Origin: a virus
Direction: 5' to 3' (one strand)
Virus record (IMG/VR): IMGVR_UViG_3300031952_000005
Span: 41,465-105,464 of that record
DNA length: 64,000 nucleotides
Shown: positions 1 through 64,000 of the stretch, one piece after another
How positions within the stretch are numbered: the stretch's first letter is position 1
Layout of the letters: each line of letters opens with the position of its first letter
The notes under the pieces: model-generated
What the model was told of the DNA's origin: nothing
Database searches by the model: none
Seen by the model: the letters and a program-made list of their open reading frames with translations, nothing else
Position numbers and translations under genes: made by a program

Positions 1-3000
1 TTGATTCTTTAGTAAACATAGACTCACCATTACGTAGTTCATTGATACTTCTTTGTAATTTATCAAATGATATAAAAGTTGGATTAATTTTCTTATACAA
101 GTTTACTAATGAACCTGCGTTTCTAATACCCCATGTTTGCTGTGTTTGTTCTTTATATAACTGTAATAATATTACTTTCTGTGCTTCATTAGATAATAGA
201 GTAGTTACACCTTTTATATGAGAAGATACAGTAAATCCAATATCTTCAACAGTAAGGGTGTTACTTTCTAGTCTACTTTCATTAAGAGCATTCTGTTGAA
301 AATCAATCATCAAGTTTTCCTTGTTGATTTTAACATTACCAGGAAATGAATCTTGTGTAATTAATCCTGCATCTTTTAGTTCATTTAATAATGCTGCATT
401 ACCATTGTTTTTGATAAAGTCTTCCATTTCAGTTTTTAACTCATTAGTCAAAAACTTGAACTCAGTTGATATAGAGTCACTTACTGCAAAACGAGATGCT
501 TGTACTTTATTAATTGCATTGTTAATTTCTGGAATAAAGTTAAATCCAAATGCAAATGCGGGATCTAATCCAATACCTATCATTGCAAGAGTAACTCCTG
601 TATTTATTTCATTCATTCCAAGTGCTGCTGGAATAGGTTTTTTCATACCATCTGCAGCAATACCTAATACAACACCATTTAACATGATTACTCGTTGTCC
701 ATTTTTGTTTATTACACCAAATTTAAAAAGATTATTTTGTGTAACAACTGTACTACCATCTGATTGTAAATCATTACTTGCATATTTCCAAATTACATTA
801 TCAGAATTAAGTTCTAATTCATACTGACTTGCAAGTGCCAAGAACTTCTGCAATGATGCAGCAATACCAATCATGTCTTTGTATGCAGCACCTAATGCTT
901 TAGATTCAATAACTGATGTAATTGTGTTGGGATCAGACTTAGGTCCAAAGTTATCAAGATCTCTACCATATCCTGTTACAATACTTTCAAAATATTCTGT
1001 AGAAGAAGTCTCGTGTATATACAAGTTTTTAAATACTGCTTCGTTAGATAGTATATCTATTTTTGCTTGTAAGTTTTTATTTTGATGTATTGGTAGTACT
1101 GACAAATGATTTACAATATTACTATCAAAGTTTGCTTGGTCTACTGGTAAACCATATTTTTCAAATACTTGCAGTGCTGCTTCTATACGTAATGAACCAT
1201 TTGCAAAAGTTCTTAATCTACGTTTTTCATCACGTGTCTTTTTAAGATCTTGATATGTTTCATCAAGTTCAGTTTTTAAATCAAAATGTTCTTTACCAAA
1301 TTTTCTACGATTTGCTTTTGCAAGATAATCATCAGGATCATTTTCTGTATCTTCAATAGATTGAACAAATGCTTGTTTAACTACTTTTTTTTCAGATTTT
1401 ATTTGTTTAATATCATCTTGTAAATCTTCTTCATAACTTTCGAGTTCTTCATATATACCTGAAGTCATTGCTTTAATATAGTCTTCTTGAGTGTATCCCA
1501 TTGCATACATAACTTCTAGAGCATTTGCACTTACAGAAAAATTATTTGTTTCAGTTAATGCTTTTCTTTTTGCACTGATCAACTTTCTAAAGTTTTCATC
1601 ATCTGCCCTGTAATGTATGTACTCAATAAACTTACCTTGTGCAGGAGATTTATAAATGTTATAGTTACCATATTTTGCGTAGTCACCAACAGCATTTACA
1701 TAATGAGCAAATGTTTGACCATAAAGTGAGTCAACGTCAAAGTCAGATCCAGCAAGTAAGTGTATAAATTGTGGTACAATAATACTATTTATGTGAGAAC
1801 TATCTATATAATCTACCACTTTTAATACAATCATAGAACGTTTATCCTCAGTAGGAATACGTAATGCAAACATTTCACGAAGATTTTCCATAAAAAAATC
1901 TTCTTGTTGTTGACTTCTAAAAAATTGTTTTGGTAATATACATTCTACAAAGTATTTTTTACTAACCAGTTCTCCTGCATCATCATATTCTGCTTCTATA
2001 CGTACACCTAATGGTCTTACTTTTGTATTACGATATTTTCCTGGATTATTTCTGTATTCTTCAGTTGTTATTACTTCACCATTTTCATCTTCTCTTACAT
2101 CATAACCAAATGATGATACGTGAATGTTTTTAAATCCAGAACCTTTTTCATCTGTTATATGCTTACTATAAAGCGAAAAGAAATAATATTCTAGCATACT
2201 TCTTATTCCAGGTAAGTTAGGACTATGAACTGGTTTACCAAAAGCATCAACATCAAATAGTTTTAATACTGAAGATGGTGCATTCTGTTGCTCAAGATTT
2301 TCTCTTATTAAATCAAATACTTTACCTAAATCAAAGTCTTCACCTTTACGTAAAAAGTGCTGTAACGACTGCAGATTAGAATCAGAAATATCATAAAGTG
2401 ACTCTTGATATTTAAGAAGACTGTCACCTAATTCATTCATTGCTTTTCTTTCAGTAGAAGACATAATTGTACCCGCCTCTGCATGACGTTTGTTTGCAAG
2501 TTCTTCTATGTAATTTAAATCTGCAGGTAATAATATTTTACCTTGTACAGAGAATCGTGCAGTGTCATGTACACCAGAAGTTTCTACTTGAAGATACTTG
2601 TCTTCATTGTTTACTTTTAATGATGATATATTTAATGGTAAGTAGTCATTATCAGCATGTGCAAAATAATCAACAGGAAGTTTTGTAGCATTTTTAGATG
2701 CTTCAGTATCCATGATTTGATCAATATTATGATACTCCATAGAATTTAAAATTTTATGCAATTTTATTCTATTTGGTTCATATTTTGCATGTATCTCAAG
2801 ATATGTTTTTTGAATTTGTTGTTCTAATTCTTCAATATTACTGCTTACACTACCATCTTTGTTTATCTTATGATGTTCTTGTATTTGTTTACGTAAGGCG
2901 TATATAGTCATGTATTTGTCATGCAAATTATCATATACTTGATCACGAGTCATTCCTTCAGGTATAATTAATATACTTACATCATTTCTATCAATGTAAC

Positions 3001-6000
3001 TTTCTGATTGTTTGTGATAAATATTACGAGAAGCAGTAACAGTCTTTTTAGGATTGTTTACTACTTTGTTTTTTTCCATTTTGAGTACTTCTTCTTCAGT
3101 AAGTTCACGATAATGTTTTGCAATTATAGAATGCAATATCTCAGGAGTAAGTCTTCCTAATGATTCATGCATATCTGCTTGATGAAACAATGATGAAATA
3201 CTCTGACCATCAAATACTTTTTGATTTAGTTTAAAGTTCTCATAGATTGTTTTACGTATTGTTTCATCTGGAATTTGAATATCATCTAGTACTTCTTGTG
3301 GAGAATAAAATGGACCATAATTAGGATGTTCTTCATTAATATATCCAAACAATGTGTTAAGATAAGCAACTGTGTGTTTACCTTCTTTCATTGTACTACC
3401 AGATGCAAGAAACTTTTTATTACGTTTAGTAGAATCAATACCATCTTTAACGTTCATTGCTTTATCACCTGTATACAATTCATTTACCATTAGTGAATTA
3501 TACCACTGATTGAAAAAGAAATCTGCTAGTAATCCATTTAAATCAGCACGAGATTCTAATACACCTTGTACATTATAGTTTGGTTTTGTATTTGCATAAA
3601 CAGAAGTAGTACTTACTGCAAGATTGTTATCAATTTTTAAAGTATCAGCAATAAGAGAAGATGTTAAGTATCTTAACGATGGTTGTTTTGTTTCAAACAC
3701 TACAGGATACCCTTCTTCTTCAATAACTTTTCCTGTTGCAGGATCTTTCTTAATTGCTTTTACAGATTCTTCTTTTTCATTTACAACACCAAGTTTTTTT
3801 AAAGTGTTAATGTATGTGTTTAGTTCTTCTAACGCAAAATCATTTAATCCTTGACGTAAATCTGCAAGTGTACTTTCATCAATGTCTTCAAAGGATGCTT
3901 TGTCATCTTTAGCATACTCTAGTAATTTACTAGTAAGTAACTCATTTTTAGCATTTGCAAAAAAGTATGGTAAGTAATTAAAGTTATATGCTCTTAAATT
4001 TTCACTATCAACAGTTGCTCTTGTTTTATCATCCTTGCTTAGTACACCATTGTAGTTATTAATAAGTTTGTTAGAACTACCATCATCAAAGTTTTTTTTG
4101 TTAACCTCTCTTCTGTTCCATTCTTTTTTGATTCTGTTAAATTCTTGTTTTACTTTTCCTTCTAAATCATTTACAATTTTTAAATTCTTACCATCTTTTA
4201 CAAGACCATTTTTATCAGCGTATGTTTGATAAAGAGATGTAATTAAAAAGTTTGTTTGAGATGCCTCAAGAGTATCAAATGTACGAAGGAATGTCTGGAT
4301 ACTTGTTTTAGGAGTAGTTATGTTACCATCTTCATCAACAACAGTTTCATATGAAGAAACAGTTGTTCTTTGTAAAAATGATAGTATACTCATTACATGG
4401 AATGATTGTTTATCAAGTTTACCAAAAGTTTTACCTTCCTTGTATGTCTGGTTATTCATCTGAGCAACTCCACCAAACAATGATATGTTAGTATTGTCTA
4501 ATAGTAACTTAGCAATTGTTGCTTGTTTACTAGTTTTGTCTTTTAACAAGTCGCCAAATAATGGATTGTCATTATAAAAGTCTTCTAAGAAATCATCATA
4601 GTATGGATCAGTTCTTAATGTATCTTTTAATCCTTCTCTTCTTAATGATTGACCTGTTAAAATTAATGGTGTATATTTCGTATAACGATACACAGGTTTA
4701 CCAGCAGCATTACGAAATACACTTGGTAAATCAGTTGCATCATATTTTAATATGTATTTAGCAAATCTAGTAGAGATGTTAAAGAATGCACCTAAGTTTT
4801 TATTATTTTCATCAAGTGTTTTTCCAAATGCGTTTGAACTAATAGACTCATTTATTACTGGATCATATATTGATTTTATACTTCTAAAAAATTGTTTTTC
4901 AAGATACGCTTTATCAGCAATCATTGCAGAATTTGTAGCGTAATGATCTAGTGTCTTCTTGTCTATGTTTTCAAGAGCACCGTTAAGATTGTCAATTTTA
5001 TCTATTGCAAGAATAGACATTCTGATTAATGATTTTGGTAATGTAATGCCTACATCTTTAAATGCATTATACAATTCAAATGTCATAGTTTCCAATACTG
5101 TATTTGCATTTAATAAACTACCTATAAGTATTTTTTTATTAATAATGTTTTCAGATAAAGTAACAAGTCTTTTTACTGCAGTTACATATTCAGGATCAGT
5201 TCTTTTTTTAGCGTGTGTTGTTATCATAGATGATACCATGTCACGTCTTTTCTTTAATGCATCTGCTTGAAGAACTCTATCTGTTAATGTAAAACTTTCA
5301 ATATTATTACCTGCTTCTTCAATTTCTGCAGTTTTTAAACGAGCATTTAACATTACATATTCTATTTCAGTACCATGAAGTACATCTATAAACATATTAT
5401 ATAATTCTTTGTTTGTTGATGGATTACCATTGGTATCCATTCCTGTGTACTCTTTTAACTGATTGTAAATTGCTTGTAAATCAGCAGCTGCATCAAAATT
5501 ACCATCTTCTTTATAGATTTTAGCAGTAACTTGCATATTGTTTATAATCTCATCTACTTTGACATCAGCTGATATTTTTAGTAATGAACCAAAAATACTT
5601 TCTCCATCAATTACTCTTGGAAATAGTATACCAGATTCTGTATCTTCTTTCTCATAACTTATAATACCAAGAAATCTTCTTAATTGTCTTGGAGCTGAGT
5701 CAAGTCTGTTGTGCTCACCAAATCCTTCATCAATATTTATATCATCAGAAATTTCTTCACCATCTTCAAAGTCTTCATCAACTTGTGACTTTTTTTCATT
5801 TTCACCTGCTAATTCTTTTAACAGTGTATTTTTATCAATTGCTGTACCAGTACCATCCAGTAATGAATATAACTCTTGAGTTTTTTTCTTAACTAGTTTT
5901 TTTAATACTTCAACAGATACTTGTCCAAGATTATTATCTAAAGGATCTGCTTCATATTGTTTTACTTTATTTGGTAATACTTTACCCTTGTATGCAGCAT

Positions 6001-9000
6001 TGCCTGAGTTATTTATATCATTAACAGTTTCATTATTTAACCTTGCTCCTAACATAAATCTATATTGAGAAACAAGATTGCTATATTGTTCAAGAACTTG
6101 TTTTTCTTTACCAGGATTCTTTTTAATCAATTCATCAAGATTATATACTTTTTCAAGTAACAATGTTTGCGCTGTTTTAAATTTTGCATCAAAAGTTTGT
6201 CCAGATGTATTTTCAATAACATATTTTGTCATCATATATACCAACTGATTTTGTTCAGCTTTTAATAATGTTGTAGGTGATTGACTAACGCCAGATGATG
6301 AATACTTGTCGTTAATAATTTTTTTCAATCCAGGTATTAACTCATATGCTGCTTGTCCATCATATAATTCAGATTGTATTTGTTCTGATTTATAGTATCC
6401 TCTTTTGATATTCTTGTATGTACTGTCAACTAGATTACTTCTTTGAGTAAACATGTCAATCAGTTTTTTTAGTAACTCAAATAATTTTGCTACAAGACCT
6501 TGTGGTTTTGTATTTTTATTCATGTAGTTTTGAAAACCATCTGCAAGAATTTCTTCTGCTTGTAACTGAAACATTTTATCATACTCATACACATAGTTTT
6601 TTTCACTTGCAAATTTCTTTAATGCTGCAGGTGTAAATGCACTCTTGTGTTTTTTATTAGATGATACTGCATCAATTAATCTTGAACGTTGTTCTGGTGT
6701 CATCAAGTATCTAAACACACCATGAAATGCCTCGTGAAATACTACACCTTTTGACAAGATAGAGTTATTCAAATAGATAACTTTGTCTTTAAACATTCCT
6801 AGTACGTTACCATCAATACTTGACAAATCAATTATACTTGCAATTTCTTCTTGACTGATACCAAACTGAGGAAGATTTTCTTGTAACCATTGTACAGCAT
6901 TCTGTCTTTCTGCTTCTGTTTCTGTTTGTACTTCTGTATTAGAAATAGAAAACATTTCATTTTCAGGAATATCATCTATAGTAACATTATTACTGTCTGT
7001 TACAATAATAGGTTGAGCTTGTACAACAACAACGTTTTCTACAGGGTGCTGTGTAACTTCTAATGGACTTTTATTAGATAAAGGTATTCCAGCAGCAGTT
7101 GGAGATTTTGAAGTGATTACAAGACGATTTCTTGGTACATCTGATATATTAAAACTATTTACATTTCTTTCATAATCTTTTTTTGCTTGTGTGTCATTTA
7201 AATCTGAAAATACAACACGAGAAACTTGTTTACCTTCATCATCAATATCTACTACTAAATGTTTTGGTTCTGGATAGTCATTCATAAAGTTTTCAATAAA
7301 TCCAGGATATTTTTTACCATTTTCTAGTAACTGTCCAATAACTTTATTAATTATTAATTTTGAAAACCCTTCTTGTTGTTCTTTTATTGCATCAATTAAT
7401 TTTACTACATTAGGAGAAGAATTTGTATTACTATACATTTCATTTACCATGGAGTAAAACTTTGCAAGATCTTTTTGTTTGTTTAAATCTAATTTAGAAA
7501 ATGCAATATTTTCTGCAACAACATCTGCTACTAATGAAGCATTGCCTCTTAGTGTACTTGCAAATGCTATTATTTTTCCTTCTTCACCATTAACAATTTT
7601 ACCATCTACTACTCTTGGACCAAACGTAAAGTTAAAATCTGATTTGTTATCTTCTATAAAACCATACTTACTATCTTTTGATTTATTAGATGGTCGTACT
7701 TCAATTTGCAAATGTCCATTTTGATCACTTGCAAAATTTATAAATAATTCTACTTTTTTATTTGCTGATGCAAACGCTTTAAATTTGTAAACTTTTCTAT
7801 CAAATGATTGTAATTGTAATTTTCTATCAGCAGCATTTAATACATCAGATAACGTAGTTATAAATGTAGCAAACCCTTCTACTTGTGATAATACATTTAC
7901 AGGAGATACTGCTCGCCATCCATATGTACCATTATTATTAAACCTTATAATAATATGTCTCTGCGTATTATAACTACTACCTTTAAATATTTGATCTTTA
8001 ATGTATGAATCATCAAGTTTTATTCTAGAATCAAAATGTGAATTTACGTATTCTTCCTGTGTAACAATATCTTGTACATTACCTTGATTATCTTTTACAA
8101 CAATTCTTTCATTAGAATTTAGTGTATTTAATAATCTAAATTTACTTTGTTTTGCTTTTTCAGGATAGTTTCCATCCTTATTTTTTTTGTCAGAAAACTT
8201 AGTAAATGCAAATACTACATTACGCTCTTCTTCTTTTATAGTTTTACCAACCTGGTCAATAGTGGCAATAGTTAATTTACGTGATAAATTTGTTTCTTCT
8301 TCTATTACTTCAGAAAGATTTTTAATTTTTGTGTCACCTGTTTTTTGAGAACCAATGTTGTACTGAGAAAAGAATTGTTCTGTTACATCAACAGAATTTA
8401 CATCATCAGTAAACTGAGGTTCTACAATTGCTGATAGTTGCTCTTTAAAGTCATTGTATAACTCATAAGCGTTTTTCATTGTGTTAATATCGTTCTCATC
8501 TAAACTATCTGTAGTATTATCATTTAATCTTTTGATAGACAGTTCTTTAACTTTTTCAAGATGTACAGGATTTGAAAAATCTATTTTTTGTGAAGTGTTA
8601 TCACTATTTAAAAATACATAGTTATCTAATGGATACAAGTAAAATTTTTCACCAGTACCAATTATCTCACCAACTAATGCAAATTTACTTTCAGATTGTT
8701 GTGGTCTAGCAACTGTAATAACAGTTCCTTTTGAAGTTGATTTTAAATATTTTATTTGAGTTTCATTTTCAAATGTTTCATGTGTTCTGTTTGCAAGTCC
8801 TTTATATTTTGGATTAGTTGCAGCAAGTCCTTGTATTCTACTGATACGATCATCACCAACAGTACTTAATGAAACAGCATGTATTCTTACACCTGCTGAT
8901 GGAAAACCTGTTTTAGCAAGATTCTTTAATGCATCTTCAACTTTTTGTTGTAAACCAATTTCACTTCTTATAGGTTTAATAGTAAAGTTAGATGATATTC

Positions 9001-9799
9001 TATCCTGATAAAATTCTTGTTGTCCTTTGTTACTATTAGATGTATCATCATTACGTGCAGGTCTTTCTGTTAAAATATCTTCAGCATCAAGTTTAAATTC
9101 ATCACCATTTTCAGTTGTTATAAATAATCCTTCAGGTTTACTTGTTGCTTCAACCATGTTATTATCCTTAAATGTAACAAGAACAGTTTTTAATTCAGCA
9201 AGATCTGATATATCTCGTATTGCAATAAAATCAGATTGTTTATTTAAAGATTCTATAACAGAGGTCATTCGACTTAATAAAAAACTTTTGTTATCAAAAT
9301 TATTTATAACATCTCTTAGTTCAGATGTAATATAAATTAATATAGTATTTTTTGTTTCAAGATCTTCAAAATCATTTGTGTTAAAATAGTTATTAATCAT
9401 TGTGAGTACTTCTGTAAGATCATCACCAGTTATAACTTTTTTATTTTCAAGATTTAGTATTGCTCTTTGAATTGCTTCAACTTTTCCAATAGGTGTTTTC
9501 TTAACAGTATATAATGGAGATATTGAAGAAAGAAAATTATCAGCATCAGATAATAATATTTTTGCATCAATGATTTTTTCTGCATTTCCTACTTCATAAA
9601 ATGATTGATCTAATCCATTTAAACCAACATATATTTCTGCAATAGAAAATAAAGAAAGTGATTTTTCATAATTAGAAAGACCACTTTTTAAAATAAACTT
9701 TGCAGTATTGTCAAAGTTCTTATATGTTTCAGGATTTAGTTTGATTAAATTTCTTACAACTGATACAAATTTGTCAGTTGATAATTCACATTGTTTCAT
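1..9799 (-). CDS. Giant virion-packaged DNA-dependent RNA polymerase (crAss-like vRNAP) with N-terminal zincin domain; 3' end outside window (>3260 aa)
   Basis: ATG at 9799 (MKQCELSTDK). Same frame contains GVVFHEAFHGVF (~6715-6750), VFDGQS (~3205), LRIPTEDKRSM (~1835-1865) and catalytic GSDFDVD (DFDVD 1730-1744). No minus-strand fragments appear in the ORF track here, consistent with one open frame lacking a stop in the window. Confidence 0.93.
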   Translation of the reverse strand, partial: MKQCELSTDKFVSVVRNLIKLNPETYKNFDNTAKFILKSGLSNYEKSLSLFSIAEIYVGLNGLDQSFYEVGNAEKIIDAKILLSDADNFLSSISPLYTVKKTPIGKVEAIQRAILNLENKKVITGDDLTEVLTMINNYFNTNDFEDLETKNTILIYITSELRDVINNFDNKSFLLSRMTSVIESLNKQSDFIAIRDISDLAELKTVLVTFKDNNMVEATSKPEGLFITTENGDEFKLDAEDILTERPARNDDTSNSNKGQQEFYQDRISSNFTIKPIRSEIGLQQKVEDALKNLAKTGFPSAGVRIHAVSLSTVGDDRISRIQGLAATNPKYKGLANRTHETFENETQIKYLKSTSKGTVITVARPQQSESKFALVGEIIGTGEKFYLYPLDNYVFLNSDNTSQKIDFSNPVHLEKVKELSIKRLNDNTTDSLDENDINTMKNAYELYNDFKEQLSAIVEPQFTDDVNSVDVTEQFFSQYNIGSQKTGDTKIKNLSEVIEEETNLSRKLTIATIDQVGKTIKEEERNVVFAFTKFSDKKNKDGNYPEKAKQSKFRLLNTLNSNERIVVKDNQGNVQDIVTQEEYVNSHFDSRIKLDDSYIKDQIFKGSSYNTQRHIIIRFNNNGTYGWRAVSPVNVLSQVEGFATFITTLSDVLNAADRKLQLQSFDRKVYKFKAFASANKKVELFINFASDQNGHLQIEVRPSNKSKDSKYGFIEDNKSDFNFTFGPRVVDGKIVNGEEGKIIAFASTLRGNASLVADVVAENIAFSKLDLNKQKDLAKFYSMVNEMYSNTNSSPNVVKLIDAIKEQQEGFSKLIINKVIGQLLENGKKYPGFIENFMNDYPEPKHLVVDIDDEGKQVSRVVFSDLNDTQAKKDYERNVNSFNISDVPRNRLVITSKSPTAAGIPLSNKSPLEVTQHPVENVVVVQAQPIIVTDSNNVTIDDIPENEMFSISNTEVQTETEAERQNAVQWLQENLPQFGISQEEIASIIDLSSIDGNVLGMFKDKVIYLNNSILSKGVVFHEAFHGVFRYLMTPEQRSRLIDAVSSNKKHKSAFTPAALKKFASEKNYVYEYDKMFQLQAEEILADGFQNYMNKNTKPQGLVAKLFELLKKLIDMFTQRSNLVDSTYKNIKRGYYKSEQIQSELYDGQAAYELIPGLKKIINDKYSSSGVSQSPTTLLKAEQNQLVYMMTKYVIENTSGQTFDAKFKTAQTLLLEKVYNLDELIKKNPGKEKQVLEQYSNLVSQYRFMLGARLNNETVNDINNSGNAAYKGKVLPNKVKQYEADPLDNNLGQVSVEVLKKLVKKKTQELYSLLDGTGTAIDKNTLLKELAGENEKKSQVDEDFEDGEEISDDINIDEGFGEHNRLDSAPRQLRRFLGIISYEKEDTESGILFPRVIDGESIFGSLLKISADVKVDEIINNMQVTAKIYKEDGNFDAAADLQAIYNQLKEYTGMDTNGNPSTNKELYNMFIDVLHGTEIEYVMLNARLKTAEIEEAGNNIESFTLTDRVLQADALKKRRDMVSSMITTHAKKRTDPEYVTAVKRLVTLSENIINKKILIGSLLNANTVLETMTFELYNAFKDVGITLPKSLIRMSILAIDKIDNLNGALENIDKKTLDHYATNSAMIADKAYLEKQFFRSIKSIYDPVINESISSNAFGKTLDENNKNLGAFFNISTRFAKYILKYDATDLPSVFRNAAGKPVYRYTKYTPLILTGQSLRREGLKDTLRTDPYYDDFLEDFYNDNPLFGDLLKDKTSKQATIAKLLLDNTNISLFGGVAQMNNQTYKEGKTFGKLDKQSFHVMSILSFLQRTTVSSYETVVDEDGNITTPKTSIQTFLRTFDTLEASQTNFLITSLYQTYADKNGLVKDGKNLKIVNDLEGKVKQEFNRIKKEWNRREVNKKNFDDGSSNKLINNYNGVLSKDDKTRATVDSENLRAYNFNYLPYFFANAKNELLTSKLLEYAKDDKASFEDIDESTLADLRQGLNDFALEELNTYINTLKKLGVVNEKEESVKAIKKDPATGKVIEEEGYPVVFETKQPSLRYLTSSLIADTLKIDNNLAVSTTSVYANTKPNYNVQGVLESRADLNGLLADFFFNQWYNSLMVNELYTGDKAMNVKDGIDSTKRNKKFLASGSTMKEGKHTVAYLNTLFGYINEEHPNYGPFYSPQEVLDDIQIPDETIRKTIYENFKLNQKVFDGQSISSLFHQADMHESLGRLTPEILHSIIAKHYRELTEEEVLKMEKNKVVNNPKKTVTASRNIYHKQSESYIDRNDVSILIIPEGMTRDQVYDNLHDKYMTIYALRKQIQEHHKINKDGSVSSNIEELEQQIQKTYLEIHAKYEPNRIKLHKILNSMEYHNIDQIMDTEASKNATKLPVDYFAHADNDYLPLNISSLKVNNEDKYLQVETSGVHDTARFSVQGKILLPADLNYIEELANKRHAEAGTIMSSTERKAMNELGDSLLKYQESLYDISDSNLQSLQHFLRKGEDFDLGKVFDLIRENLEQQNAPSSVLKLFDVDAFGKPVHSPNLPGIRSMLEYYFFSLYSKHITDEKGSGFKNIHVSSFGYDVREDENGEVITTEEYRNNPGKYRNTKVRPLGVRIEAEYDDAGELVSKKYFVECILPKQFFRSQQQEDFFMENLREMFALRIPTEDKRSMIVLKVVDYIDSSHINSIIVPQFIHLLAGSDFDVDSLYGQTFAHYVNAVGDYAKYGNYNIYKSPAQGKFIEYIHYRADDENFRKLISAKRKALTETNNFSVSANALEVMYAMGYTQEDYIKAMTSGIYEELESYEEDLQDDIKQIKSEKKVVKQAFVQSIEDTENDPDDYLAKANRRKFGKEHFDLKTELDETYQDLKKTRDEKRRLRTFANGSLRIEAALQVFEKYGLPVDQANFDSNIVNHLSVLPIHQNKNLQAKIDILSNEAVFKNLYIHETSSTEYFESIVTGYGRDLDNFGPKSDPNTITSVIESKALGAAYKDMIGIAASLQKFLALASQYELELNSDNVIWKYASNDLQSDGSTVVTQNNLFKFGVINKNGQRVIMLNGVVLGIAADGMKKPIPAALGMNEINTGVTLAMIGIGLDPAFAFGFNFIPEINNAINKVQASRFAVSDSISTEFKFLTNELKTEMEDFIKNNGNAALLNELKDAGLITQDSFPGNVKINKENLMIDFQQNALNESRLESNTLTVEDIGFTVSSHIKGVTTLLSNEAQKVILLQLYKEQTQQTWGIRNAGSLVNLYKKINPTFISFDKLQRSINELRNGESMFTKES

Positions 9800-9817
9800 A
9801 AGAATAATTTTTTTTAA

Positions 9818-12800
9818 TTATTTGAAGCAAGAAAGAGCATCTTTCAGTTGGTCAATTATTGAGGCGTCAGTAATAATGTCCTCCTTTACAAATTTACTAA
9901 TTTCTTTTGACTTTTCTGCATTTACAGTTTTGAAATCTTTAAGTTCCTCATTTAATGATTCTAACATGTTGCGATTAGTTGACAATACATTAGGAGTATT
10001 TACTACATCAAACAAATCAATTTGTTGTTCTTTACCAGCAGTAGGTGCTTTTTTCTTTGGTGCATACTTGATTGGTTTACCAGTTATAACAGATTCACGT
10101 ATTCCTTCAAGTTTAGTTTTACCTTCTTTTATTGATGCATATTCTTGTAATGTTTTAAAGTCAGTACCATTTTTACTATTATGCACTTTCATAGATTTTT
10201 CACCACGCGCTTGCATACTACTATACATCATAGTATCTAGTTTGTCTTCTGGATTAGTCAATGCACTATCCATAAATGTTTTTACAAACTCAATATCCTT
10301 TCTAGTATTATTAGCAGAATCTACAATTTCCTGTGCTTTTACTTCTGTCTCAACAGTTTGTACTACATTATCATTTTTATCTTTTACATCAAATGTTTGT
10401 TGAGTATTTGTTTGAACAACAAAAGATTCTTTAGTCACTGGTTCAACAGCAGGTAAATCCATCATTTGACGAAGTAAAGCACTTTGATCTAATGCATTTT
10501 CATTTTCTTCAGGAGCAGCATTTACATTTGGAGTAGGAGCTGGCGTAGGTGCAGGAGTTACAATTGGTGCAGGTTGTGGTGGTGTAGGTGGTTCTTCTTC
10601 TTCTACATTAACAACAGGTTCTTCAGGTATTTCTTCTACTGGTACAACAGGTGCACTTGATGCAGAAGTTTTATTTATTATTTTATTTAACGCTGCAAGT
10701 ATATATTGTTTTTCAAGTAATATATCATCAATTTGTTCTTGAGTACCGTCGATAGTTAATTCATCATAAATTTCATTTACCTCAGTAAGTTCATGTCGTA
10801 ACTCAAGTTCTGACATATCCAAGTATTGTTGTCCAGGTGTTGTCTCAGGAATTTCGTGTACAGGATCTTCAGATGTATTTAGTAAACCATTAGCTGCAGC
10901 AACTGCTTCTTCTTCAGTTGCATGTCCTTGTGTAATAACTGTTTTGTTACTATCCATAACACCAAATGTACCATCAGGATCTTGAAAAGTTTGATTATCT
11001 AAATTTACTGGAGTAATATTTTGTTTAGCAATTTCTACAAGTGCTTCAATTGATTGTTTAAATTGTGATGAGTTTACAAGTTTTTCTTCATTAGGACCTA
11101 GTGCAATTTCACCACGAGCAATTTTATCTACAAGTAATTGTTCTTTAACTGGTTCAATTTTACCAGTAGCAATCATTTGATCATACTCTTCATCTGTAAT
11201 GTCTTCTACATACTCGTTTGGTGCATACTTTTTAGTTATGTCAGCAAACTTTGCAATCATGTTATCTTTAAGATCATCAAACAACTTTTGTGCATACTCA
11301 CCATTTGCAATACCAAGATTTGGATCAAGTGATATGGTCAATAAGTTTTTATAGTTTTCATCTTCATACAGCATGTTTATTACTTCAAAACCAATTTGCA
11401 CTTTATCTGATTGATTAAATGCACCATTTACTTCTTCTAAACTATCAAGTAATCCACCTTGACCATATACACTTGCGTATATATCAAGTTGAAATCTATT
11501 TAAAAATGATATAATTTGAAACTTCATTTTACCATCAGACATTTTGCTAATAGCATACTTAAAGTTTTTAGGATTCATCAATGTATCAACAGCACTCATG
11601 TAATCTTTTGTGTCTTTATCAAGTTTCATATAATCTACTAACTTGTTATGCACATCACGCATTGCTGTTTCAGATATTTCAGTATCAACACCTGCCTGTT
11701 TATTTTTTACATTTAATAGTTTTCTAAATACTTCGATTACTTCTGCATCATGTGAGTCAAATGTAGTATTAGTACTTGCAACATCTTCACCATCTTCATT
11801 AGTAACTGTTTGTACTTTATCTAATCGTTTACCAACAAATGTATCTAGTACAACATTATCTCTTGTTACAACTTCTCCTTCTTCGTTTAAAGCAATACCT
11901 ACATCAGTACGTTTACTAAAGTAAGACTGCCACTTTTGTAAATTTTCTAGTTCATCTTTCTTATCTTCAATTTGCTTTTTAATTTTAGGTGTCAGTGATG
12001 CATCAGTATTTTGTTGTAAGTTATTTTCATATATTCTTAATTCAGACATGATGTTACCTAATTCATCATTAAGTATTTTAGGATCTGTTAATACACGTAT
12101 AACATAATCTGAACTAGTAGCAATACTTGAGTTGCTTAATAACTCTTGTGATATTTGACTAGCACGTTTTGCAGTCATATCACCTTTGACAGCATTCATT
12201 GCAATTATATGAACAGCATCTTCTTCTGCAGAACGAGCAATCATTGCTGTATAATGTTCTTTACTACCTGGAGTATATAAACTAGGTTCTGTAAAATTCT
12301 TTATCTTATTTCTCAGACCATCTGTTACGTCAGAATATTTTTTAATATCATTTGCCAGATTCTTAGAAAAGTCTAATGGTGTTGCATACTTAGTATCTTC
12401 TAGTTTAACACCAAATGATTTTTCAAAATCCTCATTACTCATGTCCACACCCATCTCACGAACAGCTCTTTGCAATACATCGATAGAATCTGTACGTTTA
12501 GCGGCAGATATTGCAGATACTAATGCATTATCTCTACTATTTTCAAATTCATATTGTAAACCTTTTGCTGCAGCTTCTGCTTGATTCTGTCCTTCTTGTA
12601 CTTGATTAACAAAATTTACTATTTTATGTTTAAAGTTTCTTTCTTCTGTTTGTTTGAAGAAAGTATTTAAATATTCTATGTCTTTATCAAACTGTTTTTT
12701 AACAGCAAGTACAGGATTATCTCCAGGAGTTTTTGCATATTGACGCTCACTCATTTTGTCAGAGATACCTTCTAATGCTTTTGTTGTAACATGTACAGGT

Positions 12801-14632
12801 AATCTAACAAGTGTTCCTGTTAATGCACCCATCAAGAATGTTTTTAATCCTTGTTTACTTATCTCATCTTCAAATGCTTTACCAAATGATTCACTTAGTA
12901 TAGAATTAGATTTCTGATACTGACCAACATAATAGTCTTTCCAACCATTTGCTGATATACCTTGCATGTTTTCTTGTAAACCTTCTACAAGTTCAAACCT
13001 TGCCATGTCTTTAAAGAATGCTTTACCTACTTGATAGGTTGCTTCTTTTTTACCAAAGTCTTTTGCTATTTGTCCAGTTACACCATACGCTCCAGCAAAT
13101 CCTTTTTTGTAAAATTTCTTTAATCCATTCTTTTCTACTAGTAATAAGTTATCTTTTGTTGCTTCTACCAACTCACGCATAGTTTTGTTTGCTGGTATAA
13201 ACTTATTAAACATATTACCAAACTGTAACTTGTTAGTTGCCAGTAAGATAGCCATGTTTGTTTTGTAATTAGCTCCACTTGAATCCATTGAGATTTTTCT
13301 CATTTCTTCAAACTGAACTTCATTAGGATCATCACCATTATTACTATTACGATGATCTTCAATAAGTTTGTTTAATGTATCACCATAAGAAGACACTGCT
13401 TCAAAAGATGATTCTGTCGCAGACATATTTAGTTCTTGTGCAACACGTCTAAGACCTTGTGCACCTATACCAATAAGTTTACCAGTAGAAAGTCCTGCTT
13501 CTACACCAGCTGCAACTCTTTCACCATATCGTATACCACTACCTAGTAATGGTAATCCTCTTGCAACATTGCCAGTTAACTCAGCAATGCTTTTTGATTT
13601 CATTATACCTGGCAAATTACCACTAAATACAGTAAACGTATCATTTAATGCTTGACGTGCAACAGAACCAGATACATTTGCAATTTCTGATGCTTCTCCT
13701 ATTTTGTTTAATAATCTGATTTCTTCTGCAGATTTATTACCTAACGTAAATCCTTGTGCAACATCTCTAAAAATATTTGTTTTTGTTGCAAGTGCTTCTG
13801 CAGATTCTCTTGCACCAACTTCTAGTGCATCCTTTCCCATCATTCTTCCAAATCCTGCACCAATTTTTGCAAAGGTAGGAGCAAATAATGCTGCGCCCGC
13901 ACCACCTTCAGGAAGTGTTAATCCTGTAATTAATATGTCTGCTGCAATTTCTAATGATAATGCACCAAATGTTCCAAGCATAAATCCACTACTACCTATA
14001 AATTCTGATATGGTTCCTTTAGTAAATATGCTATCTTGATCTTCAGGTGTTTGAAATACAAAGTTTTTTTGTGCATCTTTTTGGTCTTGATAATACTGTT
14101 GCATCATCTCATCTTCAGATGGCATAAGTAATGACATATCCATGTTTGCTATTGCAGAACCTATTCTACCATAACCAATAAAGTTTTCTTTAAATGCTGC
14201 ACCAAACTTACTTGACATAGAATCAAATCCTTTTGCAAGAGCAGTACCCCATGTTTCTTCTTTTAATGCTCTGTCAAAATTGGTAGAATCTAATGGGTTA
14301 AATCCACTAGCATTAAATGATTCTTGTTGTGTAAAATTTGCAATAGTATCTGCATCCTGATATCTTACCCCAGGTGACTCTTGATAAGTCATAGAATCAA
14401 TAAGAGACTTTCCAGGATTTATTTCTCGCGCAAGTTGTTGGGCACTTGCATTTTGTGCGTTACGCATTGTTTCTGCAAATGATCCATCACCAGGACCAGT
14501 AGGTATATTTTCTGGTACTATATTGGTGTTATTTGCTTGACTTTGTGATGACATTATTGAGGCAAAATCCTGTTGTTGATTTGCATCTGTAGCGTTTAAT
14601 GATGCTGCTTCTAATTCTGTATTTTCTGCCAT
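9818..14632 (-). CDS. Large virion cargo/ejection protein (1604 aa), possible membrane-channel former
   Basis: Directly upstream of vRNAP; Gly/Ala-rich hydrophobic segment GFMLGTFGALSLEIAADILITGLTL; Pro-rich linker; one Cys only. Confidence 0.7.
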   Translation of the reverse strand: MAENTELEAASLNATDANQQQDFASIMSSQSQANNTNIVPENIPTGPGDGSFAETMRNAQNASAQQLAREINPGKSLIDSMTYQESPGVRYQDADTIANFTQQESFNASGFNPLDSTNFDRALKEETWGTALAKGFDSMSSKFGAAFKENFIGYGRIGSAIANMDMSLLMPSEDEMMQQYYQDQKDAQKNFVFQTPEDQDSIFTKGTISEFIGSSGFMLGTFGALSLEIAADILITGLTLPEGGAGAALFAPTFAKIGAGFGRMMGKDALEVGARESAEALATKTNIFRDVAQGFTLGNKSAEEIRLLNKIGEASEIANVSGSVARQALNDTFTVFSGNLPGIMKSKSIAELTGNVARGLPLLGSGIRYGERVAAGVEAGLSTGKLIGIGAQGLRRVAQELNMSATESSFEAVSSYGDTLNKLIEDHRNSNNGDDPNEVQFEEMRKISMDSSGANYKTNMAILLATNKLQFGNMFNKFIPANKTMRELVEATKDNLLLVEKNGLKKFYKKGFAGAYGVTGQIAKDFGKKEATYQVGKAFFKDMARFELVEGLQENMQGISANGWKDYYVGQYQKSNSILSESFGKAFEDEISKQGLKTFLMGALTGTLVRLPVHVTTKALEGISDKMSERQYAKTPGDNPVLAVKKQFDKDIEYLNTFFKQTEERNFKHKIVNFVNQVQEGQNQAEAAAKGLQYEFENSRDNALVSAISAAKRTDSIDVLQRAVREMGVDMSNEDFEKSFGVKLEDTKYATPLDFSKNLANDIKKYSDVTDGLRNKIKNFTEPSLYTPGSKEHYTAMIARSAEEDAVHIIAMNAVKGDMTAKRASQISQELLSNSSIATSSDYVIRVLTDPKILNDELGNIMSELRIYENNLQQNTDASLTPKIKKQIEDKKDELENLQKWQSYFSKRTDVGIALNEEGEVVTRDNVVLDTFVGKRLDKVQTVTNEDGEDVASTNTTFDSHDAEVIEVFRKLLNVKNKQAGVDTEISETAMRDVHNKLVDYMKLDKDTKDYMSAVDTLMNPKNFKYAISKMSDGKMKFQIISFLNRFQLDIYASVYGQGGLLDSLEEVNGAFNQSDKVQIGFEVINMLYEDENYKNLLTISLDPNLGIANGEYAQKLFDDLKDNMIAKFADITKKYAPNEYVEDITDEEYDQMIATGKIEPVKEQLLVDKIARGEIALGPNEEKLVNSSQFKQSIEALVEIAKQNITPVNLDNQTFQDPDGTFGVMDSNKTVITQGHATEEEAVAAANGLLNTSEDPVHEIPETTPGQQYLDMSELELRHELTEVNEIYDELTIDGTQEQIDDILLEKQYILAALNKIINKTSASSAPVVPVEEIPEEPVVNVEEEEPPTPPQPAPIVTPAPTPAPTPNVNAAPEENENALDQSALLRQMMDLPAVEPVTKESFVVQTNTQQTFDVKDKNDNVVQTVETEVKAQEIVDSANNTRKDIEFVKTFMDSALTNPEDKLDTMMYSSMQARGEKSMKVHNSKNGTDFKTLQEYASIKEGKTKLEGIRESVITGKPIKYAPKKKAPTAGKEQQIDLFDVVNTPNVLSTNRNMLESLNEELKDFKTVNAEKSKEISKFVKEDIITDASIIDQLKDALSCFK

Positions 14633-14635
14633 GAT

Positions 14636-17281
14636 TTATTTTTTCTTTTTTTGATCATCATAATATGCTTTTAAAAAACCCAAGTAATTATTGTAATCTG
14701 TTTTAATGTTTTTATCAAGTGCTAAAATACTATCAATATCATCAGGTCCTGTCATTGGTAAAAACTCAACATTTGAACTAACCCACTTGTCTGTTTGAGG
14801 ATCCTGAAATTTTGTACTATATGAAACAGAGTAGTTACCATATTTGTCATAATTACCAGTAGCAGTAAAATCAAATCCTGCATCTTTGTATACCTTTTTA
14901 GCATTAATAGTAGTAGTTGGATTTTGAAACAAAGAATTAAAATCTCCAATAGAAGTATTATTCATTGTAGATTCACTTACATTTTTCTTAAGTCTTGACA
15001 ATGCTGGATTTGTGTTTATAGTATTGTAAGGTAATGTAATTACTAATGGTACTGTTGCAGTTTTAGGATTATCATTTTTATTTCTAACAGTAATTGTAAC
15101 AACCTTTGCAGCAGGATTACTACTAATTTCATATTCATTTCCTAATGCGTCTGCTTTTGCTGTGTTATTCATAGAAGCAAACTTGGTAAATACTTCAGGA
15201 TTATTTGAATTTTTTGCAGCAACTGAACCAAATATGTTACCCCATTCATCTGGAGTTACACCAGTATTCATTCTTGTAAAAGTAGTACCTGCTGTTCTAC
15301 CTTTAAACTCTGGTGTTATTATGCGATCTAATCCTGCTCTTTGTTGTACTGATAATCTAGATAAATCAAATATTGGATAATTTTTACTTGTTTTTCCCAT
15401 TACTTTTACTTTACCTTCATACATCTCTTTTACAGTTCCATCAGGATTCATTATTGCTTTTGCAATATTTTCATAATTCTTTTCTAACTGTGCTTTCTGA
15501 GAAATTGTTTGATCAAATTTACCTAACATATTACTAAGCGTATATATCTGGTCTTTATAATTCTGAGCACTTCCTTGTTTTGAAAGTGTTGGAAGTAATT
15601 TTCTTGCTTTGTTATGTATACCAAGAGCAACAGCATCAATCATTGTTTGTGCAACTTGTGCTGTTTTAGGATCAACTACTTGTACACCAGCGTGTCCACC
15701 AAGAATACCAAATAATTTTTTATCAGGTTCAGTAAGTTTTTCTTGACTGCCATTAGCAATTCTTTTTACTTTATCCATTACTGAATAAAACTTACCAGAA
15801 TTTGCAGCACCTACAACAATGTTTAATACACCTTCTTTAGGATCAAATGCATCAGAAAATATTTCATTACGATTTTTGTTTAATGAATCTAATACAATAT
15901 CTACACCAGGAACAGCATCTGCTTGTGGAGTACTAGGATCAAAATCTGCTTGACTAGTACCTATAATACTACTACTAGGTAATTCACCTTTTGCAACTGC
16001 TTGTTTAATTTTTAATTGCATATCATCTACATGAAATCTTTCATCTTGTGCCATTTTTTTTGCAGCAAGATCTGCTTCTTGATTCATTTTTGCATATGCA
16101 AGACTCTGATCCATTTTGATTTTGTACAAACTCATCTGAACATCATCTTGGTCAATCTCAACTTTTGCAGTTACATTTGCATAATTCTTACCCCAGTCTA
16201 ATGCAGTTTTTATCATTGCATTATTCTTATAAAGATTGTGTAAATTATTAGCAATATATTCATAACCACCATTAGTTACATCAGCAACATCTTTATCAGC
16301 ATTTGCACTAATCTTTTCAAGTTCTTCTTTTTGTTTCATCAAATCATCATAGTACACTTTTTTTATTGCAGGAACTCCATCAGGATATTCTCTGTCAAAT
16401 ACTTCAAGTTTTTCTTTAACGTCTGACAATCCTAAGTTTGTTTGTGTTTGCACTTTTGTTGCTTCTGCAACAGTAGGTTGTTCAATTTTTTTTGCAAGAT
16501 TCTGTAACGCTTGGTCTCTAGAAACTTTAGTAGTTTCCATTTCCTGTTGTATATCATTTTCAGCATTCATAAAACCCATTACCTGCATTTGGTCATTAAA
16601 TCTGCCATCATTTTTTATTTCTGACATTGCCCATTGTGCAAATGATGGAGCAACATCTGCTCCATTAGTTTTTTTAATTTTGTAAAAACCATGTAGTTCA
16701 TCTCTAACAATTATAGCATCTATCTTTTTTGCACGTTCATCAAGAAAACCCATCACATCTTCAAATGGTACAAAGTTTCTTGGTTGTGCTTTTAGTATAC
16801 TACCATCACCACGTTTTGAATTCTTTAGTTCATTAATACCATAGTTCATGTACGCCATACTATAATCATTTGCAAGTGCTCTCTGTTTAGGATCATCACT
16901 TGCTTTTAAATTATTATACTTGCCTATTTCAGTACCATAGTATTTTGTAAGTGCAATATCGCGACCAAACTCTTTATCTTGTGTAATAGGATCTACAATA
17001 GAATTTGCAGTACTAATGTTTGCAGGATTTGATAAATCTAGATTTGAAATGTCTTTTAATGAACCTTGTATTTTTTTAAATACTTGTTTACGATATTCTT
17101 CATTAGAAGTAGAAGTCAATGGGTCATTTAATGCAGAGTTAACTATGTTTTTTACATAACTAAATCCACGATCATATTCACCTTGTTTGGTTCCTAGTAC
17201 TTGTGTAAGAAAACCATAATCTGGTTTGAACATATTTCCCTGTGGAAACTCATCAGTAACTCCCTTTATAAATGTTGCCAT
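14636..17281 (-). CDS. Virion cargo/ejection protein (881 aa)
   Basis: Long helical protein with no Cys seen, in the ejection-protein block; function from position. Confidence 0.6.
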   Translation of the reverse strand: MATFIKGVTDEFPQGNMFKPDYGFLTQVLGTKQGEYDRGFSYVKNIVNSALNDPLTSTSNEEYRKQVFKKIQGSLKDISNLDLSNPANISTANSIVDPITQDKEFGRDIALTKYYGTEIGKYNNLKASDDPKQRALANDYSMAYMNYGINELKNSKRGDGSILKAQPRNFVPFEDVMGFLDERAKKIDAIIVRDELHGFYKIKKTNGADVAPSFAQWAMSEIKNDGRFNDQMQVMGFMNAENDIQQEMETTKVSRDQALQNLAKKIEQPTVAEATKVQTQTNLGLSDVKEKLEVFDREYPDGVPAIKKVYYDDLMKQKEELEKISANADKDVADVTNGGYEYIANNLHNLYKNNAMIKTALDWGKNYANVTAKVEIDQDDVQMSLYKIKMDQSLAYAKMNQEADLAAKKMAQDERFHVDDMQLKIKQAVAKGELPSSSIIGTSQADFDPSTPQADAVPGVDIVLDSLNKNRNEIFSDAFDPKEGVLNIVVGAANSGKFYSVMDKVKRIANGSQEKLTEPDKKLFGILGGHAGVQVVDPKTAQVAQTMIDAVALGIHNKARKLLPTLSKQGSAQNYKDQIYTLSNMLGKFDQTISQKAQLEKNYENIAKAIMNPDGTVKEMYEGKVKVMGKTSKNYPIFDLSRLSVQQRAGLDRIITPEFKGRTAGTTFTRMNTGVTPDEWGNIFGSVAAKNSNNPEVFTKFASMNNTAKADALGNEYEISSNPAAKVVTITVRNKNDNPKTATVPLVITLPYNTINTNPALSRLKKNVSESTMNNTSIGDFNSLFQNPTTTINAKKVYKDAGFDFTATGNYDKYGNYSVSYSTKFQDPQTDKWVSSNVEFLPMTGPDDIDSILALDKNIKTDYNNYLGFLKAYYDDQKKKK

Positions 17282-17302
17282 GTTTATCTATTATATAAAA
17301 TA

Positions 17303-20300
17303 TTAATCTTCAAAAAAGTACAATGGTAATGCACCAAAATCAACTACTGTTCCACCATATTTTTTTATGTATCCACCGTATTTTCCTACTCTTTGTGGTA
17401 TTGCTTGTCCTGCTGCAACTATATCACGCATATTATTTCTTTGTGATGAACCTGTTCCAGAACCTGATTTACCAAGTTGACGTAACACTGCTTCGTGCGC
17501 TTGGTCAGAAGTCATTCCATTATTCATGTAGTCTTTTTTCATTGCTGCAAATTGAGGACCTGTAACATAACCATTACCAGATGCTACATCATTTGGATAT
17601 GCAGCATTTTGATATGGATCATATAAAAGATTACCATTCTCATCGTATGCCTCTCTACCTTGAGTAAAGTTAACATTACCATTTATACGATTAAATGCAT
17701 ACTGAGGAAACATACTTTCTAATTGATTAGTACGTTGCATATTAGTTGTACCATTATTAAACGCATCTATTACACCCCATTTTAAATCTCTACGTGCATT
17801 GTCGTATTGTTGATTTGCTGTTGCAGATTCTGCAAGATATTTTTGTTGAGCATTTGCATTCAAAAGTCTTTCTTGATTTACAATTTGCGCATTTCTTGGA
17901 AGTGCTTGATTAACAGTATTAACATTTCTATTTTCTACAGTACCAATAGTATTTGCAATTTGTCCAAGTCTTTGATTGGATTGTCCTACCATAGATGCAC
18001 CTGCAACATTACCAGCAGTTGAGTTATAAGCACCTTCTCTTGTAGCTGCTGCATCTTCTTGTAGTGCTGCAATTTGTCTAGCAGGATCTTCTAATACGTA
18101 AGGAGAAGTTTCAAGATTTACTTTTGCTAATCCTGGACCATACTTGCGCGCATCATCAGTCATTTTACCAGCAAAATAAACCTGGTCTTGTAACCACCAT
18201 GGTTTTCTTTCTTGTGGTCCCATCTGATTTTCCATAACAGGAATATCAAACTCTTGTTCTGCAGCAGGAGTGGTTTTTACAACTGGTGCAGGTTTTTTAC
18301 TGATACCTGGTAAGTTATAATTTTCAACACCTGGTACTAACGCACCTTCAATACCCATGTCAATGTACGGTTTGTTTCCAGAAACTGTTCCGATAGCAGC
18401 ATTTTCATATTCTAACAAATGTGTCATTGCTGGATTTGCTTTACCTTTTCCTGCAATCTGATCTTGTCTCCATTTAGCAGCACCACCTGGATATGCATTA
18501 ATTGCATCTGCGTGAATCTTCATGTATTCATCTAGTCCTCTTGTACCAGGTTTTATATCTTTATATAAAAATCCTGATTCTGGATCTATTTTATAACCTG
18601 TCTGAGAAGTTTGTGGTCCAACTGTTTTTTCTTTGTATCTAAGATCTTCTGGTAGATAACCAAAGTTATAACCTTTGTCTTGAACAGTTTTTGTCAGGTC
18701 AGCATCTTCAACATCATATAAAATTACTTGTCCTTTTGTACCATCACTATACACAGGTCTTTTGTTACCTGTCTTATTAGAGTACTCATATCCTACAACT
18801 GTTTTACCAGAACCTTGTACAGTACTTGGTACACCAGGTTGTGTTCCTTGATGTTTAGGTAAATACAATCCACCATCTGCAAACTCTTCATCTGTATAAA
18901 TAATATTATTATTAGGATTTGATGATTGCGCAGCTGCTTTTACTGGTACTTTAGATGCAACAGGTTTAACAGCATTGGTTACAACAGGTGCAGAAGCAAC
19001 TACTACTTGTGGTTGTTTTACAGTGGGAGCATTTTCTTTTACAACAGTTCTGACATTTCTTTCTTGTGCTGTACGAGTTGTATCAATTGGTGTTGGAGCA
19101 TAAACACTTTTAACTTTTGGTTGTGGTGTTACTTCAACATTTGTATTTTCATTTTCATCAACTGCATGTAGTCCTGCTTGACCAATTCTACTTGCAATTG
19201 AATACCCTTTTGATAAAAGTTGTTCAAATGGTATTTTACCAATATATTGTGCTAGAAATTTACCAGCTTGTTTTCCATATTTTGCAGTTAATTCAGCAGC
19301 TTGTGCAACGTATGGGGCTGCTACTTGTACTGCTTTACCAGTAAGTTTTACTGCACCTTTTCCTAATGCTACAGGTATTTCTGGATATATCATTGGATCT
19401 GTTGCAACATCTCCCCAGAAATGTTGAGTATCAGATACTGGTGAGTATCTTGATTTAGTATCCATGGGAGACTCATAGTAACCAGTTAACAACGAGTTAA
19501 TACCTTTTTGAGGAAGAGTAAACATGTTAGCAGCATAATCAAGTACACCACTAGAACCATTAAAAGGAATAAGTTCTTTTAATGCTTGTTTCATTCTTGG
19601 ATCATCATCAGGATTATTAAGACTCTTTTTGAAATCAACACTACTCCAGTTTTCTCCAACTCTATCCCAATATCCTGTTGATGTATCTGGACCAACTTTA
19701 TATGTATTTGTTGGTATGTATGGTTTTTCTTTTGCTACTTTTTTCTTACCAGGTAATTTTTTAGTTTGTGGTTGTTTGGTTGTACCAGCTCTCTGATAGT
19801 ATGCACTACCACCATAACGCATCTGACCTTCTTCTGCAGCTTCTTGTCCTTCCATCATTTCTTCTGGAGCACCTTGTTCTTGACCAGGTGCTTGTTGTCC
19901 TTGTAATCCTGCCATAACAGATTCTGCAATTGCAGGTATACCATCAGGAAATCCTTTCATAGATTCTTGTACCAATGCAAGCATACCAAGTTTCTCTAAA
20001 TTGTTTTCTAACATTTTAGATGCAGTACGTTTACTTATTTGATCATAATTATTATCCTTTAGAATATTCATATAGTTATTCATAGGATACTTATTTGCAA
20101 TTTTTGCAGGAGTTACACCACCTTTGTCAAAACTAGTAATACCAAATATAGAAAGTACTTCTGGATCTTTAATTTTTAACTTCTTTGTATCAGAGAATAT
20201 AAAAGAACCTGGTGCAACATTAAGAGGTACTCCACCTCCAGTATGTCTTTTACCAACAATTTTATTATGTTCTAAAAAACCATCATTGTTTATATCACCA

Positions 20301-20485
20301 ATTACAGTTTCACCACCTTCAGCTTCTATATTTGCTTCTTCACGTGGTACTGCACTGATAGTGTTTTTGACATTACTATCTTGGTTAATTGGATTTACTT
20401 TAATGTATAAATCATTTCTATCAACTAAACTATAGTTACGTTGATCACCATTTTTTGGTAGTTGTTTTATTCTAATGTTGTACAT
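17303..20485 (-). CDS. Virion cargo protein 1-like (1060 aa), modular with GG linkers
   Basis: N-terminal ANIEAEGGE...GKRHTGGGVPL...FIFSD domain typical of crAss-like cargo proteins; Q/N/A-rich C-terminal helical part. Confidence 0.65.
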   Translation of the reverse strand: MYNIRIKQLPKNGDQRNYSLVDRNDLYIKVNPINQDSNVKNTISAVPREEANIEAEGGETVIGDINNDGFLEHNKIVGKRHTGGGVPLNVAPGSFIFSDTKKLKIKDPEVLSIFGITSFDKGGVTPAKIANKYPMNNYMNILKDNNYDQISKRTASKMLENNLEKLGMLALVQESMKGFPDGIPAIAESVMAGLQGQQAPGQEQGAPEEMMEGQEAAEEGQMRYGGSAYYQRAGTTKQPQTKKLPGKKKVAKEKPYIPTNTYKVGPDTSTGYWDRVGENWSSVDFKKSLNNPDDDPRMKQALKELIPFNGSSGVLDYAANMFTLPQKGINSLLTGYYESPMDTKSRYSPVSDTQHFWGDVATDPMIYPEIPVALGKGAVKLTGKAVQVAAPYVAQAAELTAKYGKQAGKFLAQYIGKIPFEQLLSKGYSIASRIGQAGLHAVDENENTNVEVTPQPKVKSVYAPTPIDTTRTAQERNVRTVVKENAPTVKQPQVVVASAPVVTNAVKPVASKVPVKAAAQSSNPNNNIIYTDEEFADGGLYLPKHQGTQPGVPSTVQGSGKTVVGYEYSNKTGNKRPVYSDGTKGQVILYDVEDADLTKTVQDKGYNFGYLPEDLRYKEKTVGPQTSQTGYKIDPESGFLYKDIKPGTRGLDEYMKIHADAINAYPGGAAKWRQDQIAGKGKANPAMTHLLEYENAAIGTVSGNKPYIDMGIEGALVPGVENYNLPGISKKPAPVVKTTPAAEQEFDIPVMENQMGPQERKPWWLQDQVYFAGKMTDDARKYGPGLAKVNLETSPYVLEDPARQIAALQEDAAATREGAYNSTAGNVAGASMVGQSNQRLGQIANTIGTVENRNVNTVNQALPRNAQIVNQERLLNANAQQKYLAESATANQQYDNARRDLKWGVIDAFNNGTTNMQRTNQLESMFPQYAFNRINGNVNFTQGREAYDENGNLLYDPYQNAAYPNDVASGNGYVTGPQFAAMKKDYMNNGMTSDQAHEAVLRQLGKSGSGTGSSQRNNMRDIVAAGQAIPQRVGKYGGYIKKYGGTVVDFGALPLYFFED

Positions 20486-20523
20486 AAACTTTTGAAGTTT
20501 AAAGTTAAAAATGATAAATCTCT

Positions 20524-20539
20524 TACATTTAGAATTTAC
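20524..20539 (-). promoter_or_regulatory. Candidate late promoter GTAAATTC-W4-TGTA
   Basis: GTAAATTCTAAATGTA upstream of 20485; abuts a TATATTTG element at 20539-20546. Confidence 0.55.
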
Positions 20540-20581
20540 AAATATAATTTGTTTTTTCCTATTTTGTTACAGAGTTTGTTA

Positions 20582-22195
20582 TTAATTGATGAATTCAATT
20601 TCTGCACCATCTTGCATAAGTTGCAATAGTTCATCTTCTGATACTTGATATTCACCACCTTGTGCAAATGACTTTTTCATAAAACCACCATATCTGGCAC
20701 TTTGAATAGGTGTTGTCATACCTGGTTGGAAATTTTGAGATGGTCCAACATTAAGTGTGTAATCACCAAATGGATTTGGACTATTATACGCCATACCAAA
20801 ATCAGTATTTCCAGTACGTCTTAACATGTCTTCATATTCTCTTTGTTGTTTTTCCGCTTCTCTTGAACGAATAGTATTGGCAAATGCACCTAACCCTGCT
20901 AGTGATTTTTGTGCATACTCCATTCCATTAAAAGAGTTGTTATTTATGTTATTATTTCTTCTTGCATCACGAATATATTTTTTCTCTAAAGGATTTGTCT
21001 CATAAAGATCATTAGGTTCTTCTGTAATTAATTGCTGTTCATCTAACATGTATTGGTCAGGTACATTATTATTTCCTTGCATTGGCGCAAATTGTGATTC
21101 ATCAATAGTAGAATCTTCATTAGCAGGAATTGCAGGTTTTGGAAATTGTATTTTATTGTTATTAAAAGCATTCAATTGATTGCTGGTCATGTTATCTGTA
21201 TTGAACGGTTGTCCAAAAGAACGTATAGCATTATTATATTGATTATATGCATCAGCACCTTGCGCTCTTGCAGAAGCATCTACTGTTGTATTTTGTGGAT
21301 ATTCATTTGGATCAGGTGTGTTATTTTGTTGTGCGTATGGTGGTCCTTGAGGATTACTAAATCCAAACTGTGCTTGTGGTAAAACACCACCATAAGCAGC
21401 AACCATAGAATCATACTCACCATTGTACTGTGGTTGTTTTGTAAAATCAGTATTTCTAATTTTGTTATAGTTTATTGAAGGAGCAGGTGTAAGGTTTGGA
21501 GCAGGAATATTATTCATATTATTAATATTTCTATTTCTGTTATAACCTAAGTCAGTACTAAAGTCCACAACATTTCCTAAACTGTTATTTGTATTTTGTA
21601 AAATATTACTACCAGGTTTTATTTTGTTACCAATCCATTGTGCAGCTTTACCATATCCTAAAGCAGCACCTGCTGTAGCACCTACAAGTCCTAGTACACC
21701 AGAAGCGTCATTTAACAGTTTTCCAAATGGTCCTTTTCTTTCTGAAGTAAGCGCGTTGATTGTAGGATTAATATATGGAATACCTTGTCCAAATCCAACT
21801 GCACCACGTGCACCATAAGCACCACCACCTTGATAAGACTCCATCTCTTGAGACTCATCATTATCTGCATATGACATTGGAGCTTCTTGTTGCTGAGGTT
21901 CTTGCATTTGTTGTTGTTGCATTTGTCCAGCACCTTGTTGCACTTCAGCAACCATAGTCTGAATTGCTTGTTGCTGACCATTCTCATCAAGTTCCTGTAA
22001 TTTTTGTACAATCATTTTGGGATCAACACCATGTATCTTTGCATACATAGTAATTAACTGCATGATCTGTTCTTGCTCTCCTCCTTGTTGTGCTTTATGT
22101 AAACCACCATGTTCTAAAACAGTTAATGGATTAGTAAAGTATTCGTATGGTAATACAAATTTATTTTTTTCGCATTCTGTACACTTCTTATTCAT
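20582..22195 (-). CDS. Modular Q/N-rich virion cargo protein (537 aa)
   Basis: Low-complexity Q/N/P segments, a hydrophobic GVLGLVGATAGAALGYG helix, several xxxGG linkers. Confidence 0.55.
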   Translation of the reverse strand: MNKKCTECEKNKFVLPYEYFTNPLTVLEHGGLHKAQQGGEQEQIMQLITMYAKIHGVDPKMIVQKLQELDENGQQQAIQTMVAEVQQGAGQMQQQQMQEPQQQEAPMSYADNDESQEMESYQGGGAYGARGAVGFGQGIPYINPTINALTSERKGPFGKLLNDASGVLGLVGATAGAALGYGKAAQWIGNKIKPGSNILQNTNNSLGNVVDFSTDLGYNRNRNINNMNNIPAPNLTPAPSINYNKIRNTDFTKQPQYNGEYDSMVAAYGGVLPQAQFGFSNPQGPPYAQQNNTPDPNEYPQNTTVDASARAQGADAYNQYNNAIRSFGQPFNTDNMTSNQLNAFNNNKIQFPKPAIPANEDSTIDESQFAPMQGNNNVPDQYMLDEQQLITEEPNDLYETNPLEKKYIRDARRNNNINNNSFNGMEYAQKSLAGLGAFANTIRSREAEKQQREYEDMLRRTGNTDFGMAYNSPNPFGDYTLNVGPSQNFQPGMTTPIQSARYGGFMKKSFAQGGEYQVSEDELLQLMQDGAEIEFIN

Positions 22196-22245
22196 AACAC
22201 AAATTTTTAGTTACATGTTTATTATCACATGATTACATTACTAAT

Positions 22246-24264
22246 TTACAATTTATTTCTTGGATTTATTATGTTTTCTCTATAATATTCATCAAAGGGT
22301 ACAGGACCTCCTACCACTTTTCTTTTCATAAAATCTATAACAGTTTTACCAGGTGCAAGATATTTTGCCATTGATTGTTCATGTGGTAACTTGTTATTGA
22401 CATTTGCATATAACATTCCTCCTAGTTCTTGTATTGCCATTCTATCAAATCCTGTCATATCACTGTAAGGACTTGACAAGTCACCACCATTTTTTTGTTG
22501 TTGTAATGTTGCTGCTCCTACTGCTGCAGGAACCATTGCACCAAGTCCTATTTTATTTAAAGATTTTAATAATGCATTCATATCAAAATCTTCAACTTTT
22601 ACTCCTTTTAAATATTCATGTCCTGTATTCATTAAACTTTGCAGTTTGTTTTTGATTTCAGGAATATCTTTTTCTGTATAAACTCTGTTTCCTTTTATAT
22701 CACCAAGAGATGCTCTTAATTCATTTTGTACTGCAAATGCTTCTTCAGCAGGCATTCCAAAATCATTATTTTTTATCATAGGTTCCCAAGCTGCACTAGC
22801 AATTTTTTCTTCTTGCGGAGTTGCTTTTAATCTTATAGATCTACTATGGGTTGCTTCATGCATTGCATCAGTATAAGCAGATGTTGTTGGAATATTTGAT
22901 GTATTTGCTCTAAATTTATCAACCATTACTACGTCATTCATATCCCCATGATTATTTGCAAGATAGTTACCTCGTGAATTTCCTAACTGTTCTGTTACAT
23001 TTTCAGGATAATCTAAATTACCATTGTTTCTAAATGCCTGATATTCATTGTTTAACACAGGATCATCAATAAATCTTGCTTGTTGATTAGAAACATTAAA
23101 TTCTTGATTAGGTCTAAACTCTTGTAATTTTTGTCTATTAAAAGGTGAGTTTGAAAAAGCTGTAGCATCTGCATTAGCTCTTGCTAACTCTTGTTCTGCA
23201 AGTAACGCTTCTTTTTGTAAAAATGTAGGCGCAGATGATGTTGATATAACAGGTGCTTTTTTACCAAATCCAAACAAGTTTAAATCTATATTACTTGCAT
23301 TACCCATATTTCTTTTAGCATTAAATGCTGTTATATATGGATCTTCTACATATGGTGTGTATGTGTTTATATTTTTAGGTGCAGGAATAACATTACCATT
23401 AGCATCATAAAATATTGTATTTTCTAATTCTTTTGCAGCAGTATATTTACTACCCATAACATTTCTAAACACTTCTTCTTCTCTACTAATACCTGCTTCT
23501 CCTACCTGAGAAAGATATGGTTCTAATCCTTTTGCAGATTCTGCTACATATGGTCGATATTTACCAATTGATTCAGCAATTGAAGGAACTCTGTATTCTC
23601 CTGTAAACGGTAAAACTGTTTTTGAGTTTACAAACTGATTTGCTGCGGAACCAAGTTCTGTTAATGCTTTTTTAACAGGTCTTGCTACATATCCTAATGC
23701 TTGACTAACATAAGGACTTATTACTTCACCTACTGCACCTGCTACCAGTGGTTCACCAATTGCTTCAACGTAAGGCGTATACGAGTCTTCTTGTTGTGCT
23801 CTCAAAGGTGCTTGACCTAGATTTGCTGCCATTTTACCAATCCAACTTGCAGGATTTATGTAATCATCAACCACATTAGGTTCATCAGAAACTCTAAATT
23901 GTGATTCTAAACCTTTTGCAGATTCTGCTATGTTTTCTCTTGTCCAGTTTTCAGGATTTAAAGACACTGCAAACTTTTGATTTAAAGGATTTGCACTAGA
24001 TTTTTTTCTATCAATACCTCTTTGTACACCTGGAACATTTTGTATAGTTCCTTGTTTATCAATTAATGCTTGTACTCTTCTTTGTTCTATCTGTTGCGGT
24101 GTAAGTTGTATACCTACTTTTGGTTTAAAGTTAGGTGTGTTATCTTTAGTAGCAACTGCTATCATTCTTTCATCTCGAGGTACTATTTTACCAAGTTGTG
24201 CTTTTGGTAATTGATTATTAGAAAGAAACTTTTCTAAAATAAACATGTTTCCTTGACGTGCCAT
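22246..24264 (-). CDS. Modular cargo protein with zincin-like metallopeptidase domain (672 aa)
   Basis: AMHEATHS (HExxH) followed by EEAFAVQNELR; GG linkers. Confidence 0.6.
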   Translation of the reverse strand: MARQGNMFILEKFLSNNQLPKAQLGKIVPRDERMIAVATKDNTPNFKPKVGIQLTPQQIEQRRVQALIDKQGTIQNVPGVQRGIDRKKSSANPLNQKFAVSLNPENWTRENIAESAKGLESQFRVSDEPNVVDDYINPASWIGKMAANLGQAPLRAQQEDSYTPYVEAIGEPLVAGAVGEVISPYVSQALGYVARPVKKALTELGSAANQFVNSKTVLPFTGEYRVPSIAESIGKYRPYVAESAKGLEPYLSQVGEAGISREEEVFRNVMGSKYTAAKELENTIFYDANGNVIPAPKNINTYTPYVEDPYITAFNAKRNMGNASNIDLNLFGFGKKAPVISTSSAPTFLQKEALLAEQELARANADATAFSNSPFNRQKLQEFRPNQEFNVSNQQARFIDDPVLNNEYQAFRNNGNLDYPENVTEQLGNSRGNYLANNHGDMNDVVMVDKFRANTSNIPTTSAYTDAMHEATHSRSIRLKATPQEEKIASAAWEPMIKNNDFGMPAEEAFAVQNELRASLGDIKGNRVYTEKDIPEIKNKLQSLMNTGHEYLKGVKVEDFDMNALLKSLNKIGLGAMVPAAVGAATLQQQKNGGDLSSPYSDMTGFDRMAIQELGGMLYANVNNKLPHEQSMAKYLAPGKTVIDFMKRKVVGGPVPFDEYYRENIINPRNKL

Positions 24265-24268
24265 AGTA

Positions 24269-27200
24269 TTATCTTTTCTTTTTAGGTTTAACAGTTACCT
24301 CATTAAGTTCCATTGCACCATCTTCATTAGGTGTCATTTGTCTATACAAATTATTTCTCCAGTTTTGTTCTACTTTGTAAGGATAACTTCCAGGATCTCT
24401 TTGGTATTTTTGTCTCATTTCATCTTCACCACTTTCTGTAAATGCACCTTCTGTAAAATTACTCATTGTTCCTTCATTAAATGGTATATAATCATCATCA
24501 TTTTCCCAAGTAGTTCCAGATGCAATAGAAGAGAATTGATTTCTTAAATAAGGAGAATATCTACCAACACCATCATCTAATGCATTGCTATTAACATCAG
24601 TATATAAATCATCTGTTTGGAATCCTCCAGATGTTGTACCATCTGCATTGACCATCTCTGGTCTAGTAAATCCAAATAAGTTTTTACTAAGTTTATTTTG
24701 TTCACCCCAGTTCTCTAAAACTTGTTTATCTTGTAAATCCATTGCAGTCATAAGAGGTAATACTTTTTCCATATTATACAAATCATTTGGTGATTGTATA
24801 CCAAACTTTTGTTTTAACTCAGTAGGAATACTATTAAACTTAATCTGTCCAGGTCCTACTGATAATCTTTTACCACCACCTACTGATGTTAAAACACTTT
24901 CTGCAATGTTTTCTGTAAGTGAACCTAATCCTTTTCCACGTGATGTAGTCCAGTTGTTTTCAGCACCTAGTTCACCAAATACATTTAGTAATGAATCTTG
25001 TATTTCTTCTTTAGACTTACCTGTCTTCTTAACAAGATCATTTACTTTATCATTATCATTTGCAAATAATAAAAACTTATCCATAACATTTTTAGTAGTG
25101 TTATTGTAGTTTTTTGCATTAGGTGATATACTCCATTTATATGACGCTTTAGATGCAGATTCTTTTTTTACAAAATCTTTTTTGTCTTCATAGTTTTGTT
25201 TTTCTTCAGGTGTTAATCCTAGAGGATTTGCATCATTGTATGGATTAACTTTATAAATAGATGCAGAAGGTTCTGTTGATGTTCTTGCACGATCAAGTAA
25301 ATCTGCTACATCACTTTCAGAATATGTTCTTTCTGTTTTCCAAAAATTATCAAAAAATCTAAGTTCACCATTTGCATTTTTACCTAAGTAAATCTGAGCG
25401 TGTCCTGGATAAAAATTACCTTGTTCATTTTTACGATTGTTACGTTGCAACATATCACCTGGTTCAAGATTAGTTATGCCTTTAACACCATATCCATTGT
25501 TTGCAGTAAATCCATACTCTTTTGCATTCTTAGAAAAACTAGTGTTAGACCAATCTATGTTTTTCATTACACCTGCTTCTTTGTACACATCACAAACTCC
25601 ACCAATACAACTGTTAGCAGATTGGTCAAGTGCTACTGCAGCTTTTTTTAAATCATCAGGTACAGCAATATACTTACCAGTTTTGATTCTGTCTTCTGCA
25701 ATTTGCACAACTCGCTGTGCCATTTCTTTAGTGTGAACATTTCTGTCAGAAGGATTAATAACTTCTACTTCTGGTGGTGCCACCATGCTATCCTGTCTTT
25801 GTTTTTTTAGTATTTTTTCTATTAATGCAAGATTCTGTTGCATAGAACCATCTGTTAATCCTTGTGCTCTAGCAGTACTCCATGGTTGACCTGTTAGTTT
25901 TGTGTATTGTTCTGCTACACCATTTCCTGTTGTACCACCAATGTCATAACGCTGGTGTTCACCACCATATTTGTTAGGAGAAACTGTTTTAAAAGCATCA
26001 ACACCTCCAAAGCTTTCCATATTACCCATTCTATTTAAAAGATCAGGTGTCAATATTTCATCACTCATAATAAGAGATTTCAAATAATCAGGATTAGCAG
26101 TTCTAACTTTACCTGTTCTTTCGAAAATTGTATTATTCATTTGATTTTGAAAATCTTGAGCATCAAATGCTTTTGCATTATTCCAGTCAGAAGCCAGTGT
26201 TTTTTTAAACATTGTTGGATTTGTAATATCTTGATGTCCAATATCGCCAAATAAACTTAATTTAGATTTAGTATTTTGATATTGCTCAGGAGTCATAAAT
26301 TTTTCTTGAAAACTGCGAGGTACTAGTTCAGGAAATTTTTTGTCAAATACTATATCAGCATCACTTAAAGGATATTCATCTGCAAATTCAAAATACTTAT
26401 TCCAATAATTTTTTTCTTTTGCTATTTTATCAGCAAGTTCTTTGTCAGTATAAAAATCTTTTTCTGCAACTAATGGTTTTTTACCATATGTTGCTTTAAC
26501 AATTTGTTCATCAACTGCATTGTTAAATGGTTCTACTTCTGAAATACCTCCTTTGTTTGGTAACTCATCCATATATTTCCATTCACCTGTTGGAAAATTT
26601 TGTGTAGCATTACTATCATAAAATACTTTCTCACCGTCAATATTTTCAATAGCATTTGCAAAATCATCTCCTATTTTAGGTATTTTACCTTTGACCATTC
26701 CTTTTGTAAAAAACGGTAGTTTTCTTAAAGAACCTAATTTTGAAAGAGCTTTTTCTTTTGTTAATATTCCTGCACCAATTAAGTTTGCAGGATCTGCAAA
26801 AACATTTAAAAGAGTGTCATCAAGATTTCTACCAAATGCACTAGGACTATCAAACCATCCTTCCTTGGTATTATGTCCCCATGCTTCAGAAGGATCTTGA
26901 ACTTTACCAGTTGTTGCATAAGTAAGAGCATGCTGTCCAACAGATGCAGGGTATTTTACTACACTACCTATTGCTCCTAATAAACCATCATCTGCATTAT
27001 CTTTTAAATACTTATCTCTAGACTGTTCCCAGAATCCTCTAGGTCTTTTATAGTTATTCTGTATAGTAACTTCATCAAGTAGTATTGGAGAACGTTGTCC
27101 ATCTTCTGTTACAACCTCACCTCTGTTATATGCTTTTTCATATTCTGGTGTACCATATTTTACTGTTCCTGCTTTTTGATACTTATTACTAACAGACATT

Positions 27201-28285
27201 ACATCTGCATTCTTAAACCAGTTACCTGTGTAGTTTCCACCATTTTGCATTATCTTATTTTCATTACCACATTTGTGACAAGTACTAACATCATTACCAC
27301 CATCTGCAGCTTTCCATAACCAACCACAATTAGAACACTTAATAGTCTTATTAAGTAATCCACCATACTTTGCAATAGGCATTTCAGATTGATCATTGTT
27401 CTGAGCAATGTTATTCATTAACCATATAAGATCTTCATCAGAATAATTTTCTAATGCTCTGTTTTTACGACCAGTATTTTTTAACTGATTAAGATGTTCT
27501 TGTGTAAACTCTTCATAACCAGGATTATAGATACCAAGTTTTGCAGCTTCATATTGTAATGCTTTTTGATCAGCATAATTTTCATCTGCTCCTCTTGACA
27601 TTTTATTATTTTTGTTTCTTGATTGTAGTTCATTATAATCATATTGATTATAATATGGTACATTACTTCCAATGATAGAATCACTTGAGTCTAATACAGA
27701 ATGTCCAAACTCATGTGCAAGTACACTGTCATTATCATTTGGTAAAATAGATTTATCTTTTGTAACCCATTGTTTAAGATCTCTATTAGGTGAATGATGT
27801 ATAGTATTACTACCAGTATTATAATAAGAACCATCTCTATTTTCATCAAGTTTGTATTTAGTTCTGTTTACATTTGCTTGTCTTCGTTCTAATACTTTCT
27901 CAACATCTTTGTAACCTGACTTTTCTAAATTCTCTTTATATAAAGGTGATTCTATATATTTATTAAACCATGTTTTTACATTATTAAATTCTTCTTGTGG
28001 TCCACCTTCTTGAGCAATAGGCATTTCTACTACACGCGTACCAGGATACTGATATTTTTGTCCAGGAAACATTTGTTGCTTATTACCAAATTCATCCATA
28101 CCTATAAGAGGAGTACTTACGCCTTGCATAGTTATAGATGTACCTTGTGGTGTACCATAAATAGTATTACTAGGATTGTTTCTGTAAGGAGAATCATCCT
28201 TGTAACCTTGCATAGAAATATCCTGTTTTACTTTTTCATTTTGTCCAGTTATGAACTTCATCAAAATTTCTCTATTACCACTCAT
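24269..28285 (-). CDS. Modular cargo protein (1338 aa): zincin, zinc ribbon, NlpC/P60-like amidase and lysozyme-like domains
   Basis: LAHEFGHS...DENYAD; CSNCG...CHKCG; NSCIGGVC...PGD...GHAQIYLG; GAENNW...SVGPGQI. Confidence 0.65.
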   Translation of the reverse strand: MSGNREILMKFITGQNEKVKQDISMQGYKDDSPYRNNPSNTIYGTPQGTSITMQGVSTPLIGMDEFGNKQQMFPGQKYQYPGTRVVEMPIAQEGGPQEEFNNVKTWFNKYIESPLYKENLEKSGYKDVEKVLERRQANVNRTKYKLDENRDGSYYNTGSNTIHHSPNRDLKQWVTKDKSILPNDNDSVLAHEFGHSVLDSSDSIIGSNVPYYNQYDYNELQSRNKNNKMSRGADENYADQKALQYEAAKLGIYNPGYEEFTQEHLNQLKNTGRKNRALENYSDEDLIWLMNNIAQNNDQSEMPIAKYGGLLNKTIKCSNCGWLWKAADGGNDVSTCHKCGNENKIMQNGGNYTGNWFKNADVMSVSNKYQKAGTVKYGTPEYEKAYNRGEVVTEDGQRSPILLDEVTIQNNYKRPRGFWEQSRDKYLKDNADDGLLGAIGSVVKYPASVGQHALTYATTGKVQDPSEAWGHNTKEGWFDSPSAFGRNLDDTLLNVFADPANLIGAGILTKEKALSKLGSLRKLPFFTKGMVKGKIPKIGDDFANAIENIDGEKVFYDSNATQNFPTGEWKYMDELPNKGGISEVEPFNNAVDEQIVKATYGKKPLVAEKDFYTDKELADKIAKEKNYWNKYFEFADEYPLSDADIVFDKKFPELVPRSFQEKFMTPEQYQNTKSKLSLFGDIGHQDITNPTMFKKTLASDWNNAKAFDAQDFQNQMNNTIFERTGKVRTANPDYLKSLIMSDEILTPDLLNRMGNMESFGGVDAFKTVSPNKYGGEHQRYDIGGTTGNGVAEQYTKLTGQPWSTARAQGLTDGSMQQNLALIEKILKKQRQDSMVAPPEVEVINPSDRNVHTKEMAQRVVQIAEDRIKTGKYIAVPDDLKKAAVALDQSANSCIGGVCDVYKEAGVMKNIDWSNTSFSKNAKEYGFTANNGYGVKGITNLEPGDMLQRNNRKNEQGNFYPGHAQIYLGKNANGELRFFDNFWKTERTYSESDVADLLDRARTSTEPSASIYKVNPYNDANPLGLTPEEKQNYEDKKDFVKKESASKASYKWSISPNAKNYNNTTKNVMDKFLLFANDNDKVNDLVKKTGKSKEEIQDSLLNVFGELGAENNWTTSRGKGLGSLTENIAESVLTSVGGGKRLSVGPGQIKFNSIPTELKQKFGIQSPNDLYNMEKVLPLMTAMDLQDKQVLENWGEQNKLSKNLFGFTRPEMVNADGTTSGGFQTDDLYTDVNSNALDDGVGRYSPYLRNQFSSIASGTTWENDDDYIPFNEGTMSNFTEGAFTESGEDEMRQKYQRDPGSYPYKVEQNWRNNLYRQMTPNEDGAMELNEVTVKPKKKR

Positions 28286-31200
28286 TATCTTGGACTTATT
28301 AAATATTTATTATTCACAAATTTAAGAATCATTTTCTTATCTGCACTAACAGTTTTACGTAAAATTACTTTGTTACCATAGTGTCTGAACTTTTTATGTT
28401 CCAGTGGACTCTTTGCATAATTCAAATATGCAGCATTTAAATCTTTATGATATCCATCTGGTTGTGTAATCCACATAGGTATTGTGTTACCAGTAAACTC
28501 TCCTCTGTCATTAGTAACATCATAAAACTGATTGAATCTAAACTTGTTTTCTTCTTTACTAAATAGTATATCAATTGAATCTATGTTAACTACTGGATAG
28601 TTTAATAATGCAAATGGATTATTTTTTGGTTTTACATTTAGTTTTAACAGTCCACTATTTTGTTCTGAGTTATAAATAATTGCTCTGTCAAAATTTACAT
28701 CAAGAACATGATTAAAATCTTTACCATTATTATAATACTTATACGCATCAAGAGTGTACTCAAAATTTCTTAACGTGGTAATTGTATTTGGTGTAACAAC
28801 AGGATACTCAACTTCCCATGGATAATCATCACCATAGTAATTTGCAAAACTATCTGTTCTTACATTGTGTCTCCAAATTTTTGTTACATCTTCCTCTTCT
28901 TCAACAAGTGTTTTAATAGTAAGAAAATGATTGTAAGATGGTATTAACCATTCAGGATGCCAGTCATGAAATGATAACCATATTTTTAGTTTTGGATCAT
29001 AACTAATAGTCCATTCTATTTTTTCAAATGCTGCTGGATTATCAAATGTATATGTTGTAACTACATCATTAATGTTAGTATAAAAAGTATTGTTAAACTC
29101 ATTATACTGCAATGCTTCTATAAGTGGTTTATAATCTTTTTTAGTAAAATATAATAAATCATATTGTGAATCAAATATTGCTTGTGCAGAAATACCTTCT
29201 ATAACATTATCGTATAGTTTATAGTTTGGAAACTTTTTTAACAATGGTGATGGTAAGTTTTCTAAGAACCAGTACTTCATATCGTTTTTAGATATTTCAT
29301 CTAGTACACTTCCTGTAAAATTAATTATCTTACCAGTTTTCTGAGAAACCCAGAATAATCCATAAGGTGTGTTAACTGCAGATTTACTAGATATACATGT
29401 ACCATATTCAAATGCGTCATCTGCATTAACAAGTGACTGCATGTTTTGCTGAAATAACCCTGCATCACCAATAGTATATTTTACACCACCTTGTGATTGG
29501 AAAGTATCAACACCCACAAATTGTGTTGGTTCAATATCTTCAAACAAAATAACAGCACCTTGTGCGTTTAATGTTTTTATAACATTTACTTTTCCTTCAA
29601 AGTCTCTGTAGTTATTCTGTAAATAATTTCTCCAGTTGTCGCGTTTAAGTCCTTCTTGTTGTTGTAATGAATACACAACTCTCCTTGGGTAGTATTGGAA
29701 ACAACTTGTATAGATGGCAGGATCATAGTCCCTTGGAAGTATATTTCCCCAGGAAGCAAAGTTGCTGTACAACTTGGATGCGCTAAGTGATAAGTCATAT
29801 TCATAGTATATTGGTCTTGTTATTAAATCACTTCTGAACATAGTATCTAAATCAGTAAATGAGTTACCAACAGAATCATAAAACTTTTCCCATGGTTCTT
29901 CACCATAATCTCTAAATGCAACATTCAATTCTGATTCTGTAAAGAAATCTCTTACACCATTAAATGATAAGTACATCCATGCATTATAAAAACTAAGACT
30001 AAATGCTGGAATACTACTTGTGTTAACTCTACCACGCTCATCTAATTTATATAAATCTGCAGGAGTACCAAAATTAAATTCTGGAACAATTAATAATTTC
30101 CATGTAATTGAAATGTTAAAATCAGATGAATCGTAAAGAGATGAATCTAACCAGTAAGTTGGTATTGGTCCATTACGATAATTATCATAATTCCATTCTG
30201 TACCATTTGGCACGTCTATTAACCATGTATTGTAAAAATAATAAACATTTTTTTCAGTATATCTGTTAATATAAACGTCACCTCCTAATATTTGTGAAGT
30301 CGCATGTTGTCTATTTACAGTACCAATAGTATTATATACACACGACTGCACAGGTATTTGAACAATAGCATGTAATTGACCATACTGATTTTCATAATCA
30401 ACTTTTATGGCACCATAATATGATGCAACATTTCTAGTATAAATTTTTGAAATGCTACTTGGATCATCTAATAATGATTTTGATGAATCAATAGTATTTG
30501 TAAAGTTAATATCTGTTGTTGTTTGTAACGCAAGAAATTTATTTCTATTAACATTGTTTATTCTTTGTATACTATTAAAATCTTGTAATCCAGAACCAAC
30601 ATATTTTGCTCCTTGTGGTACAACAGGTCTTGTAATTGATGGTTGTAATGCGCTTGGAACATTTGTATTAACAACACCTGTAAAACTATTATAAAAAGCA
30701 TGACTATTTAATTGTACAACATAATCTCTATATTTAATAACACCATATAATATGTCTATTAATGACGCCAATGTTTGTGTAAATACACTATTAGCTGCTG
30801 CTGCTGCTGCCCAAACTGAACTAATTAATCCAACAGCTGCTCCAAGACCAACTGCGCCTGAAAATGCAGCATTTGCTGCTGTAACAAGTTTACTATTAGT
30901 AATTGTATCTACAATGTTACCAACTCCCCCTTGTGTTGTTGTAGAAAAAGTATTATCATAATTAATAACAGGATTTCTAGTAATCATATTGGTATCACCT
31001 AAATAAGTTCCAGTACCTGATACCCAAGGAAGACTGATAGTAACCACATCTAATTCTCCTGAAGGTCCTGTTGTGTGTCCTGTAGTAGTAGATGATGTTG
31101 CTTGTTCTCCAAACAATGCTAAAACAGCAAGTCCTGTTGCATATGCTACAGAAGATGTAAATGCACCTTCGTTTATAAATTTAAATTTAGGATGTTGATA

Positions 31201-33660
31201 AGGTATTATACCATATATATTTGCATTACCAGTTTCTTCTGTATATAATTTTACATGACCTCCAGAACCCATGTATGGTCTTACTAAATTATTTTCAGGT
31301 GCATGAAATGAAAATATATTTTTTTGTACTTGTAAATTATTTACTATAGTGTTAGTTAAACTGCAAGGAGCTTGATTTAAACATCTACCTGTTAAAAATG
31401 GATCGTCATTTACATCATTGTAAGGATAATTCTGAAATAATCCTTTTTGTGATGTTGTATTTTGAAGATCATATTGTATCATGTTATTAAACATACCTTT
31501 TGCAAGAATGCTTCTATTTCCTTCGCGTGAACCACGTAAGATTTCATAACCTACAATATCTAAAATAGGATTACCACTAGTGTCAACAGGATGTGATATA
31601 TTAGAAAACTCAACTCCTAGTATATTTATTTTATCACCTGTTGTATTATGTATGTGAGTAGTTTCATTAGAAGGCATCTTGTGATGTCTAATAGGTTTAT
31701 TACACAAATCTCCCCATATTTCTGGATGATTATTTGGATACAACTCAGTAGATTCCCAGTATGCCATGTTACCACGTAAGTTGACAATACCACCATCTAT
31801 TCTAGCGTAATTTGGCATACTTGTTATTGTAGAAGTATCATATACTTGCCATGTTTTTCTACGTGTCTGATCAATTAAATCAGGATTAGTTATAGGTAAT
31901 AATGCAAGATCACTTGTAACTGCTTCTCTACCAGGTATATGAAATGATGCAGATCTTGCACCTGTTTTATATACCCATCTGATAAAGAAAGGATAAACTT
32001 CATCTCTATAATAACCAACTTCATGACCACCATCCCAGTAGTAACTTGCAGGATATTCTATAGACACCCAGTTACATTCTATCTGATTTGCTAGTGGTTG
32101 ATAATTAAAAAATGGTTGAGTAGTTACACTTGAGCGTATCAAGTATCCACTTACATTAAACATTTTTTCACTTTTCTCATATATAACTTTTTTAATAGGT
32201 ATAAGAGAAAGATCTACAGTAATAAGAGATGCATTATATAAATCTAAATGTACATTTGTTTGATTAATAGAATAGTATCCAATTTTCTTTGCAACAGATT
32301 GTTGATTAATAGTAGCAATAATAACCAGTTCATATTCTTCAAAATTCTGATCAAGATTGTCTAATGTTATATTAATTGAACCACCCATTCCAGTGTGATC
32401 CCATAATGTCTGTGCATTACTAGGCATACTATAATCAGTAAGTTTAACACCGTTCTCAGAATATGCAATAACTGCTTGATAAGAACCATTGTTTAATTGC
32501 CCACTACCTTTTGATTTACGTACTGTGACACATGGTTGTTCAACTAATGGATGTAATCTTAACTCATCACAATCTAATCTATCTGTACATATTTTTTCAC
32601 CACATGCATCAGGATCAGGAATTGTTTGGTTTACTTCTTTACATATTGTACCAGCAGCAGAAACAGAATAACCATCTGCCATATTATCAATATCAATACT
32701 TCCTTCTAATGCACATATAGTAACACTTTGTCCATAGTCCATGCTTAATACTTGCAGAATATTACCATCAACATCTGTATAATAAATACCAGTATCTATA
32801 ACAGGCATAGGTGGTGTTTCAGGTGTAACAACAGGACAATTTACTGTATAATCCCACTCAGTACCAGTTGGTCCTGTGATTCTTATGTAACAAGTAGAAG
32901 TTGTTGAAAACTTATTAAATGTTAGTGACCCTGCTCCTGATACTGGTCCACCTGTTGTAACTGTTGGAGGATCTATTGCTGGATTAGCATCAAACCATAT
33001 ATCCATTCTATCTGTTATAGTATACATTTCATAATTTACAGTCACGACACCATACATTTCTCCAAGTGAATGTATAGTATTTGTAACACCTGGACCCCCA
33101 GAATTAGTTGCAACTCCACAAGGATTTGCAGAACTTGCTCTAGCAACAGTATAATTATTCCATGTTTTATTTACGTCTACAGTTTTTATAGAACATATAT
33201 ATGGAATTTTATTTGGATCCAGATTTAATACTCTATCTGGATTTCTATTATCTTGCCAGTATGCAGAATAAGAACAATCATAATTTTCTTTAACTGCTCC
33301 TGTAATTAAATTATAAGTACTAAAATTTAAACAAGTATCTCTAATAAGTTTTGTATATGAACAAGTAGACTCATCAAATATTCCTATTTCTGATGTACTA
33401 TTATCTGTACTATATACTACCCATTCAGTTTTAAGTTTATTTATAATACCTATTACTGTAAATGGAAAAGTAGCACATTCCAAATTTGACTGCTCATTAC
33501 TGATTGTACCTACCTCACCATTATGAGCGTTGTTAATTGCATTAATTGCATTTGTCCAAACACCTTCAGGTATATATACATCAGTAGTATCCTTTAACAT
33601 TCCTTTTGAGAATGCGTTAATCAATTGTGGAGTTCCTGTATTTTTAGTTTGTTCTGCCAT
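28285..33660 (-). CDS. Tail stabilization / muzzle protein (1791 aa)
   Basis: Size, position between ring gene and cargo genes, GYYRDEVYPFFI and WTISYDPKLKIWLSFHDWHP motifs typical of crAss-like muzzle proteins. Confidence 0.75.
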   Translation of the reverse strand: MAEQTKNTGTPQLINAFSKGMLKDTTDVYIPEGVWTNAINAINNAHNGEVGTISNEQSNLECATFPFTVIGIINKLKTEWVVYSTDNSTSEIGIFDESTCSYTKLIRDTCLNFSTYNLITGAVKENYDCSYSAYWQDNRNPDRVLNLDPNKIPYICSIKTVDVNKTWNNYTVARASSANPCGVATNSGGPGVTNTIHSLGEMYGVVTVNYEMYTITDRMDIWFDANPAIDPPTVTTGGPVSGAGSLTFNKFSTTSTCYIRITGPTGTEWDYTVNCPVVTPETPPMPVIDTGIYYTDVDGNILQVLSMDYGQSVTICALEGSIDIDNMADGYSVSAAGTICKEVNQTIPDPDACGEKICTDRLDCDELRLHPLVEQPCVTVRKSKGSGQLNNGSYQAVIAYSENGVKLTDYSMPSNAQTLWDHTGMGGSINITLDNLDQNFEEYELVIIATINQQSVAKKIGYYSINQTNVHLDLYNASLITVDLSLIPIKKVIYEKSEKMFNVSGYLIRSSVTTQPFFNYQPLANQIECNWVSIEYPASYYWDGGHEVGYYRDEVYPFFIRWVYKTGARSASFHIPGREAVTSDLALLPITNPDLIDQTRRKTWQVYDTSTITSMPNYARIDGGIVNLRGNMAYWESTELYPNNHPEIWGDLCNKPIRHHKMPSNETTHIHNTTGDKINILGVEFSNISHPVDTSGNPILDIVGYEILRGSREGNRSILAKGMFNNMIQYDLQNTTSQKGLFQNYPYNDVNDDPFLTGRCLNQAPCSLTNTIVNNLQVQKNIFSFHAPENNLVRPYMGSGGHVKLYTEETGNANIYGIIPYQHPKFKFINEGAFTSSVAYATGLAVLALFGEQATSSTTTGHTTGPSGELDVVTISLPWVSGTGTYLGDTNMITRNPVINYDNTFSTTTQGGVGNIVDTITNSKLVTAANAAFSGAVGLGAAVGLISSVWAAAAAANSVFTQTLASLIDILYGVIKYRDYVVQLNSHAFYNSFTGVVNTNVPSALQPSITRPVVPQGAKYVGSGLQDFNSIQRINNVNRNKFLALQTTTDINFTNTIDSSKSLLDDPSSISKIYTRNVASYYGAIKVDYENQYGQLHAIVQIPVQSCVYNTIGTVNRQHATSQILGGDVYINRYTEKNVYYFYNTWLIDVPNGTEWNYDNYRNGPIPTYWLDSSLYDSSDFNISITWKLLIVPEFNFGTPADLYKLDERGRVNTSSIPAFSLSFYNAWMYLSFNGVRDFFTESELNVAFRDYGEEPWEKFYDSVGNSFTDLDTMFRSDLITRPIYYEYDLSLSASKLYSNFASWGNILPRDYDPAIYTSCFQYYPRRVVYSLQQQEGLKRDNWRNYLQNNYRDFEGKVNVIKTLNAQGAVILFEDIEPTQFVGVDTFQSQGGVKYTIGDAGLFQQNMQSLVNADDAFEYGTCISSKSAVNTPYGLFWVSQKTGKIINFTGSVLDEISKNDMKYWFLENLPSPLLKKFPNYKLYDNVIEGISAQAIFDSQYDLLYFTKKDYKPLIEALQYNEFNNTFYTNINDVVTTYTFDNPAAFEKIEWTISYDPKLKIWLSFHDWHPEWLIPSYNHFLTIKTLVEEEEDVTKIWRHNVRTDSFANYYGDDYPWEVEYPVVTPNTITTLRNFEYTLDAYKYYNNGKDFNHVLDVNFDRAIIYNSEQNSGLLKLNVKPKNNPFALLNYPVVNIDSIDILFSKEENKFRFNQFYDVTNDRGEFTGNTIPMWITQPDGYHKDLNAAYLNYAKSPLEHKKFRHYGNKVILRKTVSADKKMILKFVNNKYLISPR

Positions 33661-33663
33661 GTC

Positions 33664-34767
33664 TTAGTACATATAACTTTTAAACATGTCATAATAATTA
33701 TGATATTGTGCTCTTCTGTTCAAATCATGAAGTCTTCTCATTTCTGCAAAGTCAGGAGTATTAACAAATGACAATGCGTTTGCACGTGCACCACGCAGCT
33801 TCTGATCCATTAACTGCATATGATTGGATACATTCTCTCCACTCATAAATAAGTTCTCGTAAATGCGTTGTTTTATAGCGTATTCATAATACTCGTTACA
33901 GTATGGATGATCAAGAACTAATAAATTACCATCATCATCTTCCATAAGTGATTGATAGTTGATAAAAATTACTCCTTCATCAAAATTAGTATGCATAAAT
34001 CCATTTTTAATATATGCGTCATATCTACCTCTTGTGTTTACATTAAAACAATCATCAGAAACAGATACTGATTTTTGCATTCTTAAAGGAATTAAAGTTT
34101 TACTATCAGTTCTTCTACCATTTGTTACGTAATGCACACGAGGTGTTCCATCAGCAGTACAGTCTAATAACGCAGGACAACTTCCTGAACCAGTACCCAT
34201 AGTACTTATTTTAGCACCCATTATAATTACTTTTACATTAGGTATAGTTACTATTGAAGTTGAAAATAAACTAATGTTCTCAGAATCAATAATATTAATA
34301 TCAAAATCTAGTGCAATACCATCACTATCAAATGCTTGTACAATAATATTTTGTGTATGCAACTGATGGTTAATAATGTTAGAACCTATTAAAATATCAA
34401 CTATTGTTGTAGACTGGTTAACAAACTTATCTGCTAAAAAGTTTTGAGCAAGACTGACACCTTCTAATATACCTTCAGTATATGTTTTATTGTAACTAGG
34501 TATTTCTTCAGTGTAATGTTCTTCACAAACTAAACCAAAATTTAATACATAAAAGTCTTGAGGAAGTTTTCCTTTTCCTTTGTGTATTTCAATTGCTTTA
34601 CTACGTGCTTGATTGATGCGCAATCCTAAATCATAATTTACACGCATTGCAACTTTAATAAGTTGTTGTGGTGCAATTAATCCTTCAAGATCCCATGTGT
34701 ATAAATCAATTTTTACACTGTCTAGTAAATCATCGAATGTTCTATATTGAGGTTCAGTTAATGCCAT
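33664..34767 (-). CDS. Tail ring / head-tail adaptor protein with inserted small beta domain
   Basis: Immediately upstream of muzzle; YIKNGFMHTNFDEG...DDDGNLLVLDHP motif; insert INHQLHTQNIIVQAFD. Confidence 0.6.
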   Translation of the reverse strand: MALTEPQYRTFDDLLDSVKIDLYTWDLEGLIAPQQLIKVAMRVNYDLGLRINQARSKAIEIHKGKGKLPQDFYVLNFGLVCEEHYTEEIPSYNKTYTEGILEGVSLAQNFLADKFVNQSTTIVDILIGSNIINHQLHTQNIIVQAFDSDGIALDFDINIIDSENISLFSTSIVTIPNVKVIIMGAKISTMGTGSGSCPALLDCTADGTPRVHYVTNGRRTDSKTLIPLRMQKSVSVSDDCFNVNTRGRYDAYIKNGFMHTNFDEGVIFINYQSLMEDDDGNLLVLDHPYCNEYYEYAIKQRIYENLFMSGENVSNHMQLMDQKLRGARANALSFVNTPDFAEMRRLHDLNRRAQYHNYYDMFKSYMY

Positions 34768-34775
34768 TGTAATTA

Positions 34776-35447
34776 TTAATTAATTATGTTTCTATTATCT
34801 TGTTGTGGATCTGATGGTACTGCCATCATTGCACCAAGATCTTTTATTACATTTTGTTCTATTTCTGAATATAAGTATTCTGGAATAGCAAAATTCTTAT
34901 CTTGTATATAAATACAATCATCTGTAGTATCACAATTGTAACCACTTATATCACCTTCAAATACACCTTCAATTCTTACAGCATCCCATACAGTATTTGG
35001 AAAATAAATATGTCCATCTGAATACCAGTAGTATTTCTTTTTATTATACTTAAATGTCTTTTGATTAGACATTTTTTCAAATGTGTTAGGATAAGTAGGT
35101 GATACTTCTTCTGACAAATCTAATGAAGTAACACTTCTAAAAATAGGTCCCCAGTGTCCTTCCATCATATTGGGTAATTTATTTTTTGTACGTTTAAAAG
35201 TACAACCAGATGTAATACAATGACATTGAGATTCAGCGCGATCTATTTCGATTAACTCTACATAATTTAGAACTTGAAATACACTGTTGAATTTCATTAT
35301 TCTATTCTGTATGTCTTGTCTACGCACAAGCATTTTAGCATGCTTCATTACCATAGAATATAAAAATCTATCAGTAAGGAACGCATCCTGCTTAACTGCT
35401 TTTATTTGATTACGTACTCTTGATAGTACTTCACCTATTGTTATCAT
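34776..35447 (-). CDS. Tail ring (tubular) protein
   Basis: 223 aa; synteny; YYWYSDGHIYF...VRIEGVFE...FAIP pattern of crAss-like ring proteins. Confidence 0.6.
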   Translation of the reverse strand: MITIGEVLSRVRNQIKAVKQDAFLTDRFLYSMVMKHAKMLVRRQDIQNRIMKFNSVFQVLNYVELIEIDRAESQCHCITSGCTFKRTKNKLPNMMEGHWGPIFRSVTSLDLSEEVSPTYPNTFEKMSNQKTFKYNKKKYYWYSDGHIYFPNTVWDAVRIEGVFEGDISGYNCDTTDDCIYIQDKNFAIPEYLYSEIEQNVIKDLGAMMAVPSDPQQDNRNIIN

Positions 35448-35455
35448 AATCTTAT

Positions 35456-36028
35456 TTATATATCGAACTCATCATAGTATTTAAGTTCATCTTGTTCTTG
35501 TTCTTTTTTATCAAGTTTATAATTATTTGATTTATAAATATTTGATATTTTTACTCTTGGATCTACTTGTAAATACTTCTTCCAGTTTTCTGGATAAGTA
35601 GCACTTACTGTTCTACTAAACTCACGCGTTGAATTAAACGCCCACAACTCATGATTCTTAAATCTGTACTTACTACCAAAAGTAGTAAAAAAGATTTTTG
35701 CAAGATACTGATCACTTTCAAAATTTCTATGTTGTACAGTACTTATGTATTCTTCACTTGCTTTAAAATCAATGTTTTTCTTTTTTGGTGGAGGACATGT
35801 TCCTACAAACAAATGTCCAATTTGTTCTGGTAGTTCAACACCATCACGTTTGTTAATTACAGTTTTCCACATGTTTTCATTAAACTTACTTACTATCAAT
35901 TTGATTTGCTCATTGGTCAAATCTACTGATGAAGGAACCTTTTCTTTTAATGATTTTATAAAATCTGTATTCAATGTACCTTCTGTCATTTTTCTGAATC
36001 GAGGTGCATTTAAGTTTGGTTTATTCAT
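35456..36028 (-). CDS. IHF/HU-like protein of the crAss-like tail module
   Basis: DGVELPEQIGHLFV motif, basic; synteny. Confidence 0.5.
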   Translation of the reverse strand: MNKPNLNAPRFRKMTEGTLNTDFIKSLKEKVPSSVDLTNEQIKLIVSKFNENMWKTVINKRDGVELPEQIGHLFVGTCPPPKKKNIDFKASEEYISTVQHRNFESDQYLAKIFFTTFGSKYRFKNHELWAFNSTREFSRTVSATYPENWKKYLQVDPRVKISNIYKSNNYKLDKKEQEQDELKYYDEFDI

Positions 36029-36036
36029 GAGTTATA

Positions 36037-36052
36037 TACATTAAGAATTTAC
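36037..36052 (-). promoter_or_regulatory. Candidate late promoter GTAAATTC-W4-TGTA
   Basis: GTAAATTCTTAATGTA upstream of 36028. Confidence 0.55.
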
Positions 36053-36091
36053 TAAAAAATATGAACATATTAAAGGATTTACCTAATTATC

Positions 36092-37360
36092 TTATACTGA
36101 ATAAGTAAACTCAGATATAAGTCCTTTGTTTATTTCGTGTATGTGTATTATTGCAGACCTTTGATTTCCAGTCCATTTGTTATGATAATGATAATAATCT
36201 GAAGATGTAAGCGCAGGAATAATACGTGTAACAAATCCTTGTTCTTCATTCTCAGTAATTACTTCTTTTGTTTTTCTACCATGATAGTGTCCTGTGTATA
36301 GCATTCTATGTTCAGAGTTACCCCATTCTGTAGAAAATTCTACTGCATATACTAATGGATTATTTTTAGATGATACATCACCATGTTCAACAGCAATCAT
36401 GTTTTTACCATACATAATGACTTTGCGTTCTGCATACTCTACGTTAAATGTAATATCAGTATCTTTTTTAAATACTTGTGATGATGCATGGATCATATGA
36501 TATGAAGATAGTCTATCGTGATTACCTGGTATAAACACAACCTCTAAGTTCTCACAAAACTGTTTAAGTTTATCAACAGCGTTACATACTGCGTCAAACG
36601 CTTTTAAATATGCTTTAGTTGCCACTTCTGAGTTTTCAACAGGTGTTCCTTTTGTAGTAGTACCATCAAAAGTATCCATGTTAAGTGTATCAGGTCCTAT
36701 TATTAATATAATTTTATCTAAATGATAATTTCTGTATGCTTTACCAACAAGATATGTAAGTGCAATATCCATTACTTCTGCCATGTTTTCATTACCTGGT
36801 TTACCAAAATGTAAATCTTGTAATGAAATAACCCCGCACACTTTCTCAGTTGATACTGAATTTAAATGTACAGGGTTTACTTTAGGAAAAACAGGTAACT
36901 TATAAGTTAATAGTTCTTGTAGAAATGATTTTTGTGCGATTAGTTCAGTAGGCAATCTTGTTATTAGTGCAGATACTAACCATTTGTTATTTTGTTCCTT
37001 ATTCCAGAACTGAGACAACTTCCATTTTGTAGTATCAATACTTAGTAAAGCAATAATTTCATCAGGTGTTTTTGGTTCTGTACTTGATATACCAGTAATC
37101 TTACTAGTACCTGTTTCAAGATTTTGATGAACTTCTGTTACTTTTGAATTTGTTTCTTTTTGTGGAAACAACTTATTGTCAATACTATGAAAAAAAGAAT
37201 CATCCATCACTTCATCATCAGACATGTTTTTTATTACATCTAATGTTTCTTTTTTAATAAACATGTATTCATGTAGTGATAACTCTAATCTGTCTGCTTC
37301 TTTTTGATTTGAATTTTTTCTTGTTAATCCTTGGTAAATTAATTTACTAATTAATTTCAT
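36092..37360 (-). CDS. Calcineurin-like metallophosphoesterase
   Basis: DLHFGK, GPD, GNHD, EHGD and GHYH motifs. ATG at 37360 preferred because the track's TTG start overlaps a TATATTTG promoter element. Confidence 0.85.
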   Translation of the reverse strand: MKLISKLIYQGLTRKNSNQKEADRLELSLHEYMFIKKETLDVIKNMSDDEVMDDSFFHSIDNKLFPQKETNSKVTEVHQNLETGTSKITGISSTEPKTPDEIIALLSIDTTKWKLSQFWNKEQNNKWLVSALITRLPTELIAQKSFLQELLTYKLPVFPKVNPVHLNSVSTEKVCGVISLQDLHFGKPGNENMAEVMDIALTYLVGKAYRNYHLDKIILIIGPDTLNMDTFDGTTTKGTPVENSEVATKAYLKAFDAVCNAVDKLKQFCENLEVVFIPGNHDRLSSYHMIHASSQVFKKDTDITFNVEYAERKVIMYGKNMIAVEHGDVSSKNNPLVYAVEFSTEWGNSEHRMLYTGHYHGRKTKEVITENEEQGFVTRIIPALTSSDYYHYHNKWTGNQRSAIIHIHEINKGLISEFTYSV

Positions 37361-37418
37361 GTTTGAACATTTTGAGTTATACAAATATATTATTAAAATA
37401 AAAAACTACATAAAATAT

Positions 37419-39641
37419 TTATAGATTATTATATGCAACACCTTGAACATTTAAAGTTATAATTGCATTTTGTGCATTTAAAGTTAATATTGATTTTTTG
37501 TGAGTTGTTGTAATACTTTTTGGTTTACCAAAATATGAATTCCATGTTACTAGTGCTAAATCTATAACTAGTTGACTTGTGTCTGCTATAGTAAAATCAG
37601 CATCGTCTATATATATATGTTGTACACCTTCCGCCCAAGTTTTTGTAGCATACTCTAAATCAGTAGAATTACCTCTTATATCAAAATAAAGAAGAGTAGA
37701 TGGAATGTTGTGTATTTCTCCAGTAATAGTGTTTAAACCTCTACTATCAAATACTTTTAATCCTAGAGCACTCATTGTTTGTAATGTTCCTGTAACAGCA
37801 TTTTGACCTTGATTATCATAGAACTCTAATATTGCTGGCAAACTATTAATATTACCTGATGTAACTTGAAAAGGAGCTACATCAGTACTCAACGTTCCAG
37901 CACCCCAGTTTTGAAAAGTTTTTAAACTTGCTGGTAAATTTGCTATATCACCACTAGTAGTATTTTTACCTTTATTACTATAATAAGTTAAAGAAGTTTT
38001 ATTTGTTAAACCAAAAAGATTTCCTGTTGTTGTTTGAAAAGGAGCAATCTGATCACGCAGGGTTCCATTTCCTTCATTTAAAAAGTACGTTATTCCAACT
38101 GGTAAATTACCTATGTCACCACTAGTGTAATTTATACCTCTATTACTATAACTTGTTAAAGTAGGTTTTAAATTACCAATATTACCAAAAGTTCTATTAG
38201 CACCTTCATTAGCATAAGTAATTAATGTAATAGGTAAATCTTTTATATCACCAGATGTGGTATTATTACCCCTGTTTCTGTAAAGTGTTAAATTAGGAGG
38301 TAAGTCTTTAATATCTCCACTTGTGGTATTAAGACCTGTGTTTTCGTAAATAGTTAAACTACGTGGTAATGATATCATTGTACCAAATGTATTGTTACTA
38401 CCTCCACAAATAAACGATTGCAATCCTGCAGGTAGTGCATCAACATTACCAGATATTTTATTAGAAATAGTACCAACAGTTGAATCAGTACATATAAATT
38501 TAGTTAATCCTGTGAATGCTCCTAGTTGAGCAGTAGTAAATGCTATACTATTAAATGTATTATCTGTTACTATAAAATTAGAAAACTCTTTGATATTTGC
38601 ATTACCTAATGAACTTCTCATTCTTATTTCTCCAGTATAAGCAGCACCATATGTATGAGATATAGTTATAGTATCTGTTGCAGTAGTATATCCTTCTATA
38701 GTACCATCACCCCAATTCACTAATAAACTAGAAGAACTGGTAGAAAGTTTAACATCAAATTTATTTTCTTCACTACTTATTAATGATAATGGTAACAATG
38801 GACAAGTTGCTATGTTAGTAATTATGCCTGCTAGTATTGTCACAACAATTATGTCTGAAACATTAGTATAATCTTGCACTTGATTATTAGGAATATACCA
38901 GTAATTCCCATTAGGAATAACCTCACAATCTGTTGCATTCCATACAACATACGCAGTTTGTCCAACTGTCATGCTACCTGTTTCAAGTGCATAAGCAGAA
39001 GTAAAACCAGTAGTTCTAACTGCTTTATAATCAACATATGCTGAACAAACTTGTTCAACAGTTCCACTAGAAAAAGGATAATTAGTTACACCATCAGTCC
39101 ATGCGTATGCTAAGTATGATTGTAACGTTAAACCTGCAGGTCTAACACAACATTCTACTGTTTCTGATGGTGGTCCGCATGGTGTTCCTCCATTTAATGG
39201 TTGTTGAATAATTGTTCGAGTACGTGTTTTTTCACCATCAACACATGGTCCAAATGGTCCCCATTCAGATTGTATACAATCAACAGGACATGTTGTTGTT
39301 TCTGTAAGTGGTGGACATGCTGGTGCACAAACACTTGGTTCTGTAATTGCTGTTCTAGTTCTAGTTTTTGTACCTGTTGCAGGATTACATGCTGACCATG
39401 CACTCCAGTCAGAAACCTGACAATTAGTTACACAACAAGCTAAACTTATTGTTTTGAATATTTCGAATATTTCATATACAGTCATACCTGTTGTAATATT
39501 CAAACAAGGAATATCTGCACCTGTATATATTACACATTTATCATCATGAGATGATGTACATAACGTATGTGAATAATCTGTACCTGGATATAATGGATCA
39601 GGACAAGGAACACAAGCAGTACAGTTGTTATTTGGATACAT
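37419..39641 (-). CDS. Cys-rich fibre/receptor-binding protein with two TSP1 repeats, PKD-like domain and leucine-rich-like solenoid repeats
   Basis: CQVSDWSAWSAC...TRTRT and CIQSEWGPFGPC...TRTRTIIQQPLNGGTPC; VNWGDGT; about ten repeats of N-x-T-S-G-D-I-x-x-L-P. Confidence 0.7.
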   Translation of the reverse strand: MYPNNNCTACVPCPDPLYPGTDYSHTLCTSSHDDKCVIYTGADIPCLNITTGMTVYEIFEIFKTISLACCVTNCQVSDWSAWSACNPATGTKTRTRTAITEPSVCAPACPPLTETTTCPVDCIQSEWGPFGPCVDGEKTRTRTIIQQPLNGGTPCGPPSETVECCVRPAGLTLQSYLAYAWTDGVTNYPFSSGTVEQVCSAYVDYKAVRTTGFTSAYALETGSMTVGQTAYVVWNATDCEVIPNGNYWYIPNNQVQDYTNVSDIIVVTILAGIITNIATCPLLPLSLISSEENKFDVKLSTSSSSLLVNWGDGTIEGYTTATDTITISHTYGAAYTGEIRMRSSLGNANIKEFSNFIVTDNTFNSIAFTTAQLGAFTGLTKFICTDSTVGTISNKISGNVDALPAGLQSFICGGSNNTFGTMISLPRSLTIYENTGLNTTSGDIKDLPPNLTLYRNRGNNTTSGDIKDLPITLITYANEGANRTFGNIGNLKPTLTSYSNRGINYTSGDIGNLPVGITYFLNEGNGTLRDQIAPFQTTTGNLFGLTNKTSLTYYSNKGKNTTSGDIANLPASLKTFQNWGAGTLSTDVAPFQVTSGNINSLPAILEFYDNQGQNAVTGTLQTMSALGLKVFDSRGLNTITGEIHNIPSTLLYFDIRGNSTDLEYATKTWAEGVQHIYIDDADFTIADTSQLVIDLALVTWNSYFGKPKSITTTHKKSILTLNAQNAIITLNVQGVAYNNL

Positions 39642-39674
39642 AATTAATCTAGTTTATGACAATGTGTATTATTA

Positions 39675-41330
39675 TTAAAAAGTTCTAATAGCACGAACAG
39701 CAGTAAGGTTGGTTTTGCTGTAGTCATTTGTAGAACCATCGCTAAAATCTTGGTACCATACACCATTACTACTATCCTCAGAAGAACTCCAATAGTTAGA
39801 AGTACTAAAACCACCAATAGCAACTCTGTTTATATACAATTGATTTAACTCATCTCTGCTTGGCAAATACCAATCATTATGACCACCTTCAACTAAATCT
39901 TTGCACAATTTAGCAGCAATACCTGGTTCAAAACAAACTGCTACTATATCTTCAGTATTTTGATTACCAGTTCCTATTACCAAACCATCTGAACCTATAA
40001 GTGTACCCTCACATCCCCATTCTACACCTTCTGATATATCTGCAACTGTTGCAATAAGTCCATGTTGTACATTTTCATTATACCCAGTGTCACCATCTTG
40101 CAAAAGATACGCTACTACACCACCATGTGCAAGGTCTCCTATTTCATAGTCTTTTACTAATCTTACTGATTGACCAACAAGTTTACCATTTCCTGTATAT
40201 TGACATTCACTACCATAACTATTTAATGCTCGACCCTCTCCTACTGATGGATCAAGTATTGATTCTGTAGAAGTCCAATAGAAAGCAAAGTCATTAAAAA
40301 GAGTAAAATCAGTTAGTGTTCCTGATCGTAAACCAGTTGGTTGACCTGTAAATCCACTACTATTAGTTGCGCCTGTATTAGGTGTTGTCCAGCAACCATC
40401 ACTTCCTTCTATTGTACCAATTGTTTTCATTTCCCCACCTGCTACACTTGATCCTCCTAGATAATCTATTAACACGGTCCACTCTGCATCAGAAGGAACA
40501 TGATATCCTAATGGAGCAAACTGTTTTCTTAGTAATGGATCAGATAAAGATGCTGCATCATAGATACCAACTACTGCATACCAATTATACAATTTACCAT
40601 GAATAGCTTCGTTTGCAGGATCATTATCAAAATAGCACCATGCACCAGTTGTCAAACCATCCCATAATGTTTGGTCAGTTACTTCTGGTATTGATATACC
40701 ATCTCTATATGTTACATTTACTGCATTACATTCTTTCCAAGTTTGAGTTCCAATCACTACTTCAGTTCCTTCACAATCAGGACAAACAAATGATGGAGTG
40801 GTAACCACACAAGAATCTCCCCAAGGTGTAAATGCTGTAGCAGCTCCTTTAGATCTCACTCTTATTGTATACGCTGTATTATATTGAGCACCTCCTGGAG
40901 TTTTAGTATATAAATCAAAAGTATAAGTACTTTCTGTTGAAACGAACGTTCCAAAATCAGGAATAGTAACCTCAAACTCATAAACTGTTGCACTTGCTAC
41001 TGGAATTGCTTCAACAAGTTCAGTAATGGAAAGTAATGTTTGATTACACTGAGAAGATATAACTTTAGTTAATACAGGTGGTGGTGCAGGAATACATGTT
41101 TCACATAACTTAACTGCCATATTTTGAATTACAGTAGTAAGATTCATATTTTGTGTAATATTTAAACAAGGTATTGCAACACCTGTATAAGTTACACAAG
41201 AACTATCATATAATTCTGTACACGCTGTTCCTACGCACGCAGGAGGTGTAGGTGTAGGTATCGGTGGTGTCGGAGGACAACAATTATTGCAACTACCTCC
41301 TGTATTGCAATTTGGATCTATACATGCCAT
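39675..41330 (-). CDS. Cys-rich fibre protein with FN3-like, Fibrobacter succinogenes major paralogous (FISUMP) and C-terminal C-type-lectin-fold (DUF1566/Lcl-like) domains
   Basis: IGTQTW...GKLYNWYAV...GYHVPSDAEW...GATNSSGF...SVRLVKD, then DWYLPSRDEL...YWSSSE...VRAIRTF. Confidence 0.8.
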   Translation of the reverse strand: MACIDPNCNTGGSCNNCCPPTPPIPTPTPPACVGTACTELYDSSCVTYTGVAIPCLNITQNMNLTTVIQNMAVKLCETCIPAPPPVLTKVISSQCNQTLLSITELVEAIPVASATVYEFEVTIPDFGTFVSTESTYTFDLYTKTPGGAQYNTAYTIRVRSKGAATAFTPWGDSCVVTTPSFVCPDCEGTEVVIGTQTWKECNAVNVTYRDGISIPEVTDQTLWDGLTTGAWCYFDNDPANEAIHGKLYNWYAVVGIYDAASLSDPLLRKQFAPLGYHVPSDAEWTVLIDYLGGSSVAGGEMKTIGTIEGSDGCWTTPNTGATNSSGFTGQPTGLRSGTLTDFTLFNDFAFYWTSTESILDPSVGEGRALNSYGSECQYTGNGKLVGQSVRLVKDYEIGDLAHGGVVAYLLQDGDTGYNENVQHGLIATVADISEGVEWGCEGTLIGSDGLVIGTGNQNTEDIVAVCFEPGIAAKLCKDLVEGGHNDWYLPSRDELNQLYINRVAIGGFSTSNYWSSSEDSSNGVWYQDFSDGSTNDYSKTNLTAVRAIRTF

Positions 41331-41331
41331 A

Positions 41332-41997
41332 TTATGGTATAGGATTAGTTGTTAATATACTATTTAAACTTGAAGATGGTGACTGACCACATTTGTATAT
41401 AGAAGATATGTGAAGTACATATTCTTCATCTTGTACTATATTTGGACTTGTTATATTTAAAGTATTTGGTGTACCATCTACTTCAAGAGTTGATTTTGAA
41501 TAAATAGGATAACTAAAAGTAGTATCTGCAAGTGTGTAAACATTAATACTATATCCTGTAGGAGATTGTATATCAGGAACACTTGATTTACTCCAAGAAA
41601 TATCAGCTGATGTAGTTCCAATTGTATCAACAGTTAAATTTTCTGGAGCTAATAACACACATGCAATAAGACTTCCACTATTTGTGACTTCTATAATCTT
41701 GTTTCTCATGTCTGCTATTGTTACCCATAAATTTGTTATAGAGTCACCTATATTATTTACACTAGTTAACCATCTTGGTAATGCACTCATCGGGGATGAA
41801 GTATTCATTAACTGTGGTAAGTTAGATAAGTTAGGTATCTGTGCAGTTATGCCATTAAATAATGAAGTAGTAGTTCCTATTGCAGATGTTAAATTACAAT
41901 AGTTTCTTTCAAATGTAAAAAATGCATTTTGTATTAGTACTTCTTGTCCAGGTGTACCACTTGATGCACATTGAGATATAATGTAAATATTATCCAT
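41332..41997 (-). CDS. Structural protein with C-terminal FN3-like domain
   Basis: LAPENLTVDTIGTTSADISW...GYSINVY...EEYVLHI. ATG at 41997 avoids a 60-bp overlap with the upstream gene. Confidence 0.6.
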   Translation of the reverse strand: MDNIYIISQCASSGTPGQEVLIQNAFFTFERNYCNLTSAIGTTTSLFNGITAQIPNLSNLPQLMNTSSPMSALPRWLTSVNNIGDSITNLWVTIADMRNKIIEVTNSGSLIACVLLAPENLTVDTIGTTSADISWSKSSVPDIQSPTGYSINVYTLADTTFSYPIYSKSTLEVDGTPNTLNITSPNIVQDEEYVLHISSIYKCGQSPSSSLNSILTTNPIP

Positions 41998-41999
41998 TA

Positions 42000-42224
42000 T
42001 TATAGTGTATTTATTTTTTCTTGAATTGTTGTTAATGAACACGCACTGCTCATTATACATTCACATGCTTCCATTTCAGTTGCACGAATTAATAAATTGC
42101 GCAAGTCATCAGCAAAATCAGCATCAATAACAGTGTTACAGTTTTTAAAACCATACCTCTTTTGCTTGTATTTTGCGTAAACACTTTGAGCGTATACTTG
42201 ATTAATTCTGATTAGTGGAGTCAT
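42000..42224 (-). CDS. Small tail hub-like protein (74 aa)
   Basis: ORF in operon, coupled by ATGA overlap to upstream ORF; function by synteny only. Confidence 0.5.
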   Translation of the reverse strand: MTPLIRINQVYAQSVYAKYKQKRYGFKNCNTVIDADFADDLRNLLIRATEMEACECIMSSACSLTTIQEKINTL

Positions 42225-42388
42225 TTGTTATTATCGTTATTTAATTTTTCAGTAGCAAGTTTTTGCTCATTGGCAAGTTGTTGTTCGTATTGTGCAAGAC
42301 AACTTGCACATACACTTGCACCATTCGATGCATTTCTTTGTTGACATTCACAACTTAAAGAAGTTTTACAATTGTTACATTGAGCCAT
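42221..42388 (-). CDS. Small Cys-rich protein (55 aa), not in ORF track
   Basis: MAQCNNCKTSLSCECQQRNASNGASVCASCLAQ...; TGA overlaps the next ATG. Confidence 0.7.
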   Translation of the reverse strand: MAQCNNCKTSLSCECQQRNASNGASVCASCLAQYEQQLANEQKLATEKLNNDNNK

Positions 42389-42405
42389 ACAATTTTTATT
42401 TAAAA

Positions 42406-42990
42406 TTAAACGTTACATGATACACAGCATCCAGTAAGATATTTAGAAAGTAATGTTTCTGCGTAGTTATACATTTCTATAGCTTGTTTAGGAGAATTAC
42501 AATATTCTGCTTTTGCTTTTGCAGCATCAACATACATTTTAATATATCTTAAATCATGCAATTTTTGATGTTGTTCTGCAGTAGGTTCACACGCTTGTAA
42601 TTGTACTTTGCAAATTTCTCTATAATAAGTATTTACTAAATGTGTTGTTCGTAAATGATAGCATTCTACAAATACTGTTTCATTTGGTGATACACTATAT
42701 TTTATAGTATACAGTCCATCAGGAAATATTCCAATAGGTTGATCATTAGCAGTAATTCCTAAATCAGTAGTAGAAAAGTTTTTTACAAATCCTGGATTTA
42801 ATGTCTTAGGTGGTATTGCTGTTGGATCAGGAATATAGTAAATAGGTAATGCAAAACCAGGTAGATATATATCAAGTCTTGGACAATCAACTGCCAATCC
42901 TGCACCGTATACAGAAGCATCCCATATTCTTATAATATTTTCGCATGCAGTTTCTGGTATATCTAATGCGAGTGTATGTTTAATTGCCAT
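42406..42990 (-). CDS. Tail hub-like structural protein
   Basis: FPDGLYTIKYSV motif and C-terminal helices; synteny. Confidence 0.55.
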   Translation of the reverse strand: MAIKHTLALDIPETACENIIRIWDASVYGAGLAVDCPRLDIYLPGFALPIYYIPDPTAIPPKTLNPGFVKNFSTTDLGITANDQPIGIFPDGLYTIKYSVSPNETVFVECYHLRTTHLVNTYYREICKVQLQACEPTAEQHQKLHDLRYIKMYVDAAKAKAEYCNSPKQAIEMYNYAETLLSKYLTGCCVSCNV

Positions 42991-43016
42991 AAGTGATTCA
43001 GTATTAATATCATTAC

Positions 43017-43032
43017 TACAATATGAATTTAC
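43017..43032 (-). promoter_or_regulatory. Candidate late promoter GTAAATTC-W4-TGTA
   Basis: GTAAATTCATATTGTA just after a terminator, upstream of 42990. Confidence 0.55.
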
Positions 43033-43054
43033 GAAAAATAATTAAATAAAACAA

Positions 43055-43084
43055 AAAGAGGAGACAAATTAATATCTCCTCTTT
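43055..43084 (-). terminator. Intrinsic terminator after the 543-aa gene
   Basis: 10-bp stem AAAGAGGAGA/TCTCCTCTTT followed on the minus strand by TTGTTTTATTT. Confidence 0.75.
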
Positions 43085-43103
43085 AGTGTTTATATACTTA
43101 TGA

Positions 43104-44735
43104 CTACGGTAACAATGTGAATTTTGTATCGTAGTTGTTAGCAGTTTGTAACCATTTAGTTATACCTTCTTCCAAAGCAGTCAAACGACCAGTTGCAGTT
43201 GGTACAAAAATTCTGATTAAGTATTGATCATTATCCATTGTTCCAGAAGGATTACTCTTACGAGGAACACTGTGTAACAAGTTGTAAATAATATATTTAC
43301 TTGCACGAGTTACTTCTGCAAAAGGACTATAATCAAGAACTTCTCTCAAACGAGGATCTTGTTGCCATGGTTCTTGTTGGTATCTTTTAGCAAGAATTAA
43401 TTCTCTAATAAGAGTTTCACCAAATCCTCTACCTTGGATTGCTTGTTGAATTTCAGCAGGATTAAAACATTGTGCTAAACATTGATTTCCTAATGGATCC
43501 ATTGCAGTAACAGAAGCATAAATTTCAATTGGTTGATATTCTACGTGATCTCTAGGAGCAAAAGAACAATCACCAAATACAGTATCTACATAAGCACCTA
43601 CAATTTCTAAGAAAGACTCAACAGTATCAGGAGCACTAGCACCTGTTAGTGGAGTATAAGTAGCAGTTGTAATTGATTCATAAATTTTAGTTACAGTACC
43701 AGCAGTAGTAGTAACATTACTAATTGCAGTACTACCACTTGTAGTTTGAATTGTGTTAGCAGCAACTAATGCGACAGCACCAGCTCCAGTAGCAGCAGTG
43801 TAACTAGCAGCAACATAAGCAATTACAGGAGAAACAGAACTAATAGTTGCAGAAGCAACAGTTTGAGAAATGTTTACAGTAAATGTAGAACCAGTACCCC
43901 CACCACCAGAAACTCTAGATACAATAGTTGTACCAGCAGCAACACCTGTTCCAGTAAGAATTTGTCCTACAGAGAAAATTGTGTTAGTAGCAGTACCTAC
44001 TGTAAATAAATTACCAGCAATACTTGAAGTAGTTGCAGAAGTAGCAGTAGTTGGTGTAAACACAACTCTGTCATTTGCAGCAATACCAGTTCTTTCAGTC
44101 ATTGTTAATGCAGCAGCTGCAGAAGCAGTAGCTGTAGCAGCAACACCAGAAACCAATACACGATTCCATACAGTTCCTTGTACAAAATCTTTTACAGTTG
44201 GATAAAGAGCAAGTCTATCTGCCCATCCTAACAATACAATATTTGGATCCACATTGTTTGAACTTGCGTCACAACATCCTGTGTCAGCATCAAGTGTGTA
44301 GTAAGCATTGTGAGTTAAGAAACGCAATGCAGGAGAACCTTTAAGATCCAATCTTAATCTGTAAGTAGTGTTACAAGTAACAGCACATCCAGCAGTAGCA
44401 GATATTTGTTGAATATCTTGAACAGGATTAGATGGTTCAGATACAGTAAATGAACTGATGTACTTAGGATTAATACCTTTAGATTTTACAGACTCTTTGT
44501 AACCACCATGAAATGGTCCAAGTTTGTCTACAGTGTGAAAACTACCTTGTGCTAAGTATGCAAGTGGAGTCACCGCATAATCAGGAGAAGCAGTTGATAA
44601 TACAACTGACGCGTTGGTCGTTGCACTAATTAATGCAAGTTGACCTGCAGTTAATGCAGAACTTGCTGTACCAGCTGTTGCAACTAAAGAGTTAGCAACT
44701 AGAGCCTTCTGGTAGGCATGTGGAAAATAAGCCAT
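43104..44735 (-). CDS. Abundant structural protein, probable auxiliary capsid protein, with Ala/Thr-rich inserted domain
   Basis: Strong codon bias like the MCP, own terminator, synteny. Confidence 0.55.
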   Translation of the reverse strand: MAYFPHAYQKALVANSLVATAGTASSALTAGQLALISATTNASVVLSTASPDYAVTPLAYLAQGSFHTVDKLGPFHGGYKESVKSKGINPKYISSFTVSEPSNPVQDIQQISATAGCAVTCNTTYRLRLDLKGSPALRFLTHNAYYTLDADTGCCDASSNNVDPNIVLLGWADRLALYPTVKDFVQGTVWNRVLVSGVAATATASAAAALTMTERTGIAANDRVVFTPTTATSATTSSIAGNLFTVGTATNTIFSVGQILTGTGVAAGTTIVSRVSGGGGTGSTFTVNISQTVASATISSVSPVIAYVAASYTAATGAGAVALVAANTIQTTSGSTAISNVTTTAGTVTKIYESITTATYTPLTGASAPDTVESFLEIVGAYVDTVFGDCSFAPRDHVEYQPIEIYASVTAMDPLGNQCLAQCFNPAEIQQAIQGRGFGETLIRELILAKRYQQEPWQQDPRLREVLDYSPFAEVTRASKYIIYNLLHSVPRKSNPSGTMDNDQYLIRIFVPTATGRLTALEEGITKWLQTANNYDTKFTLLP

Positions 44736-44768
44736 TTTATAAAATATTTAAGGTTAATAATACATTTA

Positions 44769-45209
44769 TTATTTAAGGAACAGTAGTTTATATTTAACAC
44801 TGTTCAGTGTACTTTTGATAGTGTCAAGATCATTTATGATTTCACTATATGGCATAATTGCCTGTAATGAAGTAACTTGTTGATATAAATCTCTTATATA
44901 AGATAATGCTTCTTCTACAGAATTCAAAATTCTTGGAGCAGAATCTTCATAATTTAACAATTTTTCACAAGCACCCTGAAATCCTTCTGCTAAATCATCA
45001 GCATGCCCAGGCATTGCATCATATAATTCATTCAATGCTTTGTGAGAAGCAAATGAACCTAATCCAGTTACTTTTAAATGTAACTTGTGAAAACTTGTAC
45101 CAGCATTCATAAGTTCACTTACTAGTGAACCAGTTTTGCTTTCAAGTGATGAACCAGCAGAACTTGTCACACCTGGTTTTTTTAATTTATAATTTCCTGC
45201 AAAATCCAT
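44769..45209 (-). CDS. Ferritin/Dps-like four-helix protein (DUF5856-like)
   Basis: HKLHL...SHKALNELYD...DDLAEGFQG...YKL pattern. Confidence 0.75.
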   Translation of the reverse strand: MDFAGNYKLKKPGVTSSAGSSLESKTGSLVSELMNAGTSFHKLHLKVTGLGSFASHKALNELYDAMPGHADDLAEGFQGACEKLLNYEDSAPRILNSVEEALSYIRDLYQQVTSLQAIMPYSEIINDLDTIKSTLNSVKYKLLFLK

Positions 45210-45213
45210 ATGT

Positions 45214-45924
45214 TTAATTATTTATTGTTGCATTTTGTTTGTTTCTTTGATATTGATTCATTGATTCAATATCACCAGCAAGTATTGAACATGCTTCATC
45301 GATTATTAGTTCAACAATGTCATCTTTAAATTCACAATTGACATTTACAGTAGTAACAACTCCAGTGTTTGGATTTACACAACCTACAAATGCCACATCA
45401 AGTGGTTTTCTAAAATAATACAAAACAGGTCTATCTATTGTAAACTGACCATTTGTGTATATTTTAATTTTATTATTCTGTATAGTGCAAATAGTTTCTC
45501 CCCACTCTACACTAGGACTTCTAAAATTATCAGATAACAAGTTGTCAATATCACCTACTTGAGCAAGATATGTAATCATTGGTCGTGGTGTAGGACAGCA
45601 TGTAGAAATTGAATTTACAGACAGTCTTTTAAAATACAAATAATCAACTGGTAATACTGCAGTTTCATAATACAAAGGAAACGCTGTTGCTGACCATGTA
45701 GTTCCAGTATCTGTTATCATCAATTGAATATCATCAATATTCATCTTGGTAGATTCATCACCTTCCTTAGCTTGGTTGTGTCCATGAATTTGTCTGCGAA
45801 ACCATTCTAGTTGTGCTTTATTAAATGCTTCAGTAACCTGCCAACACTCGATATTATCATAATCGAGTGAAGCAAGTTTGTTCAACCTTTGTTTTATTTT
45901 TATTTGTAATAAACTATTTGTCAT
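45214..45924 (-). CDS. Tail ring / tubular protein
   Basis: LNKLASLDY...FNKAQ...LPVDYLY...YFRKP...ELIIDEAC pattern; synteny. Confidence 0.65.
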   Translation of the reverse strand: MTNSLLQIKIKQRLNKLASLDYDNIECWQVTEAFNKAQLEWFRRQIHGHNQAKEGDESTKMNIDDIQLMITDTGTTWSATAFPLYYETAVLPVDYLYFKRLSVNSISTCCPTPRPMITYLAQVGDIDNLLSDNFRSPSVEWGETICTIQNNKIKIYTNGQFTIDRPVLYYFRKPLDVAFVGCVNPNTGVVTTVNVNCEFKDDIVELIIDEACSILAGDIESMNQYQRNKQNATINN

Positions 45925-45927
45925 TTC

Positions 45928-46170
45928 TTAACATTTCCATTTTTTTAACGCCAATGCTTTTCTTGTTGGTTCTCCATTTGGTTTTTTCATAGGACCAGAT
46001 ACTCCAGACATTCTTGCACAAAAAGATTCTTTTCTAGGACCACCTTCTGGTTGAGGTGCTTTTAAGTTAGAACCAGGATTTGCTTTGTTGTAAGAGTCTC
46101 TTCCTTTCTGATTTAAACCACCAGAAGGAGATTTACCTTCTTTTCTTGTCCATGCAAGTGTCTTTGCCAT
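45928..46170 (-). CDS. Small basic phage protein (DUF6321-like)
   Basis: AWTRKEGKSPSGGLNQKGR...RKESFCARMSG...ALKKWKC. Confidence 0.7.
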   Translation of the reverse strand: MAKTLAWTRKEGKSPSGGLNQKGRDSYNKANPGSNLKAPQPEGGPRKESFCARMSGVSGPMKKPNGEPTRKALALKKWKC

Positions 46171-46171
46171 G

Positions 46172-46318
46172 TTATTTACCTTTAGATTTTATTTTTTTTT
46201 CTTGTTTGATCATCTCAGGTGTAGGTTTCTTACCTGAACCTTTGTTTGCTCTTATGTTATCCCAAAGACCTCTCTGAGAACTAGAACCATCTGCGCGTTT
46301 TATCATTTGCTTTGCCAT
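46172..46318 (-). CDS. Small basic protein (48 aa), not in ORF track
   Basis: MAKQMIKRADGSSSQRGLWDNIRANKGSGKKPTPEMIKQEKKIKSKGK; fills the operon gap. Confidence 0.7.
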   Translation of the reverse strand: MAKQMIKRADGSSSQRGLWDNIRANKGSGKKPTPEMIKQEKKIKSKGK

Positions 46319-46330
46319 GACAGTTACTTA

Positions 46331-46474
46331 TTAACATTTTTTAGTTTTACCACCCATTCTCATTACAGGAGTAGCAAGACTTTTTGTTGCAATGATTGGT
46401 GTTCTTTGTTGTTTACTAATAGGTTTTTTTGCTTCTGCAGCATCTTTGCCTAACTGTTTTTTATTGAATGACAT
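46331..46474 (-). CDS. Small basic protein (47 aa), not in ORF track
   Basis: MSFNKKQLGKDAAEAKKPISKQQRTPIIATKSLATPVMRMGGKTKKC. Confidence 0.65.
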   Translation of the reverse strand: MSFNKKQLGKDAAEAKKPISKQQRTPIIATKSLATPVMRMGGKTKKC

Positions 46475-46493
46475 ATTTATATAATTTAAATTG

Positions 46494-47510
46494 TTACACG
46501 TTCCAATAATGTTCTGTTGTCAATGTGATTTCTGATAAGATCTCATCATTCAATGGGTTCTTTAAGAACATAACAACATCAGATGGATTCTTACCTAAAC
46601 TAGTTCCTGACTTGATATGATAAATAAATCCATCACCTCTTGTAGAAATTAATTTATAAAAGTTTGCATCTTTTACAAGTGCTCTTAATTTTAATGTCTC
46701 CATGTCTAATGTAGCAATATCTAAGAACTTACCTGCAGTTTTACGTTTGTCTTTGTCAACTGTATCACCATTAATATAACTATCCATGTTATCATACATT
46801 ACATCAAGTGGTGTAGATTTTTTATACTGAGTAGAATTAGGATCAACTACTTTACATACATAAAATAATTTGTTACTATTTTTCTCAAATAATTTTTGCA
46901 ATTCAGATAATGCTCTGTTTCTCAGTTTTTTAACTTCAGTTTTAACAGATGCAGTTTCTTCATATTTATCTAAGTAAAACTTAAATGGAACTGATGCACT
47001 TCTTGCAGCTTCTAATGACTTTGCAACTATACTAAATCCACCTGCTTCTATACCACGTAGTTTAATCAAATCATATGGATCACCTACAGGATCTAAATAA
47101 ACAGGTTCATTACCAAATCGCATGGTAATCTTTCCCCAAAAATCATCATTATCTGGTCTAAGTAATTTACACTTGTTCCAAAACTCTACATCATCAACAT
47201 TTAAAACATTTGCTGCCAATTCTCTTTCTAATTGTGCAACAGTTTTTCTAATGTCTTTAATTGCAGCAGCTGCATCATCAGGATTCATAAGTTTTATTTC
47301 AGGTGCAAATTCATTTAAACCTGATACATATCTTCTAATACCATTGTACTCAAGACATGCTAATGATTCTTCATGAAACACTCCTTCAAAGAGTGCCATC
47401 TGATACTTTTCTAATCCCATGTTTGCCATCTCGTTATCAACGTATGGTCTAATTGTCAATGAACTGTTTCTTTTTAACGACTGGTGTTTGTCGATTACTG
47501 TTACTTCCAT
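46494..47510 (-). CDS. Conserved crAss-like protein downstream of MCP (338 aa)
   Basis: Long ORF; DDFW...YLDP..DPYD pattern; synteny. Confidence 0.6.
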   Translation of the reverse strand: MEVTVIDKHQSLKRNSSLTIRPYVDNEMANMGLEKYQMALFEGVFHEESLACLEYNGIRRYVSGLNEFAPEIKLMNPDDAAAAIKDIRKTVAQLERELAANVLNVDDVEFWNKCKLLRPDNDDFWGKITMRFGNEPVYLDPVGDPYDLIKLRGIEAGGFSIVAKSLEAARSASVPFKFYLDKYEETASVKTEVKKLRNRALSELQKLFEKNSNKLFYVCKVVDPNSTQYKKSTPLDVMYDNMDSYINGDTVDKDKRKTAGKFLDIATLDMETLKLRALVKDANFYKLISTRGDGFIYHIKSGTSLGKNPSDVVMFLKNPLNDEILSEITLTTEHYWNV

Positions 47511-47556
47511 GTTTGTTTTTTAATTTAATTGACTGCGTTCTTCTTTCTCTGTTTTT

Positions 47557-47697
47557 TGTAACTACTAGTTTAAAGCTCCTAAACCACGTCAAGGTTGTTA
47601 CATCTTAGGAGTGCCTGTATTGCTACAGGTTGTTGTTGACTAATCAACATCGGGGAGAGAGGTTATCTCTTCAACTTGCCATACTATGTACAAGTTA
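47557..47697 (-). ncRNA. Structured intergenic RNA: four hairpins followed by an HDV-like double-pseudoknot candidate
   Basis: Stems AACUUG/CAAGUU, AGAGA/UCUCU, GUUGA-UUAG-UCAAC, CCUGUA-GCAA-UACAGG, then CUCCUAA/UUAGGAG, UGUAAC/GUUACA and ACC/GGU. Confidence 0.5.
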
Positions 47698-47705
47698 TAG
47701 CAAAT

Positions 47706-47831
47706 CTAACACTTTTTATACTTACTTGGTGAAGCACCTGCAAGTTTTTGTGTTTTTGGACCAGATTGAGGAGAAGTAGGTTTCTTTACTACAATCTTGT
47801 TACTCATTGCTGCTTTATTTTTTCCTGTCAT
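47706..47831 (-). CDS. Small basic protein (41 aa), not in ORF track
   Basis: MTGKNKAAMSNKIVVKKPTSPQSGPKTQKLAGASPSKYKKC. Confidence 0.55.
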   Translation of the reverse strand: MTGKNKAAMSNKIVVKKPTSPQSGPKTQKLAGASPSKYKKC

Positions 47832-47856
47832 GATTTCTTATTATTAGTTGTACTTA

Positions 47857-47879
47857 CCTGGAGATATTACTTCTCCAGG
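47857..47879 (-). promoter_or_regulatory. Stem-loop directly 3' of MCP (mRNA stabiliser or weak terminator)
   Basis: CCTGGAGA-N7-TCTCCAGG with no U-tract. Confidence 0.5.
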
Positions 47880-47894
47880 AGTACATTATTAATA

Positions 47895-49547
47895 CTAAAA
47901 TGATCCACCAGTAATAGGGTTTCTCATAACAATTTTCAACACTTTAGTTGGATCTTTTACCCAGATACTTGGCATAGTTTGAGTCATAAATACTCTATAA
48001 CCATTAAAGTTTCCAGAAGATGCAAATCCTTGAGATCTACCCATATAGTCCATAGTACCATTTTGGTAGAACCACTTCATCTCGCTATCCCATTTAAGTT
48101 TCAACAAAAAGATGTTATCATTTGTATTGTCAGTAATATCAAATACAATGAAGTTGTAAGATGATAATGGATATCCATCAATGATAGGATTTTCAATATC
48201 ATTTGTATGAACGTTGTCAAATGCAGGATTCAATACAAATTTCACATTTGCCAAGAAAGGAATTGTGTAAGATGTAAATGCAAATCCAAAGTTTAAGTCC
48301 ATTGCGTTATTACCAGTAATAGCACCAACACCAGACTTATCCATGTTTGCAACAAGTCCATTGTAAGAAGAACCTAAGTTTGCACTAAACGCTTCTTTTT
48401 TGATAGACTCATTAACCATTCTCATACCAGCCATACCCGTTTGTACAATGATTTGACGACCTGGATCTGGTCCTTTGAATTCTACTTTACCATTGTAGAA
48501 GTTGAAGATTTCTGATCTGAACAATTCTAAGTTGAAAGTAGACTTGTTGTAGATTCTCTTGAATGAGTTATCTAACTGAGACCAAAGTCCTACTGATAAT
48601 CTAATATCATCTGGACCATCTTGTTTGATTCTACCACCTTGTCCCCACATCAAGTAAGTCTCAATGTCATTTGCAACTTTTGATAAGTGAGCTGCTTCAA
48701 GGTTTGTAACAAATGAACGAGATAGATTACCATTATCATAAGATTTTTTAATCCAATCTTTACCCATTGTTTTTACCATGTCATCAATCTTAGTGATAGA
48801 TGGATCAAGGTTTTTGTCAAATGATCTCCAGATTTCAGTTACAGGAACTGTACCATCTGCATTAAGACCACCTTTCATCATCATGTCTGCACGAGATGAG
48901 ATAGAATAATGTACGTGAGCCTCAGCACCTCCAACAAAGTTGTAGTATTCTCTGAAACCATTCTGTAATTCTCCGATGTCAGAAAATTTTTCACCATATT
49001 CTCCACGAGCAGAACCTTTTCTGAAGAATTTAGTACCTGGTTTAAGGTATTTTTTGTCTAACGTAGCAGTGTTATTGTTGTTTACCAACTGTACAGTGTA
49101 GATGAAACCATCTCCTGTAGGAAGAATATCTTCTGAAGGTACAACATACAATTCAAGACCTTTGTATTTGTCATAAGTGATGATATCACCAGAACCAAAT
49201 ATACGTCTGTTGATTTTAATTTTGAACAATACTCCATCAGCTCCTAGAGCAGTTTGAGTAGGTTCTACATCTTCAACAATGTAAGGAAGATCTTGTACGA
49301 TTGGTGTTTGCCATTTGTACTCTCCACGAGCATTGTCTACCATTATGGTGTTTTTACCACCAAAAGATGCCATCTGATAAAGAGGCATTTCTACCTTTTG
49401 CGTCATTGCCCATAAGTCAACAGGTCCTAAATCCATAGGTTCTGAAGTCTTTAGCATATTTTGCAAATGGTATGAGTCTACATGCGAACTTACCTTGTAA
49501 GTTGTGTCACGCAAGAAGAGACCATTGTTTAAAACAGGTGTTGCCAT
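47895..49547 (-). CDS. Major capsid protein (crAss-like, HK97 fold)
   Basis: 550 aa after portal and scaffold; high-expression codon bias; C-terminal IWVKDPTKVLKI motif. Confidence 0.88.
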   Translation of the reverse strand: MATPVLNNGLFLRDTTYKVSSHVDSYHLQNMLKTSEPMDLGPVDLWAMTQKVEMPLYQMASFGGKNTIMVDNARGEYKWQTPIVQDLPYIVEDVEPTQTALGADGVLFKIKINRRIFGSGDIITYDKYKGLELYVVPSEDILPTGDGFIYTVQLVNNNNTATLDKKYLKPGTKFFRKGSARGEYGEKFSDIGELQNGFREYYNFVGGAEAHVHYSISSRADMMMKGGLNADGTVPVTEIWRSFDKNLDPSITKIDDMVKTMGKDWIKKSYDNGNLSRSFVTNLEAAHLSKVANDIETYLMWGQGGRIKQDGPDDIRLSVGLWSQLDNSFKRIYNKSTFNLELFRSEIFNFYNGKVEFKGPDPGRQIIVQTGMAGMRMVNESIKKEAFSANLGSSYNGLVANMDKSGVGAITGNNAMDLNFGFAFTSYTIPFLANVKFVLNPAFDNVHTNDIENPIIDGYPLSSYNFIVFDITDNTNDNIFLLKLKWDSEMKWFYQNGTMDYMGRSQGFASSGNFNGYRVFMTQTMPSIWVKDPTKVLKIVMRNPITGGSF

Positions 49548-49590
49548 TGTAATTGATTAATTAAGGTTATTATTATTATTGTTTGTCAAG

Positions 49591-50835
49591 TTATCTTCTA
49601 AATATATTTTGAGGTTTACTCAATTTCTTTGTTGGTATTTTATCATCTTCTTCTTCTTTAACATAAGAAGATATCTTACGAGCTTCTTCTGTTTTCAGTT
49701 TCTTTACTGTTTCTTGTACCACTTCATTCTTTGCTTGTTTTCTAATGTTTTCTTTATAATCATCTGGATCAGAAAGTAACCATAGTGTTTCAGCAATTAA
49801 ATCATATCTTGGTTTTTGACCAAACTGATAATCTTCTAATAGTTTACCAAGCAAGTTGGTTGGTCTACCAGTAAGACTTTCATACTTTACTGTTGTAAGT
49901 TCATCCCACAACATCTTTTGTCTTTTACCATCTATTTTAACACCATTCAACTCAGATGGTTTTAAAGTTTCATATATGTTAGACATATACGCTTCTTTCT
50001 TTTGTTGTTGTTGTTGCTTGTATGCTTCTTGTTGTGCAAGTTTTGATTGAACAACTTCTTCTTGCATGTCATTCAATTTTGGTTGAAACTGTATTGCTTT
50101 CTTTTGCAAATTACCATTGTCAAACCATTCTTGAATTTGTTCTTCAATTAACTCTTGATCACCACCACCAAATCCAGATGCTTGTAAATATTGTCTAACA
50201 ATAATTTCCTGATGTTCTGGTTGACGCGCATCAAGTGATCTTACTTCTTCAACTTGTGAAAGTGCTCTAAATAGACCTTTTAAATCTTGTCCACCTTTAG
50301 CAACATACTCTGCAGCATATTGTAATTCTTCAGGTAAACTTTCAAAGAACTCTTTTGGCGTAGCAGACGCAACTTCATTTTTCATGTTGTCCACATTTGC
50401 CTTCCATAAATCTTCAAAATCTTTCTCAGAAAGACCTCCAAGATATTCATCTAATGATTGTTTAGAATCATCATAATCATCAAAGGCAAACATCTCATTA
50501 CCTTCAATTCTTTTTTTAAGAAAATCTACTAAACCACTTTTATCAGTTTTCTTTCTACCTAATTTTGGTTTATCATCTTCTTCAATTTCTTCACCAGTTT
50601 CTAATGCATTGTCTAATTCTGCAATAATATTATTAGTACTATTTTCATCATCATCTTTTGTATTGTCATCCAAGAAATCCATGTTAACTGATTTGTTGGG
50701 AGCAGTAAACAAACTTGGTTTACTATTTTCATCATCTGATGTTACAATACTTTCTGCACCAGGCATTGGTAAAAAATCGTCAATGTTATCTAATGTAACA
50801 TTATTAACTGTCAAATTGTCTTTTTCTGAACTCAT
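49591..50835 (-). CDS. Capsid scaffolding-like protein
   Basis: Acidic N-terminus, coiled coil, between portal and MCP. Confidence 0.7.
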   Translation of the reverse strand: MSSEKDNLTVNNVTLDNIDDFLPMPGAESIVTSDDENSKPSLFTAPNKSVNMDFLDDNTKDDDENSTNNIIAELDNALETGEEIEEDDKPKLGRKKTDKSGLVDFLKKRIEGNEMFAFDDYDDSKQSLDEYLGGLSEKDFEDLWKANVDNMKNEVASATPKEFFESLPEELQYAAEYVAKGGQDLKGLFRALSQVEEVRSLDARQPEHQEIIVRQYLQASGFGGGDQELIEEQIQEWFDNGNLQKKAIQFQPKLNDMQEEVVQSKLAQQEAYKQQQQQKKEAYMSNIYETLKPSELNGVKIDGKRQKMLWDELTTVKYESLTGRPTNLLGKLLEDYQFGQKPRYDLIAETLWLLSDPDDYKENIRKQAKNEVVQETVKKLKTEEARKISSYVKEEEDDKIPTKKLSKPQNIFRR

Positions 50836-50867
50836 GTTTTTTGTTATTAGTTTAATTCCTGTTCTTC

Positions 50868-50883
50868 TTCATATATAATCTAC
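50868..50883 (-). promoter_or_regulatory. Variant candidate late promoter upstream of scaffold/MCP
   Basis: GTAGATTATATATGAA; 3 differences from the consensus. Confidence 0.4.
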
Positions 50884-50957
50884 ATAATAAATTTTTAAGA
50901 TTTATTAATATGCAATAATATTTTTAACTTTTTTCGACTATAACGCTATGATTACTT

Positions 50958-53705
50958 TTACTTCTTTTTCGAAGTACTATTAGCATCATATTTGTTCTTG
51001 TTCATTGCAGCAATCTGAACTTGTTTGTCAGCAATACGTTCACGTGTTTGTAACTCTTGTGTTTGAATATTTGCTTTACGTTGTTCGTTTACTTGCTGGT
51101 TAATTTGTTTATCACGTTGCATTGATGCGTTATCATCACGTGCATTCTTTTCATCAAGATACTTTAACGTATCAATATAATCAGATTGTTTGTTCTCATC
51201 ACGATCTTGCATTGCTGTAAATCCAGCAGAACGTATCTCTGCTTCTCGTATATTGTTATCTCTATCCAGTTGATTTTGTTCTGCGTCAAATGCAAGTTTC
51301 TTATCTTGTCTTTCAGTTTCTGCTTGTTGCGCCATTTCAATACCTTGTTGTGTAGCTTGTTGTTCTTGTTGACGTTGAGCATTAACTTTCTCTTCAATTG
51401 CTTTAAGAGTATGTGTAATCTCTGCCATAGAATCTGCTTTAATAATATTACCAAGATCATAAATAGATGCACCAGCAGTATTATTAGATAATGCAAGTGA
51501 TCTTATCTGTTCAGTAATAGCACGTTGATTTACTTTTGTAGATGTAAATACATTTAACTCTCTGGACAATAATTCTGTACCATTCATTTCAAAATTTACC
51601 TTTTCATCCATTGTGGTCATATACTGCAATCTAACACTTGGTCTATTACTATGATAGTATTGTGCAAGGTCTGTACGCATCTGATGCACGCGAGGCATTA
51701 AGTGTTCACTATGTTGAACAAAGTACATTTCTGTTTGCGAGTAAGATGCATTCAATGCTTGTGTTACACCTGTTGCTGTTTCTTGTGAAGTAGGACTACC
51801 AAGACGTTGAGGTGTAAGACCTATTAGTTCAAATGCTTGTGTTTTAAAATAAGTAGATAATTGTATACGAGAAAGTAAACGTTGTGTCTGTTCTAAATTA
51901 AGTACTTGATAATGTTGGAAATTAAGAGCATTTTCTGTATTTGTAATAGAAGTATCAAGAGGTAACATTTGAAAATCTTTCATTGCTACATATGCTTTTG
52001 CAAAATTGTTTGCTCCCCAGTCTTCTCCCATAGAGTGACGTGGTAATGCATTCTGATCTAACATGATTACGGTACCTAACTCATCTACAAGAATATCAGC
52101 AATCTGATTATTAACAAGATTGTATCCTATTTGGAAAGGTTTCATCTTATCAATAAGTGATCTTGACTTAGTATTTCTATCTGAAAATACACGACCTTCT
52201 ACAGGAAGTTTGCAACCATATAAAGTAAAGTCTCCTTTGAACTGAAACTTTACAGGACCAATATTAAGGTATATTGGAGCAAATCCCGTACTGTCGTTAT
52301 TACCATAGAATGATGGTCTATTTGGTCCAATCTTAACACCACCCCACGTTTGATTGATCCATATCCAATCAATATGTTCTCCATAAAGTAAATTATCTTT
52401 TGATTTGTTTTTTAATACTGTGTTATCATATAATGGTTTATCAGTAACCTTATAATTCTCATCAATAATCATTTCTAATGGAATACCTTCTTCGTCAATT
52501 TTTGTAAGATGTCCCACCATACGTTGTGATTTCCAGTATACAGTAGTTACACGCAATAATGAATAGTTACTAAAGTCCATTAAATCTTCAGATTCATTTA
52601 GTATTCTATAAATAATATCATCACCTGTATTTAATATTGCATCTCTATGTGCAACAAATTGACGCATGCCAAGAGAAGGTCCTTCAACATTCCACTCATG
52701 AGAACGTGTAGCATCGTAGAATGAACCATCATTTTGTACACCAGGTAACATGTATCCTGCAGATTTTACTGGATATATTACTTCTAGTGCAGCAAGTTGT
52801 TCTTCATTCATCATGTATCCATACTTATCAATGATGTCAGAAATAGTCATAAGATCCATCCGACCTGCCCAGTTAGATTGAGATATATATCTTGCTTCTG
52901 GTGATTTATGATAAAAAGTTAATAGTGGATTCCATAGTTCTAATTCATAATCATCTTCGCGCATGTTAAAATGCCAAAACTCTCTATCTGTAATAAGCAT
53001 GTCTTTAAATGCAAGATTCTCAAGTTCTTTCATTGTAAAACGCTCACTATCAACTTCATGTTGATGTGACGCCCATTGTTCAATCATAGAACGATAATCT
53101 TTTTTAAAGAACTGTTCTATTTCTGGTAATGATTTTATTTTATCAGGACTCATCATTTCCTGTGCTTGTTTTGCTTGTTCAGGATCTTGCAAATCCATAC
53201 CCATTTGTTGGATTGTTTGTTGCATTTTTTGTTCACCATAATGAACAAGTGTCTCCTCAATCATGCTTCTTTTCATTTCAGCCATTTCATTGAATGACGC
53301 GTCATCTACTGCACGATATGTAATTTTATCATTACGCTTTGCAAATTCACCAGTAAGCACATTTATTACATTTGGTATAATAGGAAAGAATTTTAACTCA
53401 AACGCAGACTCGTCTTCTTTTGTAAGAGTGTCAATTAAATCTGCCATTTCATTATCTTCTTCAATCAGATAGTCAGATTTATCTATAATACCATTTGCAA
53501 GTTTGTAGTTCTTCATTAAACGTCTAGCATTACGTCTAATCATCTTCAGTCCTTGCATTTCATGCCAGTCCATATTCCATGCACCCCATGTTACATCTTT
53601 GTCTTTTGTTAACAAAAACTGAACAGGTTGGGTAATTGTACCCATTCTGTTATATTCTGATTTTGCACCACTTTTTAGTTGTAGAGCATTATATATTTTT
53701 GGCAT
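50958..53705 (-). CDS. Portal protein
   Basis: 915 aa after TerL; FFPIIPNVINVLTGEFAKR, CKLPVEG, SLIDKMKPFQIGYN, ELIGLTPQRLG; Q-rich C-terminal coiled coil. Confidence 0.9.
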   Translation of the reverse strand: MPKIYNALQLKSGAKSEYNRMGTITQPVQFLLTKDKDVTWGAWNMDWHEMQGLKMIRRNARRLMKNYKLANGIIDKSDYLIEEDNEMADLIDTLTKEDESAFELKFFPIIPNVINVLTGEFAKRNDKITYRAVDDASFNEMAEMKRSMIEETLVHYGEQKMQQTIQQMGMDLQDPEQAKQAQEMMSPDKIKSLPEIEQFFKKDYRSMIEQWASHQHEVDSERFTMKELENLAFKDMLITDREFWHFNMREDDYELELWNPLLTFYHKSPEARYISQSNWAGRMDLMTISDIIDKYGYMMNEEQLAALEVIYPVKSAGYMLPGVQNDGSFYDATRSHEWNVEGPSLGMRQFVAHRDAILNTGDDIIYRILNESEDLMDFSNYSLLRVTTVYWKSQRMVGHLTKIDEEGIPLEMIIDENYKVTDKPLYDNTVLKNKSKDNLLYGEHIDWIWINQTWGGVKIGPNRPSFYGNNDSTGFAPIYLNIGPVKFQFKGDFTLYGCKLPVEGRVFSDRNTKSRSLIDKMKPFQIGYNLVNNQIADILVDELGTVIMLDQNALPRHSMGEDWGANNFAKAYVAMKDFQMLPLDTSITNTENALNFQHYQVLNLEQTQRLLSRIQLSTYFKTQAFELIGLTPQRLGSPTSQETATGVTQALNASYSQTEMYFVQHSEHLMPRVHQMRTDLAQYYHSNRPSVRLQYMTTMDEKVNFEMNGTELLSRELNVFTSTKVNQRAITEQIRSLALSNNTAGASIYDLGNIIKADSMAEITHTLKAIEEKVNAQRQQEQQATQQGIEMAQQAETERQDKKLAFDAEQNQLDRDNNIREAEIRSAGFTAMQDRDENKQSDYIDTLKYLDEKNARDDNASMQRDKQINQQVNEQRKANIQTQELQTRERIADKQVQIAAMNKNKYDANSTSKKK

Positions 53706-53736
53706 AATTTATATATTTTGACGAAGTTATATATTA

Positions 53737-55950
53737 TTATTTAATATTTTTAAATGGATTGTATGGTTTTCTTACTGTTTCTTTATTACCAAACATAGAC
53801 TTACCAGAAGTACCAATATGCTTAAAAGGACTCACTCTTAATTTAGCATATTTATTTGACTTTTGCAAATTATCATCTTCTCTTTCAATACGTTTGGTGT
53901 ATCCACGATTAGATTGTTGTACTTTTGCAAATGCAACTAATGCACAAAATGCTACAATTCTATCTACGTTTAATCCATCTCGATATGCTGCCATTTCTTT
54001 AAGTAACATAATATCAGGTATTCTTTCTACACCATATGTAGTTTTTACAATAGTACCATCTGTTTTTGTTTCATGATCTAACTCTTCTTCAAGAAACTGT
54101 TTACCATAAGGTATTATATTTCCTTTAAACATTGTACCTACGTTTTTCCAACCATACTCTTGAAACACATTCATATTTGCTTGTATTTCTTTTAAGAACA
54201 TAATCTGATTTTTTGGAACCAAATACTTTTGCTTTCTACGTGCAATCATGTGCTGAATAAATGCACTAACGTTATTTTCACATATTGTCCAAGCATTATA
54301 CCACTCTATTATAAGTTCGAGTCTCTCGTGCGTTTTATTTAAGTCATCAAATCTTCCACACCATGCAGCAACAATTTTGTCTCCTTCAATTGCAGATTCA
54401 ATTGTACCATCTGATTTATGTGTAGTAATTTCTTGTGATGTTTTATAAATATATATAGAACACAAAGAGTCAGAAGTATTTGTTTTACCTTCTGCAACAG
54501 GATCGACAGAACCATAATACATTCCAAAACCAGGATCTTTATGTGGTCTTTCCCATACTACTAATACTCCTTCTTTATCTTGTGTTTTTGGAGATAATGG
54601 AAACTCTGATATAGGTATTTTTTTAGATTCTTTTGCTGTAATTTTTCCAGTCTCATCACGTGATAAATCTAAAAACTCTTTGAAGTATTCTCCATCTTCA
54701 ATTCTTCTTACTTGCTGTGTAACTAAATGTAAAGGAAATACTGATTTAGTTCTATGTGCAAATGCTTCTGCAATGTTAATAGGTTTCTGAGAAATACGAA
54801 GTTGGTAGTCATCTGGTTTAAGTTTCTTTTTCCAATCAAGTCTTTCTTCAAGAATCATTTCTAATGCTCTCTCTACCTGCGAGTTACCAAATTCATCTAT
54901 GCAAGGAAGCATCGACCATTGTTCAGGAATGAACAATCCACATTGTGCAATTTCACCTTTGTCGTTTAGTAAGTTTGTTTCAACAGCTAGTACATCTTTA
55001 CTATCAGGATTCAACAACATTTCACGCAATGGTTCACATTGAGTAAGATCTCCTACAGAACCTGCTGCTATAAATTGTCCAGTATATATCATACCAGATT
55101 TCATTGCAGGAAGTAAGTATTCCATTGTCATATTCATCTTTGGAGCAATACCTGCTTCTTCATGATAAAACAATGTACAAGGTCCTCCTACACCATTAGT
55201 AGGATCTTTATCAAGTACCAATCCAAATATAACAGATTTTAATCCTATATCACGTTTTCTACCACCTTGATTGATTTCAATCTTTTGTTCCCAGTTAAGA
55301 ACTTTATCAGGTGTACACGGTCTGTACCATGCAGTGTAAGTATTAAGAAAGTTTCTATATTCTTCAAGAAAACGCCAAGTACCTTTTTCACCAATATAGT
55401 CTTTTAGTGAACCTGCCATTTTATTAATACTACCTTCTTCAAACCAGAAGTAATTTATCATTTTTGCACCATGATAATAACTAGATGCAATCTGACGTTT
55501 CTTTAATATAACAGCGTGTTTGTATAAGTGTCTTCCTATTTCTTCATAGAGTGCCATATGATACTGAGCATCTCTAACTTTTGCAAATCCATATTTTGCT
55601 TCTTCTTTATCGTAGATTGGTAAGAAGTTTAACCACATGTAGTATTCTCTTGTTAGATACCAAGATGTACTTTTGTTTTTATAAATTACACCATTTCTAC
55701 ATTTTAGTTTTTGATCGTTCCAGTAAGTGATATAGTCTTTTGAACGCAAAGGTGCTATGCAATATACTTTATTATTTTTATTAAACAGTGTAGCTTGTTC
55801 ATTAAATTTCTGAGAACACTCATCAAAGTTGTATTGACCAGGTTCTTTAAATATAGACCACATGTATTCAACAAATAATTCTCTTGTTTTAAACTCTGTT
55901 GTTGACCACACATCTGTTGCACAATCATATGTAGGTATTGTTATGTACAT
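53737..55950 (-). CDS. terL: Terminase large subunit
   Basis: Walker A-like LKKRQIASSY, Walker B LFYHEEAG, nuclease GSVDPV, CENN, NVDRIVA. Confidence 0.92.
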   Translation of the reverse strand: MYITIPTYDCATDVWSTTEFKTRELFVEYMWSIFKEPGQYNFDECSQKFNEQATLFNKNNKVYCIAPLRSKDYITYWNDQKLKCRNGVIYKNKSTSWYLTREYYMWLNFLPIYDKEEAKYGFAKVRDAQYHMALYEEIGRHLYKHAVILKKRQIASSYYHGAKMINYFWFEEGSINKMAGSLKDYIGEKGTWRFLEEYRNFLNTYTAWYRPCTPDKVLNWEQKIEINQGGRKRDIGLKSVIFGLVLDKDPTNGVGGPCTLFYHEEAGIAPKMNMTMEYLLPAMKSGMIYTGQFIAAGSVGDLTQCEPLREMLLNPDSKDVLAVETNLLNDKGEIAQCGLFIPEQWSMLPCIDEFGNSQVERALEMILEERLDWKKKLKPDDYQLRISQKPINIAEAFAHRTKSVFPLHLVTQQVRRIEDGEYFKEFLDLSRDETGKITAKESKKIPISEFPLSPKTQDKEGVLVVWERPHKDPGFGMYYGSVDPVAEGKTNTSDSLCSIYIYKTSQEITTHKSDGTIESAIEGDKIVAAWCGRFDDLNKTHERLELIIEWYNAWTICENNVSAFIQHMIARRKQKYLVPKNQIMFLKEIQANMNVFQEYGWKNVGTMFKGNIIPYGKQFLEEELDHETKTDGTIVKTTYGVERIPDIMLLKEMAAYRDGLNVDRIVAFCALVAFAKVQQSNRGYTKRIEREDDNLQKSNKYAKLRVSPFKHIGTSGKSMFGNKETVRKPYNPFKNIK

Positions 55951-56132
55951 AAATGATAGGTATATAAAATTTCTATTAACGTATGAAATTCAGGTGCTGA
56001 ATATACAGGATGTATTTTTTCACTATTATTCCAGTAAGCATTGGCGTCTTCTCTATTAAAAACATTCCATTGTTTTGTATGCGGATTATAATGAAATAAC
56101 CAACTGTATAATCTATTGTCTTCTTTTTTCAT
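55941..56132 (-). CDS. Hypothetical protein (63 aa)
   Basis: ORF in operon with AT-rich start context. Confidence 0.6.
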   Translation of the reverse strand: MKKEDNRLYSWLFHYNPHTKQWNVFNREDANAYWNNSEKIHPVYSAPEFHTLIEILYTYHLCT

Positions 56133-56137
56133 AATAT

Positions 56138-56653
56138 TTACATTTGATCATAAGCAATTTGACTTCCTCCTCTTGCAGAACCTGTTTGTTCTTCCATTAA
56201 ATCTTTATAAGCACCTCTAAATGAGAGTCTTATGTTTTCAAATTTGGCAGCAGCATTTACAATAGAGTTGATGTTACCATCTCTACCATCTGTAAGCGTA
56301 CTTGTTCCCATATAACCAGCTAGTCTATCTAACATCGATTTGATACCCATGTACGCGCGCAACGTAGGAGTCTCGTACAATTTTGTGCAAAACTTGAGAG
56401 CGTCAACGATAAGTTCATCTTCAGTAGTAAAATTAACATTAAGCTGCGAAAGTATAAGTTCTTCTTTTTCATATTCTATAGTATTAAAGAAAGGATTTAA
56501 ATCAGGATTTGGACATGTCATATAAAAAAGATAAGCAAATATATTATTATAGTCATCTGGATATTCATCAATTATCATTTTTAAATCTCTTAGTGTATAA
56601 CAATGTTCACTAGGAACTACTGTTCCATTTTGAATATCAAATAATTTTACCAT
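56138..56653 (-). CDS. Putative terminase small subunit
   Basis: 171 aa upstream of TerL; C-terminal ARGG...YDQ; positional inference. Confidence 0.5.
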   Translation of the reverse strand: MVKLFDIQNGTVVPSEHCYTLRDLKMIIDEYPDDYNNIFAYLFYMTCPNPDLNPFFNTIEYEKEELILSQLNVNFTTEDELIVDALKFCTKLYETPTLRAYMGIKSMLDRLAGYMGTSTLTDGRDGNINSIVNAAAKFENIRLSFRGAYKDLMEEQTGSARGGSQIAYDQM

Positions 56654-56658
56654 GTTTT

Positions 56659-57504
56659 TTATTTTTTAATTACTGCACTAGGATTTTGTTTGTACCAGTT
56701 AAGTATATCGATAACTTCTTGTTTTAAATATTCTAGTTCATACACTTCTACATCACGAATAATAGGATCTCCTTCAACAGATACTTTCATAATTGGATAA
56801 CCATACTCATCTTTTTCTTCTTCCTCTTCAAAAGTAATATGATGAATAATTAATTTACCAGGTTTTAAACTAGGATTGTGTTTCAGTATAATATACATAT
56901 AAATACTGAGTTGCAGATTATAATGATTTATGTTACAGTCATCTAAATGTGCAACAGGAGCAAGCATTTTCTTAGAAAGACCTTCCCAGTTTACAAAAGA
57001 ATTTATATCAATCTTTTTATTAGTTTTATAATCTGTTATATGAACAATATTATCTACTACTTCTACAAGATCTGATTGACCACATATACCAGCAGATTTT
57101 AAATACACCATGTGTTCTGGATAAATACCATTGATTAATTTCTGTAAAGGTGCTAGTTTTTTACCTGTACCGTCTAGTAGTGGTTTTATAACTGGTAATT
57201 CAAACTCATGTCTAACCATTGTCTCACAACCTACAATATCTTGTTCACGTTGGTCGTGATACCAGTTACCTAATGCACATGCTCTATCTGCTTCACGCTT
57301 CCATGCTTTTTGTATTGCACCAGGTGTCATACCTTTCCACTTGTTATCTTTACGAGTATTCTTAGAACATTTAAGTGCAATTGCTTCAGAATCAAATGGT
57401 TGCTTTAAGTTACTAAGCAATGTAGTTACAGATACCCATTTAGTTTTATCTTCTGGATCTAACGATACATAAGAGTGTGTTGCTGCTTCAAATACTATTG
57501 CCAT
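56659..57504 (-). CDS. PD-(D/E)XK (RecB/Cas4-like) nuclease
   Basis: SVTT, GNWYH, GQSDLV, ITDYKTNK and YNLQLSIY motifs. Confidence 0.85.
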   Translation of the reverse strand: MAIVFEAATHSYVSLDPEDKTKWVSVTTLLSNLKQPFDSEAIALKCSKNTRKDNKWKGMTPGAIQKAWKREADRACALGNWYHDQREQDIVGCETMVRHEFELPVIKPLLDGTGKKLAPLQKLINGIYPEHMVYLKSAGICGQSDLVEVVDNIVHITDYKTNKKIDINSFVNWEGLSKKMLAPVAHLDDCNINHYNLQLSIYMYIILKHNPSLKPGKLIIHHITFEEEEEKDEYGYPIMKVSVEGDPIIRDVEVYELEYLKQEVIDILNWYKQNPSAVIKK

Positions 57505-57506
57505 GA

Positions 57507-57815
57507 TTAATTATTTATTTGTTTTAAAAGTGCTGTTTCTTCTTCTTCTGTAAGTTCTGCTTTCCAAAATCCTTTAGGACATTCAGATGCCAGCGATCTT
57601 GTTTTTAACTTTAATGAACAACCACATTCAGAACAACAAGGTTGTGTACCAGGTAATGCGCACTTACTACCATCATTGTCTACAAACTCACAATTTTTGC
57701 ATATTTCATTTCTAAAAAATGCAATGTTTTCTACGTGTGCTGTCTTGAACATATTGTTCTTGATACCTTCCATAATCAGTCCACGATTTTTCCAGATTCT
57801 AATAGGATTTGCCAT
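57507..57815 (-). CDS. Cys-rich zinc-binding protein
   Basis: CKNC...C...CCSECGC...KTR...CPKGFW. Confidence 0.7.
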   Translation of the reverse strand: MANPIRIWKNRGLIMEGIKNNMFKTAHVENIAFFRNEICKNCEFVDNDGSKCALPGTQPCCSECGCSLKLKTRSLASECPKGFWKAELTEEEETALLKQINN

Positions 57816-58191
57816 CTTTAAATTCTTTTGTTTTTAGTTTGACTTCATGTTTTCTGTCTTGTTCTGCTCTCATCAATTCTAACAATGCCATGTACTCTGC
57901 AATTTCTTTTCTTTTTTGAATAATCAACTCATAAGTTTGTACAGATATGTCATCATCAGTTTCAATTTTTTGTACAAATAACACATTCTTTCTTATCTTT
58001 TCCTCAAGTGACTTTTTCTTTATTACAAAAGTTCCCAAATTAGGAACAAATACAGAATGATGGTGTGCAGATGATAATTTTTTTTGTACAGATTTATAGT
58101 AAAAAGATATAATTTTATCTACAGTATCCACTGGCAATTGCAATTGTTCAGCAGTTTTTTCTACTAATGTCTTACGCTTTATTGGATTCAA
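57799..58191 (-). CDS. HU/IHF-like DNA-binding protein
   Basis: LVEKTAEQL...VDKII...VFVPNLGTFVIK. Confidence 0.7.
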   Translation of the reverse strand: MNPIKRKTLVEKTAEQLQLPVDTVDKIISFYYKSVQKKLSSAHHHSVFVPNLGTFVIKKKSLEEKIRKNVLFVQKIETDDDISVQTYELIIQKRKEIAEYMALLELMRAEQDRKHEVKLKTKEFKDGKSY

Positions 58192-58567
58192 CTGCTAAAT
58201 AATTATAGTCTAGTAATATGTTACCTTCTGACTGTATATTAATATCTGGATTTAAACTGATTATCTTTCTACCAGTTTTAGACTTAGTTACAATATTTCT
58301 TTTTTCCAATTTAACTATTCTATTACGCACATTTTGTGAACGTATAGATAAATCTTCTGGAGCAGTATTAGGATACAATTGTTTTGCAGCATCCATGCAA
58401 AAACCTACAAGTTCCATTGGTCCCCACATTACTAGTAATATCAGTATGTCAAGATCAGAAGGAATAAGATATTCATTTTTGAAGAATACTATTTCTGTTA
58501 TTAACTGATACTTAATTACATCAGAATTGCTTACTCGTAGTTTTTTTGTTACTTTTTTTACTTCCAT
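58172..58567 (-). CDS. Putative winged-helix DNA-binding protein
   Basis: SQNVRNRIVKLEKRNIV...ISLNP pattern. Confidence 0.5.
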   Translation of the reverse strand: MEVKKVTKKLRVSNSDVIKYQLITEIVFFKNEYLIPSDLDILILLVMWGPMELVGFCMDAAKQLYPNTAPEDLSIRSQNVRNRIVKLEKRNIVTKSKTGRKIISLNPDINIQSEGNILLDYNYLAVESNKA

Positions 58568-58633
58568 TTCTTCTTCTAATGTTTGTTATTTCATACATAA
58601 ATGTATGATTTTGTACAATATACTGTACATTTG

Positions 58634-59070
58634 TGGAGGTGAGGGGAGTCGAACCCCTGTCCAAATCATGCTTCAATAATACAATTTATACAGCTTTTAG
58701 GTAATCAACTTAGTTGACGACTCCACCACTCTGTTTAATCTAACAGAGAAATCTTAAATCTTTCTTACAGCGCTCCTAAAGAATTACCTCATGGTCTGTC
58801 ATCTGTTAAGATTCAGGGTTTCTGAGAAAGATTAATTTGCGACTACTATAAACCCTTTTTCGTCAGTTAATTTAGGCTGCTATACCAGTGTAAGACTCCT
58901 CATTTAATAATGAGAATACTTTGTTCATGTTAGCTTCTACTTGTGCGTTGTCTCCTTGAGATACTACACTTAAATTTGCATTGCCATTTAATTAAATTCA
59001 CCTTAGTTTACAGTTATCTCTCTGGCTGATTGTACTACTTACTAATAACCTGTCAAAACCAGTCACCCCC
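58634..59070 (-). ncRNA. ssrA: tmRNA (437 nt)
   Basis: 5' GGGGGUGACUGGUUUUGACAGG and 3' GGACAGGGGUUCGACUCCCCUCACCUCCA; acceptor stem with G3-U70; helix-2 pairing AGUAGUACAAU/AUUGUAUUAUU; tag ORF 58872-58985 ending IAA-stop. Confidence 0.95.
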
Positions 59071-59078
59071 AGTATTAG

Positions 59079-59150
59079 TAGCGTGTTGTGGATTCGAACC
59101 ACCCCGTAGAGTTTATGAGACTCCAATGCAACCAGTTACACCTTCACGCA
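59079..59150 (-). tRNA. tRNA with CAU anticodon (Met/fMet-like)
   Basis: Anticodon arm GGAGU-CUCAUAA-ACUCU; T loop UUCGAAU; acceptor GCGUG/CACGC. Confidence 0.85.
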
Positions 59151-59166
59151 ATGTAACAGTTGTTTA

Positions 59167-59314
59167 TGGCACAACTGACTAAGCCTTCAGTAACTTTTGA
59201 ATACCCCCAGAGTTACAAACTGTGCCAACCTACGATTTGGAGGACCTCCACGCCAACACTAAAAAGTGCTTGTAATTCCTATCTTCGATACTTGCCAGTG
59301 CACTGTCAGAGGTC
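59167..59314 (-). ncRNA. Putative structured RNA upstream of the tRNA
   Basis: Relatively GC-rich intergenic segment with closing stems GACCUCU/GGAGGUC and UGGCACAG/UUGUGCCA, each enclosing hairpins. Confidence 0.4.
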
Positions 59315-59324
59315 TAAATACTTT

Positions 59325-59612
59325 TTACCAAACAATTGCAACATCTCCTTCAGAGATCATCATTCTTAATGCACCACCTACCTCAAGAACTTCTGCTTGT
59401 TGTAAACCATGTGTAGGAACATATACCTTGTCGCCTACAGCAACTTCTTCTACATCCTCTCCAATAGCATACACGTCAAGTGCAGTCCATCGTTTCATTG
59501 CATCAGCATCTAGTGATGCTTCTGTTTCTGCAGACAATTCAAGTGCACTTTCTTTTTTTACAGGTTTTGTAATTAAAATCCTTCTTCCTCTTAGTTTTTT
59601 GTAATCTGACAT
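59325..59612 (-). CDS. groES: GroES-like co-chaperonin
   Basis: LRGRRILI...VYAIGEDVEEVAVGDKVYV...ISEGDVAIVW; 95 aa. Confidence 0.75.
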   Translation of the reverse strand: MSDYKKLRGRRILITKPVKKESALELSAETEASLDADAMKRWTALDVYAIGEDVEEVAVGDKVYVPTHGLQQAEVLEVGGALRMMISEGDVAIVW

Positions 59613-59617
59613 ATTTT

Positions 59618-59854
59618 TTATTTTAAAATGTTATCAATCTTTTTAATTGTGTTAAGCGTTTCTGCTCTACTATTTTCTACAAGTGTTAGTTCATCTGATA
59701 ACTGTTTAAGTTGAGATTTTACGTCGTCAGCATAAACTTTTTGTTCATCATGCAGTTGTTGTAATTCATTTTGCATAGTAGTAAATACACCAAGTATTTT
59801 TGTCTTTTTTGCTGATAGTACAGCATTGTTTAATTTTTGTTTTGTACTAAACAT
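59618..59854 (-). CDS. Coiled-coil hypothetical protein
   Basis: ORF in operon with heptad pattern. Confidence 0.6.
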   Translation of the reverse strand: MFSTKQKLNNAVLSAKKTKILGVFTTMQNELQQLHDEQKVYADDVKSQLKQLSDELTLVENSRAETLNTIKKIDNILK

Positions 59855-59855
59855 A

Positions 59856-60227
59856 TTATACTTTTTTTAATTTTTTAACTGGTGTGTTTTCATCTACTCC
59901 TAGATCAATTTCAGAAGGTAGTTCAGTAATAGCAGTTGGATTATTAACCAAAATTTTATCACCTACTTTTACATTGTTTTCTACTAGTTCTGGATTGGCA
60001 TCTATATCTTCTTGAGTCACAGTGTGTTCAACTTCATTCTGAGAAGTTGGAGTTTGCATTTGTGCCATCAGAATAGTTGCTTGAGTTCTTTGTGCTTCAT
60101 TTTTTGCAATCTCCATTTGCAACACAGACAAGTCACGTCTTAATGTTGTGATTTCAATTTGCTCTTTGTACCATGCAATGATTTGTTCTTTTGAGGGCAC
60201 ATCTTGTGTTTTTGTTTTTGCGTTCAT
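59856..60227 (-). CDS. Hypothetical protein (coiled coil plus HTVTQEDIDANPEL...KVGD domain)
   Basis: First gene of the leftward unit, just downstream of a promoter. Confidence 0.65.
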   Translation of the reverse strand: MNAKTKTQDVPSKEQIIAWYKEQIEITTLRRDLSVLQMEIAKNEAQRTQATILMAQMQTPTSQNEVEHTVTQEDIDANPELVENNVKVGDKILVNNPTAITELPSEIDLGVDENTPVKKLKKV

Positions 60228-60252
60228 ATGTGTTAAGTTATTGATTACACCA

Positions 60253-60300
60253 CAAATATATAAAGAAAAGTTTAACTTTTACAAATTTATTATATATTTG
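60253..60300. promoter_or_regulatory. Divergent Bacteroidota sigma-A-type promoters
   Basis: Minus strand: TTTG (60285-60282), 21 nt, TATATTTG (60260-60253). Plus strand: TATATTTG at 60293-60300. Confidence 0.7.
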
Positions 60301-60325
60301 TAAAATAATTTTAAAACATTCTAAC

Positions 60326-60526
60326 ATGAAAACATTATTCCAGTATGCAGTTGTACTACATGAGTATGACAATGATAAAAAATATGTTGACTCAAAAGTC
60401 ATCATAGAACCTAAAACAGCATTAGCAAAATCAGAAAAAGATCTTGTGTTTAAAATTACAAGAGAGATTCCTGAAGAGTATGCAGAGAATCCTGATAACG
60501 TGCAAATCTATGTGCGAAATTTTTAG
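60326..60526 (+). CDS. Hypothetical protein (66 aa) with probable -1 frameshift extension to 60732 (~135 aa)
   Basis: Ends CGA AAT TTT TAG; the -1 frame is open 60523-60732. Confidence 0.75.
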   Translation: MKTLFQYAVVLHEYDNDKKYVDSKVIIEPKTALAKSEKDLVFKITREIPEEYAENPDNVQIYVRNF

Positions 60527-60731
60527 TAACTCCATCATGGTCTAACACTAATAATAATAGTGGTGGTGGAGTATTTAACAGACCAAATGGATTAATAGGT
60601 ACAACAGGTTTTACAGGATTACCTTATCAATCTATTACAAATGATAATCCTTTCAACACTACATTTACAAGTAGTAGTAGTGCAAATACCTATTCATTAA
60701 CAAGTGCATTGAATACAATTACAGATAAATA

Positions 60732-60944
60732 ATGGCAATAACAGTAAGATCTAAATTAGATTTTGGACAAATAGTATATATCAAAACAGATGTAGATCAG
60801 TTTCCAAAACAAGTAATAGGAGTACAAGCAACAGCAGATGGTGGAATTCTTATAAAAGTTACTACAGACGGTGAAGCAACTTGGCACTATGAGTGTGAAA
60901 TAAGTGATGAAAAAGACATCATGTTATCATTGAATAATCCATAA
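60732..60944 (+). CDS. Hypothetical protein (70 aa)
   Basis: ATG overlaps upstream TAA (TAATG); FGQIVYIKTD motif. Confidence 0.7.
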   Translation: MAITVRSKLDFGQIVYIKTDVDQFPKQVIGVQATADGGILIKVTTDGEATWHYECEISDEKDIMLSLNNP

Positions 60945-60969
60945 ATCGCATATCGCGATATGCAATATC

Positions 60970-61000
60970 AAGAACCCTGGCGTAACTGCTGGGGTTTTTT
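60970..61000 (+). terminator. Intrinsic terminator
   Basis: AACCCTGGC-GTAACT-GCTGGGGTT stem-loop followed by a T run. Confidence 0.8.
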
Positions 61001-61305
61001 GTTGTGCATTTGTTAGTATTTGCTGATGTGTGTTTGTTAGTACTTGCTGTTTGCGGTGATCATCACCTGTATAATAAAATTTTGTAAATATTTTTCTGCA
61101 ATGGTGTGGAAAATATACTGTGTGTTAGAATGGTGGTATTAACATTTTTTAAAATAATATCCTCTGTGAGTTCTAGTTAAAAAATTTTTTGGTATATATT
61201 TTTATATTGAGAGTGTAAGAACAACAACTACCTAGCTAAAGCATCCCCCGCACTTTGTCAACTACCCTCTACCCCCCTTGAGAATCAGACTAATAATTGT
61301 GTCTT

Positions 61306-61401
61306 ATGAAAACTATCTATTTCATTTCAGGATACTCTATTGTTGCAATGTCGTGGAGAGAAGCATTTGCTTACTACCGCAACTACTGCAAGGAAGAGTA
61401 G
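61306..61401 (+). CDS. Small early peptide (31 aa), not in ORF track
   Basis: MKTIYFISGYSIVAMSWREAFAYYRNYCKEE; followed by a hairpin at 61437-61466. Confidence 0.45.
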   Translation: MKTIYFISGYSIVAMSWREAFAYYRNYCKEE

Positions 61402-61521
61402 AGTTCAACTACGTTGAACACCTGACAGACTAAAACTCATGGTATCTTACAATCGAGATACCATGATTTCTCTTATTAGCGCTCTTAATTTGTATTATTA
61501 ACTCTCTTAAATAACTTCATT

Positions 61522-61734
61522 ATGAAACTCAGAGAAAAACTAGCGCTTTGGATGTTCGCTACATCTATTATGTCATGGACTATTGTCGTGGCAATTACAC
61601 CTGTTGGTGGTTGGTGCAATAGTAATCCTCATCACGAGTACTATAAGATGGCATTTGTTATCACTAGTGCTGCTACATTATTGTCGATTGCTGTGTTAAT
61701 GTATAACTCTAGACCTGCACACGATGAAGAATAA
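61522..61734 (+). CDS. Small two-TM membrane protein
   Basis: Two hydrophobic segments. Confidence 0.65.
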   Translation: MKLREKLALWMFATSIMSWTIVVAITPVGGWCNSNPHHEYYKMAFVITSAATLLSIAVLMYNSRPAHDEE

Positions 61735-61954
61735 AGAGCAACGTTACGCTACTGTGATATTCAAATCACTAATACGTGCAGAAAGTTTCAAGAAAGAACT
61801 TGCAGATAGATGTAAACAAACTATCAAACAAGACAAACTTGGTAACTATAAAGTCAGGTTCCTTATAGATAAATCTCGACCATTAGTAGATAGATCTATG
61901 AGGAATAAATATCCAGAAGAAACTCCTGACTTTGAAGAGCACTGGAAAGAATAA
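61724..61954 (+). CDS. Hypothetical protein (76 aa)
   Basis: Overlaps the previous gene; followed by a hairpin. Confidence 0.6.
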   Translation: MKNKEQRYATVIFKSLIRAESFKKELADRCKQTIKQDKLGNYKVRFLIDKSRPLVDRSMRNKYPEETPDFEEHWKE

Positions 61955-61961
61955 TAATCAT

Positions 61962-61994
61962 GGGTGTTAGTCGTTACTGTCTAACACCCTTTTC
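61962..61994 (+). terminator. Hairpin/terminator
   Basis: GGGTGTTAG-N10-CTAACACCC-TTTT. Confidence 0.65.
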
Positions 61995-62030
61995 ACTCAC
62001 TTAATAAATAACTCTTAATACATAATAATT

Positions 62031-62285
62031 ATGAAAACTTTTGACAAAGTTCAAATTGCAGTAAAAACTGCTTATGGTGAAATAAATGTAGACTTCACCA
62101 TCATTGCTGTGCTCAGTAATCACACATATGGTTTAGTTGCACAAGACAAAGTAGTAGTTGGTCATCATAGAGTTGGCAACCAATGGGTACTATCAGAACA
62201 TGTTGATCTATTAGATCTAAAAGAAAACATTGTTCAAGATGTATTCCACAGAGGTGTTGTAGTTCCACAAGATAATTGTCTCTAA
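62031..62285 (+). CDS. Hypothetical protein (84 aa)
   Basis: ORF with AT-rich leader. Confidence 0.65.
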   Translation: MKTFDKVQIAVKTAYGEINVDFTIIAVLSNHTYGLVAQDKVVVGHHRVGNQWVLSEHVDLLDLKENIVQDVFHRGVVVPQDNCL

Positions 62286-62404
62286 TAACACTTTAATAAT
62301 AACTAACAAGGGTGGTATTACTTTCTACCACCCATGTAATATAGGAGAGAGTCGCTGCCTGCAATGTGCGACAACCAATTATTAATCTCATAATTTATAT
62401 TATC

Positions 62405-62917
62405 ATGAGAAATGTTCAAATCACGCCATCTAGCACTGATGGTCAATTAATTACTGTTTATAAAAATAACAGCGCGTATGGTTACATCAAATTATCATCT
62501 GTAGAGATGAGTATTGGTGGTAACGGTTGGATACGCGAGTCTAAACGTAGTACGCTCATGCGTGCTGAAGTAGAACTCTTACAGCGCTTCATTGCTGCAA
62601 ACAAATCTCTTGCTCTTGCAGGCAAGATATATGTGGAAGAGTTCCTGGAAAACAGTCTGCCTGACTCTTATAGAGAACGTCTCAATAAGAATGTTGACTA
62701 TGAAACATCCATCAAACCGTACATTAAATGTGCTGGTAAAGATGGTGTTGAGTTGACGTTAGGTGGTGAGCGCATACTTCGTTTCACTTCGTATGATCCA
62801 TCTGGAACTGTCGAAGATGTGAAGATTGCTCACGATAACACTGATGCAGTTAAAGCATCTAAAGGTATTGCATCTGCTGCAGCATTTGATGGTGAAGGTA
62901 CTGATGTGCCTTTCTAG
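62405..62917 (+). CDS. Putative ssDNA-binding or SSB-tail-bearing protein (170 aa)
   Basis: Acidic C-terminus DGEGTDVPF; ATG at 62405 aligns with the paralog at 63879. Confidence 0.5.
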   Translation: MRNVQITPSSTDGQLITVYKNNSAYGYIKLSSVEMSIGGNGWIRESKRSTLMRAEVELLQRFIAANKSLALAGKIYVEEFLENSLPDSYRERLNKNVDYETSIKPYIKCAGKDGVELTLGGERILRFTSYDPSGTVEDVKIAHDNTDAVKASKGIASAAAFDGEGTDVPF

Positions 62918-62930
62918 TCATCTAAATTAT

Positions 62931-62958
62931 GAGGGTGTGTAACAGCACCCTCTATTTT
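62931..62958 (+). terminator. Hairpin/terminator
   Basis: GAGGGTG-TGTAACAG-CACCCTC-TATTTT. Confidence 0.65.
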
Positions 62959-62980
62959 ATAACTCTTAATTAAATAACTC

Positions 62981-63166
62981 ATGGATTTGACTCAAGCATT
63001 AACAATGTGGGATAACGCAGGTAACACCACTAAAGATTACAATGATGAACACAATAACTACTGTATTGATTTCATCAATAAGAATGATGAAAAAGTAGGT
63101 TGGATAAAGGTGTATCCTGGTCAAGGTATCAGATGGAAATACCCTGAAGAACTCTTTAAAGCATAA
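62981..63166 (+). CDS. Hypothetical protein (61 aa)
   Basis: ORF following an AACTCTTAAT leader. Confidence 0.6.
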   Translation: MDLTQALTMWDNAGNTTKDYNDEHNNYCIDFINKNDEKVGWIKVYPGQGIRWKYPEELFKA

Positions 63167-63383
63167 CTACCCAGTTGAGGAACTGTTGCTCTGAGAATGA
63201 GCAGCAGTTTTTTCTCAACAGCAAGTAAATCCTTTCTCAACCTTGTTGTGTGTAGTGCAGATAAATGCAACCACTCAGTGTAGCAGTTCTTTCTCAAAGA
63301 CAAGATAATTCTTTTCTCAATGGGTAAGTTATTACATTATTCGCAAAGTTTCTTATCTTTACATAAACAAAAACACAAGAACT

Positions 63384-63761
63384 ATGTCATTCAAATATAA
63401 AAAACCACAAGTTATAATTCCTATATACACTTCTTCTCCTCTAAAAAAGAAAAAGTCACAAGTAAAAGCAGACTCTCCATTGTTTAAAGAATACAGAAAA
63501 AAGGTGTTTGCATTAACAGAAGAAAACTGTAAGAGTCTAACAGATTTATGCAAAAGAGGATTTTTTGGTCATCACATAGACCACATGATAAGTATACACT
63601 ATGGATTTGTAAATAACATTCCTGCTGAAAATATAGCAGACATTTCTAATCTTAGAATGATATACTACAAAGACAACATGAAAAAAGGTATTAAGTGCGA
63701 AATTACAGAATCAAACATATGGATAATTAATAGTACAACTACACCCCCTGGGGAAGGATAA
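63384..63761 (+). CDS. HNH endonuclease-like protein
   Basis: HHIDHMIS...ISNLRMI...DNMKKG. Confidence 0.7.
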   Translation: MSFKYKKPQVIIPIYTSSPLKKKKSQVKADSPLFKEYRKKVFALTEENCKSLTDLCKRGFFGHHIDHMISIHYGFVNNIPAENIADISNLRMIYYKDNMKKGIKCEITESNIWIINSTTTPPGEG

Positions 63762-63878
63762 TACAAACCACACGAGAAGCACCTGAGAAATGCTGGACAC
63801 ACACCCTGAGAAAAAGTTGTCTACATACTACTCTCTACCCCCTTCTGAGTTCACTATTAATTTTTAATTTATCTCTCT

Positions 63879-64000
63879 ATGTCTACAGTAAGAATCGTAG
63901 CTAATGCAAAGACCAGTAACCTTATATCAGGTTACAAAAACAATCCTGAATTTGGTTATATTCAGTTGGAACAAACAGCAATCTCTATTGCCAGTAATGG
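63879..64000 (+). CDS. Paralog of the 62405 protein (partial)
   Basis: MSTVRIVANAKTSNLISGYKNNPEFGYIQLEQTAISIASN versus MRNVQITPSSTDGQLITVYKNNSAYGYIKLSSVEMSIGGN. Confidence 0.7.
   Translation, partial: MSTVRIVANAKTSNLISGYKNNPEFGYIQLEQTAISIASN

Follow-up and report, generated by a model that had tools for sequence, protein, structure and literature searches.

Does the short Gly-Gly peptide that recurs along four neighbouring proteins of an uncultured crAss-like phage join their modules, direct their packaging or mark the sites at which they are cut? The original prediction, made from the letters of a 64,000-nt window of the phage genome, read the peptide as a maturation cleavage site and/or a capsid-docking tag. 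No phages are more abundant in the human gut than the Crassvirales, which load and eject protein by the megadalton. A single short peptide that marks the module joints of cargo proteins, conserved out to cyanophage and freshwater relatives, offers a concrete and mutable handle on loading, threading and possible processing.

Four Cargo Genes Between Muzzle-Like and vRNAP-Like Genes

The four predicted ORFs are present, all on the minus strand, and encode proteins of 1338, 672, 537 and 1060 aa (Table 1). They come directly after a muzzle-like gene and before vRNAP-like genes, in the same way as crAss cargo protein 1. Judged by gene order, the four ORFs are positional counterparts of the crassvirus cargo (ejection) proteins, and their products are probably carried in the particle and injected, the location between muzzle-like and vRNAP-like genes being the sole support for this.

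Pfam scans of the four cargo proteins gave no matches. Several unrelated effector-type domains stand within the single polypeptide of 1338 aa, in the order N-terminal domain, seam (as we call the motif peptide), gluzincin, seam, zinc ribbon, seam, hydrophobic or unknown modules, double seam and SLT/lysozyme-like block. By its ESM Atlas match this last block (aa 785-1338), for which no Pfam match was obtained either, is probably a lytic transglycosylase or lysozyme-like wall hydrolase, an assignment to be taken as a lead only. The 537-aa protein is predicted to be disordered over most of its length.

The cargo proteins are built like 'polyvalent' proteins, of independently folding, exchangeable modules (gluzincin peptidases, zinc ribbon, probable wall hydrolase and hydrophobic segments). 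Polyvalent proteins of phages and conjugative elements are large, multi-module and delivered with the DNA; a zincin-like metallopeptidase (MPTase) is their commonest module, sometimes in several copies, and it has been suggested that modules are freed by autoproteolysis (Iyer, Burroughs, Anand, de Souza and Aravind, 2017, PMC5512222). The likeness extends to the multi-module architecture, the zincin-like MPTase with HExxH and a downstream Glu and the extensive mosaicism, whereas that paper describes neither a junction motif nor a cleavage motif and omits crassvirus cargo, and here a specific seam peptide delimits the modules.

Table 1. Cargo genes, modules and seams, in coordinates of the window.
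Feature	Position	Strand	Details
Cargo protein, 1338 aa	24269..28285	-	ORF call, domain searches, structure model
Seam MPIAQEGG	28001..28024	-	aa 88-95 of 1338-aa protein; N-terminal flank of zincin; pLDDT <50
Gluzincin metallopeptidase module	27404..28000	-	aa 96-294; HEFGH at 191; invariant downstream Glu and Asp
Seam MPIAKYGG	27359..27382	-	aa 302-309 of 1338-aa protein; C-terminal flank of zincin
CxxC...CxxC zinc ribbon	27269..27337	-	aa 317-339, between seams 305-309 and 345-350; weak Zn-ribbon hints
Seam IMQNGG	27236..27253	-	aa 345-350 of 1338-aa protein; BLAST blocks of relatives stop here
Double seam NKYGG-EHQRYDIGG	25934..25978	-	aa 770-784 of 1338-aa protein
C-terminal block of 1338-aa protein	24272..25933	-	aa 785-1338; ESM Atlas 0.93 to SLT cluster
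Cargo protein, 672 aa	22246..24264	-	leader ending LPKAQLG, HEATH motif (aa 469), three C-terminal xxGG sites
Degenerate seam LPKAQLG	24190..24210	-	ends 25-aa leader of 672-aa protein
Cargo protein, 537 aa	20582..22195	-	Gly-rich hydrophobic segment, three double seams, invariant 23-aa C-terminal tail
Double seam LEHGG-LHKAQQGG	22079..22117	-	aa 27-39 of 537-aa protein
Double seam AAYGG-VLPQAQFG	21362..21400	-	aa 266-278 of 537-aa protein; Y268, G269, L272, Q276 invariant
Double seam ARYGG-FMKKSFAQGG	20654..20698	-	aa 500-514 of 537-aa protein; up to three tandem copies in relatives
C-terminal tail of 537-aa protein after last GG (EYQVSEDELLQLMQ..EIEFIN)	20585..20653	-	nearly invariant
Cargo protein, 1060 aa	17303..20485	-	three double seams, conserved C-terminal tail ending ..DFGALPLYFFED
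Double seam MRYGG-SAYYQRAG	19784..19822	-	aa 222-234 of 1060-aa protein
Double seam FADGG-LYLPKHQG	18845..18883	-	aa 535-547 of 1060-aa protein
Tandem seam GKYGG-YIKKYGG	17351..17386	-	aa 1034-1045 of 1060-aa protein
Conserved 15-aa C-terminal tail of 1060-aa protein	17306-17350	-	directly after GKYGG-YIKKYGG

A Specific Gly-Gly Motif Is Enriched in the Cargo Proteins

The claim of a recurring Gly-Gly motif was confirmed. Bare GG pairs are about as frequent as composition predicts (31 seen vs about 25 expected), and it is the more specific patterns that are enriched. YGG occurs 7 times in the 3607 cargo residues against 1.17 in shuffles, a count reached by 1 of 2000 shuffles; it is missing from the remaining 15,296 residues in the window and from every other ORF of at least 40 aa across the whole 105,464-bp genome. 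The four cargo ORFs contain [KR]YGG 6 times (0.14 in shuffles; none of 2000 reached 6), and the broader pattern [AYFMLIV][QKAR]xGG or [KHQR][AH]QxG was counted 14 times in cargo, compared to 2.5 in shuffles (0/2000) and to 3 in all non-cargo proteins. The predicted scarcity of the motif in the 881- and 1604-aa proteins, to which a 4014-aa protein can be added, and in the shell proteins holds as well.

The seam consensus is hydrophobic/aromatic-[Q/K/A]-x-G-G, here often [K/R]-Y-G-G, with Q, K or A at position -2 to GG and an aromatic or hydrophobic residue at -3 or -1, and the first copy is frequently followed by a second one of the form x-L-P-K-x-Q-x-G(G). In alignments with relatives as distant as about 40% identity the motif columns do not vary, and the flanks carry insertions and deletions. 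Among the sites listed originally, the single-G YQRAG, LPKHQG and PQAQFG stand where relatives have the full KAQxGG form, which justifies their inclusion; some others are weak. At least one listed or pattern-matched site, AADGG (326-330) inside the zinc ribbon, is probably not a seam. MRMGG is found, as predicted, in a 47-aa ORF at 46331-46474. The pattern is real and apparently undescribed; we found no paper in the literature describing the seam motif.

The Motif Joins Modules That Are Exchanged Among Relatives

The motif had been placed at domain boundaries, and the structure model of the zincin bears this out. The AlphaFold2 model is confident (pLDDT 84), with a fold spanning residues 9-207, while the motif peptides on either side of it are disordered (pLDDT <50). 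Structure comparison identified the fold as a gluzincin endopeptidase (M13, Z 9.3; LF, Z 7.5), and an alignment of 32 sequences showed H104, E105, H108, E148 and D152 to be invariant, with HExxH and the downstream Glu intact. The 134 distant representatives of the zincin family have xAQxGG or x[YF]xGG on either side of the domain.

The ends of homology blocks cluster at the motif as well, 22 of 69 falling within 5 aa of it vs 5.8 expected. Blocks 528-775 and 774/779-1336 of the 1338-aa protein meet at the double seam NKYGG-EHQRYDIGG, and the conserved N-terminal block of the 1060-aa protein (82-86% identity) stops just past MRYGG-SAYYQRAG. Payload swapping at the motif, which had been proposed as a check, was found in relatives in several forms. 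Small cassettes are gained or lost exactly between GG motif copies, as at LEHGG-LHKAQQGG, where two cassettes of about 40 aa each are inserted; the 1338-aa and 672-aa proteins turn up fused and in another order, and the LPKAQLG of the 672-aa leader aligns with internal AQYGG seams in the fused relatives; modules that are fused in some phages have separate genes in others; and motif-to-motif deletions occur. Nine related loci carry 2-5 [YF]GG per cargo protein and almost none in the muzzle, 881-aa and 1604-aa homologues. At the DNA level, a 27-nt direct repeat (22/27 identical) encodes the two seams around the zincin.

The seam is a conserved peptide that joins modules, lies in disordered linker and marks points of in-frame swap, deletion, fusion and split, and these data show it to be an exchange joint, the place where payload modules enter, drop out, change order, merge or separate. 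It explains the in-frame swapping of injected payloads and could serve to predict where modules begin and end in thousands of giant phage proteins that lack annotation. Polymorphic toxins have comparable pre-toxin junction motifs, e.g. VENN in CdiA (Zhang et al., 2012, PMC3482391), where a short conserved peptide likewise bounds variable payload cassettes swapped by recombination; those secreted bacterial proteins, however, have one junction each, before the C-terminal toxin, in contrast to the many seams in virion cargo.

The zincin module is mobile, occurring at any position in proteins of 186-2433 aa, and relatives carry 1-3 further HExxH modules. The motif is kept at the protein level across 321 clusters at 50% identity and across phages with portals only about 30% identical. 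Stand-alone zincins keep a short N-terminal leader ending in GG (GG within 20 aa in 50 of 150, vs 22 expected) and begin M..QxGG or M..WLDKY..GG; within the window such leaders are confined to the 672-aa and 537-aa proteins. The related tag WLDKY is terminal in 39 of its 52 occurrences, often at both ends of one protein. In crAss001 and Lbo-JY46 the seam is present and the 1338-aa-type zincin is absent.

Motif Copies in crAss001 gp45

Cargo protein 1 of Bacteroides phage crAss001 (gp45; PDB 7QOG; PF25725) resembles the present proteins in gene position between muzzle and vRNAP genes, in a Gly-rich hydrophobic segment and in recurrent A[FY]GG seams between which natural variants lose modules; there is one such protein in crAss001, whereas four with enzyme modules are found here. 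Comparison of gp45 with the cargo proteins revealed no detectable homology in sequence, with phmmer E of 0.08 or worse and hhalign probability below 1% (0.7%), and a six-frame search of the genome for PF25725 (crAss_CARG1 portal-binding domain) yielded nothing at E<=1, where strong divergence could hide a relative.

A[FY]GG occurs four times in gp45 against 0.1 in shuffles. The copies bracket two pieces ordered in cryo-EM, and the portal-bound piece begins exactly at AFGG-W; the authors of the structure, who describe a single gp45 chain spanning tail and capsid, make no mention of the motif (Bayfield et al., 2023, PMC10172136). Because AFGG-W (425-429) lies inside a continuous modelled portal-bound chain (PMC10172136), this site is uncut after GG. 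On the other hand, the cultured, crAss001-like phages PhiCrAssBcn1-3 have an in-frame, motif-to-motif deletion of 110 aa in gp45, which leaves 69 residues between the barrel-bound and portal-bound pieces, a span of about 420 A. As 69 residues are too short for this distance, the two ordered pieces cannot always be one chain, and the short connector is easier to explain by a cut gp45 or by different copies at the two sites. The deletion thus questions the one-chain picture and is a ready-made natural experiment. We also re-analysed published MALDI peak lists, in which gp45 was not above chance in the 70-100 kDa bands, weak evidence, although the portal, which is comparable in size and copy number, was detected in the same bands.

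Possible Roles of the Motif

The reading towards which we lean, tentatively and with somewhat less than even confidence, is that the seam is an uncut recognition or hinge and docking handle of modular 'polyvalent' cargo proteins, for which we infer a role in binding and threading. The seam would be kept because something reads it, the uncut hinge would be used while cargo is loaded beside the portal and threaded out via the tail, and the conserved tails after the last GG may act as terminal docking peptides. In favour of this reading are the enrichment of the motif and its confinement to cargo here and in the nine related loci, its invariant columns amid variable flanks, the block ends at the motif, the zincin folded between disordered seams, the flanked zincins and GG leaders of distant relatives, and the gp45 copies and motif-to-motif deletions. 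The mostly terminal position of WLDKY, often at both ends, suits a handle and not a cut site, and the docking-tag half of the original prediction fits the facts at least as well as cleavage. Encapsulin cargo-loading peptides, which are short, conserved and terminal, come after a flexible linker rich in Gly and bring cargo into an HK97-fold shell, are similar in that the tails of the 537-aa (23 aa) and 1060-aa (15 aa) proteins are nearly invariant after the last GG. They differ in that the tail sequences here are unrelated and binding to shell or portal is only a candidate role, that of a docking peptide in the 537-aa protein.

The internal proteins of T4, which carry a capsid-targeting sequence, are cleaved by the prohead protease gp21, and the inner-body proteins of phiKZ by gp175. 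In these systems a serine prohead protease devoted to the task recognises sites with a final Glu (L/I-x-E; S/A/G-x-E), placed at the N-terminus or linked to a propeptide. The present system shares with them hypervariable payloads and a short peptide common to unrelated proteins that are, here, probably packaged and injected, but its seams are internal, numerous and Gly-Gly based. The ORFs between portal and MCP gave no protease match, including the prohead serine type (gp21, S77/S78), a search that a remote homologue could escape.

Several observations speak against an uncut handle. Contact of a seam with portal, ring protein or capsid is seen in no structure, about 20 seams per genome exceed the needs of any single docking site, and a motif conserved on its side upstream of GG, in disordered linker and adjoining conserved endopeptidase modules, also looks like a cleavage site. 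The 69-residue gp45 connector and, weakly, the MALDI bands point in the same direction.

The main rival, which we regard as possible but rather doubtful, is cleavage by the gluzincins that the cargo carries. The seam would be a proteolytic maturation site: within the capsid or once ejected, the cargo polyproteins would be cut at GG or next to it, either by these modules or by the HEAFH zincin that the giant RNAP-associated protein has throughout the order, with release of separate effectors and removal of targeting leaders and tails. Such a cleavage code, to us just as doubtful, would make the cargo self-processing polyproteins that free changeable effectors (wall hydrolase, peptidases, membrane modules) in capsid or host, and maturation and delivery would do without a dedicated prohead protease, unlike the T4, phiKZ, adenovirus and ASFV schemes. 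Often doubled, disordered and conserved mainly N-terminal of GG, the seams are consistent with cutting, as are the intact HExxH+E of the flanked endopeptidase fold, the extra HExxH modules of relatives, the retained leaders ending in GG, the modules fused or separately encoded, the gp45 connector that cannot bridge tail-barrel and portal sites as a single chain and the failure to detect gp45 at its full-length position in published gel lists. Moreover, the literature already proposes cleavage of crAss giant polyproteins and a zincin role, and MPTase autoprocessing for polyvalent proteins (PMC5512222).

Against this, the crAss001 papers report no cleavage, the AFGG-W site is modelled in a continuous chain, cutting at the WLDKY/GG tags at the extreme termini of many relatives would take off 0-5 residues, the N4 vRNAP with its comparable zincin is packaged uncut, and crAss001 and Lbo-JY46 have the seam without the 1338-aa-type zincin. 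The motif is also unlike known GG-protease consensus sequences. Adenovirus adenain and ASFV pS273R, with GG-X maturation sites, and C39 peptidases, with double-glycine leaders, are cysteine proteases of clans CE/CA. They have in common with the seam a Gly-Gly pair preceded by conserved residues; however, the adenain consensus (M/I/L)-x-G-G|x places its hydrophobic residue two before GG, where Q, K or A stands here, and Pfam and PHROG scans of the structural block detected no GG-specific cysteine protease, of clan CE or CA.

It is unlikely that the seam has no reader and is a flexible Gly-Gly linker travelling with mobile cassettes, an evolvability scar that persists since recombination between copies gives viable in-frame chimeras. 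The motif-to-motif deletions, the cassette insertions and deletions, the block ends at the motif, the repeat around the zincin and the mobility of the modules would all be expected from it, but the DNA repeats are short and imperfect, specific residues on both sides of GG are conserved and not the glycines alone, protein-level conservation extends across the divergent portals and the 321 clusters, and single-domain proteins, which have no need of a linker, keep the motif at their N-termini. Finally, a chance or compositional pattern of Gly-rich low-complexity proteins, extremely improbable although plain GG matches composition and some listed sites are weak, is refuted by the shuffle and conservation tests, the motif columns being invariant in alignments and the same pattern recurring in independent clades.

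Genomic setting of the cargo genes

The virus record behind the window measures 105,464 bp (IMG/VR), and all the large genes in the window lie on the minus strand. The closest GenBank portals are those of Leptolyngbya phage Lbo-JY46 and of an epsilon crAss-like phage, and because they are only 31% and 28% identical, respectively, the source, an uncultured virus, is a distant crAss-like phage, probably from freshwater. In gene position, the four cargo ORFs (1338, 672, 537 and 1060 aa) match gp45 and gp46, the cargo proteins of Bacteroides phage crAss001; phmmer, blastp and hhalign comparisons with crAss001 gp44-50 all gave no significant match, and no GenBank phage was matched, either by the region in megablast or by the 537-aa or the 1060-aa protein in tblastn. 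The 4014-aa giant protein joins a crAss001 gp47-like part with a HEAFH zincin to a gp50-like part with a DFDVD RNA-polymerase motif. Its only GG, an FGG at aa 1776, falls between these two parts.

Two thrombospondin repeats of the spondin type (Pfam TSP1_spondin, E 1e-15; TSP_1, E 5e-4) are present in the protein at the fibre position, which is unusual for a phage. Another product combines an Lcl C-terminal domain (E 4e-12) with a "Fibrobacter succinogenes major" domain (E 3e-31) and probably serves in receptor binding or as an adhesin, and an SbcD-like DNA repair exonuclease (phrog_704, E 1e-45) is encoded amid the tail gene block.

Features of the window in gene order, with additional sites and the crAss001 counterpart (window positions unless stated)
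Feature	Coordinates	Strand	Remark
Terminase	53737-55950	(-)	first in listed order
Portal	50958-53705	(-)	after terminase
Major capsid protein (MCP)	47895-49547	(-)	after portal
IHF-like protein, then fibre proteins		(-)	after MCP
crAss ring protein		(-)	PF24228, after fibre proteins
Muzzle-like protein, 1791 aa		(-)	directly before 1338-aa ORF
Cargo ORF, 1338 aa	24269-28285	(-)	
Cargo ORF, 672 aa	22246-24264	(-)	
Cargo ORF, 537 aa	20582-22195	(-)	
Cargo ORF, 1060 aa	17303-20485	(-)	
Proteins of 881, 1604 and 4014 aa		(-)	after cargo ORFs
4014-aa giant protein	2-9799	(-)	ORF extends upstream of window
HEAFH, 4014-aa protein	~6722-6736		aa 1022
DFDVD, 4014-aa protein			aa 2686
47-aa basic ORF	46331-46474		near MCP
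Fibrobacter succinogenes major domain protein	39675-41330		
Fibre-position protein	37419-39641		
SbcD-like exonuclease	36092-37384		
CxxC pair, 537-aa protein	22172-22183		aa 5-8
crAss001 gp45	L005:11987-14515		
gp45 seam-to-seam deletion variants			proteins P0208, P0211, P0221, P0266

A Gly-Gly seam is enriched in the cargo proteins

Plain GG is not in excess over composition in the cargo ORFs. The seam, a short recurring peptide ending in Gly-Gly, is recognized by its context: the 3607 residues of cargo contain 7 copies of YGG, where shuffles give 1.17, the remaining 15,296 residues of the window contain none, and outside the cargo no ORF of at least 40 aa in the whole genome has one. [KR]YGG occurs 6 times against 0.14 in shuffles, and a broader seam pattern has 14 sites against 2.5 expected, a number reached in 0 of 2000 shuffles. 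The core of the originally predicted motif list is sound, and the list is slightly over-inclusive since one entry, AADGG, sits within the zinc ribbon. The MRMGG announced for the 47-aa basic ORF is present (its end reads ..MRMGGKTKKC); as one occurrence in sequence, it could equally have arisen by chance.

Seams flank folded modules

The zincin module of the 1338-aa protein (aa 96-294) lies between the seams MPIAQEGG and MPIAKYGG. In a structure model of residues 88-312, based on a 32-sequence alignment, the mean pLDDT was 83.7 and the chain was folded over model residues 9-207, whereas both seam peptides had pLDDT below 50. The fold is that of a gluzincin: in a VIA-align wide search its top matches were peptidases of the M13 family, with Z from 9.3 to 8.6, and the lethal factor of anthrax (Z 7.5). 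Foldseek against the PDB gave nothing at E<=0.001. The alignment shows no variation in HExxH, in a Glu downstream of it or in an Asp. The zinc ribbon of the same protein also has one seam on each side. The placement of seams at domain boundaries, as first proposed, is borne out. The C-terminal 554 residues, past a double seam, resemble SLT/lysozyme clusters, which we treat as a lead only. For the 537-aa protein, a full-length AlphaFold2 model (pLDDT 35) adds little beyond "mostly coil".

No significant Pfam match came from the whole cargo proteins or from nine sub-regions, the one weak hint being to M78 for the zincin, and in PHROGs the zincin alone was matched, to a "tail protein" family. Paralogy of this zincin with the HEATH region of the 672-aa protein was not confirmed, the zincin HMM failing to detect that region (E 0.48).

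Seams are joints at which modules are exchanged

A protein search with the 537-aa protein yielded 39 homologues. In a 16-sequence alignment the invariant columns gather at the seams and in the last 23 residues, which follow the final GG. Two cassettes, each about 40 aa long, come and go exactly between GG motifs, and the C-terminal seam is present in one to three tandem copies. The N-terminal CxxC pair, which holds the sole cysteines of the 537-aa protein, is invariant in 16/16 homologues.

A search with the A1 alignment recovered five loci from viral contigs and five from metagenome contigs. Across nine related loci, each cargo protein has 2-5 [YF]GG, and GG reaches 9.8 per 1000 aa in the cargo proteins versus 3.5 elsewhere. 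Tyr is five-fold enriched immediately before GG; downstream, the consensus reads V-L-P-K-x-Q-x-G. [YF]GG is almost absent from the muzzle, 881-aa and 1604-aa homologues, in agreement with the scarcity noted for the latter two in the window. The flanking giant proteins are colinear with their relatives (67-79% identity), and the cargo proteins have a mosaic make-up: some relatives combine the 1338-aa and 672-aa proteins in a single protein of 1910, 2162 or 1488 aa with re-ordered blocks, and others split this material differently (1746+856 or 1841+883 aa). Internal BLAST block ends lay within five residues of a GG in 22 of 69 cases against 5.8 expected, with 0 of 5000 randomisations reaching 22, although the 69 ends are not independent, as the loci are related, and alignments are naturally anchored by conserved motifs. 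Together with the cassettes, this upholds the predicted payload swapping at the motifs. The seam is a conserved peptide in disordered linker that delimits exchangeable modules, and it is where modules are gained, lost, merged or separated in frame. Polyvalent proteins (Iyer et al., 2017, PMC5512222) share the architecture of the cargo ORFs, but no junction motif was defined for them.

An exhaustive search with the zincin module gave 321 representative clusters, in which it occupies any position in proteins of 186-2433 aa. Distant members have xAQxGG or x[YF]xGG on both sides of the domain (consensus [YFMA]-[QA]-x-G-G-x-[LIV]), the copies preferentially lying 6 or 9 residues apart, and single-domain versions have a short N-terminal leader ending in GG and a C-terminus ..P-x-A or ..Y-G. 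A companion WLDKY-like tag occurs 52 times in 150 zincin-family proteins, 17 copies being within the first 12 residues and 22 within the last 12 (0.5 expected each), frequently at both ends of the same protein, and it has no copy in the present window. Many of the representatives P0058-P0187 begin M(x0-4)WLDKY..GG and finish ..LTNFTNYNK..GGWLDKY(x0-3). Such identical ends suggest end-to-end pairing or a shared receptor. The cargo-position proteins of Lbo-JY46 have four QxGG sites, one of which precedes an acidic C-terminal tail resembling that of the 537-aa protein.

Seams in crAss001 gp45

In the 842-aa gp45, A[FY]GG occurs 4 times against 0.1 in shuffles. Two stretches were resolved, residues 214-245 within the tail barrel and residues 425-552 at the portal, about 420 A apart (Bayfield et al., 2023, PMC10172136). 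The barrel-bound piece begins four residues past AYGG (207-210); the portal-bound piece begins exactly at AFGG-W (425-429), which is uncut after GG because 425-552 is modelled as one chain, and stops eight residues short of AYGG (560-563). Of the cluster representatives listed for near-identical natural variants, about one in six is 729-742 aa long, without the 110 residues exactly from AFAE-GGG to IAKD-GG, and others are without 261-329 (69 aa, AF|AEGG to K|AFGG). In the cultured phages PhiCrAssBcn1-3, whose gp45 has the shorter form with the 110-residue loss (732 aa), the connector between the ordered pieces is 69 residues long. Allowing 3.8 A for each, it reaches at most ~260 A, which falls short of what the published model, with one chain from tail to capsid, requires. 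We therefore infer that the barrel-bound and portal-bound pieces cannot generally sit on one uncut chain.

Readings of the seam

Our tentative preference, held with slightly less than even confidence, is that the seam would act as an uncut hinge or docking handle, since AFGG-W is ordered and uncut in the solved gp45 structure, the companion WLDKY-like tag is terminal and the tails after the last GG are invariant. Next in likelihood comes the reading that the seam is a cleavage site. Its site-like form, the endopeptidase modules carried by the same proteins, the fusion or splitting of modules between genes and the gp45 connector length speak for cleavage, and Drobysheva et al. suggested that crAss giant polyproteins are cleaved, with a zincin possibly acting on them; the uncut AFGG-W speaks against it. 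The motif does not fit adenovirus/ASFV sites, nor those of T4 and phiKZ, which end in Glu, and the structural block of this genome yielded neither a prohead protease nor a cysteine protease. Literature searches found no paper describing the seam motif and no report on crassvirus processing. Also in favour of cleavage, a full-length gp45 band is missing from the published crAss001 gel, whose MALDI peak lists (Shkoporov 2018; bands 1-10, i.e. at least 58 kDa) we re-analysed: band 3 was assigned to gp47 and gp50, band 4 to gp49 and gp44, band 5 to the portal and bands 6-9 to gp26, gp22, gp25 and gp23, and peptide-mass matching of gp45 in the 70-100 kDa bands was not above chance, which is weak negative evidence.

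A passive linker or joint is improbable, as the seam is kept at the N-termini of single-domain proteins and conservation extends beyond the glycines, and a chance pattern is barely credible in view of the shuffle counts of the broader pattern. Ribosome skipping of the 2A type was dropped, the motif being without NPGP; we know of no bacterial precedent for it.

In the reducing crAss001 gel, peptide-mass matching also puts the 150-kDa muzzle protein gp44 in bands 1-2 (>300 kDa), which suggests SDS-resistant gp44 oligomers.

Follow-up and report, generated by a model that had tools for sequence, protein, structure and literature searches.

The spacer between the major capsid protein gene and the next gene of a crAss-like lake phage raises the question of whether the RNA transcribed from it cuts itself. 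The window analysed here is a stretch of 64,000 nt (positions 41,465 to 105,464 of virus record IMGVR_UViG_3300031952_000005), and all positions given without a contig name are those of the window. A sequence-only reading of this DNA had proposed an HDV-ribozyme-like nested double pseudoknot with an inverted P1.1 pair in the spacer, taken to be a variant self-cleaving or structural RNA that processes the capsid operon transcript. The element is best explained, judging from its sequence and that of its relatives, as a self-cleaving ribozyme of minimal HDV-like (theta-like) architecture that belongs to a reversed-core class, and it most likely self-cleaves 5' of C47611, with a probability of roughly 0.7. 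The positions of the element, its parts and its neighbours are listed in Table 1.

Table 1 Location of the element in the window, its parts and neighbouring features, and of reversed-core copies in two other viral contigs
Feature	Position	Strand	Remarks
Major capsid protein gene, upstream cistron	47895..49547	-	phrog_11589, E = 1e-30; crAss001 gp32, PDB 7QOF, E = 3e-5
Small basic 41-aa ORF (MTGKNKAAMSNKIVVKK...)	47706..47831	-	between capsid gene and hairpins
HP1, HP2 and HP3	47634..47706	-	HP1 47673-47706, HP2 47656-47670, HP3 47634-47649; hairpin array upstream of the knot
HP4	47614..47629	-	6-bp stem and GCAA loop; ends 2 nt before the predicted cut site
Whole HDV-like double pseudoknot, 55 nt	47557..47611	-	C47611 to A47557; helix order as in HDV
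P1 5' strand CUCCUAA	47605..47611	-	C47611 is nucleotide 1
P2 5' strand UGUAAC	47597..47602	-	pairs with 47562-47557
P3 ACC/GGU and L3	47583..47595	-	47595-47593 pairs with 47585-47583, closing L3 UUGACGU (47592-47586)
P1 3' strand UUAGGAG	47576..47582	-	last base G37; pairs with 47611-47605
P1.1 3' side	47574..47575	-	C47575 can pair with G47590; U47574 opposite U47591 (U-U)
J4/2 CUAGUA	47563..47568	-	first base, C47568, corresponds to C75 and is putatively catalytic
P2 3' strand GUUACA	47557..47562	-	
338-aa gene, downstream	46494..47510	-	ATG 46 nt past the predicted ribozyme, A/G-rich leader between
HDV-like sites in L444	1171-1226, 6168-6228, 7306-7367	-	
Reversed-core copies in L372	1269-1328, 3468-3529, 4618-4678	+	

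A direct read-out of the minus strand recovered every element that the sequence-only reading had listed, in the helix order of HDV. Laid out in the manner of the theta ribozymes, the element reads CUCCUAA/GA/UGUAACA/ACC/U/UG/ACGU/GGU/UUAGGAG/CU/UUAAA/CUAGU/AGUUACA, in which J1/2 is GA and a linker, UUAAA, stands at the position of P4. The window copy has no P4, as had been claimed, and relatives carry either a P4 of 3-4 bp with a GNRA loop or longer hairpins. The P2 strand originally read as UGUAACA forms six Watson-Crick pairs and has an A-A mismatch at the seventh position; A47596 is unpaired in the window and paired in some relatives. The nested MFE fold of the region recovers P1 only. The features of HDV-like ribozymes found were the nested double pseudoknot, the P1.1 pair and a J4/2 that opens with C and continues N-R-A (C47568-U-A-G), and the feature missing was the G1-U37 (G1-Y37) pair at the cut site, which is C1-G37 here and in essentially all relatives. 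The C1-G first pair noted earlier was borne out in 46 of 49 distinct sequences, the remaining three, with U-G, being read as alignment register shifts. Cleavage is predicted between A47612 and C47611.

The frequency of such an arrangement was assessed with a loose HDV descriptor (a P3 of 3 bp, L3 YNNNYGY, a perfect P1 of 6-7 bp, any Watson-Crick pair as P1.1, 5 bp or more in P2, and a C close to P2'). Exactly one match, the site in the window, was found on both strands of the 105,464-bp genome, and the mean of 60 Markov-shuffled genomes was 0.12 matches per genome, so that the single sequence is only suggestive. The model R1 scored 81.8 bits on the 55 nt of the element, its sole match in the window. 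No HDV family was matched in Rfam 15 at the gathering threshold or at E <= 10, the only matches in 47400-47800 being chance ones to snoRNA and HCV models, and no match to the locus came up when 50,697 phage records were searched with blastn. Wide pattern scans of metagenomes and genomes yielded, among the matches listed, nearly all chance matches in GC-rich coding DNA, and the motif matches in a Flavobacterium MAG (L241) and a giant-virus MAG (L442) were rejected as such. Relatives were present in 18 RNA runs in small shares only, as Logan contigs, which cannot show RNA ends; when these contigs were placed on the window, the spacer was hardly covered. One short X2 RNA piece seems to span about 47551-47611, and it says nothing on RNA ends because a core common to several strains forms such a unitig anyway.

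The evidence that carries the fold comes from relatives. A search with the 338-aa protein encoded downstream led to 48 viral loci, and pattern scans added more. At loci of the nearer homologues (at least about 66% identity) the knot lies 35-100 nt before the ATG; loci of the more distant homologues have a short spacer without the knot. By structural parsing, the fold is kept in at least about 50 distinct relatives. Covariation, which had been suggested as a check, was found in P1, P2 and P3. In a plain, unfitted MAFFT alignment of 25 members lacking P4, 85.9% of the P1/P2/P3 cells are paired, against 73% in shuffles, and double-sided changes number 62, against 15.6; the observed values were reached by none of 500 shuffles. 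Pairing in this alignment falls to 31-46% when the partner columns are slid by 1-3, and compensatory change is seen in five of the seven pairs of P1 and all seven of P2. In a second alignment, of 49 distinct sequences on the P1+P3 model, P1 is 95.6% paired with compensatory change in 6/7 pairs, and P3 is 100% paired, with A-U replaced by G-C in seven sequences. A third alignment (A3), of the P4-bearing subset, was left out of the counts because it was misaligned at P3. P2 is represented by at least 20 unrelated helices, each with its complement (examples of one strand are UGUAAC, AGCAACU, GCUGAC, AAGAAU, GGCAAU, AGAAAGU and AGUGAGG). The G-U pairs of the helices fit the gene strand only, which fixes the strand of the element as the gene strand. 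Conservation and covariation in the relatives together put the fold far beyond chance.

Around these changing helices the core hardly varies. C1, G37, a pyrimidine at position 2 with a purine at position 36, P3 as RCC/GGY, and U39 are fixed or nearly fixed. L3 is kept as UNNNYGU (first base U/C, second U; positions 1, 6 and 7 nearly invariant), and the start of J4/2 is A-C-N-R-R in every member. The sequences of P1 and P2 differ wholly between contexts, while L3 UNNNYGU and the A-C of J4/2 stay. Set against HDV, the fixed core positions are those that match its active site, and a catalytic role of C47568 is inferred from this kind of comparison. The P1.1 pair, between the base after P1' and position 3 of L3, is G:C in 48/48 aligned sequences, U:A in another 11 distinct sequences and A:U in a single one, all of them with C1-G37. 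Since the pair types vary yet stay complementary, the exchange of L3 G and post-P1' C that had been described as a compensatory swap is a real, covarying pair, never mismatched in relatives with valid P1 and P2. At the second position of P1.1 a U faces a U throughout. None of about 50 distinct sequences has a G at position -1; such a base would pair with C38, making P1 longer and breaking P1.1, and the authors of the L1TcRz study describe a G at -1 as harmful in these same two ways (PMC3185411).

The spacer from the capsid gene to the 338-aa gene measures 384 nt and runs, from the capsid side, through a strong hairpin, the basic 41-aa ORF, four hairpins, the knot and the 46-nt A/G-rich leader. 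The region upstream of the knot (47612-47894) folds with z = -3.9. Every relative of the clade has HP4, at a distance of 2-5 nt on the upstream side of C1, with a stem that differs in sequence. The hairpin at the capsid stop lies at 47850-47884 in the window and is without a U run; a U-run intrinsic terminator follows the capsid hairpin in L063, L074 and L106, and also in L008 and L100. In relatives this hairpin is sometimes a full terminator, which suggests that transcripts get as far as the ribozyme only by read-through. The 41-aa ORF is kept in the close relatives L001, L006, L063 and L104, is internally duplicated in some (L008, L100) and had no family match in PDB, Pfam or PHROG; the 338-aa protein likewise had no PHROG, Pfam or PDB match. 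Close relatives L001, L063, L074 and L106 have an extra ORF of ~80 aa between the capsid gene and the small ORF. A scan of the gene strand for sigma-70 promoters and terminators gave nothing relevant, and a Bacteroidota-type -7 motif, TAnnTTTG, at 47701-47708 was set aside as the motif is no more frequent in the window than expected (110 occurrences, with 110 expected). A pyrimidine-rich sequence, CCACCUCCUC, is kept between the capsid stop and the ribozyme in L009, L010, L012, L014, L015, L022, L052, L053 and L117; its counterpart in the window is CCUCUCUCCCC, at about 47650-47662 and partly within HP2. We take CCACCUCCUC to resemble the 3' end of 16S rRNA.

The window element follows a hairpin array and not a tRNA, as the sequence-only reading had stated. 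Theta-type proximity to a tRNA, with the cut within about 5 nt of the tRNA 3' end, is absent here, the nearest tRNA of the window being at 59078-59150. A tmRNA lies 7 nt downstream of tRNA-Met (58631-59150, minus strand; Rfam 71.3 bits; tag DEKGFIVVAN), and a generic HDV descriptor found no ribozyme at the 3' end of this tmRNA. The contrast with tRNA-linked theta ribozymes thus holds for the window but is not absolute, as theta-type proximity is present in the relative L441. There the knot (L441:10438-10498, minus strand) takes up the whole of a 59-nt gap between members of a 20-tRNA array; one base separates C1 from the CCA of tRNA-Asn, and tRNA-Thr begins 3 nt past P2'.

The same core occurs well away from capsid genes. 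Phage L444 has a canonical theta ribozyme directly after the discriminator base of tRNA-Met and, in addition, three reversed-core copies between genes, each preceded by a conserved module consisting of GGUUGAAAUUCCC, a hairpin and AAAAU. A related contig, L372, has the same three copies; model R1 matches two of those on L444 and all three on L372, and one copy in this group is divergent (L3 UUGACGA, J4/2 CAGA). A tRNA with a CUA anticodon (amber suppressor-like) was found by ARAGORN in L444 and L410. Four further copies are present in a 617,453-bp viral record identified through protein crov509 as Cafeteria roenbergensis virus (CroV), whose host is a marine flagellate. These copies, near crov509 (L368, L374 and two in L382), each lie within a repeated intergenic module and have an insert of roughly 50 nt where P4 would be, with covariation between the strands of P2 (AGUGAGG/CCUUACU, UGUAAGG/CCUUACA and UGUAAAGG/CCUUUACA). 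A subclass with L3 UUUACGU, A38 (P1.1 U:A) and a P4 hairpin includes L461, L464, L480, L484, L490, L508, L519, L525 and L543, and L491 has A:U; the carriers of the U:A subclass are viral contigs with lengths of about 100-280 kb, and a single metagenome supplied most of them.

Compared with the canonical HDV and CPEB3 ribozymes, the element has the double pseudoknot and the J4/2 cytosine in common and differs in their G1-U37 wobble, C:G P1.1 and long P4. The L3 of CPEB3, UUCACGU, is one base off that of the window. The closest match in architecture is with the theta ribozymes, minimal HDV-like ribozymes of Caudoviricetes that cleave experimentally (Kienbeck et al. 2024, PMC10879173) and whose catalytic C is the first position of J4/2. 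An example given in the supplement of that paper reads GGUAAC/G/AGAGAAU/ACC/U/CC/ACGC/GGU/GUUACU/GG/AUUAGA/CUAA/AUUCUUA. The window element resembles the theta examples given there in helix order, P3 ACC/GGU, L3 U-NN-ACGU, a linker of 5-7 nt in place of P4 and J4/2 CUAA(N), and its segment lengths (7/2/7/3/7/3/7/2/5/5/7) match those of the examples in PMC10879173; both kinds reside in phages, and the two occur together in phage L444. The difference lies around the cut site, where the theta examples have G1-R2, Y37 and a C:G P1.1, and the reversed core has C1-Y2, R36-G37 and a P1.1 of G:C, U:A or A:U over U-U. Among the theta hits listed in PMC10879173, all start with G and have a P1' that ends in T or C, the bases in the window being C and G, and the core string is absent from the theta supplement. 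The settings also differ, theta ribozymes adjoining tRNA 3' ends in gut phages and the window copy lying behind a hairpin array, within the capsid operon of a phage from a lake.

A reversed cut-site pair has a precedent in L1TcRz of the Trypanosoma cruzi L1Tc element, in which P1 is CCCUGGC/GCCAGGG (from primer sequences), C+1 pairs with G+37, and cleavage at +1 occurs in vitro (PMC3185411). Its authors noted that the GC pairs of P1 have another orientation, and P1.1 another composition, than in HDV and R2, and regarded the classic descriptor used in searches as too strict (PMC4035085). The C+1/G+37 pair and a short P1.1 of a single pair are common to L1TcRz and the phage element. L1TcRz is a GC-rich RNA of 77 nt with a P4, located at the 5' end of a eukaryotic retrotransposon where it also serves as a promoter, and no sequence relation to the phage core is detectable; with its phage capsid operon context and only the orientation of the cut-site pair in common, the element does not belong to the L1TcRz/Pr77 group. 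A weak P1.1 also has a parallel. In PMC13635239, a phage HDV ribozyme with a solved structure combines a weak P1.1 (U:A and U:U) with fast cleavage, and the P1.1 of the two ribozymes described, one of them phage-derived, is one Watson-Crick pair over U:U or C:U; these ribozymes differ from the window element in having P4 and crystal structures. A literature search returned no paper on the core string, on ribozymes in crAss-like phages or on HDV-like ribozymes in CroV. The HDV-like fold itself is known, and the reversed-core class is, on present sequence comparisons, without an Rfam family, an entry in the theta supplement or a searchable paper.

Several readings of the element have to be weighed against self-cleavage. 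A chance arrangement around a simple hairpin P1 in a hairpin-rich spacer would be in keeping with the rate of 0.12 loose-descriptor matches per genome and with a nested MFE fold that has P1 alone, but P2 and P3 covary as strongly as P1 and the fold is kept in about 50 distinct relatives, which come from unrelated viruses. Chance is ruled out by the covariation in both alignments and is given next to no weight. The features that speak against cleavage are the C1-G37 Watson-Crick pair in place of the G1-U37 wobble, the U-U at the second P1.1 position in all cases, and the lack of an Rfam HDV match. In HDV, the G1-U37 wobble is thought to help bind the catalytic metal, and HDV-like ribozymes of retrotransposons have been reported to aid translation initiation. 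An RNA that has kept the HDV fold without cleaving and is structural in the 5' leader of the 338-aa gene, as a block to 5' nucleases or a helper in ribosome loading, the latter in a host whose translation does without Shine-Dalgarno sequences, would accord with the missing wobble, with that role of the retrotransposon ribozymes, and with the position of the knot in the crAss-like clade, always 35-60 nt upstream of the same start codon. Such a structural knot would not need the exact nucleotides of the HDV active site, yet these are fixed while the helices change; the element also occurs without a following start codon, in the tRNA array and the CroV intergenic modules, and L1TcRz is a C1-G37 core able to cleave. 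A non-cleaving fold is, on balance, unlikely.

A pseudoknot that responds to a ligand or protein, riboswitch-like or autoregulatory, and controls read-through or translation downstream is less probable still. A conserved structured intergenic RNA just 5' of a gene would suit such a role, but there is no alternative expression platform and no terminator behind the element, and the same core stands beside unrelated genes, tRNAs and giant-virus genes, which makes a gene-specific regulator unlikely. Processing of the capsid-operon transcript, with self-cleavage as its predicted step, is the best-supported reading, and the recurrence of the same variant in many phages and in CroV makes it most likely that the late message is cut in two.

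If the element cleaves, the 55-nt double pseudoknot would fold as the late transcript emerges, and C47568 in J4/2 would act, by homology, as general acid while the chain breaks between A47612 and C47611. On the upstream piece, with the capsid gene and the small ORF, the 3' end would consist of the four hairpins and a terminal 2',3'-cyclic phosphate, expected to protect the capsid mRNA from 3' exonucleases. The downstream piece would have a 5'-OH end and the compact knot in front of the unstructured A-rich leader and the 338-aa gene, and the knot may also help in translating this downstream ORF. Stability and translation of the capsid message and of the downstream message would thereby be uncoupled.

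We lean towards regarding the C1 form as a distinct and widespread HDV-like class that would cleave without the G-U wobble metal site and would punctuate mRNA behind the capsid gene, tRNA arrays and repeated intergenic modules in viruses from crAss-like lake phages to CroV. If it is active, reversed pairs next to the scissile phosphate are tolerated by the HDV fold in nature, and on a large scale, a point relevant to the debate on what the G-U wobble does in metal binding. Searches with motifs in which G is required at +1 would miss the C1 class and count too few HDV-like ribozymes. For the phage, the locus would be a concrete case in which a ribozyme, and not RNase III or RNase E, is predicted to separate a highly expressed capsid message from the genes downstream. 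Punctuation of transcripts is proposed to be nuclease-independent, and the copies in CroV extend this idea to viruses of eukaryotes.

Follow-up and report, generated by a model that had tools for sequence, protein, structure and literature searches.

The window examined here, a stretch of 64,000 nucleotides, corresponds to positions 41,465 to 105,464 of the IMG/VR virus record IMGVR_UViG_3300031952_000005, which has a total length of 105,464 bp and an estimated completeness of 87%. The record codes for a portal protein, a large terminase and a major head protein along with several giant ORFs, and its portal, terminase and DNA polymerase show 22-33% amino-acid identity to their counterparts in FpV4 and the crAss-like phage phi14:2, which indicates a distant kinship. 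Neither an integrase nor a resolvase is present anywhere in the record, and RtcB and ClpP were likewise not found in it. In the window, ARAGORN calls a pair of minus-strand RNA genes, namely a tmRNA, which it places at 58633-59070, and a tRNA-Met (CAU) that scores 25.5 bits against the Rfam tRNA model and thus falls below the gathering score of 29.

An earlier reading of the same DNA from its sequence only had named the first of these a phage tmRNA, and this identification stands: the gene, which lies in a virus record and is called by ARAGORN, matches RF00023 with 71.3 bits (gathering score 47) over the full length of the model (Table 1). Its RNA has the hallmarks of the tRNA-like domain, namely a 7-bp acceptor stem, the G3:U70 pair, a T arm and a discriminator A. 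The acceptor pairing with U opposite G3 is kept in all 39 of the extracted full-length relatives, and the CCA is not encoded at the 3′ end, where CAA comes next. The pseudoknot-1 (PK1) region displays a signature sequence of its lineage, and the region of pseudoknots 2-4 aligns to the Rfam model with low posterior probability and many non-canonical pairs. The tmRNAs of the family range from 301 to 469 nt, and relative to its compact members (301-325 nt) the window's gene contains some 115 nt of inserted sequence immediately behind the tag stop, the start of which is common to phi14:2 and one IMG/VR contig (L007). As the sequence-only reading had also observed, no smpB gene is recognizable in the window, and we find none in the entire 105,464-bp record either. 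Since SmpB is present in 30 of 31 Flavobacteriales genomes, the SmpB used by this tmRNA must come from the host.

Table 1. Features of the tmRNA locus, with positions counted from the first nucleotide of the window.
Feature	Position	Strand	Basis
Complete one-piece tmRNA gene, 440 nt	58631..59070	-	Rfam RF00023, 71.3 bits, E 9.6e-26, model 1-374
Acceptor stem, 5′ strand, including G3 of the G3:U70 alanine identity pair	59064..59070	-	Sequence reading
Pseudoknot-1 region with lineage signature sequence	58997..59024	-	Aligned to the RF00023 PK1 columns; exact pattern match
Resume context UUAAAU and resume codon GGC (Gly)	58983..58991	-	Rfam sets the model's resume codon here
Tag template, 37 sense codons and TAA	58872..58985	-	Translation; frame conserved in relatives
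Conserved core codons, residues 15-27, Gln to Leu-Leu	58905..58943	-	Invariant residues; dN/dS 0.20
RNA hairpin, Phe-Ser codons paired with Asn-Glu-Glu codons	58895..58917	-	Rfam aligns it as helix 5
C-terminal Ile-Ala-Ala codons and stop	58872..58883	-	dN/dS of the last three codons 0.22
Insertion of ~115 nt directly after the tag stop	58755-58871, approximate	-	Comparison with compact members (301-325 nt)
ARAGORN's alternative 10-residue 'tag' ORF, rejected	58832..58864	-	Lies in the insertion downstream of the real stop
T arm (GGUUCGA-type loop), acceptor 3′ strand and discriminator A	58634..58658	-	Rfam alignment, posterior probability near 1
tRNA-Met (CAU)	59078..59150	-	ARAGORN; 7 nt upstream of the tmRNA; only tRNA of the record

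In a BLAST search against phage records, matches to the 5′ third of the RNA, which takes in most of the tag template, came from three groups: 29 records of Flavobacterium psychrophilum phages (the FpV4 group), the Cellulophaga phages Calle_1 and phi40:1 of the Pervagoviridae, and phi14:2 of the Crassvirales. Full tmRNAs are detected with the Rfam model in FpV4, Calle_1 and phi40:1 at 58-88 bits, and that of phi14:2 is called by ARAGORN, which misses the one in FpV4. Existing annotations give a tmRNA in Calle_1 only, with shifted coordinates, and none in the FpV4, phi40:1 and phi14:2 records. These tmRNAs share with that of the window the PK1 signature, the frame and the conserved tag core discussed below, their tags being 30-38 residues long. 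The window's version differs from those of the cultured phages in the above-mentioned insertion and in the linker just before its final Ile-Ala-Ala, which is unique to the window within the family. The annotated tmRNA of the gut crAss-like phage cr124_1 (L178) is permuted, has a 13-residue tag and belongs to a different family, and no tmRNA was found near the match in cr128_1.

At least 120 viral contigs of IMG/VR contain the exact PK1 pattern, as compared to a single contig in a collection of 185,579 species genomes, which is binned into a Flavobacteriales MAG. Across all of its 4,939 bp, this sole 'bacterial' contig has 100% identity with a viral contig of IMG/VR. A relaxed version of the pattern yielded one extra match in the genomes, a chance occurrence inside a 668-residue ORF of a GC-rich MAG. 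A six-frame search of 401 Flavobacteriales genomes with a profile of the tag returned that same contig (E 7e-10), with everything else at E >= 0.005. Thus, as the only cellular contig retrieved by either search is identical to a viral one, the tmRNA lineage is restricted to viral DNA in the collections searched, with its relatives all gathered by the exact PK1 pattern, such that the sampled family may be narrower than the real one.

Within this family, phages with portal and terminase proteins of 21-24% identity still have 76-94% identity in the 5′ part of the tmRNA, and the modules of the tag are shuffled among variants. This similarity of the RNA despite the diverged portal and terminase, taken together with the shuffled modules, fits a scenario of horizontal exchange of a self-sufficient RNA gene. 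Some tags are mosaics with the same C-terminal module behind different N-terminal modules, and others show the reverse (L014, L029, L060, L074, L096 and others), a pattern suggestive of co-infecting phages recombining inside the tag template. One divergent member (L038, L110) has a 49-residue tag without the Ala-Asn-Met motif, retaining only Met-Val-Val-His of the core along with the Ala-Ala end, and may be a frameshifted or decaying copy.

Translation from GGC at 58983-58985 to TAA at 58872-58874 yields, residue for residue, the 37-residue peptide of the sequence-only reading. The GGC sits 11 nt downstream of the PK1 signature. For comparison, we took ten host tmRNAs from members of the family to which the Flavobacteriales MAG belongs. 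In most of these, UAAAU or UAAUU immediately precedes the GGC resume codon, and the phage family uses this context too, which the sequence-only reading had described as being of the Bacteroidota type. In the E. coli tmRNA, the frame is set by U at -5 and A at -4, corresponding to U85 and A86 (PMC2481249). Across the 86 unique tag sequences of the family, U is found at -5 in 85 and A at -4 in all 86. An open frame ending in a stop is seen in 124 of 127 loci, the remaining three ending before any stop. With the first Gly or Asp codon behind the conserved context taken as the start of each family tag, eight different spacings of 15 to 51 nt separate the resume codon from the core, every one of them divisible by three (85/85), and the remaining two reading frames carry stops in 85 of the 86 relatives. 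On the basis of these 85 relatives, we infer that translation resumes at the GGC beginning at 58985. At the other end of the frame, 79 of the 86 relatives terminate in Ala-Ala, and hence the degron end is indeed kept, as had been claimed.

The 83 distinct tags of the family have 24-49 residues with a mode of 35. The tags of the ten Flavobacteriales host tmRNAs are, in contrast, of the Gly-Glu-Asn-Asn-Tyr-Ala-Leu-Ala-Ala type with 8-9 residues. The description of the window's tag as exceptionally long thus holds against those of the hosts, but not inside its own family, where 37 residues is ordinary. At the heart of the tag is a core with an invariant Gln, an invariant Ala-Asn-Met and an invariant Val, followed by Phe/His/Tyr, Ser/Asn and two Leu/Ile positions, which is carried by 85 of the 86 unique tag sequences. 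The codons used for these residues vary, Ala being encoded by four, Asn by two, Val by three and the Leu/Ile positions by six, and the summed entropy by codon position is 42.9 at the third as compared to 28.3 and 28.9 at the first and second positions. Pooled Nei-Gojobori estimates of dN/dS are 0.20 for the core and 0.22 for the last three residues, as opposed to 0.95 for the linker between them, which varies from 7 to 26 residues in the family, while the N-terminal part is weakly constrained at 0.64. Purifying selection therefore acts on the peptide, in both the core and the last three residues, and the extension, for which the sequence-only reading had suggested just this dN/dS measurement and had named a lack of conservation as a refutation, is conserved. 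Given these regional values, the tag is best described, as far as sequence comparison goes, as a pair of constrained peptide modules with a neutral linker between them.

With the tag alignment as input, AlphaFold2 predicts a single helix spanning residues 10-34, with a pLDDT of 83 over residues 11-30, and disordered ends. The tag has a net charge of -3, and its hydrophobic moment of 0.25-0.38 corresponds to moderate amphipathicity. The segment that had been singled out as amphipathic is the conserved core under purifying selection, predicted to be helical, with amphipathicity being moderate. Membrane targeting by the helix appears unlikely in light of the acidic charge and the modest hydrophobic moment.

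The same stretch of the template is also constrained at the RNA level. In the relatives, RNAfold predicts a hairpin of 6-8 bp in which the Phe-Ser codons pair with the Asn/Arg/Gly-Glu-Glu codons, and compensatory changes are seen in it. The eleven codons after the Met fold more stably than their synonymous recodings (mean z -1.31), as opposed to the N-terminal part of the template, which shows no excess structure (z -0.12). Hence, the core region is, as judged from these comparisons, dual-coded for a peptide and an RNA hairpin, and its conservation is not all at the level of the peptide, as the hairpin also holds the Phe-Ser and Glu-Glu codons. However, the invariance of Gln, Ala-Asn-Met and Val is not accounted for by the hairpin, and neither is the Leu/Ile pair, whose codons lie in the hairpin loop.

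The choice of the frame bears on how much of the tag is translated, and here the automated calls diverge from the above reading. ARAGORN detects the gene in 77 of the 127 loci and misses it in 50. In 75 of those 77 it reports the long frame with its stop, starting at the identical codon in 10 and at a later in-frame codon in 65, and in the window alone it picks a different ORF. With its tag truncated or misplaced in 67 of the 77 detected loci, and with so many genes missed, annotations of these phages are wrong or empty. One could take the 65 later starts, along with the weak constraint on the N-terminal part, to mean that translation resumes at a later in-frame codon, adding the last 10-26 residues and leaving the N-terminal part as untranslated RNA. 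We regard this as improbable because the U(-5)/A(-4) context, identical to that of the hosts, precedes the first Gly or Asp codon in 85-86 of the 86 sequences, the spacing between that codon and the core is preserved in multiples of three with no stop, and the N-terminal codons vary at their third positions in a synonymous pattern. Moreover, the core is still contained in most of the tags that ARAGORN begins further on, and almost any later start in this frame would take it in. A short tag from resumption near the 3′ end, which the sequence-only reading had named as a way in which it could fail, is at odds with this conserved first-codon context and frame, and the comparison of ARAGORN calls with phage tmRNAs that it had proposed singles out the long frame as the conserved one. 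We can give hardly any credence to the notion that the 10-residue ORF called by ARAGORN in the window (58832-58864) is the real tag and that the long frame goes untranslated. The six bases preceding this ORF also have U at -5 and A at -4, but its start motif is found in just 3 of 88 distinct relatives, in which the alternative start leads to peptides that have unrelated ends and lengths of 10, 15 and 24 residues. It is also situated within the insertion missing from the compact family members, Rfam aligns the resume codon to 58985 instead, and the peptide-level selection is on the long frame. Because of the rarity of the motif and the unrelated peptide ends, the call in the window is, on this comparison, an artefact.

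Granting that the long frame is translated, its conservation could still have causes other than recognition of the peptide. One is that the middle of the frame is held by RNA structure or contacts, as an equivalent of helix 5 or a site for binding the ribosome or S1, with the long tag as a by-product. The hairpin with its compensatory changes from the Phe-Ser to the Glu-Glu codons, its stability over synonymous recodings (z -1.3) and the Rfam alignment as helix 5 all speak for such a role. Yet the codons for the invariant Gln, Ala, Asn, Met and Val are located beyond the hairpin or at its edge, the third positions of the invariant codons are free (four codons for Ala, two for Asn, three for Val), the Leu/Ile codons of the loop switch among six synonymous or conservative codons, and the N-terminal half of the template has no excess structure, all of which leaves RNA structure an unlikely sole cause. 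Similarly doubtful is the idea that the length of the tag matters rather than its sequence. The ribosomal exit tunnel holds about 35 residues, close to the modal tag length, so a tag of this size could fill the tunnel and bring the truncated protein outside before release, with the core as an inert helix; the neutral evolution of the linker agrees with this. Against it, tag lengths in the family are spread from 24 to 49 residues, and a generic helix needs no invariant polar Gln and Asn or invariant Met. Finally, readings of phage tmRNAs that do without ribosome rescue have been offered in the literature (PMC11590407; PMC4131195): the gene may be a remnant of an integration site, a compensating copy, or a decoy that titrates host SmpB, the last having been proposed for the RNA of mycobacteriophage DS6A, which consists of a tRNA-like domain only. 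We consider any of these very unlikely for the present gene, as the RNA is complete and far from the host tmRNAs (58-88 versus 110-145 bits), and its tag frame is under a purifying selection that a decoy or remnant has no need for. Its record encodes neither integrase nor resolvase, and the integration-site version is accordingly rejected.

Placed among known tmRNAs, the window's RNA resembles the host SsrA of Flavobacteriales (RF00023) in its overall architecture, the G3:U70 pair, the T arm, the position of PK1, the resume context and the hydrophobic Ala-Ala end of the tag. It departs from the host version in tag length (37 residues here and 24-49 in the phage family, as against 8-9) and in the PK1 sequence, which is the family's own, and has the lower Rfam scores given above. 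It also differs in belonging to a virus-only family that adds a conserved core absent from host tags. A ssrA tag well over the usual 10 residues has a parallel in Mycoplasma, whose 27-residue tag has been termed an 'unusual long' one and is read by Lon and not by ClpXP (PMC8403727). There is, however, no sequence likeness between the two, and unlike Mycoplasmas, which are without ClpXP, the Flavobacteriales have ClpX, its zinc finger being detected in 60 of 61 genomes, which speaks against a Lon-directed tag of the Mycoplasma type. Further, the long viral tag would coexist with a short host tag in the same cell. The ssrA tags of E. coli and Caulobacter offer a different comparison in that they are bipartite, with an upstream site for the adaptor SspB and a C-terminal Ala-Ala that is read by ClpX (PMC8403727). 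The logic of two determinants is shared, but the upstream element of the phage tag is a predicted helix of 13 residues with a variable linker of 7-26 residues between it and the end, in contrast to a contiguous tag of 11-14 residues. SspB (PF04386) itself was found in 0 of 61 Flavobacteriales genomes, with the E. coli and Caulobacter controls being positive, which speaks against an SspB-assisted tag. Among phages, the mycobacteriophages of the Bxz1 group and Bacillus phage G also carry ssrA without a phage smpB (PMC4131195). Along with DS6A, these differ in having hosts of other phyla and tmRNAs of another lineage, and no conserved long-tag core is described for any of the three in the literature we searched.

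If the core of the tag is a recognition element, its reader could be sought either in the phages or in their hosts. On the phage side, no ORF of the record is matched in all three of FpV4, Calle_1 and phi14:2, and among 83 dereplicated loci, any one neighboring protein family recurs in 16 at most. GroEL is encoded by both Calle_1 and phi14:2, the former also having Cpn10, RtcB and 20 tRNAs (L162-L165). As a shared partner of the tag it was rejected, since no ORF of the window's record matches either GroEL and the annotation of FpV4 lists no chaperonin. Taken together, the want of a common phage protein gene, the presence of SmpB and ClpX in hosts that are without SspB, and the horizontal exchange of the RNA indicate that the reader of the core, if any, is probably host-encoded. 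The adaptor-binding or rerouting signal suggested by the sequence-only reading is thus at most a hypothesis, and its example of tRNA- or mRNA-cleaving defence found no support, the record having neither RtcB, ClpP nor SmpB. A look-up of the tag in the ESM Atlas gave no usable match. In the host genomes, the cytoplasmic helix of a protein of the MotA/TolQ/ExbB family (L168:1126-1863 (+)), orthologs of which are present in other Flavobacteriales genomes, matches 9 of 12 residues of the tag core of Calle_1. Mimicry of a host protein was nonetheless rejected, as the recurrent ExbB/TolQ-family helix has 18.5 bits and E 0.005 per genome, which is about the level of chance over 401 genomes.

Bringing these strands together, we favor, with somewhat better than even confidence, the view that the gene specifies a working tmRNA of a virulent, distantly crAss-like phage of Flavobacteriales-type hosts, belonging to a virus-only lineage whose long bipartite tag has a reader in the host. 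During infection, the phage tmRNA would be charged with alanine, and host SmpB would bring it to ribosomes stuck on broken messages. Translation would then resume at the GGC (58985), appending the 37-residue tag with its four parts: a variable N-terminal spacer; the strongly conserved, predicted helix-forming and mildly acidic core; a freely evolving linker; and the canonical hydrophobic Ala-Ala end. The last would present the kind of signal that is read by ClpXP, of which ClpX is present in the hosts. The core would serve as a second, separate recognition element that most likely docks to a host adaptor, another protease or a chaperone, such that the products rescued in infected cells would be handled unlike those bearing the 9-residue tag of the host. 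In this way, the phages would probably change the fate of unfinished proteins. We put forward more tentatively, as a possibility that we would not yet wager on, the stronger version in which the core docks to some host factor apart from ClpX, and unrelated phages of Flavobacteria, by way of the horizontally exchanged tmRNA, reprogram how the host handles the products of stalled ribosomes. If true, this would mean that a non-coding RNA gene suffices on its own for viruses to take over protein quality control.

tmRNA tags are generally seen as short degradation signals. The present viral lineage retains a tag three to five times as long as that of its hosts. Purifying selection on the core of this tag is on a par with that on its degradation end, and no viral protein partner was found. 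This points either to a Bacteroidota reader of tagged proteins that has gone unrecognized or to a redirection of incomplete proteins by the viruses. As the gene is carried by three cultured phage-host pairings, namely FpV4 with Flavobacterium psychrophilum, phi14:2 and phi40:1 with Cellulophaga baltica, and Calle_1 with a Cellulophaga sp., these proposals are directly testable.

Papers dealing with these phages count the tmRNA and say nothing more of it (PMC8776804), and elsewhere the tmRNA of phages is treated as an issue of attachment sites (PMC11590407). The phage tmRNAs of a 2014 survey come only from mycobacteriophages and Bacillus phage G (PMC4131195). A database paper of 2025 gives a modal tag length of 10 residues and does not discuss long phage tags (PMC11915505), and our full-text literature searches on phage tmRNA tags returned nothing on a virus-only long-tag family.

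Some further features of the record deserve mention. The tRNA-Met next to the tmRNA is probably co-transcribed with it. A conserved linkage of the two was rejected, as direct adjacency is seen in 1 of 80 loci, i.e., in this genome only. tRNA-Met is nevertheless the commonest tRNA within 1.5-1.9 kb of the family's tmRNAs (11 found). The minus-strand segment at 59151-59330 beside the tRNA folds no more stably than its shuffled versions (z +1.10), and an Rfam search of it down to E 1 gives noise and no family match. Outside the window, the record codes for a calcineurin-like phosphoesterase (G000:C1:22775-23572) that is 55% identical to the copy at ~54.5 kb in Calle_1. This far exceeds the 21-33% identity of the core genes held in common with FpV4 and phi14:2. 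The phosphoesterase is the sole gene that the record has in common with the otherwise unrelated Calle_1, and we see in it a probable horizontal transfer between the window's phage and Calle_1.

Follow-up and report, generated by a model that had tools for sequence, protein, structure and literature searches.

The stretch of DNA analysed here (the window) covers the right-hand 64 kb of an IMG/VR virus record of 105 kb. Very large open reading frames (ORFs) are found on its minus strand, as is a module of crAss-like head and terminase genes, which comprises the large terminase (53737-55950), the portal (50958-53705) and the major head protein, a 550-aa ORF at 47895-49547. A divergent intergenic region separates this module from the first gene on the plus strand, which is the subject of this paper. 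Ahead of that gene lies a promoter-like site on the plus strand, TTTACA-17-TAAAAT (60278..60306), which was found by a consensus scan only and is weak evidence, as the count of such consensus sites is not above that in shuffles. On the minus strand, inside the phage, ARAGORN reports a tmRNA (58633-59070) and a tRNA-Met (59078-59150) side by side. The 95-aa ORF at 59325-59612 on the same strand has only a weak head-morphogenesis match (phrog_931, E 0.031) and is read as GroES/gp31-like; its homolog in four related loci (L004 and L007-L009) is found about 2 kb downstream of the frameshift gene and on the same strand as that gene, and this difference in placement points to a local inversion in the window phage.

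The gene is an ORF of the plus strand (60326..60526) with a 66-aa product, and its 3' end reads CGA AAU UUU UAG. The heptamer A_AAU_UUU at 60517..60523 fits the slippery pattern X_XXY_YYZ in the 0 frame, lies where the 0 and -1 frames overlap, and is abutted by the UAG stop codon (60524..60526), which also forms the first three nucleotides of a 5-nt spacer, UAGUA (60524-60528). The -1 frame is open from 60499; beyond the heptamer it begins with UUA at 60523 and runs for 69 codons (L...K) to a TAA at 60730-60732, so that the extension with its stop occupies 60523..60732, and no ATG, GTG or TTG occurs in it until near its end. The encoded peptide is rich in Ser, Thr, Asn and Gly, is predicted to be disordered, and carries close to its C-terminus the tip NTYSLTSALN (60685..60714), whose conservation was seen in the alignment of extensions. 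The stop codon of the extension overlaps the ATG of a downstream 70-aa ORF (60732..60944, plus strand) in the form of TAATG, and a terminator-like plus-strand hairpin, CCCUGGC/GCUGGGG followed by U6 (60975..61000), which was seen by eye and not reported by the terminator scan, would close a two-gene unit. That scan flagged as terminator-like a small hairpin, CGUGCA/UGUGCG (60499-60516, plus strand), directly 5' of the AAATTTTT run; it is not conserved in the relatives and is probably due to chance.

The downstream RNA can be drawn as three stems. S1 joins ACUCCAUCA (60529..60537) to UGGUGGAGU (60564..60572) by 9 pairs including one G-U; the 5' arm of S2, UGGUCU (60538..60543), lies in the S1 loop and pairs as a pseudoknot with AGACCA (60580..60585); and S3 is a hairpin nested in the S1 loop (60546..60562), made of CACUA (60546-60550), the loop AUAAUAA and UAGUG (60558-60562). 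Since S1 abuts S2 without a single base in loop 1, the knot can form only if one terminal pair opens. The order of the elements (S1 5' arm, S2 5' arm, S3 hairpin, S1 3' arm, loop, S2 3' arm) is that of the three-stem H-type frameshifting pseudoknot which coronaviruses place about 5-6 nt after an X_XXY_YYZ site, whereas the stems in the window are shorter and AU-rich (9, 6 and 5 bp), loop 1 is empty, and the element belongs to a bacterial host and has no sequence relation to the coronaviral one.

These features had been pointed out in an earlier note on this DNA, made from the sequence alone: on direct reading its coordinates for the in-frame heptamer before the UAG, the 5-nt spacer and the three stems are all correct, and a reading-frame check likewise bore out the 69-codon -1 frame without an ATG and the TAATG overlap. 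Taken by itself, however, the window sequence is suggestive and not compelling for a frameshift. In AT-rich DNA it is not very rare for an in-frame slippery pattern to occur somewhere in an overlap of 9 codons, and by our own rough estimate the chance lies below one in ten. The minimum-energy structure found by RNAfold contains S1 and S3 (-16.2 kcal/mol, z = -1.06) and is not unusually stable, as 30 of 200 shuffles fold as well; no Rfam 15 covariance model matches 60300-61000 at E <= 1. With the fold of the single sequence being so unremarkable, the case for more than chance rests on comparison, from which it draws very strong support.

Homologous loci were searched for in viral and metagenome contigs from many samples, with the 66-aa protein and its alignments as the queries; a wide 70-sequence alignment was set aside as a seed because it was too diverse, and a locus search with a single distant protein gave no match. 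These searches recovered 36 distinct close relatives, 54-86% identical to the 66-aa protein and with viral and metagenome sequences of 73-86% identity among them, and 25 distant members with DNA, on contigs of up to 160 kb and in the 735-kb phage LR756501, which makes 61 distinct homologous loci in all, from independent metagenomes and with a GC content of 29-65%. A profile search of 1.84 billion representative proteins (E <= 0.001) further showed that the family comprises at least 327 clusters at 50% identity, and among the best 150 of these 327 clusters 114 have a C-terminus of exactly RPF (107) or RNF (7). A nucleotide search of GenBank phages with 60200-61000 returned no match, the sole tblastn match was the uncultured 735-kb phage (LR756501/LR756503), and scanning the GTDB genomes with the family alignment revealed no relative. 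The frameshift gene remains 77-83% identical while its flanking genes have diverged beyond recognition.

Conservation in homologs had been proposed as a check on the frameshift reading, and it holds, since a heptamer with a stop codon directly 3' of it was observed in 61 of 61 loci. The heptamer is AAATTTT in 32 of them, CCCTTTT in 19, CCCTTTC in four, and T, A or G followed by CCTTTY in six; the X_XXY_YYZ pattern is perfect in 55 of the 61, and the six sites with an imperfect first position, out of 29 of the Pro type, occur among distant members. NGA AAT TTT TAR forms the gene end in 32 of the 36 close relatives, while a sister clade has R-P-F instead of R-N-F, encoded by CGC CCT TTT TAA (that is, C_CCU_UUU), and the distant members have N_CCU_UUY and then a stop at once. 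Synonymous codon choice is also constrained at the shift site: the Asn codon is AAT in 32 of 32 cases against 67% elsewhere in the same genes, the Pro codon is CCT in 29 of 29 against 48%, and in 23 of these 29 the preceding Arg codon is CGC, which makes up 7% of the Arg codons elsewhere, whereas the Arg codon before AAT is NGA in all 32. Such a joint change of the Arg codon and the codon after it, by which X_XX is kept, is predicted by tandem tRNA slippage and not by constraint at the protein level.

Of the 36 close relatives, 34 have sufficient downstream DNA, and in every one of these the -1 frame is open for 45-108 codons past the stop; the 0 and +1 frames hold 3-12 stops across the same span. 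In L009 a -1 frame stop lies directly 5' of the heptamer, hence a shift into the extension is possible only on the heptamer itself. Among distant relatives the -1 frame is open for 43-197 codons, with two exceptions. In L068 (1501-1713) the family member ends ATT AAA AAA TTC TAA (KKF and the stop), the extension is absent in all frames, and the next gene begins 20 nt on, which indicates that the long form is dispensable in some lineages. L074 (1095-1320) reads CGC CCT TTT AAA TAG, and there the -1 frame is closed, the open one being a +1 frame of 68 codons whose end resembles the tip; either an assembly indel has caused this, or the variant requires a +1 or -2 shift. As a separate observation, an upstream ORF enters the domain without a stop in some members of the RPF clade (L033 and L037, 1270-1704; P0002-P0004), giving gene calls of 125-134 aa with an N-terminal addition, which may be a true fusion or a miscalled start.

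Covariation in the downstream RNA was examined in two alignments. In nine sequences from three sub-clades, aligned by MAFFT, the three stems pair in 94.6% of the cells and 8 pairs show double changes; controls with slid positions are paired in 29-54%, and no shuffle attains the observed percentage paired or covariation score. The second alignment, of 20 distinct sequences, was built with a covariance model of S1 and S3 from which S2 was left out. S1 and S3, to which it was fitted, are paired in 93.9% of the cells with compensatory changes in 8 of 13 pairs (S1 with both-sided changes in 6 of 8 counted pairs; S3 with 94% of its cells paired and 2 pairs compensatory), and S2, although the alignment was not fitted to it, is paired in 86% of the cells, 5 of its 7 pairs being compensatory. 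All three stems together are 91.3% paired with 13 double-change pairs, and at most 2 of 500 shuffles attain any of the observed measures; as the sequences are related, however, such shuffle counts overstate the significance. Other clades have wholly different sequences in the same S2 register (UUUCCAA/UUGGAAA, GGGUUA/UAACCC and GUCCAA/UUGGGC). A cruder self-versus-cross helix test gave S2 only a modest margin (14.2 vs 11.2). Over 60 loci, the stem begins 3-9 nt past the heptamer and has a median length of 8 bp, the median at 2058 control positions being 5 bp (Mann-Whitney p = 3e-24, the sequences not being independent), and a stem score of at least 18 is reached at 67% of the sites and 4.9% of the controls. 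About 7 of the 60 loci have no clear stem at the usual spacing, and the distant relatives have plain hairpins of 7-13 bp. The requirement of a stimulatory structure 5-9 nt downstream that is backed by covariation is thus fulfilled, and the pairing and compensation of S2 meet the test for an H-type three-stem topology, while the three-dimensional fold and the zero-length loop 1 fall outside that test.

These data bear on the rival explanation that we find hardest to set aside, namely that the -1 shift is real while its stimulator is only the S1/S3 hairpin with S2 unformed, or that the abutting stop and slippage of a single P-site tRNA on U_UUU are dominant. The minimum-energy fold without S2, the absence of any loop-1 nucleotide, the plain hairpins of the distant relatives, the stop that abuts the heptamer at every locus and the six sites with an imperfect first base would all agree with it. 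A hairpin alone, however, does not account for the pairing and compensation of S2 in an alignment not fitted to it, or for its unrelated sequences at the same place in other clades, and the strong preference for CGC ahead of CCT speaks for two tRNAs re-pairing. We consider this explanation unlikely, though not negligible, and take the full pseudoknot behind a tandem slippery site as the preferred reading.

The extension evolves as coding sequence. The -1 frame has a pN/pS of 0.59 within six sub-clades, compared with 0.92 and 1.00 for the two others, and substitutions at the three codon positions of the -1 frame number 259, 235 and 346, an excess at the third position. The extensions vary widely in length and composition, being rich in Ser, Thr, Asn and Gly in the window and in Gln in L071. 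The homolog in the 735-kb uncultured huge phage (L067, LR756501.1 259365-262565; 1695-2290) ends CGC CCT TTT TAA, and its -1 frame of 197 codons includes about 30 collagen-like G-X-Y triplets. Nearly all extensions finish in a short conserved peptide, which is N-[TAS]-Y-[ST]-L-T-x-A-L-N in the clade of the window and S-[YF]-[NST]-[AL]-[AST]-x-[LVI] family-wide, and which is also present, as S-[YF]-x-[AL]-[AST]-x-[LVI], in the distant RPF clade and in forms fused in frame. An open -1 frame without a start of its own and conserved as coding sequence is thereby documented by the open frame, the pN/pS values and the C-terminal motif.

The fused forms are known here from database protein sequences only. 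In P0014, P0015, P0018, P0022 and P0028 the domain, a linker and the tip follow one another in a single frame, the 99-aa P0014 ending in TYTLTSAITN and the 77-aa P0028 in YDYTLTKTL; the database proteins P0029, P0077 and P0136 likewise have a domain, a linker and a tip-like C-terminus in one frame. Their junctions (e.g. KEMFPSF) differ in sequence and are not one-base variants of the heptamer, and as far as protein sequences can tell, they suggest that recoded and constitutive long forms have repeatedly given way to each other.

An identical long protein would result if the RNA polymerase added one U in the T5 run, and T runs are indeed prone to slippage in AT-rich phages. Five T, however, fall below the length usually required for transcriptional slippage; five relatives carry CCTTTC, where the T run is only 3, and such T3-only CCU_UUC sites argue against slippage of the polymerase; nor would this process give any role to a covarying pseudoknot at the spacing typical of programmed frameshifting, and we regard it as very improbable. 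Equally small is the probability that we assign to two separate genes, the 69-codon frame being translated alone from a non-canonical start or by re-initiation after the UAG. Stops and restarts at short distance are common in phage operons, and the end of the extension itself overlaps the next start, but ATG, GTG and TTG are absent at the start of the frame in every relative and the fused homologs place both parts in one chain; moreover, re-initiation needs no X_XXY_YYZ, and it leaves unexplained both the joint change of the Arg and the Asn or Pro codons and the conserved stem 5 nt downstream. An assembly or sequencing indel in the A3T5 run, which would make the real gene one continuous ORF of 135 codons, can be practically ruled out, for even though the break falls in a short homopolymer run and in-frame fused relatives exist, the same layout of stop and frame recurs, around either of two heptamers and with any of three stop codons, in 61 distinct sequences that go back to many independent samples and assemblers, and the fused junctions are not one-base variants.

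In about 15 of 33 relatives the extension ends at most 11 nt from the next start or overlaps it (TAATG, ATGA), a proximity that is normal operon packing and fits a translated -1 frame. It was also proposed that the shift may gate translation of the coupled downstream gene, and this receives only weak support: the proximity of stop and start speaks for it, whereas the downstream gene varies among the relatives, being a thioredoxin, a zinc-ribbon protein or the 70-aa ORF of the window. For the latter a single homolog was found, and it is not behind a frameshift gene. As the downstream gene differs in this way, coupled gating is possible locally and is not a conserved purpose.

The 66-aa domain was modelled by AlphaFold2 with 26 homologs at a pLDDT of 93, as a beta-hairpin, a helix, a short helix and a strand. 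No family could be assigned to it: Pfam and PHROG gave no match for the domain, the extension or 70 family members; Foldseek found nothing significant for the model of the N-terminal domain (best E 0.39 in the PDB and 0.057 in BFVD); the best hit of a wide VIA fold search of the same domain (Z 6.3) is within the stated noise range; and its neighbours in the ESM Atlas are viral hypothetical proteins only. Two weak leads, one to RNA polymerase epsilon/YkzG and one to phi29 p6, were not borne out by any sequence profile. In the AlphaFold2 model of a natural fused form, the tail is undocked and predicted to be disordered (pLDDT about 50), so nothing indicates that the tip folds back onto the domain it is attached to.

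A hint of function comes from gene context. The nameable neighbours in close relatives are RecA-like, a kinase-like ATPase, MazG-like, PhoH and thioredoxin, and those in the complete genomes of distant members are SbcC-like, GroEL, a RuvC-like resolvase, ribonucleotide reductase, endonuclease VII and a clamp-loader-like ATPase. From this context we infer a probable role of the protein in the DNA metabolism of the phage, be it replication, recombination or the metabolism of nucleotides. A crAss-type capsid gene is detectable in only one of five other family genomes, so the family is not confined to crAss-like phages. The statement of the earlier note that the gene has no recognisable tail-chaperone role agrees with the lack of a Pfam or PHROG match and with the position of the relatives' gene among genes of DNA metabolism, and by the same evidence the test for a tail assembly chaperone of the G/GT type is not met. 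A capsid extension of the T7 10A/10B type fails likewise, the major head protein being encoded by the ORF at 47895-49547 instead. The possibility that the tip is an FxxA-type peptide which binds a RecA-like recombinase was considered, a RecA-like gene lying near the L009 gene, and was dropped; such a gene was found in only one of five other family genomes, and weakly. A role as head fibre or decoration, hinted at by the collagen-like extension of the huge phage, is unsupported by gene context.

Features of the system have counterparts elsewhere. In E. coli dnaX, a heptamer and a downstream structure direct a -1 frameshift which sets a fixed ratio of tau to gamma, two forms of a protein of DNA replication, the shift there leading to truncation. 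The gene described here would share with dnaX a bacterial-type -1 frameshift and two forms of which, as we propose, only one has a partner-binding C-terminal part; it differs in that the shift extends the product, that the proteins are not homologous, and that a role in replication rests on gene context only. Bacterial SSB consists of a folded domain, a disordered linker and a conserved C-terminal tip, and the long form of the present family similarly combines a small conserved domain, a linker free in length (45-197 residues) and composition, and a conserved tip. Its domain is, however, beta-beta-alpha-beta according to AlphaFold2 and not an OB fold, its tip is not acidic, its tail is added by recoding, and DNA binding has not been shown.

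Known cases in phages mainly concern tail chaperones, with some in capsid, lysin, polymerase and other genes (the PRFect paper, PMC10885494). One of them is the G/GT frameshift of the tail assembly chaperone in lambda and other long-tailed phages (Xu et al. 2004, described in PMC10885494). Both there and, by inference, here a conserved -1 shift near the end of a small gene gives a rarer, C-terminally extended form with a shared N-terminal domain, at a position conserved across very divergent sequences; in contrast, the present family has no chaperone homology and is not beside tail tube or tape-measure genes, and its heptamer is abutted by the stop and followed by a pseudoknot. C-terminal extensions by frameshifting have also been described for gene 10A/10B of T7 and the major head protein of Lactobacillus phage A2 (PMC355979, cited in PMC10885494). 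In these, as is inferred for the window, a -1 shift in the last codons provides a fraction of the molecules with a C-terminal tail, whereas the window gene is not a capsid gene, encodes only 66 aa, and adds a disordered linker with a conserved terminal peptide. Our literature search found no paper on frameshifting in Crassvirales or on this gene family. The mechanism is a textbook one; what is new is the gene family with its breadth, together with the combination of a stop-abutting heptamer and a tip-bearing disordered extension.

In the absence of proteomic, ribosome-profiling or reporter evidence, we judge from comparative sequence data that a real programmed -1 frameshift is highly probable; all the comparative tests that were run support the earlier reading of a shift at this heptamer with a three-stem pseudoknot. 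The slippage itself, which is inferred, would proceed as follows. A ribosome translating the 66-codon gene would reach A_AAU_UUU with tRNA-Asn and tRNA-Phe bound, at which point the pseudoknot 5 nt downstream, with its 9-bp S1, the nested S3 and the S2 formed from the S1 loop, would resist unwinding. Some ribosomes may then slip back by one base, so that AAU UUU is re-read as AAA UUU, and these would read UUA in place of UAG and go on for 69 codons, while the unslipped ones would terminate at once on the abutting stop. The RNA would thus set the ratio of the two proteins, the long form being presumably the rarer, and the efficiency of the shift is likewise a matter of inference. The two products that had been predicted, of 66 and 135 aa with the junction ...NF|LVTPSW, are supported by comparison and have no evidence at the protein level. 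The 66-aa product would be the folded domain only, and the 135-aa product would add to it a disordered tether rich in Ser, Thr, Asn and Gly and the conserved peptide NTYSLTSALN, whose docking on a conserved partner is inferred as well. The ratio of short to long form may in this way set the number of tether-carrying subunits, as in dnaX tau/gamma.

A more far-reaching hypothesis, which we put forward tentatively and hold to be rather doubtful as a whole, is that recoding is the normal mode of expression in the entire family, from crAss-like phages to the 735-kb phage, that it fixes the stoichiometry of tailless and tailed subunits, and that the tip S-[YF]-x-A-[AST]-x-L tethers a conserved replication or recombination partner. 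If this were true, it would constitute a second broadly conserved frameshift system of phages beside the tail chaperone G/GT.

Conserved frameshifts in DNA phages are known mainly from the tail chaperone and from a few capsid genes, and the gene in the window is of a different kind. Frameshifting appears to be the rule in this large family, which was found only in uncultured phages of very different GC. Automatic annotation misses the long form, leaving about 200 nt that appear to be non-coding, and gene callers in this way under-report the proteome of environmental phages. The compact three-stem pseudoknot of bacterial type is offered for mechanistic study, and the partner of the tip, if found, could reveal how the ratio of subunits is set in a complex of phage DNA metabolism.
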